A stretch of 64,000 bases of DNA, taken from an uncultured Gemmatimonadaceae bacterium. GTDB lineage: Bacteria; Gemmatimonadota; Gemmatimonadetes; Gemmatimonadales; GWC2-71-9. A program made the translations under genes and the position numbers. Every line of letters begins with the position of its first letter. Positions within the stretch are counted from its first letter, which is position 1. The notes below the pieces were generated by a model. That model was not told where the DNA came from. It saw only the letters and a list, made by a program, of their open reading frames with translations, and ran no database searches. Where the stretch lies: positions 35,206 through 99,205 of the forward strand of contig CAZNOJ010000001.1 of the NCBI GenBank assembly GCA_964574665.1, in the 5' to 3' direction. Positions 1 to 64,000 of the stretch are shown here, one piece after another.

Positions 1-708
1 GTCGGGGAGCGAGCGCGCCAGGGCTGGTGCCTGCGCGGCCACCGCCTCGCGCGCGTCGGCGAGCCGTGCGCGCACCGGGTGCGCTCCCGCGGGAGGCCTC
101 GCCGGTCGGCGGGCCAGTCCCGCGAGCGGGATCGCCAGCATCAGCACCAGGAGCGTGCCATAGAGCGCGAGCGGTGCCCCGCCCGCTCCCCGGACGGCCG
201 CATCCAAGGCGGCGGCCGCGGTCGGGTTGCCCAGGGCAGCCCCAACGGCGGTGGTGGCGAACGCGAGCAATGACATCGCGCAGAGCACCCACAGGCCGCT
301 CACGCGATCGAGCACCACGGAGAGCGAGCTGAGCCCGAGCGGATTGCCGAGCCGCGACAGCTGGATGCTGCGCAGGGTGTCGCCGCCGATCGTGGCGCCG
401 GGGAGGAACACGTTCACCGCGGTGCCCTGGGCGTACGACATCAGCAACGGCCTGAATGGCGCGTGAAGCGTCATGTGACGGCCGAGCCGCGACCAGCGCC
501 AGGCCGAGGCGACGTTGGAGAGGATCCCGACGGCGATGGCGAGTGCCAGCCAGGCCGGATCAACCGCGCGCAGATGGGTCGCGAGGCGTGCCGGACCCAC
601 GATTGCGATGGCCGCGGCGAGCAGGAGGATCGCGGTGAGGGAGCGGAGGACGGTGACCAGAACCCGGCGAGGCGATCGTCGCGGCGGCTCGAAGGTCGGA
701 TCGGTCAC
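1..708 (-). CDS. Flippase-like membrane protein (lysyl-phosphatidylglycerol synthase TM-region type); its C-terminal part runs off the left edge
   Basis: My own translation of the minus strand from GTG 708..706 stays open to base 1: VTDPTFEPPRRSPRRVLVTVLRSLTAILLLAAAAIAIVGP..GILSNVASAWRWSRLGRHM..FLPGATIGGDTLRS.. It has an Arg-rich N-terminus followed by several hydrophobic helices. The start forms a GTGA overlap with the stop of the upstream glycosyltransferase. It is absent from the ORF track because there is no stop in the window. Confidence 0.5.
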   Translation of the reverse strand, partial: MTDPTFEPPRRSPRRVLVTVLRSLTAILLLAAAIAIVGPARLATHLRAVDPAWLALAIAVGILSNVASAWRWSRLGRHMTLHAPFRPLLMSYAQGTAVNVFLPGATIGGDTLRSIQLSRLGNPLGLSSLSVVLDRVSGLWVLCAMSLLAFATTAVGAALGNPTAAAALDAAVRGAGGAPLALYGTLLVLMLAIPLAGLARRPARPPAGAHPVRARLADAREAVAAQAPALARSLPD

Positions 709-1451
709 CGATTCCCCGCCACGCGCGCGACGAGGTGGGCGTACAGGGAGCCGGGAGCGGCATCCACCGCGGGGTCGAGGCCATGGTGCCGCCACATCTG
801 GTTCCACAGGTGCACGGCACGGGCCTGGGCGATGCGGTCGAGGTCGAACCCCGGTGCGATGATGTCGGCGTACGCGAACCAGTGCACGGGATTGAACACG
901 CCGGGGGCCACCTGATGGCGCTCGAGACCGAAGCGCCGGACCGCGTCGCCGAGCAGCCGCGGCCCGATCTCGCTCCACTGCAGCGCCTCCTTGTCGCTGG
1001 CCTCGCTCACCCGCGCGCAATGCTCGAGGAAGGGCTGGCCGGGTGGGGAGCGCATGACACAGGAGGCGGTCACCACGCTGCCGTCTTCCTGCGTCTCCGT
1101 GGCGATCACGATCGGGTCGTCGAACCGGAACGGCGCGAGGCACACGACGTCGGTGTCCACCCACCAGCCACCCTGCTCGAACAGGAGCCGGTAACGGAAG
1201 AGGTTGGAAAAGGCGGAATAGCTGCCCTTGCCGAAGCCGTGCTGGTAGGAGAAGACGGCATCGCGCGGGAGGAGGGTGGCCGCGTCGCACAAGGTGGCGC
1301 CTTCGGGCAGGCCGTCCACCTCGTCGTAGGCATACAAGTGGAAGGGGTGACCCTGCGCCACGAAGGAGCGGATGCTGAGCTGCTGCATCGGCGCCAGGCT
1401 GCGGCCGATCCAGAGTCCCTGGACGGGGTCGGCCTGTGCGGGGGCAGTCAT
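705..1451 (-). CDS. Glycosyltransferase, DXD-motif sugar-binding type
   Basis: Track ORF 705..1508. SAFSNLFRYRLLFEQGGWWVDTDVVC (DXD = DTD) is typical of the glycosyltransferase sugar-binding DXD family. I moved the start to ATG 1451 (MTAPAQADPV..) because the upstream 19 aa are Arg-rich. Confidence 0.7.
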   Translation of the reverse strand: MTAPAQADPVQGLWIGRSLAPMQQLSIRSFVAQGHPFHLYAYDEVDGLPEGATLCDAATLLPRDAVFSYQHGFGKGSYSAFSNLFRYRLLFEQGGWWVDTDVVCLAPFRFDDPIVIATETQEDGSVVTASCVMRSPPGQPFLEHCARVSEASDKEALQWSEIGPRLLGDAVRRFGLERHQVAPGVFNPVHWFAYADIIAPGFDLDRIAQARAVHLWNQMWRHHGLDPAVDAAPGSLYAHLVARVAGNR

Positions 1452-1659
1452 GCGGGCTCGCCGGGTGGGATGTGAACCGCGAACAGCCGTCCGCCGGCAC
1501 GACGGCACCGCTCACGAAGCGTGGCGCGAGGCCGCGATCGGCACCCAACCAAGGTAGCACCGCCGGACGCGGCCCGTGATCTTTGACTGCCGTCGGGGAC
1601 GGAGGCAAGCTTCGACCGACCCACCGTGTCCGATCGCCACCTCACGCTCGAGGACGCGA

Positions 1660-2718
1660 ATGCCAGATGCCGCACCGGGAATCGCCGACATCGACCCCAC
1701 CTCGTGGCAGGTGACGATCCTGCCGCTTCCGAAGGGGCACTCTCGCGGTAGCGCCTACGGGTTCTGTGGCGGCCACCCCGTCGGTCGAGCCGAGCGGCTG
1801 CGGTCGCCCTCGGTGGGATGCTGGTGGCCGGATGGCCGGCCGGAACTGCTCACCTTCCCGGGCTGCAAGCTGGTGAATCCCGGTCGCGCCGCCGGCAACG
1901 TGATTCCCGGTCACTGGCGCACCGATGACGGCACGATGGGGGCGCTGCGTTGGCGGCTCCGCTCCGGCGCGCTCGAGGGAGGGCGTCTCGATGCCCCACC
2001 GCTCGCCAGCAGTTGGGCGACGGCGGCCACGGACGGAATGGTGGTGGGGATCGGGACCCCGCCTCGGCCGGCTGACGGGCGGGCGCGAAATGTCGGCGTT
2101 GTCTGGCGCGAGGACGGCACCGTCGAGGTGATCAGCGGTGAGGGTGACGTGGTGATCAATGCCGGCGCCGGGACCGCGGTGGCCGGCAACGTCCGCGGCC
2201 GCGCGATGCTGTGGCCGGATGCCGCGAGCACGCCGATCGACCTGACTCCGCCGGGGATGGCGATGGCCGATATCCGCGCCCTTGACGGTGCGGTGCAGGC
2301 CGGTGTCGCCTACAAGGGCAACCGTTCCCGGGCGGCACTCTGGGCCGGCACGGCGACATCGTGCCGCGACCTGACCCCGACGGTGATGCAGGTCGCGCAG
2401 CTCTCTGACGCCGCTTCGGGGTACCAGGTGGGTTCGGTGCGCGCGCGCGAGAACACCCCGAACGGCACGCCCGGCTCCGACAATCGCGCCGTGCTCTGGC
2501 AGGGCGCCGCCGATCGGTGGATCGACCTCAACGCGCTGCTGCCACAGGACAAGTACAACGCGTCGTCGGCGATGGCGATCGCGGTGGAGGGGGACGTGGT
2601 TCGCATCTGTGGCCAGGCAGTGCGCTACGAGGTGGAGCGCGCCGGGACGCCGCACGAATCGCACGTGGTGCCGGTGACGCACCCGGTGCTGTGGACGGCG
2701 CGGCGACGCGGCGGCTGA
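1660..2718 (+). CDS. HAF-like repeat protein (degenerate); function unknown
   Basis: Track ORF 1576..2718, with the start placed at ATG 1660. It carries recurrent units ending in RAMLW / RAALW / RAVLW / HPVLW followed by ..IDL or ..RDL. These resemble the HAFLW..G...DLG unit of HAF-family extracellular repeats. No clear signal peptide is visible. Confidence 0.45.
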   Translation: MPDAAPGIADIDPTSWQVTILPLPKGHSRGSAYGFCGGHPVGRAERLRSPSVGCWWPDGRPELLTFPGCKLVNPGRAAGNVIPGHWRTDDGTMGALRWRLRSGALEGGRLDAPPLASSWATAATDGMVVGIGTPPRPADGRARNVGVVWREDGTVEVISGEGDVVINAGAGTAVAGNVRGRAMLWPDAASTPIDLTPPGMAMADIRALDGAVQAGVAYKGNRSRAALWAGTATSCRDLTPTVMQVAQLSDAASGYQVGSVRARENTPNGTPGSDNRAVLWQGAADRWIDLNALLPQDKYNASSAMAIAVEGDVVRICGQAVRYEVERAGTPHESHVVPVTHPVLWTARRRGG

Positions 2719-2798
2719 CCGGTGCCGCGCCCCTCTTTCCGATCCCGGCCAACGACGTACACTTGGTGTATCCTCCCCCCGCACGCTCCCGGGATCGC

Positions 2799-4223
2799 AT
2801 GAGTCAATCGGCCACCTGGCCCCTCCTCCTCGCCGGCGCGCTCCGCGATGCCGCCAGTCACTGGACCATCCGGAGCCCGTGGTCGGGCGAGGTGGTGGGT
2901 ACGGCCGCGGTGGGGAGTCGCGACGACGTGACGGCCGCGATCGATGCCGCCGTCGCGGCGGCGCCAGCCGCTGCCGCCCTGCCGAGTCACGCGCGGGCCG
3001 CCGTGCTCGACCGGATCGCCGATGCCCTGGTCGCGGCCCGGGAGGAGATCGCCCGCCTGCTGGCTGCCGAGGCCGGCAAGCCGGTCGCCGCGGCGCGCAC
3101 CGAGATCGAACGGGCGGTGTTCGTCTTCCGGCAGGGCGCGGAGGAGGCCAAGCGGATCGGCGGCGAGGTGATCCCGATGGACCTGATGCCGCACGGCGAG
3201 GGGCGGATCGCCATCACGCGCCACTTCCCGCTGGCGCCCATCAGCGGCATCACGCCGTTCAACTTTCCAGTGCTCCTGGCGGCCCACAAGCTGGCACCGG
3301 CGATCGCCTGCGGCGCCACGATGGTGCTCAAGCCGCCGCCGCAGGACCCCCTCTCCACCCTGTTGCTCGCGCGGATCCTGGCCGACTCCGGCTACCCTGC
3401 CGGCGCGCTGTCCGTGGTGCCATGCAGCAACGACGACGCGGCGCCGCTGCTCGACGACCCGCGCGTGCGCATGGTGTCATTCACCGGGTCCGCCCGGGTC
3501 GGCTGGATGATCCGCGCCCGCGCCGCGCACAAGCACGTCACCCTCGAGCTGGGCGGCAATGCCGCGGTGATCATCGAGCCCGACGCCGATCTCGACCGCG
3601 CGGTGACGCGCTGCGTGTTCGGCGGCTATTCGTACGCCGGGCAGAGCTGCATCTCGACCCAGCGGATCCTGGTGCACGAGGCGGTGTACCACCGGTTCGT
3701 GGAGCGGTTCGTGGCCGCGGTGGCCGCGCTCCGCACCGGCGACCCGCTGCTGGAGACGACCGACGTGGGGCCGCTGATCGACGAGGCGAACGCGATCCGC
3801 GCCGAGGGATGGGTCCGCGAGGCGATGGGGCAGGGCGCCACGCTGGCCACGGGCGGCGTCCGCACCGGTGCGGTGCTCACGCCCGCGGTGTTGCTCGACA
3901 CCACCGACGCGATGCGCGTCAACTGCGAGGAGGTCTTCGGCCCGGTCACGACGGTGCGCCGGTACACCGACTTCGAGCAGGCCCTCGCCACGCTCAACGC
4001 CTCGCCGTACGGGCTGCAGGCGGGGCTCTTCACCCACGACATGCGGCGGATCCTCCGCGCGTTCGAGGTGGCCGAGGTGGGTGCCCTGGTGATCAACGAC
4101 ATCTCCGGGTTCCGGGTGGACCACCTCCCCTATGGCGGCGTCAAGGAGTCGGGGCTCGGCCGCGAGGGAGTGCGCTCCGCGATCCGGGAGATGACCGAAC
4201 TGCGGGTGCTGATGCTGGGCTAG
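2799..4223 (+). CDS. NAD(P)-dependent aldehyde dehydrogenase family protein
   Basis: Track ORF 2517..4223, with the start moved to ATG 2799 (MSQSATWPLLL..). ALDH hallmarks are present: VSFTGSARVG, ELGGNAAVII and the catalytic-Cys region YAGQSCISTQR. Confidence 0.9.
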   Translation: MSQSATWPLLLAGALRDAASHWTIRSPWSGEVVGTAAVGSRDDVTAAIDAAVAAAPAAAALPSHARAAVLDRIADALVAAREEIARLLAAEAGKPVAAARTEIERAVFVFRQGAEEAKRIGGEVIPMDLMPHGEGRIAITRHFPLAPISGITPFNFPVLLAAHKLAPAIACGATMVLKPPPQDPLSTLLLARILADSGYPAGALSVVPCSNDDAAPLLDDPRVRMVSFTGSARVGWMIRARAAHKHVTLELGGNAAVIIEPDADLDRAVTRCVFGGYSYAGQSCISTQRILVHEAVYHRFVERFVAAVAALRTGDPLLETTDVGPLIDEANAIRAEGWVREAMGQGATLATGGVRTGAVLTPAVLLDTTDAMRVNCEEVFGPVTTVRRYTDFEQALATLNASPYGLQAGLFTHDMRRILRAFEVAEVGALVINDISGFRVDHLPYGGVKESGLGREGVRSAIREMTELRVLMLG

Positions 4224-4269
4224 CGGCGTCCTGGCCTCCCCCGCCACGGCGCGACACGTTCACCGCGAG

Positions 4270-5283
4270 GTGGGTATGCACAGGGTTCGACGGTCGTTGC
4301 TGTTCACGCTGGTGTTGGCCGGCGCAGTGGCTCATCCGCTGCTTGGGCAGCAGGGCGAGGCGCAACGCGCGCGCACGGCACTCTTCCGTGCCAAGACGCT
4401 GCCGTTCGAGCCCGGCTTCCGTGTGTTCATCGTCCCCGACATGGAGGGGATGGGGAGCGCCGTGGACACCCGCGAGGTGCTGGCCGGGAACGAGGGGGAG
4501 GCGTACCGCGATCGCTCGAGCCCCGACTACTGGGACCGCTTCCGCGGCCTGCTGGCCGCCGAGGTGAACGCCACCATCGCGGGGGCGCGCAGCGCCGGCG
4601 CCGCGTCCTTCGTGGTGAACGAGGGGCACGGCGGCAACCTGTTCGCCAGCATCGAGCCGTGGGACCTCGACTCGGGCGCGGTCCTGGTGCGCGGCTTCCC
4701 GAAGCCGCTGCTGATGACCACCGGGATCGACTCCACCTTCGGCACCCTGATGTTCACCGGCGCGCACGCCAACGCCGGATCGCCGGGGGTGATGGCGCAC
4801 AACTATGCCTTCGACGCCTTCACCGTGAACGGCACGGTGCTCAACGAGGTCGGCATCAACGCCCTCATCGCCGGCGAGATGGGGGTCTCGGTGTCGCTGG
4901 TGAGCGGCGACGACGTGCTGATCGAGGAGACCCGCCGGATGCTCGGCGACGGCTTCGTCGCGGTGGTCACCAAGCGGGCGGTGGGACGCGCGGCGGCGAT
5001 CACCTACTCCCCGGCCCGGGTGCGCGAGATGCTGCGGGTCGGCGCGGCCGAGGCGGTGCGTCGGGAGCGCGCCGGCCAGATTGCCCCGTTCCGGATGGCC
5101 AAGCCGTACCGGGTAGCCTTCACGCTGCGGCGGAGCTATCCGCAGGAGATGGTGGACCAGGTGGCCGCGCTGTCGGAGTTCGCCCTGGAACGCACGGGCG
5201 ATCGCAGCTTCGTGCTGGTCACCAGCAGCGCCCGCGAGATGGGCTACCTGCTCGACGCGATCGAAAGCGTGGTGATCCGATGA
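4270..5283 (+). CDS. Peptidase M55 (DppA-type D-aminopeptidase) family protein, secreted
   Basis: Motifs FIVPDMEGMGS, VNEGHGGN and TGAHANAGSPGVMAHN match the M55 family. The N-terminal signal peptide is LLFTLVLAGAVAHPLLGQQ. Confidence 0.85.
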   Translation: MGMHRVRRSLLFTLVLAGAVAHPLLGQQGEAQRARTALFRAKTLPFEPGFRVFIVPDMEGMGSAVDTREVLAGNEGEAYRDRSSPDYWDRFRGLLAAEVNATIAGARSAGAASFVVNEGHGGNLFASIEPWDLDSGAVLVRGFPKPLLMTTGIDSTFGTLMFTGAHANAGSPGVMAHNYAFDAFTVNGTVLNEVGINALIAGEMGVSVSLVSGDDVLIEETRRMLGDGFVAVVTKRAVGRAAAITYSPARVREMLRVGAAEAVRRERAGQIAPFRMAKPYRVAFTLRRSYPQEMVDQVAALSEFALERTGDRSFVLVTSSAREMGYLLDAIESVVIR

Positions 5284-6290
5284 GCCGCCGCTCCCTGATC
5301 CTGGCTGCGCTGCTGGCTCCGGCCTGGGCGTCCGCCCAGGCCACGCCGCGCGACACCACGCCACCGGCCGCGGTGTTCGGCGTGACCGAGTGGCAACTGG
5401 CCCGCCAGAAGCTCGAGCTCGACATGCAGCGCGACGGCTTCTCGCTCTACATCATCGCCGACATGGAGGGCCTCGGCGGCGCGGTGCGGAACGCCACCGA
5501 GATGCGGCCGGTCTACCGGGGTGGCTCCCCGCAGCACGAGCGGTTCCGGCGGCAGCTCACCGACGAGGTGAACGCGGTGATCGCCGGGGCCCGCGCAGCC
5601 GGCGCCACCCAGTTCATCGTCAATGACGGCCACGGCGGCACCCTGTTCCGGAACGTCCTCCCGGAGCTGCTCGACCCCGAGGCGATCCTGATCCGCGGTT
5701 ATCCCAAGCCGATCGTGATGTCCACCGGGATCAACCCGATGGTGGACGGCATCGTGATGATCGGCGGCCACGCCAACGCGGGGAGCCCGGGGATCATCGC
5801 CCACAACTTTGCGTTCGACTCATTCACGGTGAACGGCCAGGTGCTCAACGAATCGGGGATCGCGGCGTTCATCGGCGGCGAGATGGGGGTGCCGTTCGTG
5901 CTGGTGGCCGGCGACGACGTCCTCGCCGAGGAGACGCGGGCGATGCTCGGCCCGATCGAGGCCGTGGTGGTCAAGACGGCGTTCTCCGGGTCGGCGGCCG
6001 CGGTGCAATCGCCGGCACGGGTGAGCCAACTGCTCCACGACGCGGCCGCGCGGGCGGTCCGTCGCGCGCGAAGCGGTGAGCTCCGGCCGCTGACCTTTGC
6101 CAGGCCGTACCAGGTGCGCTTCTGCCTGCGGCGCGGCTACGCGCGCGACGAGTGGATCCGCACCACGGTGGGTCGCTTCGAAGGCGTGGTCCCCGATGGC
6201 GGGGAGGGATGCTTCGCCTACACCACCGACCGCGCGGAGCATGTGGGGAACCTGCTCAATGAGGTGGAATGGACGGTGCTCAAGCCGTGA
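5280..6290 (+). CDS. Peptidase M55 (DppA-type) family protein, secreted paralogue
   Basis: The start ATG 5280 forms an ATGA overlap with the upstream stop. The sequence MSRRSLILAALLAPAWASAQ.. IIADMEGLGG, VNDGHGGT, GGHANAGSPGIIAHN is colinear with the preceding gene. Confidence 0.85.
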   Translation: MSRRSLILAALLAPAWASAQATPRDTTPPAAVFGVTEWQLARQKLELDMQRDGFSLYIIADMEGLGGAVRNATEMRPVYRGGSPQHERFRRQLTDEVNAVIAGARAAGATQFIVNDGHGGTLFRNVLPELLDPEAILIRGYPKPIVMSTGINPMVDGIVMIGGHANAGSPGIIAHNFAFDSFTVNGQVLNESGIAAFIGGEMGVPFVLVAGDDVLAEETRAMLGPIEAVVVKTAFSGSAAAVQSPARVSQLLHDAAARAVRRARSGELRPLTFARPYQVRFCLRRGYARDEWIRTTVGRFEGVVPDGGEGCFAYTTDRAEHVGNLLNEVEWTVLKP

Positions 6291-6769
6291 CCGAGCCGGA
6301 CTGGGCCACCGCCGACCTGATGGATGCCCATCCCGGGCGGCTCCGCGCCGTGCTGCTGCCGCTCCACGATCATGGCGGCGTCACGCGGTTCACCGGCGAG
6401 ATCGCCACGCTGCGGGTGGATCGCGACTGGCGCCCGGTGCTGCGGGAGCTGGAGCAGGCCGGGGCCGGCCGGGTCCTGGTGGTGGATGGCGGCGGCGCCC
6501 TCGACCGCGCCGTGCTGGGGGAGCGACTGCTCGGCACCGCGGCGCGGAATGGCTGGGCGGGGGTGGTGATCCACGGTGCGGTGCGCGACACGGCGCTCAC
6601 CCGGGCCATTCCGATCGGGCTCCGGGCGCTTGGCACCACCCCCGAACGCGGCCAGTCTGGCGCGGGTACCGAGCGGCAGTGCGTGTTGGAGTTCGGCGGC
6701 GCCAGGTTCACGCCGGGTGAACGACTCTGGGCCGATGCCGACGGGATCGTGGTGGGGAGCGTGGCGTAG
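6269..6769 (+). CDS. RraA family protein (RNase E regulator / HMG-type aldolase fold)
   Basis: TADLMDAHPG..FTGEIATLRV..GRVLVVDGGGALDRAVLGERLLGTAARNGWAGVVIHGAVRD is typical of RraA/MenG-like proteins. It overlaps the upstream gene by 22 nt. Confidence 0.85.
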   Translation: MDGAQAVTEPDWATADLMDAHPGRLRAVLLPLHDHGGVTRFTGEIATLRVDRDWRPVLRELEQAGAGRVLVVDGGGALDRAVLGERLLGTAARNGWAGVVIHGAVRDTALTRAIPIGLRALGTTPERGQSGAGTERQCVLEFGGARFTPGERLWADADGIVVGSVA

Positions 6770-6799
6770 CGCGGAACCGGCAGTGGCGCGGGTCGGCCG

Positions 6800-6805
6800 T
6801 ATATT
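6800..6805 (+). promoter_or_regulatory. Candidate -10 element (TATATT) upstream of the sensor kinase operon
   Basis: This is an isolated AT hexamer in an otherwise GC-rich spacer, 27 nt upstream of ATG 6832. No convincing -35 was seen. Confidence 0.25.
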
Positions 6806-6831
6806 GAGATGTCCCACCCTCCCGGGGCCCG

Positions 6832-9759
6832 ATGCCCAAGCGCGCCTCCAGCAAGCCAGCAGCGGCATCCCCCGGTATGCGGCGGGGCACCCTTGCCCAG
6901 CGGCAGTCCGCCCTGCTCCGCCTCTCCGCCGAGGTGGCCGCCGCCCACGACGAGGACGACATCTGCCAGCGCGTCGTCCGCGGCCTCCACGACGACGCCC
7001 TCGGCTACGCCTTCCTCGGCATCTTCCTCCTCGACGCCACCGGCGACCGCGTGCTCAAGGCGAGCATCGGGTGGCCGGACGTGCCCCCCAACTGGCGGGT
7101 GAAGAGCGGCGAGGGGCTCTCCGATCGCGCCATCAAGGACGGCAAGCTCCACTACACACCCGCCGTCGCCACCGAGCAGGCCTACCTGCCGAGCCTCAAC
7201 AGCGGCAGCGAAGTGGACGTGCCGCTTCGCGTGGATGGCGAGGTGATCGGCGTGCTCGTGGTGGAGAGCACGATGCCGGAGGCGTTCTCGACCGCGGACT
7301 TCAAGGTGCTCACCGCGGTGGCCGACTTCGCTGCGCTGGCGATCGGCCGCGCCCGCCTCCTCCTCGCCGCCCGCCGCCGCGCCGACGAGCAGCAGGCGCT
7401 GCTCGACACCATGACCGACCTGTCGGGCCGCCTCGAGCTCTCCCGGCTGCTGCACGCCGTGCTCGGCCGCGCGGTGTCGCTCCTCGGCGTGACCGGCGGC
7501 GAACTGGCCATCTACGACGAGGAGCGCCAGGAACTGGAGGTGGTGGCGAGTTCGGGCATCTCCCGCGACTCGACCGGCACCCGGATCGGACTGGGCGAAG
7601 GGGCGATGGGTCGCGTCGCGGTGTCGCACGAGCCGATGATCATCCCCAACTACGACGAATGGGCGGGCCGCTCGACCAAGTACTCCGACGTGCGCGACAC
7701 GGTGCAGGCGGTGATGGTGGCCCCGCTGCTGATCGAGAGCCGGCTGGTGGGCGCCATCGCGTCGGTGCACGCCGACCCGACCCGCCACTTCGGTCCCGAC
7801 GACCTGCGGCTGCTGCAGCTCTTCGCGCCGCAGGCGGCGATCGCGATCGAAAACGCCAGGCTCTACACCGAGGCGCAGCGCCAGAAGGAGTACTTCGAGG
7901 CAGTGGTGGCCACTTCGCCGGTGGCGATCGTGACGCTCTCGCTCGACGGCAGGATCACCGCGTTCAACCCGGCGTTCGAGACGCTGTTCGGCTACACGCC
8001 GGCAGAGGCCATCGGCCGCAACCTCGACGAGTTGATCAACGACGAACGGACCATGGACGAGGCCAACGCCTACACCTCGCGCGCCAGCCACGCGGTGGCA
8101 CGCGGGATCGGCCGCCGTCGCCGGAAGGACGGCACGCTGATCGACGTCGAGCTGGCCGGGGTGCCGGTGGCGGTGGAGGGACGCAACGTCGGGATCATGG
8201 CGCTCTACCACGACGTGAGCGGGTTGCTGGAGGCGAAGCGCGAGGCGGAGTCGGCCAACCAGGCCAAGAGCCGCTTCCTGGCGAACATGAGCCACGAGCT
8301 GCGGACCCCCCTCAACGCGATCATCGGCTACAGCGAGATGCTCAAGGAGGACGCCGAGGCGGAGGGGCGCACCGAGGTGGTGGCCGACCTGGAGAAGATC
8401 CGTTCGTCGGGTCGCCACCTGCTGGCCCTGATCAACGACGTGCTGGACCTGTCGAAGATCGAGGCCGGGAAGATGGAGCTCTTCCTCGAGACGTTCGAGG
8501 TGGCCCCGCTGGTGGAGGAGGTGCGCACCACCGTGCAGCCGCTGATCGCCCAGAACGGCAACACGCTGCACGTGCGGGTGGCCCCCGACGCGGGGGCGCT
8601 CCGCGCCGACCTCACCAAGGTGCGGCAGATGCTGCTCAACCTCCTCTCCAACGCCACCAAGTTCACCGAGCGGGGCAACATCCACCTCGACGTGAGCCGG
8701 AGCGGCCGCGACCTGCGCTTTGCCGTGCGGGACGAGGGGATCGGCATGACACCGGAACAGCAGGGTCGCCTCTTCGAGGCGTTCCAGCAGGCCGAGGCCT
8801 CGACCACGCGCCGGTTCGGGGGCACCGGGCTTGGGCTGGTGATCACCCGGCGATTCTGCGAGATGATGCACGGCGAGGTCACCGTGGAGAGCGCCCCGGG
8901 CGTGGGTTCCACCTTCACCATCCGGCTGCCGGACGACGTCTCGGGGGCGGTGGAGCCCGAGCCCCCGCCCGTGGACGCGGGCCCCGGGGCGCACGGCCGG
9001 GTGCTGGTGATCGACGACGAGGCGCCGGTCCGGACCCTGCTGCGCCGCTTCCTCACCCGCGAGGGATTCGCGGTGGAGGAGGCGGCTGGCGGCGAGGCGG
9101 GGCTGGCGCTGGCGCGCGCGCACCACCCGGACGCGATCACCCTCGACGTGATGATGCCGGGCATGGACGGGTGGGAGGTGCTCGCCGCGCTCAAGGGCGA
9201 TCCGGCGCTCGCCGACATCCCGGTGATCATGCTCACCGTGGTGGACGACAAGAAGACCGGGTACGCGCTGGGGGCGGCGGAGTACCTCACCAAGCCGCTC
9301 GACCGCGAGCACCTCCGGCGGGTGCTGCACCGCTACCGCGCCGACGAGGGCGCCACCCGGGTGCTGGTGGTGGAGGACGATCCGGCCACGGCCGAGCTGA
9401 TCCGGCGCACCCTGGAGGCGGAGGGGTGGACGGTCACCCACGCGCGCAACGGCCGCGAGGCACTGGCGCGGCTCGACGAGGCGCCGCCGGCGCTGATCCT
9501 GCTCGACCTGATGATGCCCGAGATGGACGGGTTCGACTTTCTCGAGGCCTTGCGCGCCCCGCCGCGCTCGAGCGAGGTGCCGGTGGTGATCGTGACCGCC
9601 AAGGACCTCACCGCCGAGGAGCATCGGCGACTCAACGGCCACGTGACGGCGGTGCTGCAGAAGGGGAGCTACTCGCGGGATGAGCTCCTCTCCGAGATCG
9701 CCTCCGAACTCGGCTCGCGCCTGCGCCGATCGGCGCCACTCCCCGAGGAGACTCCGTGA
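6832..9759 (+). CDS. Hybrid sensor histidine kinase (GAF-GAF-PAS-HisKA-HATPase-REC-REC)
   Basis: H-box [25 protein letters not shown] and ATPase G-boxes ([16 protein letters not shown]) are present. There are two receiver domains ([24 protein letters not shown] and [23 protein letters not shown]). N-terminal GAF-like and PAS-like regions are also present. Confidence 0.9.
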
Positions 9760-10130
9760 CGCATCGTGTGCTGCTGGTGGAAGACAACGAGATGAACCGC
9801 GACATGCTGTCGCGCCGCCTCCGCAAGGTGGGCTACGAGGTGGAGATGGCGTTCGACGGCGCCCAGGGGGTCGCCATGGCGCGCCGGGGCGGCTGGGACA
9901 TCATCCTGATGGACATGTCGCTGCCGGAGATCGACGGCTGGCAGGCGACCCGCGAGATCCGTGCGACCCCAGGGCTCGAGACGGTGCCGATCATCGCCTT
10001 GACCGCCCACGCGATGGCCGGCGACCGTGACAAGGCCATGGAGGCCGGCTGCAGCGACTACGACACCAAGCCGGTCGAGCTGCCCCGGCTGCTGGCCAAG
10101 ATGACCGCGCTGCTCGGCGAGCCGGGGTGA
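9756..10130 (+). CDS. Single-domain response regulator (CheY-like receiver)
   Basis: [62 protein letters not shown]. The GTG start forms a GTGA overlap with the kinase stop. Confidence 0.9.
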
Positions 10131-12061
10131 GCGACACCCCGCACGTGCTCACCCCCGCCGAAGTCTCCGCCCTCCGCCACGACCTGCGCACGCCGGTCAA
10201 CCACATCGTGGGCTACTGCGAACTGCTGCTCGACGACGTGGCCGCCGACCACGACGGGCGCCGTCGCGATGGGCTGCAGGCCGCGATCGCCGCGGCGCGC
10301 CAGGCGCTTGCGTTGATCGACGCCACGCTGTCGGCCACCGGCCGGAACGTGTCGCCCGACGACGTGGCGGCGCTCCGCCAGCAGCTGCGCGCGCCGCACG
10401 ACGCGGTGCTCGCGGCGATGGACGCGATGGGGCCGGAGGGCGACGAGGCGTTCCGTTCCGACGTCGAGAAGATCCGTCGTGCGGCCGGTCACCTGGTGAT
10501 GGCCCCGGCGATCGCCACGACCGGCACCCATCACACCGCGGGCGGGGCCACTCCGCTGGCCGATGCCGCGCCGGTCGCGGCGGGAAGCCGTGGCCGGGTC
10601 CTGGTGGTGGACGACGTGGAGGAGAATCGCGACGTGCTGTCGCGGCAGCTGGTGCGCCAGGGGTACGAGGTGGAATGCGCGGCGGATGGTGCCGAGGCGC
10701 TCGCGAAGGCTGCGGCGGGCTCCTACGACCTGATGCTGCTCGACATCCGGATGCCGGGCATCGACGGGCAGGAGGTGCTGCACCGGATCAAGCGCGATCC
10801 GGCCACGCGCGACCTCCCGGTGGTGATGATCTCCGCGGCCGACGACCTGGAGACGATTGCCTCGTGCATCGAGGCCGGCGCCGAGGACCTGCTCCCCAAG
10901 CCGTTCGATCCGGTGATCCTGCGGGCGCGGGTGAGTGCGTCGGTGGAGAAGAAGCGGCTCCGCAACCGCGAGGTGGACTACCTGCGGCAGGTCGATCGCG
11001 TGGTGGAGGCGGCGATCGCGGTGGAGCAGGGGCACTACCAGGGCGGGATGCTCGCCGAGGTGGGGTATCGGAGTGACGCGCTGGGGCACCTGGCGCGGGT
11101 GTTCGACACGATGGCGGCGGGGGTGCGGGCCCGCGAGGAGCGGTTGCACGCCCAGGTGGACACGTTGCGTCGCGAGATCTCGGAGGCGCAGCGCGGGAGC
11201 GCCGAGGAGGGGGATGCGGCGCAGCTCGATGCGGGGACGTTGCTCCCCGGCACGGAGTTCGCCGGGCGCTACACGATCGTGCGGGTGGTGGGGCGCGGCG
11301 GGATGGGGATGGTGTACAAGGCGCGCGATCGCGAACTGTCGGAGGACGTGGCAATCAAGCTGATGCGGGCCGACGTGCTGAGCGACGATCCGACGGTGGC
11401 CGAGCGGTTCCGGAGCGAGATCCGGCTGGCGCGGCGGATCTCGCACACCAACGTGGTGCGGACCCACGACTTCGGCAGCTGGGAGGGGACCAGCTACGTC
11501 ACGATGGAGTACGTGGAGGGGATCACGGTGCGCGACCTGATCGACTTGCGCGGGCGGCTCTCGCCGGGTGCCACGCTGGGGATCGCGCGGCAGTTGGCGG
11601 AATCGCTGGCGGTGGCGCACGAGCAGGGGGTGATCCACCGCGACATCAAGCCGCAGAACCTGCTGCTCGATCCTGGTGGCGTGCTCAAGGTGATGGACTT
11701 CGGCATTGCCACGCTGGCCGACCGGTCGCAGGGCGTGACCCAGGCGGGGATGCTGGTCGGGACGCCGGCGTACATGTCGCCGGAGCAGCTGATGGCGGAG
11801 GCGATCGACGCGCGGAGCGACTTGTACGCGATGGGGGTGGTGCTGTACGAGTGCCTGGTGGGGGCGCTGCCGTACGCGGCCACCAATCCGATTGCGCTGA
11901 TCGCCAAGGTGCTGCACGGCACCCCGGTGCCGCCCCACGAACGGCATCCCGAGGTCCCGGCCGCGCTGTCGGCCCTGGTGCTGCGCCTGATGGCCAAGGA
12001 CCCCGGGGACCGGCCGCAGTCGGCGCGGGAGCTGGCCGCGGTGCTGGGGGAGCTGGGCTAG
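10127..12061 (+). CDS. Fusion protein: HisKA-like H-box helical domain (no ATPase) + receiver + HAMP-like linker + Hanks-type Ser/Thr protein kinase
   Basis: N-terminal LRHDLRTPVNHIVGYCELLLDD (H-box). REC: RVLVVDDVEENRDVL..LMLLDIRMPGIDG..LPKPFD. Linker: RSDALGHLARVFDTMAAGVRAREERL. Kinase: GRGGMGMVYKA..AIKLM..HRDIKPQNLLL..DFGIA..GTPAYMSPE. The GTG start forms a GTGA overlap with the upstream stop. Confidence 0.85.
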   Translation: MSDTPHVLTPAEVSALRHDLRTPVNHIVGYCELLLDDVAADHDGRRRDGLQAAIAAARQALALIDATLSATGRNVSPDDVAALRQQLRAPHDAVLAAMDAMGPEGDEAFRSDVEKIRRAAGHLVMAPAIATTGTHHTAGGATPLADAAPVAAGSRGRVLVVDDVEENRDVLSRQLVRQGYEVECAADGAEALAKAAAGSYDLMLLDIRMPGIDGQEVLHRIKRDPATRDLPVVMISAADDLETIASCIEAGAEDLLPKPFDPVILRARVSASVEKKRLRNREVDYLRQVDRVVEAAIAVEQGHYQGGMLAEVGYRSDALGHLARVFDTMAAGVRAREERLHAQVDTLRREISEAQRGSAEEGDAAQLDAGTLLPGTEFAGRYTIVRVVGRGGMGMVYKARDRELSEDVAIKLMRADVLSDDPTVAERFRSEIRLARRISHTNVVRTHDFGSWEGTSYVTMEYVEGITVRDLIDLRGRLSPGATLGIARQLAESLAVAHEQGVIHRDIKPQNLLLDPGGVLKVMDFGIATLADRSQGVTQAGMLVGTPAYMSPEQLMAEAIDARSDLYAMGVVLYECLVGALPYAATNPIALIAKVLHGTPVPPHERHPEVPAALSALVLRLMAKDPGDRPQSARELAAVLGELG

Positions 12062-12078
12062 CCGGCCCGTCCGGCCGG
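12062..12078 (+). terminator. Weak GC hairpin just after the kinase stop (CCGGCC-cgtcc-GGCCGG)
   Basis: It has a perfect 6-bp stem and a 5-nt loop starting 1 nt after TAG. There is no U-tract, so this is a tentative call. Confidence 0.2.
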
Positions 12079-12100
12079 TCGCCAGGGGGGGCTTGCGCCC

Positions 12101-12129
12101 TGTGCAATACCTGTGCAAATTCGGTGCAC
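12101..12129 (+). promoter_or_regulatory. Direct repeats TGTGCAA / TGTGCAA / GTGCAC with 11-12 bp phasing upstream of an OMP gene
   Basis: cTGTGCAAtaccTGTGCAAattcgGTGCAC lies 58-86 nt upstream of ATG 12187. The aaggag RBS sits at about 12172. Confidence 0.3.
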
Positions 12130-12186
12130 TAACGACCGATCGGCCCGACCGCGGGCCGCGGCCCACCTCTCAAGGAGACGTGCACC

Positions 12187-12738
12187 ATGAAGTCGTTCCT
12201 CCCGCTCGCGGCGATCGTCGGCCTCGCCGCTGCCCCCCTGGCCGCCCAGCAGCCGAGCACCCGGTTCTTCGTGGAGGGCCGTGGCGGCGCCGTGGTCCCC
12301 ACCTTCGACATCGCCGACGTGGCCAAGACCGGCGGGGCCTTCGGTGCCACCCTCGGCTATCAGGCCAGCCCGCGCTGGGTGCTGATGGGCGAGTTCGATC
12401 GCGGCATGCACAAGGACAAGGCCACCGGCAACGTGGACATCACCACCAACCACTACATGGCCAAGATCGGCTACATGCCCCGCGCGCCGCGGGAGCGCGG
12501 CTGGAACCTGGCCGTCAACCTCGGGGTCGGTGCGGTGAACTTCGCCGTGGACGGCGCGCCCGAGAGCTTCACGTACCTCGCGATCAACGCCGGCGCCAAG
12601 CTGGCGTACAACTTCAATCGCTCGCTCGCCTTCGTGCTCTCGCCGCAGGGCGACATCGCCTTCAGCGACAAGGACGAGCTGACCACCACCAACGCCTGGG
12701 TCTGGCCGTTCACGGTCGGCCTGCGCGCCAACTTCTGA
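12187..12738 (+). CDS. Outer-membrane beta-barrel protein (small OmpW/OmpA-beta-barrel-like)
   Basis: It has a signal peptide LPLAAIVGLAAAPLAAQQ, alternating beta-strand patterns, and a C-terminal ..FTVGLRANF ending in Phe. A good RBS (aaggag) precedes it. Confidence 0.7.
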   Translation: MKSFLPLAAIVGLAAAPLAAQQPSTRFFVEGRGGAVVPTFDIADVAKTGGAFGATLGYQASPRWVLMGEFDRGMHKDKATGNVDITTNHYMAKIGYMPRAPRERGWNLAVNLGVGAVNFAVDGAPESFTYLAINAGAKLAYNFNRSLAFVLSPQGDIAFSDKDELTTTNAWVWPFTVGLRANF

Positions 12739-12753
12739 ACCGGGGGACGATCC

Positions 12754-12981
12754 GTGAAGCAGCTCGACATCCTCGCCGCGATCCTGCTGGTGGTCGGCGG
12801 CCTCAACTGGGGCCTGGTCGCGGTCGCCAACTTCGACCTGGTCGCCACGCTGACCGGCGCCGGGGCGTTCGGCAGCAAGAACATGCTGGGTGTGGTAGTG
12901 TACGGCCTGGTCGGGCTCGCCGCCCTGTACCAGGGCCTCGGATGGAAGGCCGTCCAGCGCCGCTGGCAGGCCGCCCAGTGA
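12754..12981 (+). CDS. DUF378-family small membrane protein
   Basis: LLVVGGLNWGLVAVANFDLVATL..VVYGLVGLAALY matches the DUF378 pattern: two TM helices and the GGLNWGLV motif. Confidence 0.75.
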   Translation: MKQLDILAAILLVVGGLNWGLVAVANFDLVATLTGAGAFGSKNMLGVVVYGLVGLAALYQGLGWKAVQRRWQAAQ

Positions 12982-13096
12982 ACCATGCCGCGAGGCCGGC
13001 CCCGGGATGTCTCCGGGGTCGGCGCGCTGGCCGGCCCCGCGCCGCCATTCCGCCTCCTGTCCGGAGTCGCCCGACGTGACCCCAGATCCCGGTGGC

Positions 13097-14002
13097 ATGC
13101 TGACGATCGGCGCCCTCTCGGCCGCAACCGGGATCCCGGTCGAGACCCTGCGCAGCTGGGAACGCCGCCACGGGTTTCCCGTCGCGGCCCGGAAGCCCTC
13201 GGGACATCGCGTCTATTCGCTCGACACCGTGCCTCGCCTCCGCCTGGTGGCACAGGCCCTCTCCCAGGGGCATCGGGCGGCGGAGGTCGTGGCCGCTTCC
13301 GAGTCGGCACTGGAGGCCCTGGTCGCCGCACTCCCCAGGTCGGCGGAGGCACCCCGCGGCGCACCGACCTCCGCCCCGGTCCCGGCCGCAACCACCGGCG
13401 CGACCGACCTGTTCGCTGCCATCCGCGCCTTCGATGCCGAGCGGCTGCAGCGCACGTTCCAGCTCGACTGGGCCCGTCTCGGTCCGCTCGACTTCCTGGA
13501 GCAGCGCGCGGCGCCGTTCCTCCGGGCGCTCGGGGACGCGTGGTCGGAGGGCGCCCTCGACGTGCGCCACGAACACTTCGCCTCGGCGGTGCTGGGCGAC
13601 TTCCTGCGCGCGGTGCGCATGCCGCTCGACGACCGTGCCACCGGCCCGATCGTGGCGCTCGCCACCCTCGCTGGGGAGCACCACGGGCTCGGACTGCAGA
13701 TGTCGGCGCTCGTCTTTGCCGTGGCGGGGTGGCGTCCGCTGCTCCTGGGCGTGGACACACCCCCCGAGCAGATCGTGGCGCTGGCCCGCGAGGCGGAGCT
13801 CCGTGCCGTGGCGGTGAGCTGCGCGCCACCGCGCCGCCGCCAGACCGCCGACGCCCTGCTCACGCTGCGGCGCCGGTTGCCCCGATCGATCGCGCTGCTG
13901 GTGGGCGGGTCTGGGGCACCAGCGATCGCGGTGCGCAGCAGGATCCACGTACTGCCCGACCTCCCGGCCCTCGAGCGCTGGATCCGCGACCATTCCAATT
14001 GA
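13097..14002 (+). CDS. MerR-family transcriptional regulator with a cobalamin-binding domain (CarH/LitR-like, putative light sensor)
   Basis: Track ORF 13007..14002, with the start moved to ATG 13097 (MLTIGALSAATGIPVETLRSWERRHGFP = MerR HTH). The W-x9-E-H motif is present (WSEGALDVRHEH). The E-x-H-x-x-G B12 lower-ligand motif is present (GEHHGLG), followed by a Rossmann-like region (RAVAVSC..LLVGG). Confidence 0.8.
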   Translation: MLTIGALSAATGIPVETLRSWERRHGFPVAARKPSGHRVYSLDTVPRLRLVAQALSQGHRAAEVVAASESALEALVAALPRSAEAPRGAPTSAPVPAATTGATDLFAAIRAFDAERLQRTFQLDWARLGPLDFLEQRAAPFLRALGDAWSEGALDVRHEHFASAVLGDFLRAVRMPLDDRATGPIVALATLAGEHHGLGLQMSALVFAVAGWRPLLLGVDTPPEQIVALAREAELRAVAVSCAPPRRRQTADALLTLRRRLPRSIALLVGGSGAPAIAVRSRIHVLPDLPALERWIRDHSN

Positions 14003-14015
14003 CGCCGAGGCCGCC

Positions 14016-14540
14016 GTGTCGAGCTCGCTGGCATTCATGCTGATGCTGTTCGCGCAAGACACCGTATCGCGCCGGGTCACCAGCGTCCCCGCGGTGGACC
14101 TGCAGCGCTATGCCGGCACCTGGCACGAGGTGGCCCGCTTCCCGAACCGCTTCCAGTCGCGCTGCGTGCGGGAGACCGTGGCAGACTACGCGCTGCTGCC
14201 CAACGGCGAGCTGCGGGTGGTGAACAGCTGTCGCGGGGCCGATGGCGAGCTGATCCGCGCCGAGGGCCGCGCCAAGCTCGCCGACCGGGACGGACCGGCC
14301 TCGCGGCTCAAGGTGCGCTTTGCCCCGAGGATCCTGTCGATCCTCCCGATGGTCTGGGCCGACTACTGGATCCTCGACCTCACCGACGACTACGGTGCGG
14401 CGCTTGTGGGGACGCCGAACCGGGAGTACCTCTGGGTGCTCTCGCGGACTCCGCGACTGGACGAGGCCACCTACCAGCGACTGGTGGCGACCGCGTCCGC
14501 GCAGGGCTTCGACGTCACCCGACTCGCCCGGGCGCCCTGA
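14016..14540 (+). CDS. blc: Bacterial lipocalin (Blc-like)
   Basis: VDLQRYAGTWHEVARFPNRFQ..C...ADY..GELRVVNSC.. ADYWILDLTDDYGAALVGTPNREYLWVLSRTP is the classic Blc lipocalin signature. Confidence 0.85.
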   Translation: MSSSLAFMLMLFAQDTVSRRVTSVPAVDLQRYAGTWHEVARFPNRFQSRCVRETVADYALLPNGELRVVNSCRGADGELIRAEGRAKLADRDGPASRLKVRFAPRILSILPMVWADYWILDLTDDYGAALVGTPNREYLWVLSRTPRLDEATYQRLVATASAQGFDVTRLARAP

Positions 14541-14568
14541 GACCGGGCCGACTCGCCGAGGAAGCGCA

Positions 14569-14940
14569 ATGCACACGCTGCTCTGGATCCTGCAGGGCCT
14601 CACCGCACTGCTCTACACCGCCTCGGGCGGCATGAAGCTGTTCATGTTCGACAAGATCAGCGCGGATGTCCCCTCCTTCGGGGCCTTGCCGCGGAGTGCC
14701 TGGATGGCACTCGGCGTCCTTGAGCTCGTCTGCGCGGTCGGGCTGTTCATTCCGGCGGCGACGGGTTGGCACCCGACGCTCACGGTGGCTGCGGCCGCCA
14801 TCCTGTCGGTCGAGACCCTGGTCTTTGTCTGGGTGCACGTCCGATATCGGGAGGTGCCGGCGATCGTGATGAGCGCCGTGCTTGGCCTCCTCATGGCATT
14901 CATCGCCTATGGCCGGCTCGCGTTGCGGCCGTTCGCCTGA
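14569..14940 (+). CDS. DoxX-like family membrane protein
   Basis: Track ORF 14320..14940, with the start at ATG 14569. MHTLLWILQGLTALLYTASGGMKLF.. has four hydrophobic helices and looks DoxX-like. Confidence 0.6.
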   Translation: MHTLLWILQGLTALLYTASGGMKLFMFDKISADVPSFGALPRSAWMALGVLELVCAVGLFIPAATGWHPTLTVAAAAILSVETLVFVWVHVRYREVPAIVMSAVLGLLMAFIAYGRLALRPFA

Positions 14941-14996
14941 TCCTGATGCCTGCCAACGCACGGCGGCAGGCGGCGAGCCACCCGGCCCACGGGGGA

Positions 14997-15527
14997 ATGA
15001 TGCGACAGGTCATCTATGGTGGCGCCAGCAGCCTCGACAACTTCCTGGCCCGTACCGACCATGCGGTGGATTGGTTGCTCTGGAGCGAGGAGGTGTCGGA
15101 GTACATGGCCAGCTTCTGGCCGCGAATCGACACCGTGCTGATGGGGCGGAAGACGTACGAGGTCGCCGTGGCGGCAGGCCAGGGCGGCGGATCCCCCGGC
15201 ACGGCCACGTACGTCTTCTCGAGGACGCTCACGGCGGTGCCTGCCGGCGTGACGCTGGTGCGCGACGATGCCGCCGGGGTCGTGCGGCGGCTCAAGGCCG
15301 AACCCGGCAAGGACATCTGCGTGCTGGGCGGCGGGGACCTTGCCCGGACGCTGTTCGAAGCCGACCTGATCGACGAGGTCGGGTTGAACGTGCATCCCGT
15401 GCTGCTCGGCGATGGCATTCCCGCGTTCCACCGAATCTCCCGCCAGGTCAACCTCGAGCTGACGGAGTGTCGGCGGTTCCGGACGGGCTGCGTGCTGCTG
15501 ACCTATCGCGTTCGTCGCGAGGGGTAG
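14997..15527 (+). CDS. Dihydrofolate-reductase-family protein (RibD C-terminal domain type)
   Basis: Track ORF 14766..15527, with the start at ATG 14997. MMRQVIYGGASSLDNFLA..DTVLMGRKTYE..ICVLGGGDLARTLFEADLIDEVGLNVHPVLLGDGIP. Confidence 0.8.
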   Translation: MMRQVIYGGASSLDNFLARTDHAVDWLLWSEEVSEYMASFWPRIDTVLMGRKTYEVAVAAGQGGGSPGTATYVFSRTLTAVPAGVTLVRDDAAGVVRRLKAEPGKDICVLGGGDLARTLFEADLIDEVGLNVHPVLLGDGIPAFHRISRQVNLELTECRRFRTGCVLLTYRVRREG

Positions 15528-15550
15528 GGCGAGGTCGTGACGCCGACCGC

Positions 15551-16450
15551 TCACCCGACCTCGATCGTCCCCTCCGAGACCATCACGCACGAACCACCGA
15601 TATGGGCGCTGGTGACCGCGCCCCGCTCCTTCACGGCCCGGGCCTCCAGCAGGCTGGGGCGTCCCATTTCGATGCCCTGTCCGATGCGCCAGGCGAACGC
15701 CCCGCTTGCCGCGGGCTCGAGGTGGGCCAGCATGGCGGCGAGCGCCACGTTGGCGCTGCCGGTGGCCGGGTCCTCGAACACCCCCGCCTCCGGGGCGAAC
15801 ATCCGGGCCCGGAGGTCGAAGCCCTGGCCGTCGCGCGTGTAGAGGTGGACGAACCCCGGCACCCGTTCGGTGGCGAGCGCCTCGAGGCCGTCGAGGTTGG
15901 GACGGGCGCGCGCCAGTGCGTCCCGGTCGGCCACCTCGACCACCAGGAACTCCGCCCCCACCGAGGCCACCTGTGGAGGGTGGGTGCCGGTCACGATGTC
16001 GGCCGGTGCCAACGACACCGCCCGCGCCACGGCGTCCACCGAGGCGTGGGCGCCGAGTGACAGCGGCTGCGGAGCGGTCAATTCGCACCAGATCCGGTCG
16101 TCACGAACCTGGACGGAAATCGGCACCGGGCCGGCGTGCTCCTCGAAGGTGATCGTCCTCGGCTCGGCACCGATGGGGCCGAGTTCACCGATGGCCGCGA
16201 GCACGAAGGCGGTGCCGACATTGGGGTGGCCGGCGAACGGCATTTCGGTGGCTGGCGTGAAGATGCGGACCTGCCGCGTGTATCGCTCCGACGGCAGCAC
16301 GAAGGTACTCTCGGCGAAGTTGAACTCGCGGGCCACCTGCTGCATCTGGTCGCGGGCAAGCCCCCGCGCGTCGGGGAGCACCGCGAGCTGGTTGCCGCCG
16401 AAGCGGGTCTCGGTGAAGACGTCGCAGGTGAGGAACCGGTGGCGTGCCAT
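15551..16450 (-). CDS. PhzF-family isomerase (phenazine biosynthesis-like protein)
   Basis: FLTCDVFTETRFGGNQLAVLPDARGL..QQVAREFNFAESTFVLP..IFTPATEMPFAGHPNVGTAF is typical of PhzF. Confidence 0.9.
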   Translation of the reverse strand: MARHRFLTCDVFTETRFGGNQLAVLPDARGLARDQMQQVAREFNFAESTFVLPSERYTRQVRIFTPATEMPFAGHPNVGTAFVLAAIGELGPIGAEPRTITFEEHAGPVPISVQVRDDRIWCELTAPQPLSLGAHASVDAVARAVSLAPADIVTGTHPPQVASVGAEFLVVEVADRDALARARPNLDGLEALATERVPGFVHLYTRDGQGFDLRARMFAPEAGVFEDPATGSANVALAAMLAHLEPAASGAFAWRIGQGIEMGRPSLLEARAVKERGAVTSAHIGGSCVMVSEGTIEVG

Positions 16451-16456
16451 CGGGGC

Positions 16457-18187
16457 CTACCGCCGCCGCCTGGACTGCCACTCGGTGAACTCCTCGAGGG
16501 CATCCAGGTGCCGGAGGATCTTCGAGGCGGGGTCGATCGTGACGCCGGCGCGCGCGTCGGCGGCGATCTCGCCCGTGCCGTCGGTCATCGGCAGGGTCAC
16601 CACCCGGCCGTCCACGCGGACGTCGAGCGGCATCGGGAACGGCAGGTTGCCCGGGACGTCCCAGCGGAACCGCAGCACCCCGTCCCTGCGAGTCATGACC
16701 ACCCGCGGCAGCGTCGCCTGGTAGAGGTAGACGTCGAAGAACCAGCGGTAGTCGCGACCGGTCACCCGGTTGACGATCTGCAGGAAGCCCTGCGTGGTGC
16801 CGAACTGCGGCGTGAAATTGCCGGGCCGCGGATCGGGGCGCCCGTACGTGAGAATCCGGAGCGAGGTGAAGAAGGCGTCGTCGCCGATCAGCTTGCGGAG
16901 GGTGTGCGCCACCCAGCTGCCCTTGGGGTAGATGTCCCCGCGCGGCCCCATCGAGTCGGCATACACCTCGCGCTCGCTGCGCTCGAAGCCGGAGACCAGC
17001 GGGCGCTCGTTGCGGATCCCGTTGCGCTGCGAGCGGAGCTGCGCCATGTAGTCGAGCTCGCCGCCGAGATACTCGGCCAGGAGCGGCTGCGCGTAGGAGC
17101 CGAGTCCCTCGTGGAGCCAGAGGTCGTCGTAGTTGGCGTTGGAGAGCTGGTTGGCCCACCACTCGTGGGCAAACTCGTGGTTGAGCAGCCAGTTCCACCC
17201 GAAGGCCGTCTTGGTGTAGGGGCCGCTGTGGCCGATCAGCGTCTGGTTTTCGAGGCCGGAGAACGGCACCCGCACGACGCCCATCTTCTGGTCGGCCCAG
17301 GGGTACGGCCCGATCACGTTCTCCCAGAACTCCAGGGTCTGCGGAAACTCGGCGAAGAGGTCGGCCGCGTCGGCCTCCTCCCCCGGGATGTAGTAGAGCC
17401 GCATCGGGATGGTGTTGCCGAAGCGGCTGTGATAGTCGCCCTCGAGCACCTTGTAGGGCCCGACGTTGAGCACCGAGCCGTAGGTGTGGATACTGCGCGC
17501 GCGCCAGTGGTAGGTGGTCCAGCCGTCGCCTTCGTCGACCCGGACCAGCGATCCGTTGCCGGGCGCCATCAGCCCCGTGGGCACCGTGTAGTGGAGGTCG
17601 CTGGTGGCCGGCTTGAGCGTCGGATGATCGAGGCAGGGATAGAGCAGGTCGCAGCCGCCGCCCCAGAGCGAGGTGTCAATCCACGGGTGCTGGCCGTCGG
17701 GCGTCGTGCCCCAGGTGGTGCCGCCTTCCCACGGCGGGTTCTTCGCCAGCGGCGGCGTGCCGCCATAGACCACGCGGGCCGTGAAGGAGGTGCCGGCCGG
17801 CAACGCGCGCGGAAGCGTGATGCGGAGCTGCCCCTCGGGGTTGGTGTAGCGCGACGGCGGGAGCACCACGCCGTCGATCGCGATCGACGCGATCGTGAAG
17901 CGATGGTAGAGATCGAGGATCAGCGTGCGGATCGGCGCACGGGTGGTGAGCGACAGCGTGGTGATCCCCTCGATCCGCTTCTCGGCGGGGAACACCTTGA
18001 CGGCATGATCGAGGTGGTCGAACCGCAGGGCCAGCTGCTCAGGCGGCATCATGCCGCCCTGCTTGCGCGTCTGCTCGGTGATGTAGCGGGGATCACTCGT
18101 GTCGCTGACCGGTCCCGTCTGCCGCTGGGCGGCGAGCGCCGGGAACGCGGCGAGGAGGAGCAGGGCCAGCGAGGTTGCAGTCCGCAT
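16457..18187 (-). CDS. M1-family zinc aminopeptidase, secreted
   Basis: Track ORF 16457..18220, with the start at ATG 18187 (MRTATSLALLLLAAFPALAAQ). The gluzincin motif HEFAHEWW-x18-E is present (NHEFAHEWWANQLSNANYDDLWLHEGLGSY). Confidence 0.9.
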   Translation of the reverse strand: MRTATSLALLLLAAFPALAAQRQTGPVSDTSDPRYITEQTRKQGGMMPPEQLALRFDHLDHAVKVFPAEKRIEGITTLSLTTRAPIRTLILDLYHRFTIASIAIDGVVLPPSRYTNPEGQLRITLPRALPAGTSFTARVVYGGTPPLAKNPPWEGGTTWGTTPDGQHPWIDTSLWGGGCDLLYPCLDHPTLKPATSDLHYTVPTGLMAPGNGSLVRVDEGDGWTTYHWRARSIHTYGSVLNVGPYKVLEGDYHSRFGNTIPMRLYYIPGEEADAADLFAEFPQTLEFWENVIGPYPWADQKMGVVRVPFSGLENQTLIGHSGPYTKTAFGWNWLLNHEFAHEWWANQLSNANYDDLWLHEGLGSYAQPLLAEYLGGELDYMAQLRSQRNGIRNERPLVSGFERSEREVYADSMGPRGDIYPKGSWVAHTLRKLIGDDAFFTSLRILTYGRPDPRPGNFTPQFGTTQGFLQIVNRVTGRDYRWFFDVYLYQATLPRVVMTRRDGVLRFRWDVPGNLPFPMPLDVRVDGRVVTLPMTDGTGEIAADARAGVTIDPASKILRHLDALEEFTEWQSRRRR

Positions 18188-18270
18188 CGTGGCGTTCCGG
18201 GGTTCGGGCGGCCGGAGCATACGTCCCGATGCGGAGTGCCGTCAAACCACCGGGGGAGTCCCGGCGCGCG

Positions 18271-18669
18271 TCAACCCTGGAGCGGCGTGGACACCCCGAG
18301 CTTGAAGCCATCCGGGTCCCTGAAGGTGAACATCCGCGCACCCCAGGGTCGATCCTCCGGTTCCGCGATCAGGGTGCCCCCGGCGGCCTTGATGCGGGCG
18401 GCAGCGGCGTCCACGTCGGCGGGGGCCGCCACGTTGAGCTGCAGGTAGAATCCCTGGCCCTTGATGCGATCCCAGCCGAGCTTGCCATCGTCCTGGTTGA
18501 GGACGATGCGGATCTGGCCGGCCGTGATCACGGCCCCGGCCAGCTTGCCCTCGTGCTCGAAGCGGTGGACCACGGTGAAGCCAAGGACATCCTGGTACCA
18601 CTGGACGGAGGCGCTGACATCCTTGCAGGTGAGCGAGCAGCCGAGCGTGGTGGCATTGAGGGCGGTCAT
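18271..18669 (-). CDS. VOC (glyoxalase/bleomycin-resistance) family protein
   Basis: Track ORF 18271..18717. I placed the start at ATG 18669 because 18717 would overlap the divergent DinB start. YQDVLGFTVVHRFE....RMFTFRDPDGFKL is typical of the VOC fold. Confidence 0.7.
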   Translation of the reverse strand: MTALNATTLGCSLTCKDVSASVQWYQDVLGFTVVHRFEHEGKLAGAVITAGQIRIVLNQDDGKLGWDRIKGQGFYLQLNVAAPADVDAAAARIKAAGGTLIAEPEDRPWGARMFTFRDPDGFKLGVSTPLQG

Positions 18670-18715
18670 GGACGATCCGGTTGGAGAGGTGATGGAGTCG
18701 AAAGTATAATCGACC

Positions 18716-19168
18716 ATGCTCGTTGCGCACTTGGCCGCCCTGCAGCAGCACGGAGAGTGGGCCGACCGGCGGCTCCTCGAGGCACTGCGATCGGTCGTGT
18801 CGCCGGAGGCACTTCGGGAGTGTGCCCACGTGCGCGGCGCACAGGAGACCTGGCTGGCGCGGATCGAGGGGCGGCCGGCGACGCTGCCGGTCTGGCCCGA
18901 GCTGACCGTGGAGGAACTGGCGCATCAAGGCGCCGGGATTGACGCCGGGTGGCGGCGCTTCCTGGCCGACCTCGACGCGTCGCGGCTCGGGACAGCAATC
19001 GCCTACCGCAACAGCGCCGGTGACTCCTTCGCGACGCCGCTCGGCGAGATCCTCCTGCACGTGATGCTCCACGGGCAGTATCACCGGGGCAAGGCCAACG
19101 CGGCCCTGCGTGCCGCCGGGACGCCGGTGGGCCTCGACTACATCCTGTGGCAGCGCAGCAGAGACTGA
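18716..19168 (+). CDS. DinB-family protein
   Basis: LLHVMLHGQYHRGKANAALRAAG plus N-terminal helices (HGEWADRRLLEAL) match the DinB/YfiT-like four-helix bundle. Confidence 0.8.
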   Translation: MLVAHLAALQQHGEWADRRLLEALRSVVSPEALRECAHVRGAQETWLARIEGRPATLPVWPELTVEELAHQGAGIDAGWRRFLADLDASRLGTAIAYRNSAGDSFATPLGEILLHVMLHGQYHRGKANAALRAAGTPVGLDYILWQRSRD

Positions 19169-19289
19169 CGGCCTCCTTGGCAACCGCCGGATTGCGCCAC
19201 ATACTATCCGTCACCCCCCCGAGCGCGATTCCTGCCGCGTGCCGAACGGCGCCAGCCCTCCGGCCGCACACCGAAAGCGAGCCGCCCCG

Positions 19290-19958
19290 ATGCCGGAGTC
19301 GCTGCCGCACCTCGTTCGCACGGTGCTCGTGGCCTGGGGGGCCCTCTGGCTCTCCGGTTGCGGGGCCCGGGACCCCGAGCCGGCGGAGTCTGCCGAGACG
19401 GCGCCGCAGCCCGCACCCGGTGAGCCCGATCTCGCGGCGGTGCGCACCGCCACCGAGCGGTTCCAGGACGTCCAGGTGGCCCTCGCGGAGGGCTATATCG
19501 CCGACCCGGGCAACGTCTGCGAGACGGCGGACATGATGGGGCGTCCGGCGACCGACGGGGCGATGGGGATCCACTACTTCCGGCCCGACCTGCTCGGGAT
19601 CGCCGGACCTCCGGATCCCAAGGTCCGGGGCAACGGCACGCACACCGACTTCCTCCAGCCGGCGGTATTGATCTACGAGCCGCAGGAGAACGGGTCGCTC
19701 GCCCTCGTGGCGGTGGAGAACCTGGTCTTCGCCGAGTCCTGGAGTGCCGCGGGGCACACGACGCCACCGACCTTCCACGGGGTGGCCTACGACCACATGG
19801 TGGACGATCCAGCGACGACCCTCGATGAAGCCCACAACTTCGCGGAGCATCACGACCGCCACGTCTGGCTGTATCGCGACAACCCCAAGGGCCTGTTTGC
19901 CCAGTTCAATCCGAACGTGAGCTGTGCGCACCATCAGGGGGGCGACCACGGACACTGA
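19290..19958 (+). CDS. Hypothetical lipoprotein with a His-rich C-terminus
   Basis: Track ORF 19110..19958, with the start at ATG 19290. The lipobox-like segment is ALWLSGC. The C-terminus is CAHHQGGDHGH. I recognised no family. Confidence 0.5.
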   Translation: MPESLPHLVRTVLVAWGALWLSGCGARDPEPAESAETAPQPAPGEPDLAAVRTATERFQDVQVALAEGYIADPGNVCETADMMGRPATDGAMGIHYFRPDLLGIAGPPDPKVRGNGTHTDFLQPAVLIYEPQENGSLALVAVENLVFAESWSAAGHTTPPTFHGVAYDHMVDDPATTLDEAHNFAEHHDRHVWLYRDNPKGLFAQFNPNVSCAHHQGGDHGH

Positions 19959-19970
19959 GCGGGGTGCGCC

Positions 19971-21185
19971 GTGAGCGGCGGGCTTCGAGTCGGGGTGCTG
20001 GTCGCGTTGCTGGGCACATTGGGCGGCGCCTGCCAGCCGATGACGCCCCGTCCCGGGATGGATCCGCCGCGCCAGCCGCCGCCCCAGCCACCGCCGGGAC
20101 GCCTCGCCCTCACCGTGGAAGGCGAGTTCGCCAGCACGCAGCAGACCTACACGGCGCTGCACGACGGGCGTGGCCGCCCCTATCTCTACGTGACGGCCGG
20201 GGCCGGCGGCCTGCTGGTGCTCGACGTCTCCGATCCGACCCGGCCCCGCCTGGCGCACACCGTGACGAGCGGGGCGTTCGACGGGCGATACACCAACAAC
20301 CTGCATCAGGCAGGCGACCGCCTCTACGTGGCGACCGGCAACTTCACCGCCCTCCCGTCGCAGCGACCGGGGCTGGCGGTGGTGGATGTTTCCGATCCTG
20401 CGAACGCGAGGGTGGTGGGCCGCTGGGAGCACGCCGCCGGGTCCCGCGGCGCACATGTCGTGGAGGTGCGGGGTCGCTACGCCTACATTGGCGCGTCATT
20501 CGAGGGACTGATCATCCTCGACGTGTCCGATCCCGCCGCGATGCGCCTGGTGTCGCAGGTCGTGCCCGACATCAACTTTCCGACCCCGAATCCCGGCGCC
20601 TTCCAGCGGCCCGCGGCCCGGGGCCTGGCGGTGGTCGGCGACAGCCTGCTCGTGCTCACGTACGACGCCGGTGGCCTCCGTCTCCTCGACATCCGCGACA
20701 AGGCACGACCGCGCGAGGTGGGCCGCCACGTCAACCCGGCGATCAACCCGCGCGTGCAGGCCCAGGCCTACAACAACGTGGTGGTGGACGGCCGCGTGGC
20801 GTACGTGGCGGTGGACTACTGCGGCATCGAAGTGCTCGACATCGGCAACGTCGCGGCGGTGCGGCAGCTCGCCTGGTTCGACCCGTGGCAGTGCGCGGGC
20901 AATGCCGCCAAGTGGCTGACGTCCGCGGGGCACACCAGCGAGCTGGTGCTCCGGCCCGACCGGCACCGGTTGTTCGTCTCCGCGGGTGACACCCAGTTGC
21001 TGGTGCTCGACGTGACGGATCCGGCTGCCCCGGTGGAGCTGGCGCGACACGGCGGCAAGGGTGACAACCGGGTGGCCTGGGGGCTCGATGTCACCGCCAG
21101 TCACGTGTACCTGGCCCAGATCCGCTCGCCCGGTGGACCCTTCAGCAGCAACTGGGCCGGCGTCACCGTGCTGGGCTACCGGTAG
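19971..21185 (+). CDS. LVIVD-repeat beta-propeller lipoprotein
   Basis: There are six repeats of the LVIVD type: LLVLDVSDPTRPRL, LAVVDVSDPANARVV, LIILDVSDPAAMRLV, LRLLDIRDKARPREV, IEVLDIGNVAAVRQL, LLVLDVTDPAAPVEL. The signal/lipobox is LLGTLGGAC. Confidence 0.8.
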   Translation: MSGGLRVGVLVALLGTLGGACQPMTPRPGMDPPRQPPPQPPPGRLALTVEGEFASTQQTYTALHDGRGRPYLYVTAGAGGLLVLDVSDPTRPRLAHTVTSGAFDGRYTNNLHQAGDRLYVATGNFTALPSQRPGLAVVDVSDPANARVVGRWEHAAGSRGAHVVEVRGRYAYIGASFEGLIILDVSDPAAMRLVSQVVPDINFPTPNPGAFQRPAARGLAVVGDSLLVLTYDAGGLRLLDIRDKARPREVGRHVNPAINPRVQAQAYNNVVVDGRVAYVAVDYCGIEVLDIGNVAAVRQLAWFDPWQCAGNAAKWLTSAGHTSELVLRPDRHRLFVSAGDTQLLVLDVTDPAAPVELARHGGKGDNRVAWGLDVTASHVYLAQIRSPGGPFSSNWAGVTVLGYR

Positions 21186-21276
21186 TTGCTGGCGGGGATC
21201 GCCGCGGCGGCGTAGACTCTGCGGCCCGCGATGGCTTGCCGATGCGGGGGTCCCTCATCTCGAAGGAGCGCAGGCC

Positions 21277-21705
21277 ATGTCGCCTCGGACACGGAACGTG
21301 CTGGCTGTCATCGCCGGGCTGGTGGCGGGTGGCGTCGTGAACATGGCGTTGATCACCCTCTCACCGTTGGTGATCCCGCCGCCGGAGGGGGTGGACGTCA
21401 CCAGCACGGAGGGGCTCCGGGCCGGGATCCATCTCCTCCGGCCGCGCCACTTCATCATGCCGTTCCTGGCGCATGCCCTCGGCACGCTCGTGGGCGCAAT
21501 CCTGGCCGCACGGCTCGCCGCCACGCACAAGGTGCCCATGGCCTACGTCGTCGGCGGGTTCTTCCTGGTGGGCGGCATCGCCGCGAGTGCAATGATTCCG
21601 GCGCCCACCTGGTTCAAGGCGCTCGATGTGGTGCTGGCCTACCTCCCGATGGCGTGGCTCGGCGGCCGGGTCGGCGGCGTTCACGCGCCGGCGGGCGCCG
21701 CGTGA
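21277..21705 (+). CDS. Hypothetical integral membrane protein
   Basis: Track ORF 21061..21705, with ATG 21277 preceded by gaaggag. There are four hydrophobic segments (VLAVIAGLVAGGVVNMALI.., FLAHALGTLVGAILAA.., VVGGFFLVGGIAASAMI..). Confidence 0.55.
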   Translation: MSPRTRNVLAVIAGLVAGGVVNMALITLSPLVIPPPEGVDVTSTEGLRAGIHLLRPRHFIMPFLAHALGTLVGAILAARLAATHKVPMAYVVGGFFLVGGIAASAMIPAPTWFKALDVVLAYLPMAWLGGRVGGVHAPAGAA

Positions 21706-21724
21706 CCCGGCGACTCGGAGTGGC

Positions 21725-22378
21725 GTGCGCCTCCTGATCCTGGGGGCCTCCGGGGGATGCGGTCGGTGGGCGGTCCGCCTCGCCACCGAGCGAGGCCACG
21801 CGGTCACCGCGCTGGTGCGCCCGTCCACGGCGTTCCGGCCACCAGGCGGCGTGACCGTGATTCGCGGCGAGGCGCTGGACGCCGAGACGGTGGCGCGCAC
21901 GGCCGCGGGTTGCGATACGGTACTCTCGTGCATCGGACCGCAGCGCACCAACCCTCGCAACCCGTGGTCGGCGCTCCGCCCACCGGCACGCAGCGCGGAG
22001 TCGAGTGCCCGTGCGGTGGTGGCGGCACTCCCCGTGGCGGGAGTGACCCGGTTCGTTGCCATCTCGGCGGCTGGGGTGGGGGATTCCCGCGGGGCGATGA
22101 ACGGCCCGATGCGGTGGATGGTGGACCACAGCACCGTGGGCGCGATGTATGCCGACCTCGATGCGATGGAGCGCGTGCTTCGCGGGAGCTCCCTGGATTG
22201 GCACGCGGTCCGGCCGGTGACCCTGCTCGACGCGCGGCCGAGTGCGCGCACCAGGGTGCTCTCGCGCTATCGTACGGTGTCGGTGATCGGCCGAGCCGAC
22301 GTGGCCGCATGGCTGCTCGACAGGGCGACCGCAGCGGTGCTCCCGGAACAGCGCACGCCCATGATCGGGTGGTGGTAG
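21725..22378 (+). CDS. NAD(P)H-binding (atypical SDR / NmrA-like) oxidoreductase
   Basis: Track ORF 21626..22378, with GTG 21725 giving VRLLILGASGGCGRWAVRLATERGHAVTALVR (Rossmann GxxGxxG). Confidence 0.8.
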   Translation: MRLLILGASGGCGRWAVRLATERGHAVTALVRPSTAFRPPGGVTVIRGEALDAETVARTAAGCDTVLSCIGPQRTNPRNPWSALRPPARSAESSARAVVAALPVAGVTRFVAISAAGVGDSRGAMNGPMRWMVDHSTVGAMYADLDAMERVLRGSSLDWHAVRPVTLLDARPSARTRVLSRYRTVSVIGRADVAAWLLDRATAAVLPEQRTPMIGWW

Positions 22379-22414
22379 TCGCCCGTGAACGCAGCTTCCT
22401 GAAAGGACGGTGCC

Positions 22415-22717
22415 ATGCTCGGCGGACGATCCTGGGATGACTGGATTGCGCAATACGCCACGTCCCATCAACACCCGGTCAACCGGTTCTGTCACACGAT
22501 CGGCATCCCGCTGATCGTGCTCTCGATCCCGCTGGCGCTGGTGGCACTCTTCGTGGACGGGCTCTGGCTGGTGCCGCTCGCGATGTTCGTGACGGGGTGG
22601 ATCTTCCAGTTCGTGGGACACGCCTTCGAGGGGAAGCCGCCGGAGTTCTTCCACGACTGGCGGTTCCTCTTCGTGGGGCTCAGGTGGTGGGTGGCCAAGG
22701 TTCGAGGCAGGGCGTAG
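22415..22717 (+). CDS. DUF962 (Mpo1-like) membrane protein
   Basis: YATSHQHPVNRFCHTIGIPLIVLS..FQFVGHAFEGKPPEFFHDWRFL is the DUF962 signature. Confidence 0.75.
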   Translation: MLGGRSWDDWIAQYATSHQHPVNRFCHTIGIPLIVLSIPLALVALFVDGLWLVPLAMFVTGWIFQFVGHAFEGKPPEFFHDWRFLFVGLRWWVAKVRGRA

Positions 22718-22752
22718 CGCCCCGGGCACGCTGCCCGGGGTCCCTTTCCAGC

Positions 22753-22989
22753 ATGGAGCGACAGATGCCGGTGAACATGAGCACCATTGATCGTGTCGTC
22801 CGCGCCCTCATCGCCGTGGCGATCGGGGTCCTCTACTTCACGGGCCGGATCAGCGGGACGCTGGCGATCGTGCTGGGCGTGATCGCGGTCGCGTTCCTGC
22901 TCTCGTCGCTGGCGGCGCGCTGCCCGGCGTACACGCTGTTCGGGTTCTCGACGCGTCGCCAACCCTCGGGCGACTCGAGAGGGGCCTAA
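22753..22989 (+). CDS. DUF2892 (YgaP C-terminal-like) small membrane protein
   Basis: IDRVVRALIAVAIGVLYFTG...LGVIAVAFLLSSLAARCPAYTLFGFST is the typical DUF2892 pattern. Confidence 0.7.
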   Translation: MERQMPVNMSTIDRVVRALIAVAIGVLYFTGRISGTLAIVLGVIAVAFLLSSLAARCPAYTLFGFSTRRQPSGDSRGA

Positions 22990-23105
22990 CGAAACGCTTA
23001 CAGGCTGCAGCGGGGATGCAGGGGTCATATGAGGGACAGCGGTTCCCCTCCCCCTGCCAACCGGTGTGGCCGATGACCCGAGTGATTCCCGCGACGACCG
23101 GCACG

Positions 23106-24008
23106 ATGGGCGCACGACACCTCCCGATACTGCTCCTGGCGCTGGCGGGCTCCGCCTGCGGATCCTCGCCGGTGATGGCCACCTATGAAGGCGAGGACCG
23201 GGTGGAGTCGTTCATGCAGGCCGACTACAACCGGCTGTACCGGATCCACGTTCCCGAGCGGATGGAGCTCGGGCCGGCGGCCCCCCTGGTGCTCGCGTTC
23301 CACGGCGTGGGCCAGAACGGCGACGACTTCCGGGCCCGGTCGGGGCTCGACCAGGCCGCCGCCGAGGCGGGGTTCATCGTCGTGTACCTGGAGGCGGCGA
23401 TGGGGGCGTGGGACATCTTCGGCGACCTGGCGTTCCTCGGCCTCGACGACCTTGCCTACGTCCGGGAGGTGATTGACCGGGTGGAACAGGAATTCGTGAT
23501 CGACCGCCATCGGATCATCGCGGTGGGCCTCTCCAACGGCGGCGTCTTCGCGCAGCGCCTGGGGTGCTCGCTCTCGCACCGCATCGCCGGGTTCGTGGCC
23601 GTGGCGGCCACGATGCCGCGCCGGCTCGCGGAGGAGTGCCACCCGAGCCGGCCGACCGATGCCCTCTACGTCACGGGCACCGCCGACGCGTTCTTTCCGA
23701 TCGCCGGCAACTCGGTGCTGCTCTCGCTCGACGGCACGATGGACGTCTGGGCGCGGGCCAACGATTGCGATGGCCGCCGCCTCCGGTCGGCGTGGCCGGA
23801 CCTCGAGGAGGATGGGACCCGGGTGTACTGGAGCCGGTACGACGACTGCCGGGATGGCACCCGCACCTGGCTCGACAGCATCGTGGGCGGCGGGCACGCC
23901 TGGCCCGGCGGCACCGTCGCCGCCCCGTCCTCGTTCGGTCCCACCAGCCGCGACGTCTCGGCCAACGACGAGATCGCCCGCTTTCTCGCTGCGTTGAGGC
24001 GTGACTAG
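23106..24008 (+). CDS. PHB-depolymerase-family esterase (LpqC-like), lipoprotein
   Basis: Track ORF 23016..24008, with the start at ATG 23106 (MGARHLPILLLALAGSAC). Also present: YRIHVP...PLVLAFHGVGQNG and the nucleophile elbow GLSNGG. Confidence 0.8.
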   Translation: MGARHLPILLLALAGSACGSSPVMATYEGEDRVESFMQADYNRLYRIHVPERMELGPAAPLVLAFHGVGQNGDDFRARSGLDQAAAEAGFIVVYLEAAMGAWDIFGDLAFLGLDDLAYVREVIDRVEQEFVIDRHRIIAVGLSNGGVFAQRLGCSLSHRIAGFVAVAATMPRRLAEECHPSRPTDALYVTGTADAFFPIAGNSVLLSLDGTMDVWARANDCDGRRLRSAWPDLEEDGTRVYWSRYDDCRDGTRTWLDSIVGGGHAWPGGTVAAPSSFGPTSRDVSANDEIARFLAALRRD

Positions 24009-24951
24009 GCCCGTGTGCCAACCCAGCCGCCGCACCTTCCTCGGCTCAGTCGTCGGGGCTGTGCCCGCCGCGCAGTGGTGGATGGGCGCGCGGCCACGCG
24101 GTGGCGAGGCGAGCCGCCTGATCCTCCTCGGCACGGCGGGCGGGCCGACACCCAAGCCCAATCGCGCCGCGCCGGCGCAGGCGATCGTGGTGGGCGATGC
24201 CACGTACGTGGTGGACTGCGGCAACGGCGTGGCTCGCCAGATGGTGCTCGCGCAGCTGCGACTCGGTTCGATCCAGGGCGTGTTCATCACGCACCAGCAC
24301 TCCGACCACAACGCCGACTACGGCAACCTGCTGCTGCTCGCGTGGGCGAGCGACCTCAGCCACCGAGTGGACAGCTACGGGCCGCCGCCGCTGGTGGCGA
24401 TGACCCGCCAGTTCCTGGAGCTCAACGACTTCGACATCCGCACCCGGATCGCCGACGAGGGCCGGCCGGCCCTGGCGCCACTCATTCGGCCGCGCGAGCT
24501 CACGGCCGGCGGGGTGATTCACCAGGACGAGCGGGTGCAGGTCACCGCGGCGCTGGTGGAACACCCGCCGGTGGTGCCGTCGTTCGCCTACCGCTTCGAC
24601 TGCCCGGATCGCTCGATCGTGATCTCGGGGGACACCCGGCCGTCGGCTGCGCTGGTGGCACTGGCTCGCGGTGCCGACGTGCTGGTGCACGAGGTGATGC
24701 ACGTGCCGTCGATCGAGGCGCTGATCGCCAGCGAGCCGAACGCCACCACGCTGCGGGAGCACCTGCTCGCCAGCCACACCACCACCGAGCAGGTGGGCCG
24801 GATCGCCACCGAGGCCGGGGTCGGGACGCTGGTGCTGTCGCACTTCGTGCCGGGGGGCTTTCCGTTCCTGGCCGACGAAGTGTGGCACGACGCGGTGCGG
24901 CCCCACTTTGCGGGGCGCCTGGTGGTGGGGCGTGACCTGATGGAGCTGTGA
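24001..24951 (+). CDS. MBL-fold metallo-hydrolase with a Tat signal
   Basis: Twin-arginine signal SRRTFLGSVVGA, the metal motif THQHSDH, and the later SGDT and LSHF motifs. Confidence 0.85.
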   Translation: MTRPVCQPSRRTFLGSVVGAVPAAQWWMGARPRGGEASRLILLGTAGGPTPKPNRAAPAQAIVVGDATYVVDCGNGVARQMVLAQLRLGSIQGVFITHQHSDHNADYGNLLLLAWASDLSHRVDSYGPPPLVAMTRQFLELNDFDIRTRIADEGRPALAPLIRPRELTAGGVIHQDERVQVTAALVEHPPVVPSFAYRFDCPDRSIVISGDTRPSAALVALARGADVLVHEVMHVPSIEALIASEPNATTLREHLLASHTTTEQVGRIATEAGVGTLVLSHFVPGGFPFLADEVWHDAVRPHFAGRLVVGRDLMEL

Positions 24952-24952
24952 G

Positions 24953-25666
24953 CTACGGCACGTCCATGCGGCGGAGGCGCCGGATCGCCAGCAGCACGAA
25001 GCCCGCGAACACCACGATCGTCACGAGCACCACGGGCACCGGCGACAGGAGATCGGCCGTGGCGAAGCGCCGCGCATCCACGGCGTGCATCAGGCCCATC
25101 GCGTAGTGCCGGATCGAGAGCATCCGGACACCCGACACGAACCCCGCGAAGAACCCCTCCCAGATCACGATGTACAGCAGTCCCACGCCGATTGCCTGGG
25201 TGGTGTAGAGCCCGAGCCAGGTGAACGCCGCGGCGTAGAGGGCCACTCCGCCCACGGCGCCCAGGGTCACGGCCACGGTGGCGCGGGCATCGCCGAGGAA
25301 GGCGATGTGGGCGGTGACGAGGGCGCTCGCCACGATGAAGGGACCGGACAGCGCCATCGCCGCCAGCAGCTTGGGCACCACCACCTGCCAGCGCGGCACG
25401 GGTGCCAGGGTCAGGTTGGCGAGGGTGCGGTCGTCGAGCTCATTCGCGAATCCCGAGGCGGCGATCGCGAGGACCACCAGCGGCAGGATCGAGCCGGCGA
25501 AGAGGGTGCCGAGCACCAGCGTCTCGAACTGGGTCACGCTGGGCGCGCTCTCGGCGCGGAGCGTGAGCCAGGCCACGAAGATCGGCAGGAACGCCAGCAC
25601 GGCAAGGGCCGTGAGGCGCCACCGGCCGGAGAGCTGCCGCAGGGTGAGCAGGAAGACCTCGCGCAT
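24953..25666 (-). CDS. ABC-2-type transporter permease
   Basis: Six hydrophobic helices. The start overlaps the stop of the upstream ATPase by 1 nt (TGATG). Confidence 0.7.
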   Translation of the reverse strand: MREVFLLTLRQLSGRWRLTALAVLAFLPIFVAWLTLRAESAPSVTQFETLVLGTLFAGSILPLVVLAIAASGFANELDDRTLANLTLAPVPRWQVVVPKLLAAMALSGPFIVASALVTAHIAFLGDARATVAVTLGAVGGVALYAAAFTWLGLYTTQAIGVGLLYIVIWEGFFAGFVSGVRMLSIRHYAMGLMHAVDARRFATADLLSPVPVVLVTIVVFAGFVLLAIRRLRRMDVP

Positions 25667-26586
25667 CAGCGCTCCACCAGGTAGCCGAAGACACTCTCGA
25701 GCGAATCGTCGAGGGGCTCCACCCGCCTGAGGCGAATGCCGCCTGCCTGCGCCAGGCGCGGCAGCGCCATCTGCACGTCGGTGACGTTGCGGGAGAGCAC
25801 CACGATCGCGCCATCGGGATCCATGTGGACGGCGTCCACCGAATCGAGCAGCGCCACCGCCGCCGCCAGCCTGCGCGGCGCATCCGAGAGCACCCGGACG
25901 TGGTAGGGGCGCTTGTCGAGCGCGGCGCGGATCTCCCGGAAGCCGCCGGACGCCGCCAGCTTGCCGTTGACGATCAGCAGCACCGTTTCGGCGAGCTGCT
26001 CGACCTCCTCGAGGATGTGCGATGAGAGGACGATGGTCCGGCCCTCCGCGGCCAGGGTGCGGAGCAGGTGCTGGAAGTGGACGCGCTGGCGGGGGTCGGC
26101 GCCGTTGAGCGGCTCGTCGAGGATGAGCACCTCGGGGTCGTGCACCAGGGTGGCGGCGAGCCGCATTCGCTGCCGCATCCCGCGCGAGTAGCCGTCCATC
26201 GGCCGGTCCTGCGCGGCGGCCATGTCCACCAGCCCGATCGCGCGGGTCACCGCGGCCTCGCTGTCCACGCCGCGGAGCCGGCCCATCATCCGGACGAAGG
26301 CGCGACCGGTCATGAAGCCGTACACCGTCTCGTGCTCGGACATCACGCCGATCCGGCGGTAGAGCGGCGGGTTGTCGCGCACCGGCTCGCCGAACATGGT
26401 GACGCGGCCGGTGGAGGTGGCGGCCAGGCCGGTCATCATCCGGAGCAGGGTGGTCTTGCCGGCACCGTTGGGGCCCAGCAGGCCGGTGATGCCGGGCCCG
26501 ATGTCGAAGGTGACATCGCTGACCGCCACCACGCTGCCGAACCAGCGCGACACGCCATCCACGCGGATCACCGCCTCGTCGCTCAC
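25666..26586 (-). CDS. ABC transporter ATP-binding protein
   Basis: This is part of track ORF 25666..27597. The real start is GTG 26586 (VSDEAVIRVDGVSRWFG). Walker A is GPNGAGKTT, the signature is YSRGMRQR, and Walker B is VLILDEP. Confidence 0.9.
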   Translation of the reverse strand: MSDEAVIRVDGVSRWFGSVVAVSDVTFDIGPGITGLLGPNGAGKTTLLRMMTGLAATSTGRVTMFGEPVRDNPPLYRRIGVMSEHETVYGFMTGRAFVRMMGRLRGVDSEAAVTRAIGLVDMAAAQDRPMDGYSRGMRQRMRLAATLVHDPEVLILDEPLNGADPRQRVHFQHLLRTLAAEGRTIVLSSHILEEVEQLAETVLLIVNGKLAASGGFREIRAALDKRPYHVRVLSDAPRRLAAAVALLDSVDAVHMDPDGAIVVLSRNVTDVQMALPRLAQAGGIRLRRVEPLDDSLESVFGYLVER

Positions 26587-27479
26587 GGCGTGAGCCTCCG
26601 GTACCGGCGCCAGAGCCAGAGCGCCGCGCCGACCGTCCAGAGCACCCACCACCCCACGAGACGGGCGCTGCCGAAGATCCGTGCGGGCGCGTCCTCGGTG
26701 AGCTCGCTTGGCTCGCCGAAGATCACGTCGTTCACGTGCACCGGGATGTTGGTGAGGTTGAACATCGAGATCCAGCCGCCCGCGCTGCCGCCGATCTCCT
26801 GCGACAGGCCGGCCGTGAACGGCGTCGTCACCACGAAGAGGCCGACCAGGAACACCGAGGCATAGGCGCGTCGGGTGGTGAACGAGGCCGTCAGCATCGC
26901 CAGCGTGGTGGCATAGAGGGCCATCGCCACGCCGGCGGCCAGGAACCGCGGGATGTCGTCCCAGTGGCCGGCGAGGTAGGCCACCGGATCCGGGGAGCCG
27001 CCGGCCAGCCCCATCAGGAGGATCAGCTGCGGGAGCCAGAGCGCGGCGAGGGCCACCACCAGGAACGCCGCCCAGCGCGACGCCAGGTAGTCCACGGCGG
27101 TGATCGGCCGCACCAGGTAGAGGTTGATGGTCCCCTCGCGCCGGTCGCGGCAGAGGAGCTCCGGCGCCACCACCGAGGCGAACACGAACACCACGATCGA
27201 GGCGATGCCGTAGAAGTCGCCGTGCGAGGGCACACCCGCCTGCTCCGCGGCGCCGGGCCCGTTCATCCGGTCCACGGCCCCGGCGACCAGGGCCATGATC
27301 GTCGCGATGAACGAGAGCACCACGAGGAACAGCCACGGGAGCACCTTGGCGCGTCCGCCACGCCCGATGCCGAGGGCGATCCGCAGTCCGTCCTTGAAGA
27401 CGGCACGGCGGCCACGCCAGCGCCCCTCGCGCACGCCGGTGTAATTGCGGTATCCGATGTCGAAGACGGTGCCGCTCAC
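26583..27479 (-). CDS. ABC-2-type transporter permease-like membrane protein
   Basis: N-terminal FDIGYRNYTGVREGRW followed by about 6 TM helices. Both ends carry 4-nt overlaps with the flanking ATPase genes. Confidence 0.65.
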   Translation of the reverse strand: MSGTVFDIGYRNYTGVREGRWRGRRAVFKDGLRIALGIGRGGRAKVLPWLFLVVLSFIATIMALVAGAVDRMNGPGAAEQAGVPSHGDFYGIASIVVFVFASVVAPELLCRDRREGTINLYLVRPITAVDYLASRWAAFLVVALAALWLPQLILLMGLAGGSPDPVAYLAGHWDDIPRFLAAGVAMALYATTLAMLTASFTTRRAYASVFLVGLFVVTTPFTAGLSQEIGGSAGGWISMFNLTNIPVHVNDVIFGEPSELTEDAPARIFGSARLVGWWVLWTVGAALWLWRRYRRLTP

Positions 27480-28369
27480 GGGGCCTCCCGCTCGAAGAGC
27501 TCGGTGAGGGCGCGGCGGCGCGGTGCCATCCGCCGGAGCGGCGCCCCCGACTCCACCAGCGCATCGCGCACCACGTCATACACCGTGTCGTCGGCACCTT
27601 CGATCGAGAGCCCGCCCCCGGCGGGGGTGGCCGTGACGCCGCGCCGCGCGAGCGCGGCCACCAGTTGCTCCCGGTTGGTGTCCACCTCGAGGAAGAGCTG
27701 GGCCGTGTCGCTGGTGAACTGCCCCACCTCGCCGGCGTGCATCAGCTGGCCACCCTGGATGACGATGATCCGGTCGCAGGTGCGCTCCACGTCGGCCATC
27801 AGGTGCGATGACAGCAGCACCGAGATGCCGAAGTCGCGATGCGTCTTGCGGATCAGCGCGAGCATGTCCTCGCGACCGACCGGATCGAGGCCGGCGGTGG
27901 GTTCGTCGAGGAAGACGAACGCCGGATCGTGCACCAGGGCCTGGGCCAGCTTGACGCGCTGCTTCATCCCCGTGCTGTAGCCGCCGATGGCCCGATAGCG
28001 CTCCTCGAACAGCCCGGTGTGCCGCAGCGTGTCGGCGGCGCGAGTCCGTGCGGCGTCGGGCGGGAGCCCGCTCAGTTCGGCCATGTGGGTCAGGAATTCG
28101 GCGGCGCTCACCTGCGAGGGGAGGCAGTCGTGCTCCGGCATGTAGCCGAGCCGGGCGCGAACGCCGATGTTGCCCGCCACGTCCTCGCCGAGCACCAGGG
28201 CGCGCCCCGACGTGGGGCGCAGGAGTCCGAGGAAGATCTTGATCGCGGTGCTCTTGCCGGCACCGTTCTCGCCCAGGATCCCGGTGATCCCGGACTCGAT
28301 GGTGAACGACACGTCGTTGAGTGCGACGGTGCGGCCGTAGTGCTTGACCAGGTGCTCGGCGACCAGCAT
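27476..28369 (-). CDS. ABC transporter ATP-binding protein
   Basis: Track ORF 27476..28498, with the start at ATG 28369 (MLVAEHLVKHYG). Walker A is GENGAGKST, the signature is YSTGMKQR, and Walker B is FVFLDEP. Confidence 0.9.
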   Translation of the reverse strand: MLVAEHLVKHYGRTVALNDVSFTIESGITGILGENGAGKSTAIKIFLGLLRPTSGRALVLGEDVAGNIGVRARLGYMPEHDCLPSQVSAAEFLTHMAELSGLPPDAARTRAADTLRHTGLFEERYRAIGGYSTGMKQRVKLAQALVHDPAFVFLDEPTAGLDPVGREDMLALIRKTHRDFGISVLLSSHLMADVERTCDRIIVIQGGQLMHAGEVGQFTSDTAQLFLEVDTNREQLVAALARRGVTATPAGGGLSIEGADDTVYDVVRDALVESGAPLRRMAPRRRALTELFEREAP

Positions 28370-29154
28370 CAGGATTCGTCCGATGGACAGGCGGGGCGGT
28401 ACCCGGCGAAGCACGCACGGCGCGTCAGCGTGGCCGCCTCGGCAGGGGATGCCTCCACCCCCAGCCCTTCCTGGTGGAGGTGTGCGAGGCGGAAGCACGC
28501 CTCACCGTGCCGGTACTCCTCGCACGCGGTGCGGTAGTTGGCGGCGGCACGGGCGTGATCCTGCGGGATGCCGGACCCGTCTTCCAGCGCCCGGCCGAAG
28601 CGGAAGCAGCCATCCGGCTCCTCGTTCTCGCAGGCGCGGGCGAAGAGGGCGGCGGCTCGCGGTTCGTCGCGCGGCACGCCGTCGCCGGCAGCGAGCAGCC
28701 GGGCGAGGCCCAGGCAACCATTGGTCGTGCTGCTGTCGCAGGCGGTCTCGAGGAACCGTGCGGCGCGTGCCGGGTCGCGCGCGGCGCTGGTGTCGGCGGC
28801 GAGACGATTGCCGAGCCGTCCGCATCCCTCGCGGGCACCACCGGTGCACCCCAGCTCGAACAGCGCGAGGGCGCGAGCCGAATCGACGGCAACCCCGCGG
28901 CCATTCTGGTACAGGTCCCCGAGTCGGGCGCACGCGGCGGGCACGCCGCGGGCACAGGCGGTGTCGAGCAGGGTCGCGGCGCGTCCCGGATCGCGGAGCA
29001 CGCGGTTGCCGGAGAGGAGCCTGGTCGCGAAGGCGTGGCACGCTGCCACGTCACCCTGCTGGCAATCCCCCCGCTCCCGCTTGGCCAGCTCCTGCTCCGG
29101 ATGGCAACCGGCGAGCGCGAGGGCCGCAAGGATGAGGGGGAGGCGGGGCGACAT
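28369..29154 (-). CDS. Sel1-repeat lipoprotein, cysteine-paired (Hcp-like)
   Basis: Track ORF 28369..29178, with the start at ATG 29154 (MSPRLPLILAALALAGC lipobox). There are seven Sel1-like modules, each with a Cys pair: CQQGDVAAC, CARGVPAAC, CTGGAREGC, CDSSTTNGC, CENEEPDGC, CEEYRHGEAC, CFAGYRPAC. Confidence 0.8.
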   Translation of the reverse strand: MSPRLPLILAALALAGCHPEQELAKRERGDCQQGDVAACHAFATRLLSGNRVLRDPGRAATLLDTACARGVPAACARLGDLYQNGRGVAVDSARALALFELGCTGGAREGCGRLGNRLAADTSAARDPARAARFLETACDSSTTNGCLGLARLLAAGDGVPRDEPRAAALFARACENEEPDGCFRFGRALEDGSGIPQDHARAAANYRTACEEYRHGEACFRLAHLHQEGLGVEASPAEAATLTRRACFAGYRPACPSDES

Positions 29155-29205
29155 GGCGGGGCCATACGGCCCCGACACCTTCAGGTTTCAGAATGAACCT
29201 TGGGC

Positions 29206-29841
29206 TCACCAGAAGGTGAGGCGCCTGCCTTCCCGCAGCCCGAGGGCCGCCAGGGTGATGGTGCCGAGGGAGACCACCCCGTAGAGTCCGGTCGCCACCC
29301 AGAACATCACCGGGTCGGCGGCGCGGAGCACCGGACGGCGGAGCCACCCCATCCTGCTGGGGAACGGGGTGCTGCCATCCGCCACGCCATTCACCACCAG
29401 CCAGGCGAATGCCGCTCCGATGGCAGCCAGCAACACCACGGCGAGCAGCAGCGCGCCACGCCCCTGCGTCGCGCTGGCGCCGGGGCGGCGAGGAGGAGGT
29501 GGCGCGGCCTGGGCGCTGGAAGGTGCCGGGGCTGGCGAGGCCGCACCGTCTCCCGGCGCCAGTCCCCAGTACTCGTAGTCGGGCTCGCGAAACTCGCTCC
29601 GGATTCGGGCGATGATCTCGTCGCGCCGGCCCTGCGCCCACGCCGGATAGCTGGCCCACTGGCTCGGCGTGGCAAAGTAGATGACGTGGTGCGCCCGTCC
29701 GGTGAGCATCTCGCCCTGGATCTCGATCCGCTCCCAGCGACCGTCGCGCCGCTCCTCGTAGTACATCTGGTCGCGCCCCGTGTGCCCCACGCGCCAATCG
29801 CGATCGGTGTCGTGCCCCATGCGTCGAGTCCCCGCGGTCAC
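29206..29841 (-). CDS. Hypothetical protein: soluble N-domain, Pro/Ala-rich linker, two C-terminal TM helices
   Basis: MYYEERRDGRWERIEIQGEML..YFATPSQWASYPAWAQGRRDEIIARIRSEF, then APAPSSAQAAPPPPRRP, then LLLAVVLLAAIGAAFAWLVV and FWVATGLYGVVSLGTITLAAL. GTG 29841 forms a GTGA overlap with the ankyrin gene stop. ATG 29820 is an alternative start. Confidence 0.5.
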   Translation of the reverse strand: MTAGTRRMGHDTDRDWRVGHTGRDQMYYEERRDGRWERIEIQGEMLTGRAHHVIYFATPSQWASYPAWAQGRRDEIIARIRSEFREPDYEYWGLAPGDGAASPAPAPSSAQAAPPPPRRPGASATQGRGALLLAVVLLAAIGAAFAWLVVNGVADGSTPFPSRMGWLRRPVLRAADPVMFWVATGLYGVVSLGTITLAALGLREGRRLTFW

Positions 29842-30764
29842 CGTTGCAGGTGGGCGCGCACCCAGGCGAGGTCGGGATTGCCGTCGTCCGGGAGGTGCGC
29901 GATGCGCTCCGCGAACGTCTGGCCGCCGGGGGAATGGCCCAGCGCGGGATCGGCGCCCCGTTCGAGCAGCACCCGGGCGATGCTCCAGCTCTGGGTGTTG
30001 TACGTCGTGTGCAGGGCGGTGAGCCCGTTGCGGCCCACGGTGTTGATGCGGGCACCCCGATCGATCAGCAGGGTCATCAGCTCCGGGGTTGCGGACTGGC
30101 CCGCGGCGCCGAAGAAGAGCGGCTCGCCGAAGTCATTCACGAGGTTGGGATCGGCACCGGCATCGAGCAGCGCCTGCACCGGCGCGATGCCGGCCTGGCG
30201 AGCGACCTGGATCGCGATCGCAAGCGGCCATTCCGACTGCGCGCCGCGGTCGGGATCGGCGCCGGCCTGCAGGAGCAGGCGGAGCACGCCGTGTTCGCCA
30301 GGCGTGTGGCGCAGTTGGCGTACCGCGAGCATCAGCGGCGTCACGCCGTCGAGGCCGGTGGCGTTGACGTCTGCCGTGGGCAGGAGTCGCTGCACCGCGG
30401 CCGTGTCGTTGCGGGAGATCGCCTCGGCGAGCTCGCGCTCCGGGCCGGCGCGAAAGAAGGTCATCTCGCCGGCGGCATTGGTGGCGCTGCCGATCCGCTG
30501 GCGCGCCAGTGCCGCCCCGCCGGCCAGGAGCAGGAGCGGTGCGGCCGCCACGGCCAGCGCCACGAGTCGCGGCCCGGTGGTGGTGCTGCGCACGAAGAGG
30601 AGAATGGCCGCGCCGAGGATCGCGGCCGGCAGCACGAAGAGCAGCAGCGTGACGGCGACCGGCGAGGTGCGCGAGGGCCCCGCGGCGGCGAGTCCCAGCA
30701 GCAGCCAGAGGGCGATGCCGATGGCGTCGAGCGCCACCAGCAGCCAGAAGACGAGCTTGATCAC
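29838..30764 (-). CDS. Membrane-anchored ankyrin-repeat protein
   Basis: There are four N-terminal hydrophobic helices, followed by ankyrin units (GVTPLMLAV...LLLQAGADPD, ..VQALLDAGADPNLVNDFGEPLFFGAA, ..LIDRGARINTVGRNGLTALHTT, ..LLERGADPAL). Confidence 0.8.
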   Translation of the reverse strand: MIKLVFWLLVALDAIGIALWLLLGLAAAGPSRTSPVAVTLLLFVLPAAILGAAILLFVRSTTTGPRLVALAVAAAPLLLLAGGAALARQRIGSATNAAGEMTFFRAGPERELAEAISRNDTAAVQRLLPTADVNATGLDGVTPLMLAVRQLRHTPGEHGVLRLLLQAGADPDRGAQSEWPLAIAIQVARQAGIAPVQALLDAGADPNLVNDFGEPLFFGAAGQSATPELMTLLIDRGARINTVGRNGLTALHTTYNTQSWSIARVLLERGADPALGHSPGGQTFAERIAHLPDDGNPDLAWVRAHLQR

Positions 30765-30806
30765 GGCGATAACATCGCGCGCGATCGCGCGGCGCGGAAG
30801 GGGCGG

Positions 30807-32174
30807 CTAGGGGCGTCCGCGACGCGAACGACCGCCACCCCGGCGGGGGCCCCGCTTGGGTGTCGCGGCGGCCGTGCCGTGACGCTGCGGCCCGGCGGCG
30901 TCCGACCGCCTGGTCGCAGGCGCGGCGCCGTGCGACGCCGCGCGGGCGGCCTTGGCGGCGGCGCGGGCGCGGTCCTCGGCCTTGCGGGCCCGGATCGCCG
31001 CGATGCGCTCCTTGATCGGCACCTCGAGCGGTGCCTCGGCGGCGGCCGAGTAGTCGAAGTCTTCGAGGATCACTCGCGGGATCTTCTTGCCCACGGCGCG
31101 CTCGATCCGGGCGAGGTCACCCTCGTCCTCCGGCGCCACCAGCGTGAAGGCATCGCCCACCTGGTCGGCCCGCCCGGTGCGCCCGACGCGATGGATGTAG
31201 TCCTCCGGCACCTCGGGGACGTCGAAGTTGACGACGTGGCCGAGGGCATCGAGGTCGATGCCCCGCGCCGCGATGTCGGTGGCCACCAGCACGCGATACT
31301 CGCCGCGCTTGAAGCCGTCGAGGGCCTTGACCCGCTGCGGCTGCGAGCGATTGCCGTGGATCCGCTCGGCGGCGATGCCGGCCTTGTTGAGGAGCTTGGC
31401 CAGGCGGTCGGCGCGGTGCTTGGTGCGGGTGAACACCAGCGCGTCATCCATGTGGTTGCGCACGAGGAGCTCCACCAGGAGGGCACTCTTGCGCGCCGTC
31501 GGAACCGGGTAGATCGCCTGGGTCACGCCGCTCGCGGGAGCGGCCTTGCGCTGCAGGGCCACCTTCACCGGTTGGTGGAGGATCTCGCGGGTCAGCGCCT
31601 CGATCGGCGCCGGCATCGTGGCGGAGAAGAACAGGGTCTGCTTCGGCCGGGGCACGTGGCGGAGGATGCGCTTGATGTCGGGGAGGAAGCCCATGTCGAG
31701 CATCCGGTCGGCCTCGTCGAGCACCAGGTACTCGAGGCCGGCGAGGCGGGCATAGCCCCCGGACTGTCCGAAATGGTCGAGCAGCCGTCCCGGCGTGGCA
31801 ATGATGACATCCACGCCGCGCTCGAAGGCCTGCTGCTGGGGACGCATCCCCACGCCGCCGTACACGGGGGCGCCGGTCACGCGGGTGAAGCGAGCCAGTC
31901 CCTTGAGGTCGTCGTGGATCTGGAGCACCAGCTCCCGGGTGGGGGCCAGCACCAGGGCGCGGGTGGTGCCGCGCGGGCGGTCCACCAGGTGGTGCAGGAT
32001 CGGCAGCAGGAAGGCCGCGGTCTTGCCGCTGCCGGTGGCGGCGCACGCGAGCAGGTCGCGACCGGCCAGCGCCTGGGGAATGGACTCGGACTGGATGGGG
32101 GTCGGCTGGGTGTAGCCGAGCTGCGCAACCCCCTTCACGAGGGTGGGATGCAGGGCGAGCGACGCGAAGGCCAA
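30807..32174 (-). CDS. DEAD-box ATP-dependent RNA helicase (RhlE-like) with an Arg-rich C-terminal tail
   Basis: Q-motif GYTQPTPIQ, motif I AATGSGKT, motif II DEAD (VLDEADRMLD), SAT, and HRVGRTGRA. Homology begins at FASLALHPTLVKG with no ATG or GTG nearby. I placed the start at TTG 32174. Confidence 0.85.
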   Translation of the reverse strand: MAFASLALHPTLVKGVAQLGYTQPTPIQSESIPQALAGRDLLACAATGSGKTAAFLLPILHHLVDRPRGTTRALVLAPTRELVLQIHDDLKGLARFTRVTGAPVYGGVGMRPQQQAFERGVDVIIATPGRLLDHFGQSGGYARLAGLEYLVLDEADRMLDMGFLPDIKRILRHVPRPKQTLFFSATMPAPIEALTREILHQPVKVALQRKAAPASGVTQAIYPVPTARKSALLVELLVRNHMDDALVFTRTKHRADRLAKLLNKAGIAAERIHGNRSQPQRVKALDGFKRGEYRVLVATDIAARGIDLDALGHVVNFDVPEVPEDYIHRVGRTGRADQVGDAFTLVAPEDEGDLARIERAVGKKIPRVILEDFDYSAAAEAPLEVPIKERIAAIRARKAEDRARAAAKAARAASHGAAPATRRSDAAGPQRHGTAAATPKRGPRRGGGRSRRGRP

Positions 32175-32302
32175 GCAGGGATCCTGTGCAGGGCACCACG
32201 CAGACTGCCCGGGCGATCCGGCGCGAGAAGGAGGTGCAGTGATGTCGGGCGAGGATGGCCCCAGGAACCAGGGGCTCGAGGTGGGTGTCTCGCGACCGGA
32301 GC

Positions 32303-32309
32303 TAATATA
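32303..32309. promoter_or_regulatory. AT-rich TAATATA element in the divergent helicase/cupin spacer (candidate -10 on either strand)
   Basis: This is the only AT-rich heptamer in the 184-bp spacer. It lies 50 nt upstream of the cupin ATG 32359 and 130 nt upstream of the helicase start. Confidence 0.25.
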
Positions 32310-32358
32310 GCGGAACGGCCGGCGGCATGTCGGCCTCCAGGCCTGGGGGAGTGAGGGC

Positions 32359-32853
32359 ATGACCGGCGCGGAACTGCACAATCCTGTCACGGGACATCGG
32401 TACCGGTGCCTGCACCTGGAGCCGGGGTTGCTGTCCATGGAGGTACACTATCCTGCGGCGGCCACCGCGCCACTGGAGCACTACCACCCGCAACAGGAAG
32501 AGCGATTCCAGGTCCTCGAGGGATCCCTCCGCGTGCGGATCGACGGGAGGGAACGGGAACTGGTGGCGGGTGATCTCCTCACGATTCCGGCGGGGCAGCT
32601 CCATGCGATGTGGACCACCGAGTCGGCGGCGCGGGTGCACTGGGAGACACGGCCGGCCCTCGGCACGTGGGACTTCTTCGCGGCCACCACGCGCCTGGCC
32701 GAATCGGGTCGGCTGGGTGCCGACGGGAAACCGGGGATGCTCGACGGTGCCCTGCTGCTTCACCGCTTTCGCCGGGAAATGCGCGTTCCCCGGATGCCGG
32801 GCGCGGTGATCCTCGTCCTCTCCCTCCTCGCCCGGATGACGGGCCGCCGGTAG
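32359..32853 (+). CDS. Cupin-domain protein
   Basis: HYHPQQEERFQVLEGSLRVRIDGRERELVAGDLLTIPAGQLHAMW is a typical cupin two-motif core. Confidence 0.7.
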   Translation: MTGAELHNPVTGHRYRCLHLEPGLLSMEVHYPAAATAPLEHYHPQQEERFQVLEGSLRVRIDGRERELVAGDLLTIPAGQLHAMWTTESAARVHWETRPALGTWDFFAATTRLAESGRLGADGKPGMLDGALLLHRFRREMRVPRMPGAVILVLSLLARMTGRR

Positions 32854-32870
32854 CGGAACCCGACCCGACC

Positions 32871-33485
32871 TCACCCCACCGCGGTCACCGCGAACCGTCC
32901 GACCTGGAGCCGCTGGATGGTGGTGATCCCGCTCGGCACCAGGCGGCCCCCCGGGAGCAGCGCCGGTTCGAGCTGTGCCCACACCTGCTCGAACCGGAAG
33001 CCGTCGCGCTGGGCAATGCGGGTCGCGAGCCAGCGCGACGCCAGGTTGCAGGCGCCGATCACGCCGCCTTCCGCCACCACGGTGGCGAGCAGTTCCTCGG
33101 CGGTGTTGCGGACGGCAGGAGTGTTCGTTCGCGGGTCGTTCCACCCCACCAGCTCGCCGATGCGGTGCCCGGCCCAGGCCGCGGTCGCGAACGCCAGCGG
33201 CGCGGCTTCGTCGCGCAGGATCACCACCAGCGAGGACCGCTCGCGCGGGAACTGATACACGCCGCGGTTCATCTGGAGGAAGGTCTGGCCGTAGCCGAGG
33301 GCGCGCTCGCCGCCGGGGAGCGAGATCGCGTCAATGGCCAGGCGGTGCTCGCCCTTGAACTCCTTGATCCAGGCGTCGAGCGGGTGGTCGAGCGGGTCGC
33401 TGGCGAAGTCGCGTGCCGGCACGAAGTGCACGCCGGCACCGAGCGCACCGGCGGCGAGAAACTCACGGCGGGAAGGGGTGTCCAT
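32871..33485 (-). CDS. Tat-signal protein of unknown function
   Basis: Twin-arginine signal SRREFLAAGALGAG. I did not recognise the remainder; a DsrE-like fold is only a guess. Confidence 0.5.
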   Translation of the reverse strand: MDTPSRREFLAAGALGAGVHFVPARDFASDPLDHPLDAWIKEFKGEHRLAIDAISLPGGERALGYGQTFLQMNRGVYQFPRERSSLVVILRDEAAPLAFATAAWAGHRIGELVGWNDPRTNTPAVRNTAEELLATVVAEGGVIGACNLASRWLATRIAQRDGFRFEQVWAQLEPALLPGGRLVPSGITTIQRLQVGRFAVTAVG

Positions 33486-33644
33486 CGAAGCTCACGGGTG
33501 AGGGGCGGTTCAAGGTACCGTCGGGATGACCGCGGCGCGGCCATTCCTGGGATGAGGCGCGTCAGATCGGGGTGAGGTGGGGGACCACTCCACGAGCTGA
33601 GTCGCGCAGCATACCTTCCACCTTCCACTTCAAGAGCGGCGGCC

Positions 33645-34073
33645 GTGCGCCTCTGGTCCCTCCATCCCCGCTACCTCGACCCCCAGGGGCTTGTTGCGCT
33701 CTGGCGCGAGGGGCTGCTGGCCCAGGCGGTGCTCCGCGGTGCCACGCGGGGCTACCGCCATCACCCGCAGCTGGAGCGGTTCCGGGCGAGCGGCGCCCCG
33801 GTGTCGGCCGTGGCCCGCTACCTCCGGGTGGTGCAGGAGGAGGCCACCCGGCGAGGCTACGCCTTCGACCGGAGCCGCCTCGCCGCCGTGCGCACGCCGG
33901 TGCGGTTGCGGGTGACGGAGGGCCAGCTCGAGTACGAGTGGCGCCACCTGCTGGCCAAGCTCCGCCGTCGCAACCCCGCGCTCTACCGCACGTGGCGGAC
34001 GCTCGAGGTGCCGGAGCCGCATCCGCTCTTCACGGTCGTGCCCGGGGCGGTGGAAGCGTGGGAGCGGCCATGA
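33645..34073 (+). CDS. Pyrimidine-dimer DNA glycosylase (DenV / endonuclease V-like family)
   Basis: GTG start. MRLWSLHPRYLDPQGLVALWREGLLAQAVLRG.TRGYRHHPQLERF is the N-terminal signature of this family. Confidence 0.8.
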   Translation: MRLWSLHPRYLDPQGLVALWREGLLAQAVLRGATRGYRHHPQLERFRASGAPVSAVARYLRVVQEEATRRGYAFDRSRLAAVRTPVRLRVTEGQLEYEWRHLLAKLRRRNPALYRTWRTLEVPEPHPLFTVVPGAVEAWERP

Positions 34074-34157
34074 ATCCCGGCCCGCGGTAGATTCCCGCGT
34101 CCGTGTTCCCCCGCTGATGCTGCGCGACCCGTCCGGTCGCGGCGAAGAGGACGGCGA

Positions 34158-35201
34158 ATGACCGCACCGTTCGAACTGGGCCTCGACACCTTCGGCGACG
34201 TGACCCTCGACGCCCAGGGATATCCCCTGTCGCACGCGCAGGTGATCCGCAACGTGGTGGAGGAGGCGGTGCTCGCCGATGCCCTCGGCCTCGCCTTCTT
34301 CGGTGTCGGCGAGCACCACCGCGACGACTTCGCCATCTCGGCGCCGGAAGTCGTGCTTGGCACCATCGCCGGCCGGACCACCCAGATCCACCTCGGCAGC
34401 GCCGTGACGGTGCTCTCGTCCGACGATCCCGTCCGTGTGTTCCAGCGGTTCGCCACGCTCGATGCCGCCTCGGGGGGGCGGGCCGAGATCATCGTGGGAC
34501 GGGGATCGTTCACCGAGTCGTTCCCGCTGTTCGGCTTCCCGCTCGATGACTACGAGCTCCTCTTCGAGGAGCGCCTCGACCTGTTCGTGCGCCTGCTCGA
34601 ACAGGGCCCGGTGACCTGGCGCGGGAAGACCAGGGCCGCGCTCGATGGCCAGGTGGTGCGACCCCACGTGGAACGCGGGCGACTCACCACGTGGGTGGGG
34701 GTGGGCGGGTCGCCGCAATCGGTGGTGCGCGCGGCGCGGCACGGGCTGGGCCTGATGCTCGCCGTGATCGGCGGCGACCCGCGACGCTTCGCCTCGTACG
34801 TGGCGCTCTACCACCGCTCGCTGGAGGAGTTCGGCAAGCCGCCGGGCCGGGTCGGGATGCACTCGCCCGGCTACGTGGCCGAGACCGACGAGCAGGCACG
34901 TGAGGAGTACTGGCCACACTTCCGGGAGATGATGACGCGGATCGGGGCCGAGCGCGGATGGCCGCCGATGAGCCGGGCGCAGTTCGACCAGGAAGTGAAG
35001 CACGGATCGCTGTACGTGGGTTCGCCGGAGACGGTCGCGCGCCGGATCAGCGAAACGGTGCGCGCCCTCGACGTGGCGCGATTCGACCTCAAGTACAGCG
35101 CCGGCACGCTGCCGCATCCGCAGCTCATGCGCTGCATCGAGCTGTACGGCCGCGAGGTGGCGCCGCGCGTGCAGGAACGGCTCGCCAGCACGGCCCCGTG
35201 A
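34158..35201 (+). CDS. LLM-class flavin-dependent oxidoreductase (luciferase-like)
   Basis: FELGLDTFGDV...FFGVGEHH...SSDDPVRVFQRFATLD..GRAEIIVGRGSF is typical of the LLM family. Confidence 0.85.
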   Translation: MTAPFELGLDTFGDVTLDAQGYPLSHAQVIRNVVEEAVLADALGLAFFGVGEHHRDDFAISAPEVVLGTIAGRTTQIHLGSAVTVLSSDDPVRVFQRFATLDAASGGRAEIIVGRGSFTESFPLFGFPLDDYELLFEERLDLFVRLLEQGPVTWRGKTRAALDGQVVRPHVERGRLTTWVGVGGSPQSVVRAARHGLGLMLAVIGGDPRRFASYVALYHRSLEEFGKPPGRVGMHSPGYVAETDEQAREEYWPHFREMMTRIGAERGWPPMSRAQFDQEVKHGSLYVGSPETVARRISETVRALDVARFDLKYSAGTLPHPQLMRCIELYGREVAPRVQERLASTAP

Positions 35202-35707
35202 CGCCGCCGCTGCGATTCCGCGACGCCACCCCGGCCGACGCCCCGGCGCTCGCGGCGCTGCACAACAGCACCGCGGGAGGCCTCACCGCCCTCCATGGCG
35301 AGGGCCCGTGGTCTGCGCTCATCACCGAACGCCGTGCCGCACCGGAGCAGGTGGCCGGCCGGGCGCGGGTGCGCGTCGGGTGTGCGGCACGCCGAGTGGT
35401 GACGGTGCTCCGGCTGGCCACCCGGAAGCCGTGGGCCATTGACGCGACGTACTTCACTCCGGTGAGCCGTCCCCTCTACCTCACGGGAATGGCGGTCGCG
35501 GTGGCGTGGCAGCGGCAGGGGTTGGGGCGGCAGGCGCTGGATGACGCCGCCGCGATCGCGCGTGCGTGGCCCGCCGACGCGATCCGGCTGGATGCCTGGG
35601 ATGCGGCCGCCGGGGCCGGTCCGTTCTATGCGGCGTGCGGCTACGGCGAGCGCGGTCGGGTGCGATACCGCGGGAATCCGCTGGTGTACCTCGAACTCGT
35701 GCTCTGA
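35198..35707 (+). CDS. GNAT-family N-acetyltransferase
   Basis: GTG 35198 forms a GTGA overlap with the upstream stop. MAVAVAWQRQGLGRQALDDAAAIA (acetyl-CoA motif A) and FYAACGY are present. Confidence 0.75.
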   Translation: MTPPLRFRDATPADAPALAALHNSTAGGLTALHGEGPWSALITERRAAPEQVAGRARVRVGCAARRVVTVLRLATRKPWAIDATYFTPVSRPLYLTGMAVAVAWQRQGLGRQALDDAAAIARAWPADAIRLDAWDAAAGAGPFYAACGYGERGRVRYRGNPLVYLELVL

Positions 35708-35716
35708 AGGCCGCAC

Positions 35717-36322
35717 ATGCGGGTGATCTTGCTGCACGGCATGGGGCGCACGCCACTCTCGATGTGGCGGCTGGGGCGCTTCCTGGCGGAGCATGGACAC
35801 CGGCCGGAACTGGTCGGCTACAGCGCCACCTTCGAACGGTTCGACCGGATCAGCAGCCGGGTGCACCGGCGGCTGGTGCGCGTTGCCGGGCACGGCGCTC
35901 CCTACGCCCTCGTGGGCCACTCGCTCGGTGGCCTGATCGCGCGCGCGGCCCTCGCCGGTGTCCCCACGCCCCCGACCGCCGTGGTGCTGCTCGGCACGCC
36001 GGGGCGGCCGCCACGGCTCGCCACTCGCCTGGCGCGCCGCTGGCCCTACCGCCTGGTCAACGGCGAGTGCGGCCAGCTCCTGGCCCAACCGGAGTTCTTC
36101 GCCGCGCTGCCTCCGCATTCCGCCCCCACCACCAGCATCGCGGGCACCGCCGGACCGCGCGGCCGCTGGAGTCCGTTCGGCGAGCAGCCCAATGACTGGG
36201 TGGTGTCGCTGGACGAGGCGGCCAGCGACCTGGCGGAGCCGATCGAGGTGGCCGCCACGCACACCTTCATGATGAATCACCGCAGGGTGCGGGAACTCAT
36301 CCTGCAGGCGCTCGACGCCTGA
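35717..36322 (+). CDS. Alpha/beta hydrolase
   Basis: MRVILLHGMGRT.. with the nucleophile elbow GHSLGG (LVGHSLGGLIA). Confidence 0.75.
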   Translation: MRVILLHGMGRTPLSMWRLGRFLAEHGHRPELVGYSATFERFDRISSRVHRRLVRVAGHGAPYALVGHSLGGLIARAALAGVPTPPTAVVLLGTPGRPPRLATRLARRWPYRLVNGECGQLLAQPEFFAALPPHSAPTTSIAGTAGPRGRWSPFGEQPNDWVVSLDEAASDLAEPIEVAATHTFMMNHRRVRELILQALDA

Positions 36323-37430
36323 AGCCATCGCGGCGCGCGGCGGGCACCTGCAACGGCGGGAAGAGGTCGCCCTGCAGGGGTTGCCACGGCAGGTCGCGTT
36401 CGCCGAAGTCACACTCGCGCTCCAGCCGGGTGAGCCGCTCCCGCAGTGCCGCCTGGTAGGCGGCTGACGGAGACTGATGCTCGGCGAAATGGGCGCGATA
36501 CCGGGCCGCCAATCCCGGTCGGTGACGATCGAGCCACGGCAGCAGGGTATGCCGCGTGGCGGGTCCCATCCGGAGGGCGCCACCGGTGGCCGCCAGGCCG
36601 CCGGCCTCCGCGATCGCATGCATCAGGGCGCGCAACTCGGCCTCGCCATCGGTGAGTCCGGGCAGGACGGGCATGATCAGCGCGTCGGTGCGCACTCCTG
36701 CGGCCGCGAGCCGCGACATCGCGCGCAGGCGGGCGTGCGGTGCGGCGCTGCGTGGTTCCAGCTGGCGCAGCAACTCGCGGTCGAGCGAGGCAATGGACAT
36801 GTGCACCGTCACGCGGTGGCGCCCGGACAGCCGCACAAGCAGGTCGATGTCACGTTCCACCAAGGCGCTCTTGGTGATGATTCCGATCCGCAACCCCTCG
36901 TGACGGAGCAACACCTCGAGGAGCTTCCGGGTGATTCCGAAGCGCCGCTCCGCGGGCTGGTAGGGGTCGGTGGCCGAGCCGATCATGATGGGGGAGTGGC
37001 CGATGCGGGAGAGGTCGAGGGTGCGGGCCAGCACGGCGTCGGCCTCGAGCTTGACCAGGATGCGGCGCTCGAACGCGAGGGCCGCCGGCATCCGCTGTGC
37101 CTCGCGCGCCACCGGCAGGGCCTCACGCTGGTTGGCGGCGCGCTCCACGGTCCAGCGATGCGTCTCGCGTGCATAGCAGTAGACGCAGCCGAACTCGCAG
37201 CCGACGTAGGGGTTGATCGACCAGAAGACCATCCCGGTGCTGGCGGGTGGATTGAGCACCTGGTTGGGCACGATGCCGATGTACGCCGCATCGGCCGGCG
37301 TGCGATGCAGCTCCACCCAATCTGTCCGGCGGACCCGCGGCGTCCGGCTGGTCGTGGTCAACCGCACCTTCCCCACCCGCACGAGTGGCACATGAGGCAG
37401 GCAGAGGCCCGCACCACCCGGCCGCCGCAT
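36297..37430 (-). CDS. Radical SAM protein of the DNA-repair-photolyase / spore-photoproduct-lyase-like group
   Basis: The CxxxCxxC cluster motif is in SINPYVGCEFGCVYCYARETH, and the layout is COG1533-like. The exact start is uncertain (ORF start 37430). The 3' end overlaps the convergent hydrolase by 26 nt. Confidence 0.75.
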   Translation of the reverse strand: MRRPGGAGLCLPHVPLVRVGKVRLTTTSRTPRVRRTDWVELHRTPADAAYIGIVPNQVLNPPASTGMVFWSINPYVGCEFGCVYCYARETHRWTVERAANQREALPVAREAQRMPAALAFERRILVKLEADAVLARTLDLSRIGHSPIMIGSATDPYQPAERRFGITRKLLEVLLRHEGLRIGIITKSALVERDIDLLVRLSGRHRVTVHMSIASLDRELLRQLEPRSAAPHARLRAMSRLAAAGVRTDALIMPVLPGLTDGEAELRALMHAIAEAGGLAATGGALRMGPATRHTLLPWLDRHRPGLAARYRAHFAEHQSPSAAYQAALRERLTRLERECDFGERDLPWQPLQGDLFPPLQVPAARRDGFRRRAPAG

Positions 37431-37607
37431 TCCGGGCAGGTGGGGGCGGGATCCAGGTAGGGGTTGCCGGACGGGGGTGTGCTTCGCCAGGCCGGAGCGG
37501 GGGCCGGGGTCTCGGCGAGGTCGATATCGCTAACCCCTGATGCGGCAATGGATTGGTACAGCGATCGCCGGGCGGCGAGGAGCGGAAAGGAGACCAGCAC
37601 GTCGAGT

Positions 37608-37658
37608 CCCTCATTCGGGATATGTTCGGTATGATACCGAAGATATGCCGAACGAGGG
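37608..37658. repeat. 51-bp near-perfect nested palindrome in an AT-rich island
   Basis: CCCTCaTTCGGgATATgTTCGGTAT-g-ATACCGAAgATATgCCGAAcGAGGG. 22 of 25 arm positions are complementary, and the core 17 bp (37625..37641) is perfect. Four TTCGG/CCGAA half-sites are spaced 11 bp within each arm. Confidence 0.8.
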
Positions 37659-37668
37659 ATCGTGCAAG

Positions 37669-38475
37669 TCAGAAGCGGTACTGAATGATCACGCCGGCCT
37701 CGAAGTCCACTGGTTTCGGTCCCGCCACCGAGTCCCGCACCAGGACGATCCGGGACGACCCCACGGCGCTCCGGATCTGGAGGAGGCGCTTCTGGAGCAG
37801 GGAGTCCGGCTCCGGGGGATCACCCGGCCACCCGACCACGGCGACCTCCGTGTCCGGCTGCCTGGCGAGCAGGTCGCGCAACCATTGCAGGAGTTCACCC
37901 CCCGCAAAGGGTACTTCACCCCCGATGCGATAGCGGAGGGTTACCGGGGGGCGTGGGGCAGCGCCACGGGCAGCTGTGGCCAGGAGCGCGGCGAGGCGAT
38001 CACTGACCTCCGCATCCCTGCCGCAATCCACCTGCAGATAGGCACGTCCGCCGTCGAGTTGCAGGCCAGCGGTCCGGCGAGGGTTCCGGCACCTGAGCAG
38101 GCCGCGGACATCGTTCTCCGCGATGAGCTCGGAGAGAATCGCCTCACGAACCGGTCGGAGCGTGCGGAGCGCGAATGCAGAAGGGGCCGGGGCCGACGTG
38201 GCGCCTGGCGTCGCCGCGATGGTGCGGGAAGCAGCCGATCCGGCGCCTGCACGTTCGGAGGTCCGCGACGCCTGCTCCACCAGGAAGTTGTCCACGGTGA
38301 CATGCAGGACCGATCCGCTCCACTGGGCATTGCGCACCGCGACCTCGACGTCGTCGAGTGCCAGCATCACCGTGGCGGCGAGGTGTCCCGCCGGCTCCGG
38401 GGCTGGTCGCACTGTGAGGGGCGGACACAGGGCGGCGAGGGTCGCCGTGGCGAACCGAAGGCGACCTCGGGTCAT
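37669..38475 (-). CDS. Hypothetical secreted protein (C-terminus ..IIQYRF)
   Basis: Track ORF of 268 aa. ATGA overlap with the upstream lipoprotein gene. It has a hydrophobic N-terminus (FATATLAALC) and a C-terminal aromatic residue. I recognised no family. Confidence 0.45.
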   Translation of the reverse strand: MTRGRLRFATATLAALCPPLTVRPAPEPAGHLAATVMLALDDVEVAVRNAQWSGSVLHVTVDNFLVEQASRTSERAGAGSAASRTIAATPGATSAPAPSAFALRTLRPVREAILSELIAENDVRGLLRCRNPRRTAGLQLDGGRAYLQVDCGRDAEVSDRLAALLATAARGAAPRPPVTLRYRIGGEVPFAGGELLQWLRDLLARQPDTEVAVVGWPGDPPEPDSLLQKRLLQIRSAVGSSRIVLVRDSVAGPKPVDFEAGVIIQYRF

Positions 38476-38804
38476 GGCGCCTCCTTGGCTGGCGTCGGGG
38501 CGCCGGCGCAGTCGGACACTTCGGTCATGAAGGTGCCGGCGCGCATCATCCCCTCGAGGCCGAGCTGCCCGCGAAGCCGCTGGGTGGTGACCGAATCCTG
38601 CTCGAGCGCGGCCAGCACGAAGTTCCGTTCGTCCTCCGACAGCTCACGAGCGGCCTTGGTGGCCATGCAGCTGCAGACGGCAGGCTCGAGGTTGCTCGAC
38701 GACCCGCACGCGTCGGCAAACTGCGTTTCGAACGAGCTGCCGCCGGCGCCGGCGCCGCCGCAGGCGACCAGCAAGGCGACGGTTGCAGGGATTCCTCGTG
38801 TCAT
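38472..38804 (-). CDS. Small Cys-containing lipoprotein, unknown function
   Basis: This is the last 110 codons of track ORF 38472..39812. ATG 38804 is preceded by gggaggga. The lipobox is VALLVAC. Confidence 0.55.
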   Translation of the reverse strand: MTRGIPATVALLVACGGAGAGGSSFETQFADACGSSSNLEPAVCSCMATKAARELSEDERNFVLAALEQDSVTTQRLRGQLGLEGMMRAGTFMTEVSDCAGAPTPAKEAP

Positions 38805-38966
38805 GGTTGCTCCCTCCCAGGCGTGGCGCTCGTCGCGGCCTCGCAACGATGCGGCGTGTTGGCGTCGTGGTCTCCCCCGATCCGACTGGCGGGGAGTGCG
38901 CATCGGCGTGATACTAGGGAAGGGCAGGATCGGGCTGGCAGGGATCACGCCGGGCGGGAGGCGGCA

Positions 38967-39536
38967 ATGGAGGTCACCGGCCTGCTTCGGGCCTGGCGCG
39001 AAGGCCGGGCGGACGCCCTCGACGAGCTGATGCCGCTCGTCTACGACCAGCTCCGCGTGATTGCGGCGCGCCACCTCGCGCGCGAGCGTGCCGACCACAC
39101 CCTGAGCACCACCGCCCTCGTGCACGAGGCCTATCTGCACCTGGTGGACCAGGCGGCAGTGGATTGGCAGGACAGGGTCCACTTCTACGCCATTGCCTCC
39201 CGGACCATGCGCCGCGTGCTGGTGTGGCACGCGCGACACCACGCCGCCCGGAAGCGCGACGGCGGCCGCAAGGTGGCGCTCGAGGCCGCGTTCGAGGTCG
39301 GGAAGGATGACGGATCCGCGTTCGCGGACCTCGTGGCGCTCAACGAGGCGCTCGAGCGACTGGAGGCGATCGACTCCCGTCTCTGCCGCGTGGTGGAGTG
39401 CCGCTTCTTCGGCGGACTCGACGTGCCGGAGACGGCGACCGTGCTCCAGGTCTCCACGGCCACGGTGAAGCGCGACTGGCAGGCCGCGCGCGCCTGGCTT
39501 CGCCTCGCCCTCGACGATGCGCCCGATGCACCTTGA
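38967..39536 (+). CDS. ECF-type RNA polymerase sigma factor (the type paired with Ser/Thr kinases)
   Basis: Track ORF 38823..39536, with the start at ATG 38967. TTALVHEAYLHLVDQ..WQDRVHFYAIASRTMRRVLV (region 2) and ..VVECRFFGGLDVPETATVLQVSTATVKRDW (region 4 HTH). Confidence 0.85.
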   Translation: MEVTGLLRAWREGRADALDELMPLVYDQLRVIAARHLARERADHTLSTTALVHEAYLHLVDQAAVDWQDRVHFYAIASRTMRRVLVWHARHHAARKRDGGRKVALEAAFEVGKDDGSAFADLVALNEALERLEAIDSRLCRVVECRFFGGLDVPETATVLQVSTATVKRDWQAARAWLRLALDDAPDAP

Positions 39537-42135
39537 CGGCCCGCTCTGGCTGCGGGCACGCCCGCTCCTCGATGCCGCGCTCGCGCTGCCCGCGGCCGAA
39601 CGCCCGGCGTATCTCGACGGCGTGGCGGCCAGCGACCCGGCGTTGCGCAAAGCGCTCGGCGAACTCGTCGCCGCGGCGGAGGACGAGTCGCCGTTCCTCG
39701 ATGCCCTCCCCACCGCGGCGCTCGACCTGTTGCGGGCGCGCGGGGTGTCGCTCGAGGCCGGGGCCCGCATCGGTCCGTATCGCCTCCTCCGCCTGCTTGG
39801 CGAGGGGGGCATGGGGACGGTCTACCTCGGCGAGCGCGCCGATGGGGAGTTCGAGCAGCGCGTCGCGATCAAGTTGATGCGCGCCGCGGCACTTGCCCCC
39901 GACGACGTGGCCCGGTTTCGCCGGGAGCGGCAGATCCTCGCGTGGCTCGACCACCCCGGCATCGCCCGCCTGCAGGACGGCGGACTGAGCGACCATGGCC
40001 CCTTCCTGGTGATGGAGTATGTCGAGGGTGCGCCGATCGACCGGCATTGCGCGGACCTGCGGCTCGGCGTGGCGCAGCGCCTCGCGGTCTTCCTTGCCGT
40101 GTGCGAGGCGGTCGAGTACGCACACCGGAACCTGGTGATCCATCGCGACCTCAAGCCCGGAAACATCCTCGTGACGCCGGAAGGTCGAGTCAAGCTGCTC
40201 GATTTCGGCATTGCCCGGCTCATCGACGGGGGCGCCGACGCTGGCGCCGCGAACACCGCACCGTTCTTCACGCGGGCCTACGCGTCGCCCGAGCAGATCC
40301 GTGGTGACCCGTTGACCACCGCTTCCGATGTCTATTCCCTCGGTGCCGTGCTCTACCAGCTTCTCACCGGGCGCCTGCCGCACGAGTTGCACGGGCTCTC
40401 CCCGGCCGCCGTGGAGCACGAGGTGACGGTGGTGTCGCCGCGGCGACCCGGGACGATCCGGCGCGAGCTCCGGGGCGAGCTCGACCTGATCGTGCTCAAG
40501 GCGCTGCACGCCGATCCGTCACGACGCTATGGGTCGGTGGCGGCCCTGGCCGATGACCTGCGGCGGCACCTCGCCCACCTGCCGATCACCGCGCGGCCCG
40601 ACACCATGGGCTACCGCCTGACGCGCTTCGCGCGGCGACACGCCATGGGGCTGGGCGCCGCAGCGCTCCTCGCCCTGGCGCTCGGCGCCGGCACCGTATC
40701 CACCCTGCGAGAGAAGGCGAGGGCGGAGCGCCGCTTCGACAGCGTGCGGGCGCTCGCCAATGCGCTGCTCTTCGACTTGCACGATGCGGTGCGCGACCTG
40801 CCGGGCGCCACTGCCGCCCGACAACGCCTTGTGACGCAGGCGCTCACGTATCTCGACCAGTTGCGTGCCGAGTCGCCGAGCGACCCCGCGCTTCGAGCCG
40901 AGCTGGCCTCCGCCTACGAGCGGATCGGCGAGATCCAGGGTGACCCGCACCGGGCCAACACGGGCGATCTCGCGGGCGCCACCGAGAGCTATCGCGAGGC
41001 GCTGGCGCTCCGTCGCGCGCTCTGGGATGAACTGCCGACGGATCCTGCGCGGACCCACGCCCTGGCCAACGGGCTCGGTCGGATGGCCGTGGTGGTCTCG
41101 TGGGGCGGTGACAACGACTCGGCCATCGTGCTCTCGCGGAGAGCGCTCGAGCTGCTGGCGAGCGTGCGAGGAGGCACGGAAGAGGCCGCGTCCCTGGCGC
41201 TGGATCACGGTCGGATCCAGTCGGAGCTGGGGTGGTGGCTGGTATGGGCGGGGCGCATCGAGCCGGGGCTTGACCAGATCGACTCGGCGATCGGCCGGCT
41301 TGCGGTGCGCGTGGATCCGCGATCGGCCACTGCCGATCCGGCGGTGGACCTGTGGAGGGCATACACCTACCGGCTGGATGGGCTGCGATTCAGCGACCGC
41401 CACCGAGCTGCTCTCGAGCTCCTCCACGCCACGGCGCTGCCCTACCTTGCCCGGGTGGCCGAGCGGCATCCCCGAGAGGCCCGCGTGCTCTACGAGCAGC
41501 ACGTGGGGCACGACCTGCTCGGTGCGCTGGAGCTCCACCTCGGCAACCTGGTCGCGGCGCGAGAAGCGCACGCCGCATCCCTTCGCTACGCCGAGGCACT
41601 GGTTGCCGCGGATTCCGCCAACCAGAAGGCCATGGAGGGGCTGGCGCGCGCCAACTTCTCCCTGGGCGAGATCCTGGCCCGGGAGGCGCGCCTCGACAGC
41701 GCCGTGGCGGCGTTGACGCGCAGCGTGCGCGTGCTTGAGCGGCTCGCCACGGGGGACGCGCGCAACGCCGAATTCGTCAACATGCTCGGCAACGCGCAGC
41801 GGCGGCTCTGCCGTGTGCTGCACGACGGCGCGCGCACCGCCCTCGCCCTCGAGTGGTGCGTCGCCGGGGAGCGGACGCTCGAGCGGGCGGTGGTGCGTGC
41901 CACCGACAATCCGGTGGTGCGCGCCAACCTCGGGTCGGCCTACGTGGCCACGGCCAGGGTGCTTCGTGACCTGTCGCGCGCGGAGGCCGGGCCCGAGGCC
42001 GCACGGTATCGCGAACTGGCGCGGTCACGGTTCGGCGACGGGCTCCGATTGCTCCGCGAGGTCGACCGCACCGGTGCGACACCAGAGATCCCGCCGGATT
42101 CCGTCGCCGCCGAGCTGGCCGCGCTCAATCGCTGA
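39517..42135 (+). CDS. Ser/Thr protein kinase with an N-terminal sigma-associated helical region, one TM helix and a large TPR-like periplasmic domain
   Basis: GEGGMGTVYLG..AIKLM..HRDLKPGNILV..DFGIA..YASPEQ. The TM segment is GLGAAALLALALGAG. It overlaps the sigma gene by 20 nt. Confidence 0.85.
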   Translation: MRPMHLDGPLWLRARPLLDAALALPAAERPAYLDGVAASDPALRKALGELVAAAEDESPFLDALPTAALDLLRARGVSLEAGARIGPYRLLRLLGEGGMGTVYLGERADGEFEQRVAIKLMRAAALAPDDVARFRRERQILAWLDHPGIARLQDGGLSDHGPFLVMEYVEGAPIDRHCADLRLGVAQRLAVFLAVCEAVEYAHRNLVIHRDLKPGNILVTPEGRVKLLDFGIARLIDGGADAGAANTAPFFTRAYASPEQIRGDPLTTASDVYSLGAVLYQLLTGRLPHELHGLSPAAVEHEVTVVSPRRPGTIRRELRGELDLIVLKALHADPSRRYGSVAALADDLRRHLAHLPITARPDTMGYRLTRFARRHAMGLGAAALLALALGAGTVSTLREKARAERRFDSVRALANALLFDLHDAVRDLPGATAARQRLVTQALTYLDQLRAESPSDPALRAELASAYERIGEIQGDPHRANTGDLAGATESYREALALRRALWDELPTDPARTHALANGLGRMAVVVSWGGDNDSAIVLSRRALELLASVRGGTEEAASLALDHGRIQSELGWWLVWAGRIEPGLDQIDSAIGRLAVRVDPRSATADPAVDLWRAYTYRLDGLRFSDRHRAALELLHATALPYLARVAERHPREARVLYEQHVGHDLLGALELHLGNLVAAREAHAASLRYAEALVAADSANQKAMEGLARANFSLGEILAREARLDSAVAALTRSVRVLERLATGDARNAEFVNMLGNAQRRLCRVLHDGARTALALEWCVAGERTLERAVVRATDNPVVRANLGSAYVATARVLRDLSRAEAGPEAARYRELARSRFGDGLRLLREVDRTGATPEIPPDSVAAELAALNR

Positions 42136-42145
42136 GCGGACCCGG

Positions 42146-42158
42146 CCCCCTCAGGGGG
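42146..42158. terminator. Short GC hairpin between convergent genes (CCCCC-tca-GGGGG)
   Basis: The stem is only 5 bp and it overlaps the OmpA-family stop codon. This is a very tentative call. Confidence 0.15.
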
Positions 42159-43194
42159 TCGTGGAGGACAGGCTGCGGATCACCACCCGGCGGTTCTCCT
42201 GCCTGCCTTCTGCCGTGGCGTTGGTGGCCACCGGCTCCTCCTCGCCGCGGCCCTCAGCGCGGAGTCGCGAACGGTCGATCCCCTGTGCCACGAGGAACTC
42301 CACCACGGCCCGGGCGCGATCCTCGGACAGCCGGAGGTTGTGGGTGGCGTCGCCCTGGTCATCGGTGTGTCCCACAATCGCCACTCGCAGGGAGGCGGTC
42401 CGGGTCAGCAGGTCGACGAGGTCGGCCAGCGTGCGGCTCGATTCGGGGCGCAGCGCGCTGCGATCGGTGTCGAACAGGATCCCGCGCGTGGTGACCGTCC
42501 CGCCTGCCGCGAGCGTCTCGGCCAGGTCGTCGATCTCCTTCGCGATCACGATGTCGTCGATGTAGGTGGGGAAGCGCGGATTGCCATCGAGCTGGAACTC
42601 GAGGATGCGCGAGGAGGGAAACCGCGCGTCCGGAACCTGCGCCACCCGCTCGGCGCCCACGTAGACGAGGGCGAGGCCGCGATGGAACTGGACCCGCACC
42701 GGCACCAGTTGGCCCACGATGGACTGGAGGATCGTCGCCGAGACCTCGTTGGCCTGGCGGTAGATGCCCGGCCGATTGGTGATCCGGACGTAGTCGTACG
42801 GCGATCGTGACAGGGCGCCCTCGGAGGGTGCGAAGAGCAACGTCACCCCGATATTCGGCGTAGGGATCCGGACCAGGAACTCCACGCTGAACGAGTTCCC
42901 GGTCTCCTCGGGAAGCGTGAGGCGCACCACGCCGTTCCCCACAGTCTCCAGCCGGGACGCGCCCTCGAAGGTGACCACCTGCATGTTCCCGCGCACATGG
43001 GTCAGCTGGCCGGCGGGGAACCGCCCCACCCGCTCCCCTTCGACGTCCACCACCTTGAGGACGCGCCGTCCCGGGACGAAGTCGTAGTTGCGCCAGACGC
43101 CCTCGCCGGGGGCCTGGGCGCGCTGCTGGGAGTCCTGGCCGAAGGCCGCGGCGGGGAGGAGGGTCGCCAGCAGCCCGAGAGCAGTCCACTTCAT
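42151..43194 (-). CDS. OmpA-family protein (C-terminal peptidoglycan-binding domain)
   Basis: Signal peptide LLATLLPAAAFGQ. The C-terminal sequence is ILFDTDRSALRPES..VGHTDDQGDATHNLRLSEDRARAVVEFL..RLRAEGRGEEEP. Confidence 0.85.
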   Translation of the reverse strand: MKWTALGLLATLLPAAAFGQDSQQRAQAPGEGVWRNYDFVPGRRVLKVVDVEGERVGRFPAGQLTHVRGNMQVVTFEGASRLETVGNGVVRLTLPEETGNSFSVEFLVRIPTPNIGVTLLFAPSEGALSRSPYDYVRITNRPGIYRQANEVSATILQSIVGQLVPVRVQFHRGLALVYVGAERVAQVPDARFPSSRILEFQLDGNPRFPTYIDDIVIAKEIDDLAETLAAGGTVTTRGILFDTDRSALRPESSRTLADLVDLLTRTASLRVAIVGHTDDQGDATHNLRLSEDRARAVVEFLVAQGIDRSRLRAEGRGEEEPVATNATAEGRQENRRVVIRSLSSTTP

Positions 43195-43284
43195 CGGTGC
43201 CTCCGTGGTATGGGGCAGTTCGTCCCCGTCCTGAGAAGGGCGAAGTGGGGGCCACCGGGCTCATGAGGGGCTGGGGGGCGGAGT

Positions 43285-43872
43285 ATGTTGGAGGGTGCCG
43301 CGGCGCCCGGTCGCGGTGTCCACCAGTCAACGAGCGGGGCCGTGGCACGCCTGGTTGTCTTCCTCCGGGCCATCAACGTCGGTGGCCGCACCGTCGCGAT
43401 GTCGCGCCTCGTGGAACTGTTCGAGGCCCTCGAGTGCGACGACGTGACCACCTTCATTGCCAGCGGAAACGTGATCCTCACGTCGTCCGCCCGGCCCTCG
43501 CTCCTTGAACGGCAGATTGACCGCCACCTCGAGGCCGAGCTCGGCTTCCGCGCCGAGGCCTTCGTGCGCACGCTGCCGGCGCTCCGGGCGGTGCGCGCGC
43601 AGGAACACTTCACCGCCGCGGAGGTCGGCCGCGCGCACGCACTCATGGTGGGGTTCGTGCGGAAGGCCATCGCTGCCGATGTGGCCCGGCGCGTGGCGGC
43701 GCTTTCCGGCCCCGTCGATCGCCTGCACTGCGACGGCACCGAGCTCTACTGGCTCCGCACCGCGCCGGAGAGCGATCCCAAGCTGGCCTCCGGGCTCGAG
43801 AAGGCCGTGGGGCAGCCGATGACGGTGCGCAACGTGAACACGGTGCGACGGATCCTGGAGAAGTTCGGGTGA
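43285..43872 (+). CDS. DUF1697-family protein
   Basis: VVFLRAINVGGRTVAMSRLVELFEAL..VTTFIASGNVIL. The true start may be a little downstream of ATG 43285. Confidence 0.75.
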   Translation: MLEGAAAPGRGVHQSTSGAVARLVVFLRAINVGGRTVAMSRLVELFEALECDDVTTFIASGNVILTSSARPSLLERQIDRHLEAELGFRAEAFVRTLPALRAVRAQEHFTAAEVGRAHALMVGFVRKAIAADVARRVAALSGPVDRLHCDGTELYWLRTAPESDPKLASGLEKAVGQPMTVRNVNTVRRILEKFG

Positions 43873-44366
43873 GGCGGTCAGCCATCGGGCGACTGCTGGC
43901 GGTCGCGGCGCTGGTGAGCGGACCCCTTGCCGCGCAGGGGCGCGACCCGCGGATGGCCGTGGATTCAGGGAAGGTGATTCGCTTCGACACCGGCGGGGTG
44001 CCGTTGCGCGGGCGGCTGCTTGCCCCGCTCTCGAGCGAGGTCGACTCGGTCCCGTATTGCAGGTTTCCCGGCCCCCCCTGCGACCGCTCTCCGACGGCTG
44101 GCCAGGTGGCATGGCTGAACCCGGCGTCGCTGCGGCACCTCGAGGTGCAGGTCGGCACCCGCGCCGGGAAAGGCGCATGGATCGGCGGGGTGATCGGAGT
44201 GCTGCTCACCTTCGGCGGCGCGTCCCTGGCGCAGGGCTTCTGCGAGTATCAGTGTCCATCGGATGCGGAAGTCCTGCTGGGGTCCGTGATTGTCGGTGGC
44301 TTCTGGGGTGGCGGACTCGGCGCCCTGATCGGTTCGGGATTTCCGAGGCTGGAGGGCCGGTTCTGA
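43869..44366 (+). CDS. Hypothetical secreted/membrane protein with Gly-zipper helices
   Basis: The GTG start forms a GTGA overlap. Signal LLAVAALVSGPLAAQG. Gly-zipper segments are GAWIGGVIGVLLTFGG and VIVGGFWGGGLGALIGSG. Confidence 0.45.
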   Translation: MRRSAIGRLLAVAALVSGPLAAQGRDPRMAVDSGKVIRFDTGGVPLRGRLLAPLSSEVDSVPYCRFPGPPCDRSPTAGQVAWLNPASLRHLEVQVGTRAGKGAWIGGVIGVLLTFGGASLAQGFCEYQCPSDAEVLLGSVIVGGFWGGGLGALIGSGFPRLEGRF

Positions 44367-45517
44367 TGGCGGTGCCCCGTGTTGATGCGATGGCGGTGCT
44401 CTGGTTGGGGGTGCTCGGCTGCACCGGAGGGTTCCGCCCGGAGCTCGCCCCGTCCACGGCCTATCGCATCGACTCCACCCTCGCCACTCGCGTGGAGGAT
44501 GGGGTGCTGCACCGCACCCTCTTCCTCGGCGAAGGGCCGTGGGTGGCGCACGTGCTCGAGGTGACGCTCGACCGCTGCACGTCGCTGGAAGCGGTGAAGG
44601 GGTTTGCCGGCGCGATCGGCCGCGAGCGCACCTCCGTGCTGCTCGGCCGGCTCGACGACACCGTCCGTGTGCTCGGCGGGGTGAATGCCGACTTCTTCCT
44701 CTTCACGCCGCCCGGCGTGCCCACCAACGCGCACGTGCAGCGCGGGGTCGTGACGACGGGGCCGAATGCGCAGCCGGTGTTGGCGATCGCGCGCGACGGC
44801 GTGCCCAGTGTCGGCCCATTGCAGGTGCGCGGGGAGGCCGTGTTCGGCGGCGCCCGCCACCAGGTGGTGGCGTGGAACCGTGCGGCGCCCACGGGGCTCG
44901 CGGTCTTCGACCGGAGCTGGGGTGCGGTGCTCGACACCGCGACCGCGACGATCGAGGTGCTCCTCTCCGCCGACGCCGATCGCCGGGTGGTGCACCTCGA
45001 CACCACCACGGCGGGAATGCGCCAGCCGCCGGGGACGGTGACCCTGGTCGCGGGCCGCGATGCCCCGGCGGCGCTCCGCGCCGCCTTGCTGGCCCTGGCC
45101 CCTGGGGATCCGGTGGCGCTCGAGGTGTCGCTCGGACCCGGGACGCCGTGGCATGCGGTGGGAGGCCGACCGATCGTGCTGGAGGACGGAGTGATCACGC
45201 GTGCCGCGCGGGACAGCGGTTCCTTCTCGGTGACGCGCCATCCGCGCACCGCGGTGGGACTCGCCGACGGCGGTCGCCGCGTGCTGCTGGTGGTGGTGGA
45301 CGGCCGGCAACCGGGGTGGAGCGCCGGGATGTCGCTTCCTGAACTCGCCGAGTTGCTGCGGCAGCTCGGGGCCCGCGAGGGCATCAACCTCGATGGCGGC
45401 GGGTCGTCGGCCCTGGTGGTGCGCCGCGGCGGCGACCTCGTGGTGGCCAACCGACCGTCCGACCCGCAAGGTGAGCGGCCGGTGGCCAACGCCCTCGCGG
45501 TGGTGCGGCGATGCTGA
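44366..45517 (+). CDS. Phosphodiester glycosidase family protein (DUF2233-like)
   Basis: Track ORF 44057..45517, with the start at ATG 44366. GGVNADFF.., ..RHPRTAVGLADGGRRVLLVVVDGRQ...GMSLPELAELLRQLGAREGINLDGGGSSALV. Confidence 0.75.
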   Translation: MAVPRVDAMAVLWLGVLGCTGGFRPELAPSTAYRIDSTLATRVEDGVLHRTLFLGEGPWVAHVLEVTLDRCTSLEAVKGFAGAIGRERTSVLLGRLDDTVRVLGGVNADFFLFTPPGVPTNAHVQRGVVTTGPNAQPVLAIARDGVPSVGPLQVRGEAVFGGARHQVVAWNRAAPTGLAVFDRSWGAVLDTATATIEVLLSADADRRVVHLDTTTAGMRQPPGTVTLVAGRDAPAALRAALLALAPGDPVALEVSLGPGTPWHAVGGRPIVLEDGVITRAARDSGSFSVTRHPRTAVGLADGGRRVLLVVVDGRQPGWSAGMSLPELAELLRQLGAREGINLDGGGSSALVVRRGGDLVVANRPSDPQGERPVANALAVVRRC

Positions 45518-45993
45518 GCGCCATCCGTACGGCCACCGAGGCCGATGCCGACGACCTGGTGCGAGTGATCAACCTGGCGTATCGGGTCGAGGACTTCTTC
45601 GTGATCGGTGACCGGATCGACCGCAGCGGCGTCCTCGACCGGATGCGTCGGCCGGGCGGCCGGTTCCTGGTGATTGACGATGAGGCCGGCGCGCCGGTGG
45701 CGACGGTGTTCGTGGAGCCCCATGGATCCCGGGGATACTTCGGCCTGCTGGCGGTGGCGCCCTCGCACCAGGGGCAGGGGTTGGCGCGTCGCCTCGTCGA
45801 GGAGGTGGAGGCCCACTTCCGGCGGGAGGGGTTCTCGGAGGTGATCCTCGACGTGGTGACCCTCCGGACGGAGCTGTTTCCGTTCTACCGCAGGCTGGGG
45901 TACCGCGAGGAGGGGCTGATCCCCCTCGATGGGCGCGTGGCCCTGAGGATGCCGGCCGAGCTCCGCATCATGGTGAAACCGCTCGGGGGGTGA
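45511..45993 (+). CDS. GNAT-family N-acetyltransferase
   Basis: LAVAPSHQGQGLARRLVEEVE..FYRRLGY. Confidence 0.8.
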   Translation: MLSAIRTATEADADDLVRVINLAYRVEDFFVIGDRIDRSGVLDRMRRPGGRFLVIDDEAGAPVATVFVEPHGSRGYFGLLAVAPSHQGQGLARRLVEEVEAHFRREGFSEVILDVVTLRTELFPFYRRLGYREEGLIPLDGRVALRMPAELRIMVKPLGG

Positions 45994-46055
45994 CCCGTCG
46001 GGGTGGTCGGGCTATCGTTCGATCCGATGCCCTACCCACGCAGGGAGCTGTTCAC

Positions 46056-47144
46056 GTGCGCACCTTGACCGTCCTCGGACTGGCCGTGCTCCTGCCGGCG
46101 CCGATGCTCTCGCAGGAGCGCCGCCCCGAATTTCCGCCGCCCACGATCCTGGAATACCGGCCGCAGTCCACGCTGGTGGTCCCCGAGCACCCGGTGCCGC
46201 GCCCGAAGTATCCCGTGGTGGACTTCCACGGCCACCCGCCGCGGTTCACCACGGTCGCGGCGGTGCGCTCGCTGCTGGAGCAGATGGACGCGATCGGGAT
46301 CCGGGTCATGGTGAGCGCCAGCAATTCGAGCGGCGATGCGCTGCACCAGCAGCTGGCCGCGGTGCGGGAGGCGGGGGCCGGCGAGCGCTTCGCGGTGCTG
46401 GCGGGGATCGACCTCCGCAACGTCGGCCCGGGGTCGGGGGCGCGACTCGCCGCGCAGCTCGAGGCCGACGTCCGCGCCGGCGCGGCCGGGGTGGGCGAGA
46501 TCGGCAAGGGATTCGGGCTCTCCACCCGCAAGGCGGACGGCAGCCGCCTCCGCCTCGACGATCCCGAGCTCGATCCGGTGTGGCAGGCGGCCGCGCGGCT
46601 CGGCGTCCCGGTGTTCATCCACGTGGGCGACCCGGCGGAGTTCTTCGAGCCGCTCGACTTCAGCAACGAGCGGTGGCTGGAGATGGCGCTCTTCGCCAAC
46701 CGGCGCTTCAACGATCGCAGCCGCTATCCGTCCTTCGACTCGCTGATGGCCGAGCGGGACCGGCTCTTCGCGCGGCACCCCAACACCACCTGGGTGATCG
46801 CCCACCTGGGGTGGCATGCCAACGACCTGGCGCGGCTGGGGCGGCTCTTCGACCGCCATCCCAACCTCCACAGCGAGGTGGGGGCGGTGCTGTACGACCT
46901 CGGGCGCCAGCCGCGGTTCGCGCGCGAGTTCTTCACCCGGTACCAGGATCGCCTGCTGTTCGGCAAGGACTCGTTCGCGCCGGACGAGTATCCCTACTAC
47001 TGGCGGGTGTTCGAGACGGCCGACGAGTACTTTGACTATTACCGCGACTATCACGCCTTCTGGAAGCTGTACGGCATGGACCTGCCCGACGCCGTGCTGC
47101 GGAAGGTCTACTACGAGAACGCGCTGCGGCTGCTCAAGCGCTAG
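46056..47144 (+). CDS. Amidohydrolase-family (amidohydrolase 2 type) protein, secreted
   Basis: Track ORF 45990..47144. GTG 46056 is preceded by cagggag. Signal TLTVLGLAVLLPAPMLSQ. VVDFHGHP.., ..PVFIHVGDP.., ..VIAHLG. Confidence 0.75.
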   Translation: MRTLTVLGLAVLLPAPMLSQERRPEFPPPTILEYRPQSTLVVPEHPVPRPKYPVVDFHGHPPRFTTVAAVRSLLEQMDAIGIRVMVSASNSSGDALHQQLAAVREAGAGERFAVLAGIDLRNVGPGSGARLAAQLEADVRAGAAGVGEIGKGFGLSTRKADGSRLRLDDPELDPVWQAAARLGVPVFIHVGDPAEFFEPLDFSNERWLEMALFANRRFNDRSRYPSFDSLMAERDRLFARHPNTTWVIAHLGWHANDLARLGRLFDRHPNLHSEVGAVLYDLGRQPRFAREFFTRYQDRLLFGKDSFAPDEYPYYWRVFETADEYFDYYRDYHAFWKLYGMDLPDAVLRKVYYENALRLLKR

Positions 47145-47181
47145 CGCCCCGGTGACCCGAACTCGAGCCTGGAGCCTGTCC

Positions 47182-48327
47182 ATGCGTCGCACCCTGATCC
47201 CGATGTCGCTCGCGCTGATTGCCTGCGCGGCCCCGGCGCAGAATCCCGCGCTGCAATCGCCCACGCCGTCGTCCACGCCGGGGGTGGTGCATGCGGTGAC
47301 GGTGGCCCAGGGGCTGGTCAATCCGTGGGGGCTGGCGTTCCTGCCCGACGGCCGGATGCTGGTCACCGAGCGTCCCGGTCGGGTGCGGATCGTGTCGCCC
47401 AACGGCACCCTTTCCGAGCCGCTCACGGGCGTCCCCGCGGTGGCGGCCCGCAGCCAGGGCGGCATGCTCGACGTGGCAATCGACCCCGACTTTGCCAGCA
47501 ACCGCTTCGTCTACCTCACCTTCTCGGAGCCCGGCGAGGTGGAGGGCACCGCCTCGACGGCGGTCGGCCGGGGTCGGCTGACGGACGCTGGGCTCGAGGG
47601 CTTCACCGTGCTCTACCGCCAGAGCCCGAAGGTGCGCTCCGGCGGCCACTACGGCTCGCGCATCGTGTTCGGGCGCGACGGCACCATGTGGGTCACCGCG
47701 GGCGATCGCCAGAACCAGCGGCCGCTGGTGCAGGACCTCTCCACGGGGATCGGCAAGATCGTGCGGATCAACCGGGACGGCAGCATCCCGCGCGATAATC
47801 CGTTCGTGGGGCGCGAGGGCGCGGTGGAGGCGATCTGGTCATACGGCCACCGCAACCTGCAGGGCGCCACGCTGCACCCGGAGACGGGCCGGCTCTGGAC
47901 GGTGGAGCACGGCGCCCGGGGTGGCGATGAACTCAACCACCCGGAGGCCGGCAAGAACTACGGCTGGCCGGTGATCACCTACGGCGTGGACTACAACGGT
48001 TCGCAGATCGGCGAGGGCACCGCCAAGGCGGGCATGGAGCAGCCGGTGTACTACTGGGATCCGGTGATCGCGCCGTCCGGCATGACCTTCTACACCGGGG
48101 ATCGCTATCCGGGTTGGCGGGGGTCGTTGCTGATCGGCTCGATGACACCCGGCGCCCTCGTGCGCCTGGAGCTGACCGGGGACCGGGTCACCAAGGAGGA
48201 GCGCTATCTGGGCGAGTTGCGCCAGCGGTTCCGTGACGTGGTGCAGGGACCCGACGGCTACATCTACTTCGTCACCGACGCCGCCGATGGCCGGGTGATG
48301 CGGGTGATGCCGGGTCCGCAGCCCTGA
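47182..48327 (+). CDS. PQQ-dependent sugar dehydrogenase (soluble aldose dehydrogenase, YliI-like)
   Basis: Track ORF 46816..48327, with the start at ATG 47182. NPWGLAFLPDGRMLVTERPGRVRIV.., GGMLDVAIDPDF.., HYGSRIVFG.DG.., YGHRNLQG.., HGARGGDELN.., GKNYGWP. Confidence 0.9.
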   Translation: MRRTLIPMSLALIACAAPAQNPALQSPTPSSTPGVVHAVTVAQGLVNPWGLAFLPDGRMLVTERPGRVRIVSPNGTLSEPLTGVPAVAARSQGGMLDVAIDPDFASNRFVYLTFSEPGEVEGTASTAVGRGRLTDAGLEGFTVLYRQSPKVRSGGHYGSRIVFGRDGTMWVTAGDRQNQRPLVQDLSTGIGKIVRINRDGSIPRDNPFVGREGAVEAIWSYGHRNLQGATLHPETGRLWTVEHGARGGDELNHPEAGKNYGWPVITYGVDYNGSQIGEGTAKAGMEQPVYYWDPVIAPSGMTFYTGDRYPGWRGSLLIGSMTPGALVRLELTGDRVTKEERYLGELRQRFRDVVQGPDGYIYFVTDAADGRVMRVMPGPQP

Positions 48328-48812
48328 CCATTCATCCGTTCACCGCCCGTGACATCACGGGCCGGGAGCGATCGCTCGGCGAGTTTGCGGGACAGGTCTG
48401 CCTGATCGTCAACGTGGCCAGCGCCTGCGGGTACACCCCGCAGTACGCTGGCCTCGAGCGGTTGTGGCGTCGCCATCGTGACCGGGGCTTCGTGGTCCTC
48501 GGCTTTCCGTGCAACCAGTTCGGCGAACAGGAGTCCGGCGACGAGGCGGCGATCGCGGCCTTCTGCTCCACCACCTATGACGTGACCTTCCCGATGTTCG
48601 CCAAGGTGGAGGTGAACGGTCGCCAGGCCCACCCGCTCTTCCGGCACCTGAAGTCGGCCGCGCCCGGGCTGCTGGGGACGCGTCGCATCAAGTGGAACTT
48701 CACCAAGTTCCTGGTGGGGCGCGACGGCGTGCCGGTCCGGCGATACGGGCCCGACACCGCCCCCGAAGCGATCGAGCCGGCGATCGTGGCGTTGCTCCAG
48801 GCGCCGCGGTAG
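48324..48812 (+). CDS. Glutathione peroxidase (Cys type); start codon unresolved
   Basis: VCLIVNVASACGYTPQY..LGFPCNQFG.QE..WNFTKFLV. The active-site codon is TGC, not TGA. The frame is open from 48237, but there is no ATG/GTG/TTG before GTG 48414, which lies 3 codons before the catalytic Cys. The start is provisionally set at CTG 48324, which overlaps the upstream TGA. Confidence 0.7.
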   Translation: MTIHPFTARDITGRERSLGEFAGQVCLIVNVASACGYTPQYAGLERLWRRHRDRGFVVLGFPCNQFGEQESGDEAAIAAFCSTTYDVTFPMFAKVEVNGRQAHPLFRHLKSAAPGLLGTRRIKWNFTKFLVGRDGVPVRRYGPDTAPEAIEPAIVALLQAPR

Positions 48813-48816
48813 TCCG

Positions 48817-50247
48817 TCAGCGGGTGGGGATCGCCCGGCCGTGGCATGCCATGCACATCTCCGGGTTGCGGCGGCGCATCCGCTCCGCATCGAAGCCCGG
48901 GCCATGCGGCGAGAAGCGCCGTCCGCCGATCGCCGAGTGACAGGCGGTGCAGTCGCGCTCGGCGTGACACGAGACGCAGCTCTCCAGCGACTGCCGCGCC
49001 GCCTGGCCGTGCCCCACGAAGAAGGCGGCCTTGGCGTCGTGGTAGTTGGCGCCGCCGAGGGTGTTGCCGCCACCGAGCCCGGCCTGGCGGTGGCAGGACG
49101 CGCAGAACTGGGTGGTGTTGTGGCAATCGGCGCAGCTCACCTGGCGGCTGTAGGCCGCCGAGGGATGCCGGGTCAGGAAATCGGCGGGGTGGTAGGCATC
49201 GCCTCCGCGGCCACCGGACTCGCGGTGACAGGACAGGCAGTCCTGCCGCACGTGGCAGGTGGCACAGCTGCGCGGCGAGGCGGACGCCTCGCGGGCGTGC
49301 CCCTCGCGGAAGCTGCTGGTATGCGACGCCGGCTCCGCGCGCGTGATGGCTGCGCCCGTGGCTCGCTCGGGCGCGGGGAGCGGGAGCGCAGCCACGGCAG
49401 CAGGCAGCGGGGCGACGTGACAGGCGGTGCAGCTCGGTCGCGCGTGGCAGGTGGCGCACGCCTGCGGCGCCCGGTTGGCGTCGCGACCGTGCCCGGTCAC
49501 GAACGTGGGCCGTGCGTGCGAGGGCGGCGCGGTGAAGGTGAACCGATGGACCAGGGAGCGCTCGTCGGGCGCCAGGGCCTGGATCGCCGGGTTCTCCGGG
49601 GCATCCACGTGGCAGTTCATGCAGAAGTTGCGCGCGTGGCAGGTGGCACAGCTCTGGCTCACCGCCTGCCCGCCGCCGGGACGGGCCGGCAGCGCGCGCT
49701 GGCCGTGCCCCTCGAACCGGAACGAAGGGACCTGGTGCGAGAGGGGAACCGGGAACCGTGCCACGTCGCTCGACGTGAGCCGGCGGGCCTCGGCGAGCGG
49801 GTAGTGGCAGGTGGCGCACTCGAGGTCCCCCACCTCGAGGTGCCCGCGGCCGGGCACGTGGCAGCTCACGCAGTCCACGGCGCGGCTCACGTGCACCGCG
49901 CCGCGTGGATTGTCGGGGGCGTGGCAGCGCACGCAGGCCACGGAGTCGGCCGTGGCGGCGGCATGGGCCTGGTGCACGAACCGCACGTTCGAGACCGGTG
50001 GCGCGGTGGGCGCGGCCCACTCGACGCGTGCCTCGACCTCGCCGTCGTGGCATGCCGCGCAGCTGGCCGGCTCCGGCCAGAACGAGGCGCTGGAGTCCAC
50101 CGGCCCCACGTGGCACGTGGTGCAGGAGCCGGGGAAGAGCGGCGTGTGCGTCTCGTGACGGAAGTCTGCGGCGCCCCGGGCCAGCAGCGCGCCGGTGGTG
50201 CAGAGCACGGCGACCAGCGCGGCGGCGAGCGTGGAGCGGCCGGTCAT
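48817..50247 (-). CDS. Multihaem c-type cytochrome, 16 CXXCH motifs (periplasmic/extracellular)
   Basis: Track ORF 48817..50337, with the start at ATG 50247 (MTGRSTLAAALVAVLCTTGALLA), forming an ATGA overlap with the barrel gene stop. I counted 16 CXXCH by eye, including five tandem modules of the form F-x3-H-x8-10-CxxCH-x4-CxxCH. Confidence 0.9.
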   Translation of the reverse strand: MTGRSTLAAALVAVLCTTGALLARGAADFRHETHTPLFPGSCTTCHVGPVDSSASFWPEPASCAACHDGEVEARVEWAAPTAPPVSNVRFVHQAHAAATADSVACVRCHAPDNPRGAVHVSRAVDCVSCHVPGRGHLEVGDLECATCHYPLAEARRLTSSDVARFPVPLSHQVPSFRFEGHGQRALPARPGGGQAVSQSCATCHARNFCMNCHVDAPENPAIQALAPDERSLVHRFTFTAPPSHARPTFVTGHGRDANRAPQACATCHARPSCTACHVAPLPAAVAALPLPAPERATGAAITRAEPASHTSSFREGHAREASASPRSCATCHVRQDCLSCHRESGGRGGDAYHPADFLTRHPSAAYSRQVSCADCHNTTQFCASCHRQAGLGGGNTLGGANYHDAKAAFFVGHGQAARQSLESCVSCHAERDCTACHSAIGGRRFSPHGPGFDAERMRRRNPEMCMACHGRAIPTR

Positions 50248-51716
50248 GGTGTGGTGCCGGTGCGCGTGGCGCGCGGCAGCGGGGATCGGTCCACGTCGGT
50301 GCCGATGATGCGGGTGATGCGCGCGGTGAATCGCCACTGGTTCCAGTCGATCGCCGCCGCGTCCGGACGGTCACGCTCCTCGGTGACGCGGATGGCGCCC
50401 AGGCCGAGGCGCCAGGAGTCCCCGGCGCGCCACTCGAGGTCGCCGCCGAACAGCGTCAGCGACGCGTCGCTCCAACGGAACTCCAGCGGTCGGCGCAGCG
50501 TGGCGGCCTGGGCCGCGAGGGTGAGCTGCTGGTGCGGGCGCCAGGTGAGGCGACCCTCGTACCCGAGTGACGCGCTGCCGGGGCCGAACTCCGCGTGGTG
50601 ACCCAGGTCCACGGTCAGGTCGGGTCGTGGCTGCCAGGAGCCGCCGGTCTCGACGCGCCAGCCGCGGTCCTCCACGGCGACCAGCCCGGACGCCGCCCCA
50701 CTCTCCTCGAACCGGAAGCGCTCGCCGCGCAGGTGGAACTGCACGGTGCGACGCGGTGCGACGGACACCGCACCGTGCAGCGCGTGGTAGGCCACCGGCG
50801 AGAAGGCGCCCCAGATGGTCCAGAGGTCGAAGAACGGCAGGTAGCGTCGCGCGCCCAGGGAGACGTTGGCCCCGCGACCGATCCAGGTGGCGGTCACGTC
50901 GGCGGAGCCCCATTGGGCCGATGCCAGGTCGTACGCCGCACCGGCCACCAGCGCGACGCGGGCCACGGGACGCAGCGCCAGCGACACCGCCGCGCGCTCC
51001 GAGACGAAGTAGTCCACGGCGGGATCAACCTCGCGCCGATATTCGATGCGGGCATCACCGACGCGATGGCGCACGCCCACTTCGAGGCCCGCCACGAGCT
51101 GGCGGTCGCGGGGCTGAAAGTCGTCGAGCGGATTGAGCGCGGGGGACGTGACGGGGAGGAGCGCTCCGCGCGCCAGTCCCCAGCCACCGTAGCCCACCAC
51201 GTCCACGCGGCCGGCCTGCCAGGCGACCCGCGCGCCGTCGAGGCCATAGGCGCCGAGGCGCGAGGGCAGGAACTGGCGACCTGCCTGGGTCGTGAGGGTG
51301 CCCCGTTGGTACTCGAGGTAGCCCTCCACCAGCTGCAGGTCCGGCTCGGTGCCTGGCCACGCCGCCGCCTCGGCGAGATCGGTGGCGTGGCGCACGTTGA
51401 GCCGGGCACGCAACCCCGGGAGGCCGAATCCCCAGAGCGTGAGGTCGGCCTGGGTCACCAGCGGGGCGCCGCGCACCACACCGCCCGCGCGAAGGAAGTG
51501 GCACCAGCGATCGTCGCAGGTGGCCTGGTGACCTTCGGGGGTGGTCCATCCCCCGCTTCCCGTCGGGACGGCCTGCGTGCGGGGAATGCTGTCGAGCGCG
51601 ACCCCTCGCCAGGACACGCCGTTGAGCCGGGCGTCGAGGCGCAGCCGGTGACCCTGGCCATCGAGGGGCGTGGCGAGGGACAGCGAGAGGCCGAGGAGCA
51701 GGGCGGCCCGCGTCAC
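50244..51716 (-). CDS. Predicted outer-membrane beta-barrel (porin-like) protein of the cytochrome operon
   Basis: Track ORF 50244..51782. GTG 51716 forms a GTGA overlap with the upstream stop. The signal-like N-terminus is AALLLGLSLSLATPLDGQ. There are no TM helices and no CXXCH. Amphipathic strand patterns occur throughout (RVDVVGYGGWGLARG, ARIEYRREV, LTVDLGHHAEFG, LEWRAGDSWRLGLGAIRV). An N-terminal CDDRWCH motif is present. The beta-barrel call is an inference. Confidence 0.6.
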   Translation of the reverse strand: MTRAALLLGLSLSLATPLDGQGHRLRLDARLNGVSWRGVALDSIPRTQAVPTGSGGWTTPEGHQATCDDRWCHFLRAGGVVRGAPLVTQADLTLWGFGLPGLRARLNVRHATDLAEAAAWPGTEPDLQLVEGYLEYQRGTLTTQAGRQFLPSRLGAYGLDGARVAWQAGRVDVVGYGGWGLARGALLPVTSPALNPLDDFQPRDRQLVAGLEVGVRHRVGDARIEYRREVDPAVDYFVSERAAVSLALRPVARVALVAGAAYDLASAQWGSADVTATWIGRGANVSLGARRYLPFFDLWTIWGAFSPVAYHALHGAVSVAPRRTVQFHLRGERFRFEESGAASGLVAVEDRGWRVETGGSWQPRPDLTVDLGHHAEFGPGSASLGYEGRLTWRPHQQLTLAAQAATLRRPLEFRWSDASLTLFGGDLEWRAGDSWRLGLGAIRVTEERDRPDAAAIDWNQWRFTARITRIIGTDVDRSPLPRATRTGTTP

Positions 51717-53674
51717 GTCGGACCGGAGCGGAGCTGGCGGCGCCAGGCCTCGGGCGTGCTCAGCATGTGGCACGTGGTGCACTCGCGCCGCGGGTGGTGG
51801 TCGGTGCGTTGGGCCGCATGGCAGGTGACGCAGAACGAGCGATCGGGCGTCAGCGCCGTCACCGTGATGGCAGCATGGCAGGCGTCACAGCGCCGATGCG
51901 ACGCAGCCGGGTCCCCACGATGCGCCTCGACCAGTTGCGGCGTGGTGTGGCACGCGGCGCAGTCGCGTCGTGCGGCATGGTGGTCGGTGTGGCAGCTGGC
52001 GCATTGCCGCACGTCGGCCGACGGGGTGAGCGACACTGGCGTGGTGTGGCAGGTGGCGCAGCGGACATTCTCGTGGACCGGATGGGCGAAGGCCACGAGG
52101 CGTTCGCGCGGCGGGTGCCGTGCCACGGCCATGGTGACCGGCAGCTCGCGGACCGCCGCGAGTTCGCCGTCCTGGTGGCACGCCGCGCACCGGCTGGTGG
52201 TGGCCGCCTGGTGGTGGCAGATCTGGCAGCCCCGCGGCGCCTCGAAGGTGAGCCGCCCGCCACGCTGCGCCCCGGGGCTCACGTGACAGGTGATGCACGC
52301 GAGGGAGGTGTGCCGACGGTGGCTGAAGGTGTCGGTGGGGCTGGCCGGCTGGGCGTCAGCCGGCCCCACGGACGGGGGGAGGTCCGGCGGGCGGACGTCC
52401 CCCTTTCCCCGCGCCGGTTCCTCGGGCGGTGTCGCGTGTTCGGCGCTGCTCATCCGGAGGGCGCGGGCGGTATCGAACGGCACGGGCGGCAGGCGCCGCG
52501 TCCCGGACGGCGCGCGCTGGCGCACCGCGGCGTGACAGGCGACGCAATCGCTGGGATCCACCTTGGACGCGTGCGGGGCGTGACAGGTGAGGCACTGCTC
52601 GCCCACGCGCCGATGCGCGGTGCCGGTGTGGAAGGGCGTCTCCCGCCAGTTGGCGTGACATCCGGCCGTGGTGCAGCTCTGTCCGGCGGCCTGCGGGGTC
52701 TCCTGCGTGTGGGGATTGTGGCAGGTGCCGCAGGTGCTGTTGTGGGGCTCCAGGGCCTCCACGTAGCCGGTGAGCACCCGCTGCATCTCGTGGCACGCCA
52801 GGCACTGGCTCCGACCCGGCCGCATGGTGCCCACGGCCGAATCCCGGGTGGCGAGCCGCGGCACCTCGGCGGTGAACTGGTGGCACTGGTTGCAGTGCAG
52901 CGCGGTTTGCTCCGCCATCTTGCCGAGCTTGATCTCGACATCCTCGTGGCATCCCGAGGTGCCGCAGGTGCGGGATGCGGGGATGAACGCGTGCACCTCC
53001 GCCCCATGACAGGTGACGCACTGCACCTCGGCCAGGGCGCTGGAGTCCGACTCCATGTGCGTGCGATGCCCCGCGGTCTCCGCGACACGGGTCCAGAGCT
53101 CGTCTTCCTGCGTGTTGTGGCACGACTCGCAGCGGGCGTTGGGGACCGGCGAGTGGGCCGGGATCTCCTCCGGCTTGTTGGCGACCCAGAGGAAGAGTTC
53201 CCGCGTGCTGGCCATGATCGACTGCTGGTGGCAGTCGTGGCACTGGAGCACGCTGTGCTTGCCGGCGTCGCTGGCGAACTTGTTCCAGGGGCCTTCCATG
53301 ACATGGCACGACGAGCAGAAGTCGTTGTCGTGCTGCATGTAGTTCCACGACGCGGTGCCGGCGAGGCCGAAGGCCAGGAGCACCGCGGCGAGCCCCCCGA
53401 CGAGCAGCATGCGGGTGCCGGCGGCGCGCGAGGCGAACCAGGTGCGGATGGCCAGCCGGTGGCGCCAGGCCGTCCAGGCCAGCCACGCCGCCCCCGCCAT
53501 CACCAGCAGCAGGCCGGCCACCCAGGCCCAGGTGGGCGCGTTGAAGACCGCGGCGAACAGCGCGGCGACCTTGTCGGGCACCGGGGGCTGAACCGTCGGA
53601 AGCCCCCGCACGAACCGGTCGAAGGTCGTGTCGGGGGTTTCCCCTTGCATCCACAGGATCGTCACGAGGAGCAC
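51713..53674 (-). CDS. Membrane-anchored multihaem cytochrome: NapC/NirT/NrfH-like N-terminus fused to a long multihaem domain (18 CXXCH + 2 CX4CH)
   Basis: There are two hydrophobic helices (WAWVAGLLLVMAGAAWLAWTAW and MLLVGGLAAVLLAFGLAG), followed directly by NYMQHDNDFCSSCHVM as in NapC/NrfH. I counted 18 CXXCH plus CGTSGCH and CTTAGCH by eye. GTG start at 53674. Confidence 0.85.
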   Translation of the reverse strand: MLLVTILWMQGETPDTTFDRFVRGLPTVQPPVPDKVAALFAAVFNAPTWAWVAGLLLVMAGAAWLAWTAWRHRLAIRTWFASRAAGTRMLLVGGLAAVLLAFGLAGTASWNYMQHDNDFCSSCHVMEGPWNKFASDAGKHSVLQCHDCHQQSIMASTRELFLWVANKPEEIPAHSPVPNARCESCHNTQEDELWTRVAETAGHRTHMESDSSALAEVQCVTCHGAEVHAFIPASRTCGTSGCHEDVEIKLGKMAEQTALHCNQCHQFTAEVPRLATRDSAVGTMRPGRSQCLACHEMQRVLTGYVEALEPHNSTCGTCHNPHTQETPQAAGQSCTTAGCHANWRETPFHTGTAHRRVGEQCLTCHAPHASKVDPSDCVACHAAVRQRAPSGTRRLPPVPFDTARALRMSSAEHATPPEEPARGKGDVRPPDLPPSVGPADAQPASPTDTFSHRRHTSLACITCHVSPGAQRGGRLTFEAPRGCQICHHQAATTSRCAACHQDGELAAVRELPVTMAVARHPPRERLVAFAHPVHENVRCATCHTTPVSLTPSADVRQCASCHTDHHAARRDCAACHTTPQLVEAHRGDPAASHRRCDACHAAITVTALTPDRSFCVTCHAAQRTDHHPRRECTTCHMLSTPEAWRRQLRSGPT

Positions 53675-53702
53675 GGGCGGATCCTGGCGGGAGCGGTGGG
53701 CC

Positions 53703-55274
53703 TCAGCGAGGCAGCGATCCCAGGTGCGGCGTCATCCGGGTGTCTCCCCGCAGGCGGTAGCGGGCGGCGTCGAGGGCCGATTGCACCAGCGCCTGTTCGC
53801 GCAACCCCAGCACGCCGACGGACGGATAGGTGGCTTGCAGCTCGGTGATGTTGGCGGCCAGCAGGCCCTTGACCAGGAACGGGTTGTGCACGCCCAGCGA
53901 CTTGTCGCCGTTGCTGTAGCGTCCCTCGCCGAAGAGCTTGACGTTGAACTCGGCGCCGTCCGCCGGGGTGACCACGGCGTCGGAGGGGTTGAGCGCGCCG
54001 GGCACGTCGCGCTTGATCTCGGGGAGGAGGCCGGCATCGGTCGGTGCCGCGTCCACGCTGCGATCGTTGTCGAGGTCGCGCCAGAGGATGTCGGCGAACA
54101 CCGCCACCTGCTGGCGCAGTGACGCGAGCGCATTGGAGGCCACCGCGGCCGACGAGTGACACCCCGACGCCGTGCACCCCACGAAGGACCTGGCGGTGCT
54201 GGTGTACTCGCAGCCGGAGTTGCCCGTGGGCACCCCCTGCGCATCCACGCAGGGCAACGCCCCGAAGGTGTGCCCCACCGCCTGGAAGACGAAGCCGCCC
54301 TGCGGGTCGTTGACCGTGAACTTGTTCACGTGGCATCCGGCGCAGAGCCGCGGGTTGGCGCTCGAACCATGCGTGGAGACCAGTTCCGCCTCGGGCGCCG
54401 AGAAGCCGGCCGGCCGGTAGCCGCCGATGCCCACCACCACGGCGCCCTGGGGTCCGTGGGGCGAGTTGCCCTGGGTGCTGCCGCCGGCCGGCTCGACGCG
54501 ACGGAGGTGGCACTGCATGCAGAGGTTCCGTTCCGGATCGGACGTGGAGGCCGAGAGCCGGAGCTGGGCGGTATTGCGGCTGGCGTGCGGGTCGTGACAC
54601 ACCGTGCAGGTGACCGGCCAGGGATCGGTGTCGGCCTTGTCGCGGAACACCGGGTCCTGCCCCGAGAGGCGGAGGAGCGCGGTCTTCCCCTCGTGGCACG
54701 ACATGCAGGTGGCGTTGGTGGTGGGCGACCCGGTGCGCACGTTGGCGTGGCGCGACAGGTTCCACTGTTCCACGAACGGGTGGTGCGTGCCGGTGTGGCA
54801 GGAGGCGCAGCTCGACTCGGGATCGTCGATGCTGGCGTTGGCCAGCGGCACGTTGGCGGCCACCTCCGGGTTGCGCACGTGCTCCAGCCCGGGGCCGTGG
54901 CACGACTCGCATTGCACGTCGGCGTAGACGGGGTCCTGGGTGGCCTCGAACCCGGCGACACCCGTGGCGATGTTGCCGCGTGCGTTGACCGAGTGGCAGT
55001 TCTTGCAGGAGGCGCCCGCGGTGCTCGGAAGCACGGCCATCGCGTCGGCGTGCGCGGTGCCGATCCAGTCGGACTGGTGGCCCACGTGGCAATTGCCGCA
55101 GGTGGTCTTCTTGCCCGTGGCGGTGTAGTAGCCGAGGAACCCCGCCGCAGCCGGGAGCGGTTCGTTGAACGGCTCGCGATCGCGGTAGACGATGGTCTCG
55201 GTGGTGCAGGAGGCCAGCACCGCCGCCAGGGGCAGGGCCAGCAGGAGGGTGCGCAACGACGGCGAGGATGACAT
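53703..55274 (-). CDS. Multihaem c-type cytochrome lipoprotein (8 CXXCH + 1 CX4CH)
   Basis: Track ORF 53703..55367, with the start at ATG 55274 (MSSSPSLRTLLLALPLAAVLASC lipobox). Motifs: CGNCH, CKNCH, CESCH, CASCH, CMSCH, CTVCH, CMQCH, CAGCH and CTASGCH. Confidence 0.85.
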   Translation of the reverse strand: MSSSPSLRTLLLALPLAAVLASCTTETIVYRDREPFNEPLPAAAGFLGYYTATGKKTTCGNCHVGHQSDWIGTAHADAMAVLPSTAGASCKNCHSVNARGNIATGVAGFEATQDPVYADVQCESCHGPGLEHVRNPEVAANVPLANASIDDPESSCASCHTGTHHPFVEQWNLSRHANVRTGSPTTNATCMSCHEGKTALLRLSGQDPVFRDKADTDPWPVTCTVCHDPHASRNTAQLRLSASTSDPERNLCMQCHLRRVEPAGGSTQGNSPHGPQGAVVVGIGGYRPAGFSAPEAELVSTHGSSANPRLCAGCHVNKFTVNDPQGGFVFQAVGHTFGALPCVDAQGVPTGNSGCEYTSTARSFVGCTASGCHSSAAVASNALASLRQQVAVFADILWRDLDNDRSVDAAPTDAGLLPEIKRDVPGALNPSDAVVTPADGAEFNVKLFGEGRYSNGDKSLGVHNPFLVKGLLAANITELQATYPSVGVLGLREQALVQSALDAARYRLRGDTRMTPHLGSLPR

Positions 55275-55389
55275 TGTCAGTCCCTGACCGCTGAACGTGG
55301 ACGTGCGCCACGACCGGAGACCACGGGTCCGTGCCTTGACGTTACCGCGTCCCCCGGGGTGCCGCAACGGGAGGAAATTGGTCGGAAAA

Positions 55390-55404
55390 CCGGGCGCAGC
55401 CCGG
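55390..55404 (-). promoter_or_regulatory. Terminator-like hairpin with a T-tract in the leader region of the cytochrome operon
   Basis: On the minus strand it reads CCGGGC-tgc-GCCCGG followed by TTTTCC. It lies 116-130 nt upstream of ATG 55274. Confidence 0.3.
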
Positions 55405-55462
55405 GGTTCTGGCTACCTTTGTCGTGTCGCCACGGACTCCCCAACCGAACCCGGAAGCCCCG

Positions 55463-56200
55463 ATGACCAACGCCTCCCCCGGTGCCCCGTGTCCTTCGTG
55501 CGGTGCCGTGTCCGCCGGCAACTTCTGCAGCGGGTGCGGGGCGCCCCGCGCCAGCCGCACCTGCCCGTCGTGCCGCGGCGCGGTGGCGCCCGGGGCCAGG
55601 TTCTGCAGTCATTGCGGCACGGCCGTGGCCGCGGGGCCGGCGCGCCAGGTGCAGTGGGCGTGGGTGGTGGCGGGCCTCGCCGTGCTGGCCGTGGTGCTGG
55701 TGCTGGTCTGGCGCTCCGCACCCCCGACGCCGGCTGCGCCGGGCGGGACCACGGGCGATCCTGCCGCGATCGACCTCGCCTCGATGACGCCGCGGGAGCG
55801 CTTCGATCGGCTCTACGATCGGGTGATGCGCGCCGCCGAGCAGGGTGACGCGGCCACCGTGGGACAGTTCGCGCCGATGGCCCTCGCGGCCTACGAGCAG
55901 CTCGACGCGCGCGATGCCGATGCGCGCTATCACGCCGCGATGATCCGGATGCACACCGATGATCCGGCCGGCGCGGCCGCGCTCGCGGACACGATCCGGG
56001 CCGAGGCGCCGTCGCACCTCTTCTCGTTCGTGATCCACGCCACGCTGGCGCGCCAGCGCAACGACCCTGCGCGCCAGCGCGAGGAAGAGGCCGGATTCCT
56101 GGCCGCCTACGACGCGGAGATCGCCGCCGGACGCGAGGAGTACCAGCAACACCGGTTCATCCTCGACCAGATGCTCGAGCAGGCGCGCCGGACGCCCTGA
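55463..56200 (+). CDS. Double zinc-ribbon membrane protein with a TPR-like C-terminal domain
   Basis: Track ORF 55424..56200, with ATG 55463 preceded by ggaag. CPSCG..FCSGCG and CPSCRG..FCSHCG zinc ribbons, then a TM helix WAWVVAGLAVLAVVLVLVW. Confidence 0.7.
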   Translation: MTNASPGAPCPSCGAVSAGNFCSGCGAPRASRTCPSCRGAVAPGARFCSHCGTAVAAGPARQVQWAWVVAGLAVLAVVLVLVWRSAPPTPAAPGGTTGDPAAIDLASMTPRERFDRLYDRVMRAAEQGDAATVGQFAPMALAAYEQLDARDADARYHAAMIRMHTDDPAGAAALADTIRAEAPSHLFSFVIHATLARQRNDPARQREEEAGFLAAYDAEIAAGREEYQQHRFILDQMLEQARRTP

Positions 56201-56217
56201 CGGCGCCCGACGCGCGA

Positions 56218-56242
56218 CCCCGGCGGCACCCGCCGCCCGGGG
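56218..56242. terminator. GC-rich hairpin between convergent genes (CCCCGGCGG..CCGCC(C)GGGG)
   Basis: It has a 9-bp stem with one bulge and a 6-nt loop. It lies between the zinc-ribbon stop (56200) and the Hsp20 stop (56245). There is no U-tract. Confidence 0.3.
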
Positions 56243-56244
56243 CA

Positions 56245-56691
56245 CTACTTCACCTCGATCCTGGCGGAGCCGGCCGGGGTCGCCTTGGGCAGGGTCACCA
56301 CCAGCACCCCGTTCTCGAGGGTGGCGGTGACGCCCTTTGCATCCACCGGGGTCGGCATCCGCAGCGTCCGGAGGAACCGACCCTCCTCGCGCTCCTGCCA
56401 CATGAAGCGTTCGTCCTTCCCCTCCGTGGCGTGCTTCCGCTCGCCACGCAGGGTGAGCAGGTCACCCTCGAGCTTGACGTCGATCTGGTTTCGGGCGACT
56501 CCCGGGGCCTCGAGCCGGACCGTGTACTGCTTGTCGGTCTCCGAGAAATCGACATTGGGTGAGAGGAATCCGTCGGGGCTCCGCATGGTGAGCGCGGCGG
56601 GGTAGAGGAACCGGTCGAGGATCCGCTCGAAGTCATCGCGGAAGGTGCCGACGCGGGGAACGGGTGCGGGTACCACGTTGGGGACTGGCAT
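56245..56691 (-). CDS. Hsp20 / alpha-crystallin family small heat-shock protein
   Basis: Track ORF 56245..56961, with the start at ATG 56691. PNVDFSETDKQYTVRLEAPGV....IDVKLEGDLLTLRGERK...F.R.LRMP..VDAKGVTATLENGVLVVTLPK. Confidence 0.9.
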   Translation of the reverse strand: MPVPNVVPAPVPRVGTFRDDFERILDRFLYPAALTMRSPDGFLSPNVDFSETDKQYTVRLEAPGVARNQIDVKLEGDLLTLRGERKHATEGKDERFMWQEREEGRFLRTLRMPTPVDAKGVTATLENGVLVVTLPKATPAGSARIEVK

Positions 56692-56804
56692 GGCGGTGCT
56701 CCGGTCTCGGGTGACGACTCGGCGGGGGACCCGATCGCCTGCAACCTCGCACCTGCCGGATGAAGGGGAGATGAATTCGCCGCGAACGCGGCTTGGGAGC
56801 GCGC

Positions 56805-57494
56805 TCAGCCGGTGGCCCCGTCCTCCGGATCGCGCAGGGTGAATCCCACCCCCCGGACGGTCTCGAGGGCCGGCCGGGGACCGACCGCCGCCAACTTGCG
56901 CCGCAGGTTGCCCAGGTGGACGTCCACCACGTTGCTCTCCGGGTCGAACTGCATGTCCCACACCTTCTCCAGCAGGGTGGTGCGGTGGACCACCTCGCCG
57001 GCGTGCAGCATGAGGAACTCCAGGAGCTGGAATTCCTTGGGCGTCAGGTCGAGCCGGGTGCCCTGCAGGCTGGCCCGGTGCGCCGCACGGTCGAGGGTCA
57101 GGGGGCCGTAGCGCAGCTCCTCCAGGCGGCCCGAGCCGCCCCGGCGGGTCAGCGCCCGCAGCCGGGCCAGGAGTTCCTCGAAGTGGAACGGCTTGGCGAG
57201 GTAGTCATCCGCGCCGGCGTCGAGCCCGCGCACCACGTCCTCCGTCGCGTCGCGCGAGGTGAGCATCAGGATCGGCGTGGTGCGCCCCTCGCGCCGCAGC
57301 TCGGCGGCCACCTGGAAGCCGTTCTTCCTGGGCAGCATGACGTCGAGCAGGATGGCGTCATACTCGTTGACGTGCGCGAGCATCCCGGCCTCCTCGCCGT
57401 CGGGCGCCACGTCCACGGCGTGGCCCTCCTCCTCCAGTCCCTGCCGGATGAAGGCCGCCACTTTCCGCTCGTCTTCGACCACCAGGATCCGCAC
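56805..57494 (-). CDS. OmpR/PhoB-family response regulator
   Basis: Track ORF 56805..57695. GTG 57494 is preceded by gagagg. RILVVEDERKV..ILLDVMLPRKNG..YLAKPF plus the winged helix LTPKEFQLLEFLM..VDVHLGNLRRKL..TVRGVGFTL. Confidence 0.9.
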   Translation of the reverse strand: MRILVVEDERKVAAFIRQGLEEEGHAVDVAPDGEEAGMLAHVNEYDAILLDVMLPRKNGFQVAAELRREGRTTPILMLTSRDATEDVVRGLDAGADDYLAKPFHFEELLARLRALTRRGGSGRLEELRYGPLTLDRAAHRASLQGTRLDLTPKEFQLLEFLMLHAGEVVHRTTLLEKVWDMQFDPESNVVDVHLGNLRRKLAAVGPRPALETVRGVGFTLRDPEDGATG

Positions 57495-57552
57495 GACGCA
57501 CCTCTCGTTCGTGGACGTGCCGCCGGCGCGGTCGGGCGCCGCGCAGGCCGGC

Positions 57553-58812
57553 TCAGGTTCGCGTGACCGGCAACACCAGTTCGAACAGCCCGCCGCCCTC
57601 GCGCGGGATGGCCCGGAGGTCGCCACCGAGCAGCCGCGCGAGTCGCCGCGACAGCGGCAGGCCGAGGCCGATGCCCTGCTTGTCCACGTCGGCACCCGTG
57701 ACGTAGATGTCGAAGATCCGCTCGGCCTGCTCGGGACGGATCCCCGGCCCCTCGTCCGCCACGCTCCAGCGCACCCAATGATGGGTCGCGGTCGTGGTGA
57801 TGCGAATCTCGCTGCCCTCGACGGTGTACTTGATCGCGTTGCCGAGCAAGTTCACCAGGATCTGTTCCACCCGATTGGCGTCGGTCTCGATCACCGGAAG
57901 GGAGGGATCGGCGGCCTGGGTCAACCGGATCGCCCGCGCCTCAGCCGCCGGTGTCACGCGCCCCACGGCGCGCCCCGCCAGCCCTCCCGCATCGACCGCC
58001 TGGATGACCGGCCGCAGTCGGTCGGCGTCGAGCCGGCTCAGGTCGAGCAGGTCGCTGATCAGGGCCACGGCCTGCTCCGCGGACGCGAGCACCTCGAACG
58101 CCGCAGGCGGCAGTTCGCCCGGCTTCTTCTTGCGCACCAGCAGCTCGGACCAGCCCAGCACCGCCGCGAGGGCGTTGCGGAGCTCGTGGTTGACCATCGC
58201 GAAGAACCGTTCGCGGTTGCGCTGCAGCTGGTGCACTTCGGTCAGGTGGCGGTTGCTCTCCTCGTGCAGCGAGGCGTTCTCGACCGCTGCGGCCGTCATG
58301 GCCGCGAGCAGCACGGCGAGGTGCTCGTCCTCGGCGGAGAACCCGGCAGCGCCGAGCTTCTCGGTGGCATAGAGGTTCCCGATGGTGCCCCGCCGGCCGG
58401 CGATGGGCACGCCGAGGAACGAGCGCATCGCGGGATGGTTGGCGGGAAACCCGACTGCATCAGGGTGGCGTGCGATGTCCGCGATGCGCACCGGGCGTCC
58501 CTCGCGAAGCACCGTGCCGAGGACTCCCCTGCCCAGCGGCGGGTGGTCGATCCGTTCGCGATCCGCGCTGGCCAGGCCATGGGTCACGAAGCGCTCGAGC
58601 GTCCGGCCATCGGCCGACAGCACGCCGATCGCGGCATAGCGCGCCCCCAGCACCTCGGCGGCCACGGCCACCACGCGGGCGAGCACCCCGTCGAGGCTCG
58701 CCTCGGAAGTGAGGGCGAGGCCGGCCAGCACCAGCTGCTCCAGGCGCCAGTCGATCCCCGGGGTCGCGGCATCGCCGTCGCGGGTCGAGGGGGGACCTGA
58801 AGAAAGGTTCAT
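57553..58812 (-). CDS. GAF-domain sensor histidine kinase
   Basis: GAF: LGARYAAIGVL..FLGVPI..G.IGNLY. H-box: FFAMVNHELRNALAAVLGWSELL. ATPase: NLLGNAIKYT, DEGPGI, GIGLGLPLS. The start is either ATG 58812 or GTG 58827. Confidence 0.85.
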   Translation of the reverse strand: MNLSSGPPSTRDGDAATPGIDWRLEQLVLAGLALTSEASLDGVLARVVAVAAEVLGARYAAIGVLSADGRTLERFVTHGLASADRERIDHPPLGRGVLGTVLREGRPVRIADIARHPDAVGFPANHPAMRSFLGVPIAGRRGTIGNLYATEKLGAAGFSAEDEHLAVLLAAMTAAAVENASLHEESNRHLTEVHQLQRNRERFFAMVNHELRNALAAVLGWSELLVRKKKPGELPPAAFEVLASAEQAVALISDLLDLSRLDADRLRPVIQAVDAGGLAGRAVGRVTPAAEARAIRLTQAADPSLPVIETDANRVEQILVNLLGNAIKYTVEGSEIRITTTATHHWVRWSVADEGPGIRPEQAERIFDIYVTGADVDKQGIGLGLPLSRRLARLLGGDLRAIPREGGGLFELVLPVTRT

Positions 58813-58925
58813 CCTGGCACCACGCACCCTTGCAGGGCGGGTGACGATGTTGGCAGCAGCACGGCAAGGGCGCGGACGGCGACGATGGGGGTCAGATGTC
58901 TTCCTGCGACGATCCGGGTGATGCG

Positions 58926-59555
58926 ATGACTTCCGGTGACGTGCGTGCGCCGAATGGGCGGCCCCGCTGGGAGTGGCGGAGCTTCGACTATCGACCGCGC
59001 CTGTGGCAAGAGGCGCTCGGACCCGGCCTGCAGTTGACCGTGGATTCCCTGACGTCCGAAAGCTACCTGCTCGCCCCGGGGGTGCCAGCCAACGTGAAGA
59101 TTCGCCGCGACCGGCTCGAAGTGAAGACGCTGCTCCGCACCGACTCCGCCGGACTGCAGCAGTGGTGGCCCGACCTCAAGGCCACCTTCCCGCTCGACGC
59201 CGAAAACCTCGCGGCGCTGCTCCGGCTCCTGCAATGCCCTGCGACTGAGGACCTGCCCACGCTGGCCACGCCCGACGCGCTGTTCGAGTTCCTGGGGCGC
59301 CGCATTCCGGGCCTGCGGGTCATCCCGGTGCGCAAGTGGCGTCGGTCAGGGACGCTGGAAGGCTGCCGCGTCGAGCGGGCCACGGTCCTCGTGTCGGGCA
59401 CCGTGCTCGAGTCGCTGGCATTCGAGCACGAGGATGCGGCGGTGCTGCGCCAGGTGCTCCAATCACGGGGCCTCGACCAGCTCCCCAACACCAGCTATCC
59501 GGTGGCCCTCGGGCGGGTGCCCGGTGGGGAGATCGTGTCGCCCGGAAGCGCCTGA
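58926..59555 (+). CDS. Hypothetical protein, possibly a degenerate CYTH-like domain
   Basis: Track ORF 58896..59555; the start may be 58896 or 58926. N-terminal RWEWRSFD, then VKIRRDRLEVKTL and VRKWRRSG.LEGCRVERATV, loosely recall CYTH strands (ExExK, lRiR..lTlK, K.R....). This is weak by-eye similarity only. Confidence 0.4.
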   Translation: MTSGDVRAPNGRPRWEWRSFDYRPRLWQEALGPGLQLTVDSLTSESYLLAPGVPANVKIRRDRLEVKTLLRTDSAGLQQWWPDLKATFPLDAENLAALLRLLQCPATEDLPTLATPDALFEFLGRRIPGLRVIPVRKWRRSGTLEGCRVERATVLVSGTVLESLAFEHEDAAVLRQVLQSRGLDQLPNTSYPVALGRVPGGEIVSPGSA

Positions 59556-59562
59556 AGATCGC

Positions 59563-59589
59563 TTCACGACGCATTCGCCGGTCCTTGTG
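59563..59589 (+). promoter_or_regulatory. Three 11-bp-phased direct repeats (TTCAC / TTCGC / TTGTG), a Pho-box-like arrangement upstream of the porin gene
   Basis: gcTTCACgacgcaTTCGCcggtccTTGTGg. The repeat starts are at 59563, 59574 and 59585, 69-95 nt upstream of the porin start. Confidence 0.3.
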
Positions 59590-59657
59590 GCGGGATGTGC
59601 GACGTTGCGGAAGAGGGCAAGAGGACAGGACGGTTCACCCAGAACGCGGGAGGTGAT

Positions 59658-60911
59658 GTGTCGACGAACATGATGCGGGGCGGCCTGGGAGTGGTCGCGC
59701 TGGGCCTGGTGCTCGGGGCGACGCCGGTGCTGTCCCAGACTCCGACCGCCCCGGTGCCGGTGCCTGGGGCGTACGACGGGGGATACCTGATCTTCCGGAG
59801 CGCCGATGGCCGCTTCGAGTACTGGCTCGACGGCCGGCTCAACCTCGACGGCGCCGTATACTGGGGTGGCGACAACGACCTCGGCAACGGCACCACGATC
59901 CGGCGCGCGCGGCTCGGCGTCAAGTCGCAGCTCTACCGCGACTGGTACGCGGAGATCGACGTGGACTTCGCCAACAACGAGCTGGAGATCAAGGACGCGT
60001 GGGCGGGGTACACCGGCTTCGGCAACACGCTCCTCAAGGTCGGGCAGTACAAGGAGCCGTTCTCGCTGGAGACGGTCACCTCCTCGAAGAACATCCTCTT
60101 CATGGAGCGCTCCTATGCCGACAACTTCTCGCCCGACCGGAATCTCGGCGTGGGGGCGGTGCGGTGGGGCAGGCACTGGCGCGTGGCGGTCGGTGCCTTC
60201 GGCCAGGACGGCGGCGCCGTGGATGAGACGGCGCGCGACGAGGGGTTCGGCCTCACTGGGCGCGTGACGATCGCCCCGGTGATCAAGGACCGCCAGGTGA
60301 TCCACTTCGGGGTCGGGCTCAGCCGCCGGACGCCGGAGGCCGCCGAGGGGAGCGACACCAATTCGGTGCGCTTCCGGGCGCGGCCGGAGACCGACGTCTC
60401 GCAGGCGCGATTCGTCAACACCGGCCGGATCCGGTTTGTCGATCACACCAGCCTGTACAACGCCGAAGCGGCGGTGATGCTCGGGTCGCTGCACCTGCAG
60501 GGCGAGTACACCGGCGTGGCGGTGCGTCGGCTCGAGGACCGGGCGACGGCGCACTTCAGCGGTGGGTACGTGTCGGCCAGCTACTTCCTCACCGGAGACA
60601 GCCGGAAGTACCTGGTGGAGGACGGCGAATTCGACCGGGTGCTGCCGACCCGTCCGGGCGGCGCCTGGGAACTGGGGGTGCGCTACAGCACCATCAACCT
60701 CAACGACGACGACCCCGAAGTGGACATCCTGGGTGGCAAGGCCACCAATTACACGGTGGGCCTCACCTGGCACATCAACGCGAACCTGAAGTGGATGATC
60801 AACTTCGTGCGGGTGGAGACCGACGAGAACTCGGAGCCCGACCTGGGGGAGAACACCGTCCCGGGCGACAAGTTCAACTTCATCGCCACCAGGGTGGCCC
60901 TGGCATTCTAG
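59658..60911 (+). CDS. Phosphate-selective porin O/P family (OprO/OprP-like)
   Basis: Track ORF 59595..60911, with the start at GTG 59658 after gggagg (or ATG 59670). F.YWLDGRLNLDGAVY.., IRRARLGVK...DWYAEIDVDFANNELEIKDAWAGY.., LKVGQYKEPFSLE...S.K...FMERS, and C-terminal NLKWMINFVRVE. Confidence 0.85.
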   Translation: MSTNMMRGGLGVVALGLVLGATPVLSQTPTAPVPVPGAYDGGYLIFRSADGRFEYWLDGRLNLDGAVYWGGDNDLGNGTTIRRARLGVKSQLYRDWYAEIDVDFANNELEIKDAWAGYTGFGNTLLKVGQYKEPFSLETVTSSKNILFMERSYADNFSPDRNLGVGAVRWGRHWRVAVGAFGQDGGAVDETARDEGFGLTGRVTIAPVIKDRQVIHFGVGLSRRTPEAAEGSDTNSVRFRARPETDVSQARFVNTGRIRFVDHTSLYNAEAAVMLGSLHLQGEYTGVAVRRLEDRATAHFSGGYVSASYFLTGDSRKYLVEDGEFDRVLPTRPGGAWELGVRYSTINLNDDDPEVDILGGKATNYTVGLTWHINANLKWMINFVRVETDENSEPDLGENTVPGDKFNFIATRVALAF

Positions 60912-60915
60912 GGGC

Positions 60916-61395
60916 GTGATGCCGACCGAGATCGAGCGGAAGTACCTGATCATCCCGGGTGCCTGGCACCCGGACCCGGCGCGGGGGACGCATTATCGGC
61001 AGGGGTACCTGTCGAGCGACCCCGCCCGGGTGGTTCGCGTCCGGGTGGCCGGCGACGCCGCGTGGCTCACCATCAAGGGGCTCACCGAGGGGATCTCGCG
61101 GCTGGAGTTCGAGTACCCGATCCCGGTGGCCGATGCCAACCTGTTGCTCGACCGGCTGGCAGTGGGCAGCGTGGTGGCAAAGCGCCGCTATCGCGAGACG
61201 TTTGCGGGTCGGGTGTGGGAAATCGACGTCTTCGAGGGCGACAACGCCGGGTTGGTCCTGGCCGAGGTCGAGCTTCCCGACGCGGATGCCGCCGTGGAGC
61301 TGCCGCCGTGGGTCGCGCGCGAGGTGTCCGACGATCCGCGCTACTTCAATTCCAACCTGGCGGTGCATCCGTGGCGGGAGTGGGGACGGCCGTGA
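60916..61395 (+). CDS. CYTH-domain protein (CyaB/ThTPase-type triphosphate tunnel metalloenzyme)
   Basis: The N-terminal EIERKYLI (ExExK) motif, plus VRVRVAGDAAWLTIKG, KRRY..F.G.VWEIDVFEG.NAGLVLAEVELP. Confidence 0.85.
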   Translation: MMPTEIERKYLIIPGAWHPDPARGTHYRQGYLSSDPARVVRVRVAGDAAWLTIKGLTEGISRLEFEYPIPVADANLLLDRLAVGSVVAKRRYRETFAGRVWEIDVFEGDNAGLVLAEVELPDADAAVELPPWVAREVSDDPRYFNSNLAVHPWREWGRP

Positions 61396-62948
61396 GTGCG
61401 GCGCCGGCACCGCAGGGCGACCGGTTCGCCGAAATGCTGGCGCTCGACCGGCTCACCCTCTCGCCGGCGGCCCGGCCGGTCACCGGCACGGCCGATCGCT
61501 GGATGCGGCGACTGGGGTTGCCCGTGGGCCTGGTGGTGTTCGCCTGGCTCACGCTGATGCCCCGCCCGGAGGGGCTCGACGCCGCGGGGCAGGCGGCGAT
61601 CGCCGCGTTCGCCCTGGCACTGGTCTGGTGGGTGACCGAGCCGTGGCCGTCGTACGTGACGTCGCTGATCCTGATGGTGGTGCTGGTGGTGACCCGCGCC
61701 GACGACGCCGACCGGGTGATGGGTGTCCTCGGGATGGACGTGATCTGGCTCAACGTGATGGCGTTCATCCTGAGCGCGATGCTGGTGGCGACCCGGCTCG
61801 CCAAGCGGCTCGCGCTCCTCCTCATCGAGCGATTCGGCCACACGGTCTCGTGGGCCCTCGGCTCGTTCGTGGTGCTGCAGCTCGTCCTGGCGCCGCTCAT
61901 CCCGGCCACCGCCGCCCGGACGGTGCTCACCCTCCCGCTGATGGTGGCGGTGGCGGCGATCTATGGCGCCACGGCGGAGCGCAACACCAACGTCGGCCGC
62001 AACCTCTTCCTGCTCAACCTCACCGCCATCAGCATCCTGTCGTCCACGGTGATGACCGGCAGCGCCGCCAACCTTGTCGCGGTCGGCTTCATCCAGGAGC
62101 TGGGCGGCCACAAGGTGTACTACTCCGACTGGCTGCTGGCCTCCGCGCCCATCGCGGTGCTGACCGTGCTCTGCGCGTGGTTCCTCGGGCCGCGGCTGAT
62201 CTTCCGCGTGCCGCGAGCCGAACGGACGCCGACCTTTCCGGGCGGCTTCGAGGCGGTGCGGGCGGAGCGCGAGAAGCTCGGGCCGATCACCCCGGTGCAG
62301 TGGCGCGCGATGGCGATCTTCGGCCTGGTGATCTTCCTCTGGGCCACCGACCGCTTCCAGCAGGGGTGGTTCGGCTTCGAGCTGGGCGCGCCGATCGCGG
62401 CGATGATCGGGGCCGTTCTTGCGCTGCTGCCCCGCGTGGGGGTCATCACCTGGGGCGACACGGAGATCCCCTGGCACCTGATGGTGTTCAGCGCAGGGGC
62501 GTACGCCGGCGGGCTCGCGCTCGAGCACACCGGGGCGGGGGAGTGGGCCGTGAATGCCCTGTTCGGCGGGATGCATCTGGAACGGCTGGCGTTCGGCTGG
62601 ACCTACGCGATCGTGGTGGCGGTGATGCTCTACAGCCACCTGCTGTCGACCTCCAAGACGATCCGCACCGTGCTCATGGTGCCGGCCATCATCCTCCTGG
62701 CTCGGAGCCTCGGCTGGGACCCGGTGTCGCTGGCGCTGCCGGCGGCCTTCACCATCGACTGGGTGATCGGGCTGCCGATCAGCGGCAAGCCCAACGTCAT
62801 CCTGTTCGGCACCAACCAGTACTCGGTGCGGGACAACCTCCGCTACGGGCTGCTGGTGTGCACCGCCGGGTACCTCCTGATGCTGCTGGCGGGCGCCACG
62901 TACTTCCACTGGCTCGGGATCACCCCCGCGTTCGGCGCGCTGCCCTAG
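61392..62948 (+). CDS. DASS/SLC13-type (anion permease superfamily) transporter
   Basis: Track ORF 61062..62948. GTG 61392 forms a GTGA overlap with the CYTH stop (ATG 61434 is an alternative). There are about 12 or more TM segments. Typical motifs are TEPWPSYVTSLI, PATAART and GSAANLV. Confidence 0.75.
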   Translation: MSAAPAPQGDRFAEMLALDRLTLSPAARPVTGTADRWMRRLGLPVGLVVFAWLTLMPRPEGLDAAGQAAIAAFALALVWWVTEPWPSYVTSLILMVVLVVTRADDADRVMGVLGMDVIWLNVMAFILSAMLVATRLAKRLALLLIERFGHTVSWALGSFVVLQLVLAPLIPATAARTVLTLPLMVAVAAIYGATAERNTNVGRNLFLLNLTAISILSSTVMTGSAANLVAVGFIQELGGHKVYYSDWLLASAPIAVLTVLCAWFLGPRLIFRVPRAERTPTFPGGFEAVRAEREKLGPITPVQWRAMAIFGLVIFLWATDRFQQGWFGFELGAPIAAMIGAVLALLPRVGVITWGDTEIPWHLMVFSAGAYAGGLALEHTGAGEWAVNALFGGMHLERLAFGWTYAIVVAVMLYSHLLSTSKTIRTVLMVPAIILLARSLGWDPVSLALPAAFTIDWVIGLPISGKPNVILFGTNQYSVRDNLRYGLLVCTAGYLLMLLAGATYFHWLGITPAFGALP

Positions 62949-63007
62949 CCACTGAGGGAAGGGCGTCCGCTAGATTGCCCCTTCCACCGCCGGGGGCCGG
63001 ATCGCCG

Positions 63008-64000
63008 ATGGGATTTCGCCCGCTGCTGCCGCGCCTCGCCCGGCTCGCGGCAGCCATCTACTACCGGATCGAATACGCCGGTGCGGCGGTGCCGCCGCGC
63101 GGGCCGGTGCTGCTGGTGGCCAACCATCCCAATTCGCTGCTCGACCCGATGCTGGTCCTCGCGGCGTCGGGGCGGCCACTGCGCTTCCTCGCCAAGGCGC
63201 CGCTCTTCGAGGATCCGAAGGTGGGATGGCTGGTGCGCGCCTTCGGCTCGATTCCCGTGTACCGCGCCGCGGATGATCCATCGCGCATGGCGCGCAACGA
63301 CGAGATGTTCCGCGCCGTGCACGCGGCGCTCGCCGCGGGTGATGCGGTGGCGCTCTTCCCCGAGGGGATCTCCCACTCGGAGCCGGCCCTGGCGCCGCTC
63401 AAGACCGGAGCCGCCCGGATCGCGATCGGCTCCAGCGCGCTGGTGGGTGGGGCGTTCCCGCTGGTGCCGGTGGGACTCGTGTTCCGGGACAAGGAACGCT
63501 TCCGCTCGCGGGCCCAGGTGGTGGTGGGCGACCCGGTGCGGTGGGACGACCTCGCCGGTCGTGGCGTGCACGACCCCGAGGCCGTGCGCGAGCTGACCGA
63601 GCGTCTCGCGCGGGCGCTGGCGGCGCTGACGGTGAACCTGGAAAGCTGGCAGGACGCGCCGGTGGTGGACACGGCGATGGCAATCTGGGCCGCCGAGGAG
63701 GGCAGGACCGCGGCACCCCCCGAGGAGGCGGCGTGGCGGGGCATCACTGCGCGGCTCCTCGCGACCGTGCGCGCCCTCGGGGACGCCGAAGGGGAGCAGC
63801 TGGTGCGTGATGTGTCGCGGCACGCGCGCCGGCTCGCCCGCCTCCACCTCGCCCCGGGCGACCTGCACGCCGATACCGACCATGCCGCGGCGCTGCGTTG
63901 GAGCGCGGCCCGCCTGCCGGTCGTGATGCCGCTGCCACTGCTGGTGGCTGCCGCCGGCTGGGTGCTGTTCTGGGTGCCATACCGGCTCACGGGCTGGGTA
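63008..64000 (+). CDS. Lysophospholipid / glycerol-3-phosphate-type acyltransferase (PlsC superfamily); its 3' end runs off the right edge
   Basis: My own translation from ATG 63008 stays open to base 64000: MGFRPLLPRLARLAAAIYYRIEYAG..PVLLVANHPNSLLDP..FLAKAPLF..FGSIPVYR..ALFPEGISHSEP.L.PLKTGAARIA. It is absent from the ORF track because there is no stop in the window. Confidence 0.75.
   Translation, partial: MGFRPLLPRLARLAAAIYYRIEYAGAAVPPRGPVLLVANHPNSLLDPMLVLAASGRPLRFLAKAPLFEDPKVGWLVRAFGSIPVYRAADDPSRMARNDEMFRAVHAALAAGDAVALFPEGISHSEPALAPLKTGAARIAIGSSALVGGAFPLVPVGLVFRDKERFRSRAQVVVGDPVRWDDLAGRGVHDPEAVRELTERLARALAALTVNLESWQDAPVVDTAMAIWAAEEGRTAAPPEEAAWRGITARLLATVRALGDAEGEQLVRDVSRHARRLARLHLAPGDLHADTDHAAALRWSAARLPVVMPLPLLVAAAGWVLFWVPYRLTGWV

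Follow-up and report, generated by a model that had tools for sequence, protein, structure and literature searches.

What is a quinol-dehydrogenase-like module doing at the head of a 20-haem polypeptide? A preliminary description of 64,000 nucleotides of DNA from an uncultured Gemmatimonadaceae bacterium (this whole stretch being referred to here as the window) had read one 653-aa open reading frame, which we call gene B, as a NapC/NrfH-like module fused to about 16 further haems. A protein of this kind raises the questions of whether the reading frame is genuine, to what its parts are related, and where its electrons would go. We found no published description of such a 20-haem protein.

Gene B starts at a GTG codon, with AGGA ending 7 nt 5' of it, and stops at the TGA at 51715-51713. 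The gene and its parts are as follows, with residue numbers referring to the encoded protein.

51713..53674, (-) strand: gene B, a 20-haem inner-membrane cytochrome of 653 aa (ORF, motif count and homologues)
53534..53674, (-) strand: N-tail, residues 1-47, carrying a conserved motif and with a predicted periplasmic location
53465..53533, (-) strand: TM helix 1, approximately residues 48-70 (hydropathy; AF2 helix at 48-71 with pLDDT >90)
53414..53464, (-) strand: Arg-rich loop RHRLAIRTWFASRAAGT, residues 71-87, predicted to be cytoplasmic (charge, 118 homologues)
53351..53413, (-) strand: TM helix 2, approximately residues 88-108 (hydropathy; aligned to the NrfH TM helix)
52991..53350, (-) strand: NrfH/NapC-like tetrahaem module, residues 109-228 (TIGR03153, PDB profile match and alignment)
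52523..52990, (-) strand: seven-haem extension, residues 229-384, holding both CX4CH sites (237 and 334) and weakly DmsE/MtrA-like
52334..52522, (-) strand: Pro/Ala-rich linker, residues 385-447 (AF2, alignment, and a gene split in locus L085)
51716..52333, (-) strand: nine-haem C-half, residues 448-653, of c7/c3-type repeats and GSU1996-like (profile A5 against the PDB)

The ORF, the motif count and the 118 homologues that we aligned confirm that an NrfH-like module and 16 further haems are encoded in one polypeptide. All the strings quoted in the preliminary description (WNYMQHDNDFCSSCHVMEGPW, CHDCH, CESCH, CVTCH and the Pro/Ala-rich stretch) occur in the protein, and its tally of 14 CXXCH and two CX4CH sites beyond the tetrahaem part agrees with our totals of 18 CXXCH (first Cys at 120, 145, 182, 219, 261, 291, 315, 361, 377, 460, 483, 496, 539, 558, 572, 596, 615 and 632) and two CX4CH (CGTSGCH at 237 and CTTAGCH at 334). 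Since the protein has exactly 40 Cys, each one belongs to a haem motif. The haems fall into a group of 11 (four NrfH-like plus seven), followed by the linker and then a group of nine. Every one of the 20 motifs is an invariant column across the 118 homologues, whose identity to B reaches down to ∼50%, and thus the pattern is not a product of chance; the exact 18+2 arrangement is kept in 111 of them. Outside the motifs, ∼22 His are invariant or nearly so, against 20 haems. Several of the homologues have been named independently by JGI as 'nitrate/TMAO reductase-like tetraheme cytochrome c subunit'.

Could the long ORF nevertheless be an artefact, produced by a frameshift or an assembly join of two cytochrome genes at the Pro-rich stretch? 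High-GC, low-complexity linkers are error-prone, and the two halves do occur separately in a few genomes. However, full-length homologues of 600-720 aa number more than 118, are independent and come from different samples; at least 80 Gemmatimonadota species genomes carry one, and in 80 species-level loci the match covers essentially the whole protein where the contig permits. (All 80 loci retained in the scan are from MAGs, with no cultured host among them.) Furthermore, GC3 in the frame of B stays at 0.75-1.00 over the entire ORF, linker included, continuous in one frame, and the linker contains conserved islands (PPxPFDTxRALR and RGKGDxxPP). The check for a join that had been proposed with the preliminary description therefore came out clean, and we take the artefact reading, whose probability we put at practically nil, to be refuted by the homologues, the 80 loci and GC3.

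The N-terminal similarity to NapC/NirT/NrfH that had been read from motif spacing proved to be significant. Residues 91-225 align with positions 2-135 of the 138 of TIGR03153 (E=4.5e-8, 33.3 bits), a profile matched at E<=1e-3 by all 28 aligned homologues (best 2.7e-10), and a profile of residues 85-235 compared with the PDB gave NrfH (2j7a_C, E=8.7e-6) as its only significant match. The module's haem sites are C120 (CSSCHVM), C145, C182 and C219, with the anchor helix TM2 immediately N-terminal to Cys120 of haem 1. The Met of the haem-1 motif CXXCHXM, Met126 in B, occurs in all 118 homologues; in NrfH this Met is the axial ligand of haem 1. NrfH Asp89 aligns with residue 159 of B, which is Gln in 108 and Glu in 10 of the 118, adjacent to an Arg in 116, while NrfH Lys82 sits in an NrfH-specific insertion that is unalignable with B.

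Against PF03264, protein B of the window gave no match at E<0.1, and so lies below the gathering threshold. Yet eight of 28 close homologues match this family at E<=0.01, and at least seven of ten distant single-TM relatives tested pass its NapC/NirT cut-off of 24.1 bits, making the relatedness transitive and profile-level. Nor is B an NrfH proper: it scores 33.3 bits against the 134.2-bit cut-off of the TIGR03153 equivalog, and no NrfA is found among its neighbours A, C and D. Scores under the curated Pfam and NCBIfam cut-offs point to superfamily-level kinship, not to an NrfH orthologue. At that level, the profile and alignment evidence supports placing the N-terminal module of B in the NapC/NirT/NrfH superfamily.

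Only two segments of B reach TM-level hydrophobicity (∼48-70 and 88-108), of which TM2 is the counterpart of the single NrfH anchor helix. Averaged over 118 homologues, the inter-helix loop has a charge of +4.7, compared with +0.3 in the N-tail and –0.6 downstream of TM2. This distribution predicts a two-helix hairpin with a positive cytoplasmic loop and haems in the periplasm, so that the cytoplasmic haem domain against which the preliminary description had advised checking is not what is predicted. The N-tail carries the motif PPxPGGVAxVLRxxFNxPxW, in which P47 is invariant, and P31, P33, N45 and W49 are conserved at >=90%.

Beyond the tetrahaem module, TIGR03508 matches residues 180-373 (E=9.4e-7) and is matched by 25 of the 28 homologues; a c3-type CGSSGCH alignment was also found for the seven-haem extension. 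The profile of the C-half matches GSU1996, HmcA, a nine-haem cytochrome and PpcA (3ov0_A, E=3.7e-10; 1z1n, E=1.6e-8; PpcA, ∼3e-4). Our whole-protein AF2 model of B is poor (pLDDT 62.5, pTM 0.39), such that no haem-chain geometry or length is derivable from it. Between the two multihaem halves the linker of the homologues is 24-74 residues long, the variation falling between R407 and D448, with 23.5% Pro and low AF2 confidence. The halves were also found as separate genes. In the genome at locus L085 the order is A, an N-half ending within the linker, C and D, with a secreted C-half gene ∼3.4 kb downstream; in L082, a metagenome contig type, it is A, a gene that encodes a signal peptide and the C-half alone, C and D. 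The C-half is thus elsewhere a stand-alone secreted protein. Together with the length, composition and low model confidence of the linker, the exact split point in L085 lends support to the flexible hinge that had been suggested.

The neighbouring genes bear directly on where electrons from B might go.

53703..55274, (-) strand: gene A, a 523-aa lipoprotein with eight CXXCH and one CX4CH (signal peptide, lipobox LASC); 72 of 80 loci
50244..51716, (-) strand: gene C, a 490-aa haem-free outer-membrane beta-barrel of ∼24 strands (AF2, Foldseek); 79 of 80 loci
48817..50247, (-) strand: gene D, a secreted cytochrome (476 aa, signal peptide) with 16 CXXCH; 76 of 80 loci
55424..56200, (+) strand: possible accessory gene for a membrane protein of 258 aa with a double zinc ribbon (PF12773), divergent from A

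The stop codon of B overlaps the GTG start of C (GTGA), and that of C overlaps the ATG start of D (ATGA). The order A-B-C-D, with B second, recurs in the 80 Gemmatimonadota loci at the frequencies given above; the absences of A, C or D that were inspected fall at contig ends. Protein A weakly resembles OcwA (6i5b_A, E=3.1e-5), MtrA, a nitrite reductase of the octahaem kind (8rv0_Y, E=0.0074) and the octahaem tetrathionate-reductase family (E=0.0016). AF2 models protein C as a signal helix and ∼24 strands (pLDDT 83.8). Its Foldseek matches are all outer-membrane barrels of a generic large kind, the top TM-scores belonging to the 24-strand FimD usher pore, with MtrB at rank 13. No Pfam or NCBIfam family and no sequence similarity to MtrB/PioB/MtoB or OmbB was found for C, although one of its homologues has a generic PF13505 domain. 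Five of the 16 CXXCH of D are arranged as paired CXXCH-X4-CXXCH units, and the protein resembles GSU1996. The zinc-ribbon gene is weakly linked to the cluster, which it adjoins in 18 of the 80 loci; in L085, the gene for the free C-half has a homologue of it immediately upstream.

A large outer-membrane barrel between B and cytochrome D, with a lipoprotein cytochrome A in addition, fits the porin-cytochrome (PCC) pattern, in which the secreted cytochrome has at least 8-10 haems, against 16 in D. Our preferred reading, to which we assign a probability of about 0.6, is that B forms the inner-membrane end of a four-gene electron conduit of the porin-cytochrome type, conserved in Gemmatimonadota. 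The two-helix hairpin would anchor B with all of its haems in the periplasm, where haem 1 (CXXCHXM, with Gln/Glu at the NrfH-Asp89 position), at the membrane surface, would exchange electrons with (mena)quinol. The seven haems after the tetrahaem module would lengthen the chain away from the membrane, and the Pro-rich tether of 24-74 residues would join to it the nine-haem c7/GSU1996-like module, acting as the periplasmic partner of the outer-membrane part (C, D and A). There, 16-haem D is likely threaded into, or docked on, the ∼24-strand barrel, and the nine-haem lipoprotein A is the likely terminal redox protein. Quinol oxidation by B and electron transfer across the outer membrane by A, C and D are both putative functions, read from the sequences; we further infer that the C-half makes physical contact with the C/D/A proteins, that there is an extracellular acceptor, and, as the favoured direction, that electrons flow outward.

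The architecture itself is direction-neutral, and the same cluster might draw electrons inward, the source being Fe(II), Mn(II) or reduced humics outside the cell, or else a partner cell, with B as a quinone reductase, as proposed for the Sideroxydans CymA homologue. Homologues of CymA and of CbcL/MtoC are indeed known from Fe(II) oxidisers as well as Fe(III) reducers (Zhong and Shi, PMC6295460), and the PCC3/PCC4 clusters of iron oxidisers likewise encode envelope-spanning sets in one cluster (PMC5566968). We nevertheless consider reverse flow unlikely, given that the haems of B are by sequence almost all of bis-His type (∼22 conserved non-motif His for 20 haems), that at neutral pH the energetics make it hard for Fe(II) to reduce quinone, and that no carbon-fixation or Fe-oxidation marker is found nearby within the window. 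Bis-His haems are usually of low potential, which suits outward flow from menaquinol. A different role for the cluster is suggested by NrfH-type proteins usually serving a dedicated reductase: B could anchor a multihaem enzyme in the periplasm and feed it electrons, this enzyme being A, which would resemble OcwA, NrfA or an octahaem reductase and act on a soluble substrate (nitrite, hydroxylamine, sulfite or tetrathionate, for example), with the barrel for passage of substrate instead of electrons. The weak enzyme-like matches of A listed above speak for such a role, but all of its enzyme-family scores are far under the cut-offs, and a CXXCK site is absent from A. Moreover, A is a lipoprotein, as are MtrC and OmcB; 45 haem sites, with proteins of 16 and 20 haems, go far beyond what a soluble-substrate reductase needs; and a haem-free barrel coupled translationally between two cytochromes, found in 79 of 80 loci, is a porin-cytochrome signature. 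We are consequently as sceptical of the reductase-anchor role as we are of reverse flow.

Returning to the conduit with outward flow, the fusion would hard-wire or tether the quinol dehydrogenase to the outer-membrane complex, and we propose that freely diffusing periplasmic cytochromes would then be unneeded. In Shewanella, CymA (∼50 Å) and the protruding part of MtrAB (∼50 Å) are too short for a periplasm of ∼235 Å, so that shuttles are needed (PMC5971433). The earlier suggestion that B might itself span the periplasm and replace soluble shuttles becomes more plausible from the operon context and the c7/GSU1996-like C-half. In its most specific form, which we offer tentatively as a possibility that is short of even odds, the linker is a leash and the nine-haem half a tethered shuttle moving between the 11-haem half and the barrel-cytochrome complex, so that one operon of 45 haem sites (9+20+16) would bring electrons all the way from quinone pool to cell surface, with no free carrier involved. 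Were this so, the three natural forms (fused, split and C-half-only) would record stages in the evolution of a soluble shuttle into a hard-wired one, and Gemmatimonadota would have an ability to respire extracellularly that has gone unrecognised until now. To our knowledge, no member of this phylum has been demonstrated to carry out extracellular electron transfer.

How does this arrangement compare with known systems? With NrfH of Desulfovibrio vulgaris (PDB 2j7a/2vr0) and the NapC/NirT/CymA family, B shares a TM helix followed by haem 1 with CXXCHXM, four CXXCH in ∼110 residues, full-length profile similarity and periplasmic placement of the haems. It differs from NrfH in adding a second TM helix, a conserved N-tail, 16 haems and the linker, in the Gln/Glu that replaces Asp89, in the lack of an alignable counterpart of Lys82, in its sub-cut-off scores, and in having no partner gene of nrfA, napA or torA type beside it. 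The CbcL/MtoC/MtrH proteins, which combine a b-type membrane domain with 3-23 c-haems, are also inner-membrane, quinone-coupled and rich in c-haems, and serve extracellular electron transfer (PMC6295460); B is not a member, having two TM helices only and no HydC/FdnI-type six-helix b-cytochrome domain in a Pfam search.

With MtrCAB (PDB 6r2q), the OmaB-OmbB-OmcB and Ext clusters of Geobacter, and PCC3/PCC4, the locus shares a barrel gene that adjoins periplasmic multihaem and lipoprotein cytochromes, and with MtrCAB also a weak MtrA/DmsE similarity, in A and in the middle of B. Unlike in those conduits, barrel C shows no sequence kinship to MtrB or to any Pfam family, the three cytochromes carry 9, 20 and 16 haems, and the NrfH-type cytochrome is fused to a haem chain rather than being a separate tetrahaem CymA. 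PCC3/PCC4 have an inner-membrane redox component in the same cluster (PMC5566968), but theirs is a five-TM dihaem-b-like protein whereas B is an NrfH-type c-cytochrome.

By architecture and published description, B also resembles ImcH of Geobacter sulfurreducens (GSU3259), an inner-membrane seven-haem quinol oxidase for extracellular electron transfer, in which a NapC/NirT/NrfH-like module likewise has extra TM helices before it and extra haems after it. A His/Gln ligand pair is predicted for haem 1 of ImcH, some of whose homologues have one or two TM helices (bioRxiv 10.1101/2023.05.03.539133); the predicted Gln ligand may be compared with the Gln at the NrfH-Asp89 position in 108 of 118 B homologues. 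ImcH homologues have 5-10 haems (PMC6295460; bioRxiv 10.1101/2023.05.03.539133), against the 20 of B, and ImcH passes its electrons to soluble PpcA, whereas B carries a PpcA/c7-like nine-haem module covalently. In that module B uses the same c7-type blocks as the soluble carriers of Geobacter, namely the dodecahaem 'nanowire' GSU1996 (PDB 3ov0) and the trihaem c7 PpcA. In B, however, this unit holds nine haems and is attached by a tether to a putative quinol dehydrogenase in the membrane; only the minority variants L082 and L085 have it as a free, secreted protein.

The gene at issue, B, stands second in a set of four genes read in one direction, A to D, which lie in the window as follows.

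53703-55274, minus strand: gene A, a lipoprotein with the lipobox LASC, eight CXXCH sites and one CX4CH site.
51713-53674, minus strand: gene B, a 653-codon open frame with a GTG start.
50244-51716, minus strand: gene C, without haem sites and without a Pfam family.
48817-50247, minus strand: gene D, with a signal peptide and 16 CXXCH sites, five in paired CXXCH-X4-CXXCH units.

A polypeptide as unusual as B might be an artefact, two genes run together by a frameshift or an assembly join, as the preliminary description had itself cautioned. The data refute this explanation. GC3 in the frame stays at 0.75-1.00 from the first codon to the last, Pro-rich stretch included; more than 120 relatives of full length (600-720 aa, 50-99% identity) came out of a search through 5.8 billion proteins; and all 20 haem motifs are invariant columns across 118 homologues. 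Those relatives that carry names are all proteins from Gemmatimonadota or Gemmatimonadales MAGs, and proteins of this type are labelled 'hypothetical' or 'cytochrome c3 family' in the databases. The frame opens 28 nt past the stop of the preceding gene, and an AGGA lies ahead of its start codon, ending 7 nt upstream.

Every string of residues quoted in the preliminary description is found in the translated frame, and its count of 20 haem sites holds: there are 18 CXXCH and two CX4CH motifs, and since the cysteines total exactly 40, every one of them lies in a haem-binding motif. The exact 18+2 pattern recurs in 111 of the 118 homologues. The CX4CH at residue 334 becomes CXXCH in one relative, and the one at 237, CGTSGCH, falls opposite a haem site, CGSSGCH, when aligned to tetrahaem cytochrome c3.

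From its N-terminus, B consists of a tail bearing the conserved motif PPxPGGVAxVLRxxFNxPxW, a first transmembrane (TM) helix, an Arg-rich loop, a second TM helix, a tetrahaem module (C120, C145, C182 and C219), seven further haems ending at C377, a linker, and a C-terminal half of nine haems (C460 to C632). Hydrophobicity reaches the level of a membrane helix at two segments only, residues ∼48-70 and ∼88-108, and AF2 predicts the two helices as a confident hairpin. The 17-residue loop between them has a mean net charge of +4.7 across the 118 homologues, with means of +0.3 for the N-tail and −0.6 for the stretch past the second helix. By the positive-inside rule, the loop charge places the loop in the cytoplasm and everything after the second helix in the periplasm, where covalent haem attachment requires the haem domain to be; a cytoplasmic haem domain, which the preliminary description had named as grounds for abandoning its proposal, is thus not what is predicted. 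Approximately 22 non-motif histidines are invariant or nearly so, a number that suffices to give almost every haem bis-His ligation.

The linker (R407-D448) varies from 24 to 74 residues among homologues, with a median of 38, and is 23.5% Pro and 14% Ala. Its AF2 pLDDT is below 50, and it contains two conserved islands, PPxPFDTxRALR and RGKGDxxPP. An extra CXXCH lies within it in five of the 118 homologues. Two relatives, P0036 and P0053, have long insertions in the Pro-rich linker with an extra CXXCH, a 21st haem site in the tether itself. The whole-protein AF2 model, built with 118 sequences, has a pLDDT of 62.5 and a pTM of 0.39 and is confident only at the TM hairpin, and for these scores we rejected it as a measure of the length of the haem wire; a Foldseek search with this model gave no meaningful match.

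The preliminary description had likened the N-terminal module to NapC and NrfH, and at superfamily level the likeness is borne out by profile comparison. Residues 91-225 match positions 2-135 of the 138 in the NCBIfam NrfH profile TIGR03153 (E=4.5e-8), as do all 28 members of a diverse alignment of the family, with a best E-value of 2.7e-10. When a profile of the module (residues 85-235 from 20 family members) was searched against the whole PDB, the single significant chain was NrfH of Desulfovibrio vulgaris (2j7a_C, E=8.7e-6), in an alignment that runs from the TM helix through FCxxCHxM to haems 2 and 3. This match emerged only with the family profile; single-sequence phmmer of B against the PDB gave weak c3-type matches and 28pb_A at E=1e-3. 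The Met of CXXCHXM, which in NrfH replaces the motif His as axial ligand of the quinol-site haem (bioRxiv 10.1101/2023.05.03.539133), is invariant in the 118 homologues. Opposite NrfH Asp89, 108 of them have Gln and 10 have Glu, and the Gln recalls Geobacter ImcH, whose haem 1 is predicted to be His/Gln-coordinated (bioRxiv 10.1101/2023.05.03.539133). A library of 1.8 billion representatives also yielded relatives that are more distant, shorter and have a single TM helix, and most of these pass the Pfam NapC/NirT threshold. The name 'nitrate/TMAO reductase-like tetraheme cytochrome c subunit' is given by JGI to several of the close homologues.

We nevertheless read B as belonging, in divergent form, to the NapC/NirT/NrfH superfamily and not as an NrfH orthologue, because Pfam PF03264 does not match the window protein, its score is 33 bits against an NrfH equivalog cut-off of 134, NrfH Lys82 has no alignable counterpart, and a partner gene of the nrfA type is absent.

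The DmsE/MtrA decahaem family (TIGR03508) has a weak match to residues 180-373 (E=9.4e-7) and is matched by 25 of 28 homologues. A profile of the C-terminal half, searched against the PDB, matched GSU1996, an elongated dodecahaem of c7-type domains (3ov0_A, E=3.7e-10), the 16-haem HmcA (1z1n, E=1.6e-8), a nine-haem cytochrome (1duw, E=1.5e-5) and several chains of PpcA-type c7 cytochromes (E about 3e-4). The distal half of B is thus made of domains of the kind seen in Geobacter's soluble periplasmic carriers.

The preliminary description had also asked whether the two halves occur apart, and they do. Locus L085 (GCA_024641735.1) has the gene order A, truncated N-half B, C, D. Its N-half is a 461-aa protein with the N-tail, both TM helices and 11 haem sites that ends inside the Pro-rich linker, and its C-half is a separate 241-aa gene ∼3.4 kb downstream, with its own signal peptide and nine CXXCH sites, aligning to residues 447-653 of B. 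Metagenome contigs L081 and L082 have, where B would stand, a secreted C-half of 245 aa alone; an A-like gene lies on one side of it and genes resembling C and D lie on the other (40-44% identity). Complete stand-alone N-half-like genes exist elsewhere, with a single TM helix, 11-12 haems and 303-320 aa; one of these, a 303-aa, single-TM, 12-haem gene on a contig of 46% GC (L084), lies in a context quite different from the cluster. From these arrangements we infer that the C-half is a module travelling with the A, C and D genes, to which the NrfH-like half has been fused as a membrane module.

On L084 (5365-16912), a 341-aa cytochrome adjoins the N-half-like gene; an HTH_10 regulator is nearby, and genes for a molybdopterin oxidoreductase, an Fe-S subunit and Ni_hydr_CYTB lie downstream; this may represent a different respiratory use of the same N-half module. 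Another variant, P0184 (294 aa), joins the N-tail and first TM helix directly to the nine-haem C-half without the NrfH module; it is either a variant in which the C-half is anchored in the membrane or an artefact of deletion or assembly. Three distant relatives of full length, P0141, P0167 and P0133, lie on short contigs with little readable gene context. In L088 (374-3431), P0133 (647 aa, 40% identity) has a bc-type cytochrome b gene (PF00033) directly before it, a hint that beyond the main family the coupling to quinone may have another context.

The cluster as a whole is conserved across many Gemmatimonadota. Scanning one GTDB genome per species, we found at least 272 stretches encoding a relative, and the best 80 of these are all from Gemmatimonadota MAGs. 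B has C after it in 79 of these 80 loci and A before it in 72, and C has D after it in 76; the gene order never changes, and the gaps inspected fall at contig ends. In the window, the stop of B and the start of C overlap by four bases (GTGA, 51713-51716), as do those of C and D (ATGA, 50244-50247), an arrangement suggesting that cytochromes and barrel are translationally coupled. A consensus scan for promoters and terminators across 48300-56300 found none.

The AF2 model of C (72 homologues; pLDDT 83.8, pTM 0.75) comprises a signal helix and ∼24 beta-strands. All its Foldseek matches in the PDB are outer-membrane barrels, the top TM-scores going to the 24-strand FimD usher pores, with MtrB of the Mtr complex at rank 13. 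C is thus modelled as a wide barrel, of the size class that accommodates a protein. We considered and rejected its CX4CH-like stretch CDDRWCH as a haem site; since both cysteines are invariant in the 72 homologues and the His is not, the stretch probably forms a loop held by a disulphide bond. Weak similarities link A to OcwA of Thermincola (6i5b_A, E=3.1e-5) and to MtrA (6r2q_A, E=3.3e-5), and D is similar to the GSU1996 fragment 3ouq_A (E=2e-5). The Geobacter sulfur-respiration selenoprotein ExtKL/MccSep was rejected as a model for A (E=0.0012), which has neither Sec nor a Cys-ligated active site.

Conservation of the cluster does not extend to the flanking genes, which in the window include an Hsp20, a GAF histidine kinase with its response regulator, a glutathione peroxidase, a PQQ-type dehydrogenase and a phosphate porin. 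The genes for Hsp20, the GAF-domain kinase and the OmpR-type regulator (56245-58827, minus strand) directly adjoin the cluster region on its upstream side. Only a few other genomes have counterparts near the cluster (hsp in 14, the kinase in 9 and the regulator in 3 of 80 loci), and so these genes are probably not dedicated regulators. Divergent from A is a 258-aa double-zinc-ribbon (PF12773) membrane protein (55424-56200, plus strand), a homologue of which stands beside the cluster in 18 of 80 loci and, in L085 (7412-7933), immediately upstream of the C-half gene that stands alone there; the protein may have an accessory role or help in maturation. The phosphate-selective porin O/P gene and the Na+/sulfate-type (DASS) symporter gene that follows it (59595-62948, plus strand) are unrelated to B; the symporter bears a ∼200-residue N-terminal extension.

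The best-supported reading of these results is that a porin-cytochrome-type conduit would have B as its quinol-coupled end in the inner membrane, and that the distal, c7-like half of B would serve as a periplasmic adaptor to an outer-membrane complex of C, D and A. Two rival readings are that the cluster serves electron uptake and that B is an anchor for a soluble-substrate reductase.

If B is indeed such a quinol-coupled end, it bears on a weak point of every model of extracellular electron transfer, the passage of electrons over a periplasm of ∼20 nm. In Shewanella, CymA reaches ∼50 Å and the MtrAB protrusion ∼50 Å into a periplasm of ∼235 Å; the view is that Shewanella and Geobacter depend on small, diffusing soluble cytochromes, since CymA or ImcH does not reach far enough to meet the outer-membrane complexes (PMC5971433). 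The B family, with a quinol dehydrogenase and a PpcA/GSU1996-like haem module in one polypeptide, would be a natural alternative, and a directly testable one, since the split and C-half-only versions of the same gene cluster supply natural controls. Elongated multihaem proteins such as MtrA and GSU1996 have roughly 8-10 Å of chain per haem, and so the 20 haems of B and the 16 of D could together cover such a distance. No account of Gemmatimonadota respiring minerals or electrodes is known to us; if the cluster is functional, it would change the view of their ecology and redox role.

Searches of full-text literature found no description of an NrfH-type module with 16 extra haems (about 20 in total), nor of the Gemmatimonadota A-B-C-D cluster; the ghost-rock, peat and PCC3/PCC4 papers (the last PMC5566968) describe other cluster types. 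Against the 20 haems of B, CymA homologues have 4-5 (PMC6295460) and ImcH homologues 5-10 (PMC6295460; bioRxiv 10.1101/2023.05.03.539133). CbcL/MtoC homologues have 3-23, but on a b-type multi-helix domain (PMC6295460). The PCC3/PCC4 clusters also encode an inner-membrane component, though theirs is a five-helix dihaem-b-like protein (PMC5566968). We rate B, a predicted NapC/NirT/NrfH-type quinol dehydrogenase within a porin-cytochrome conduit, as a new form of a known kind.
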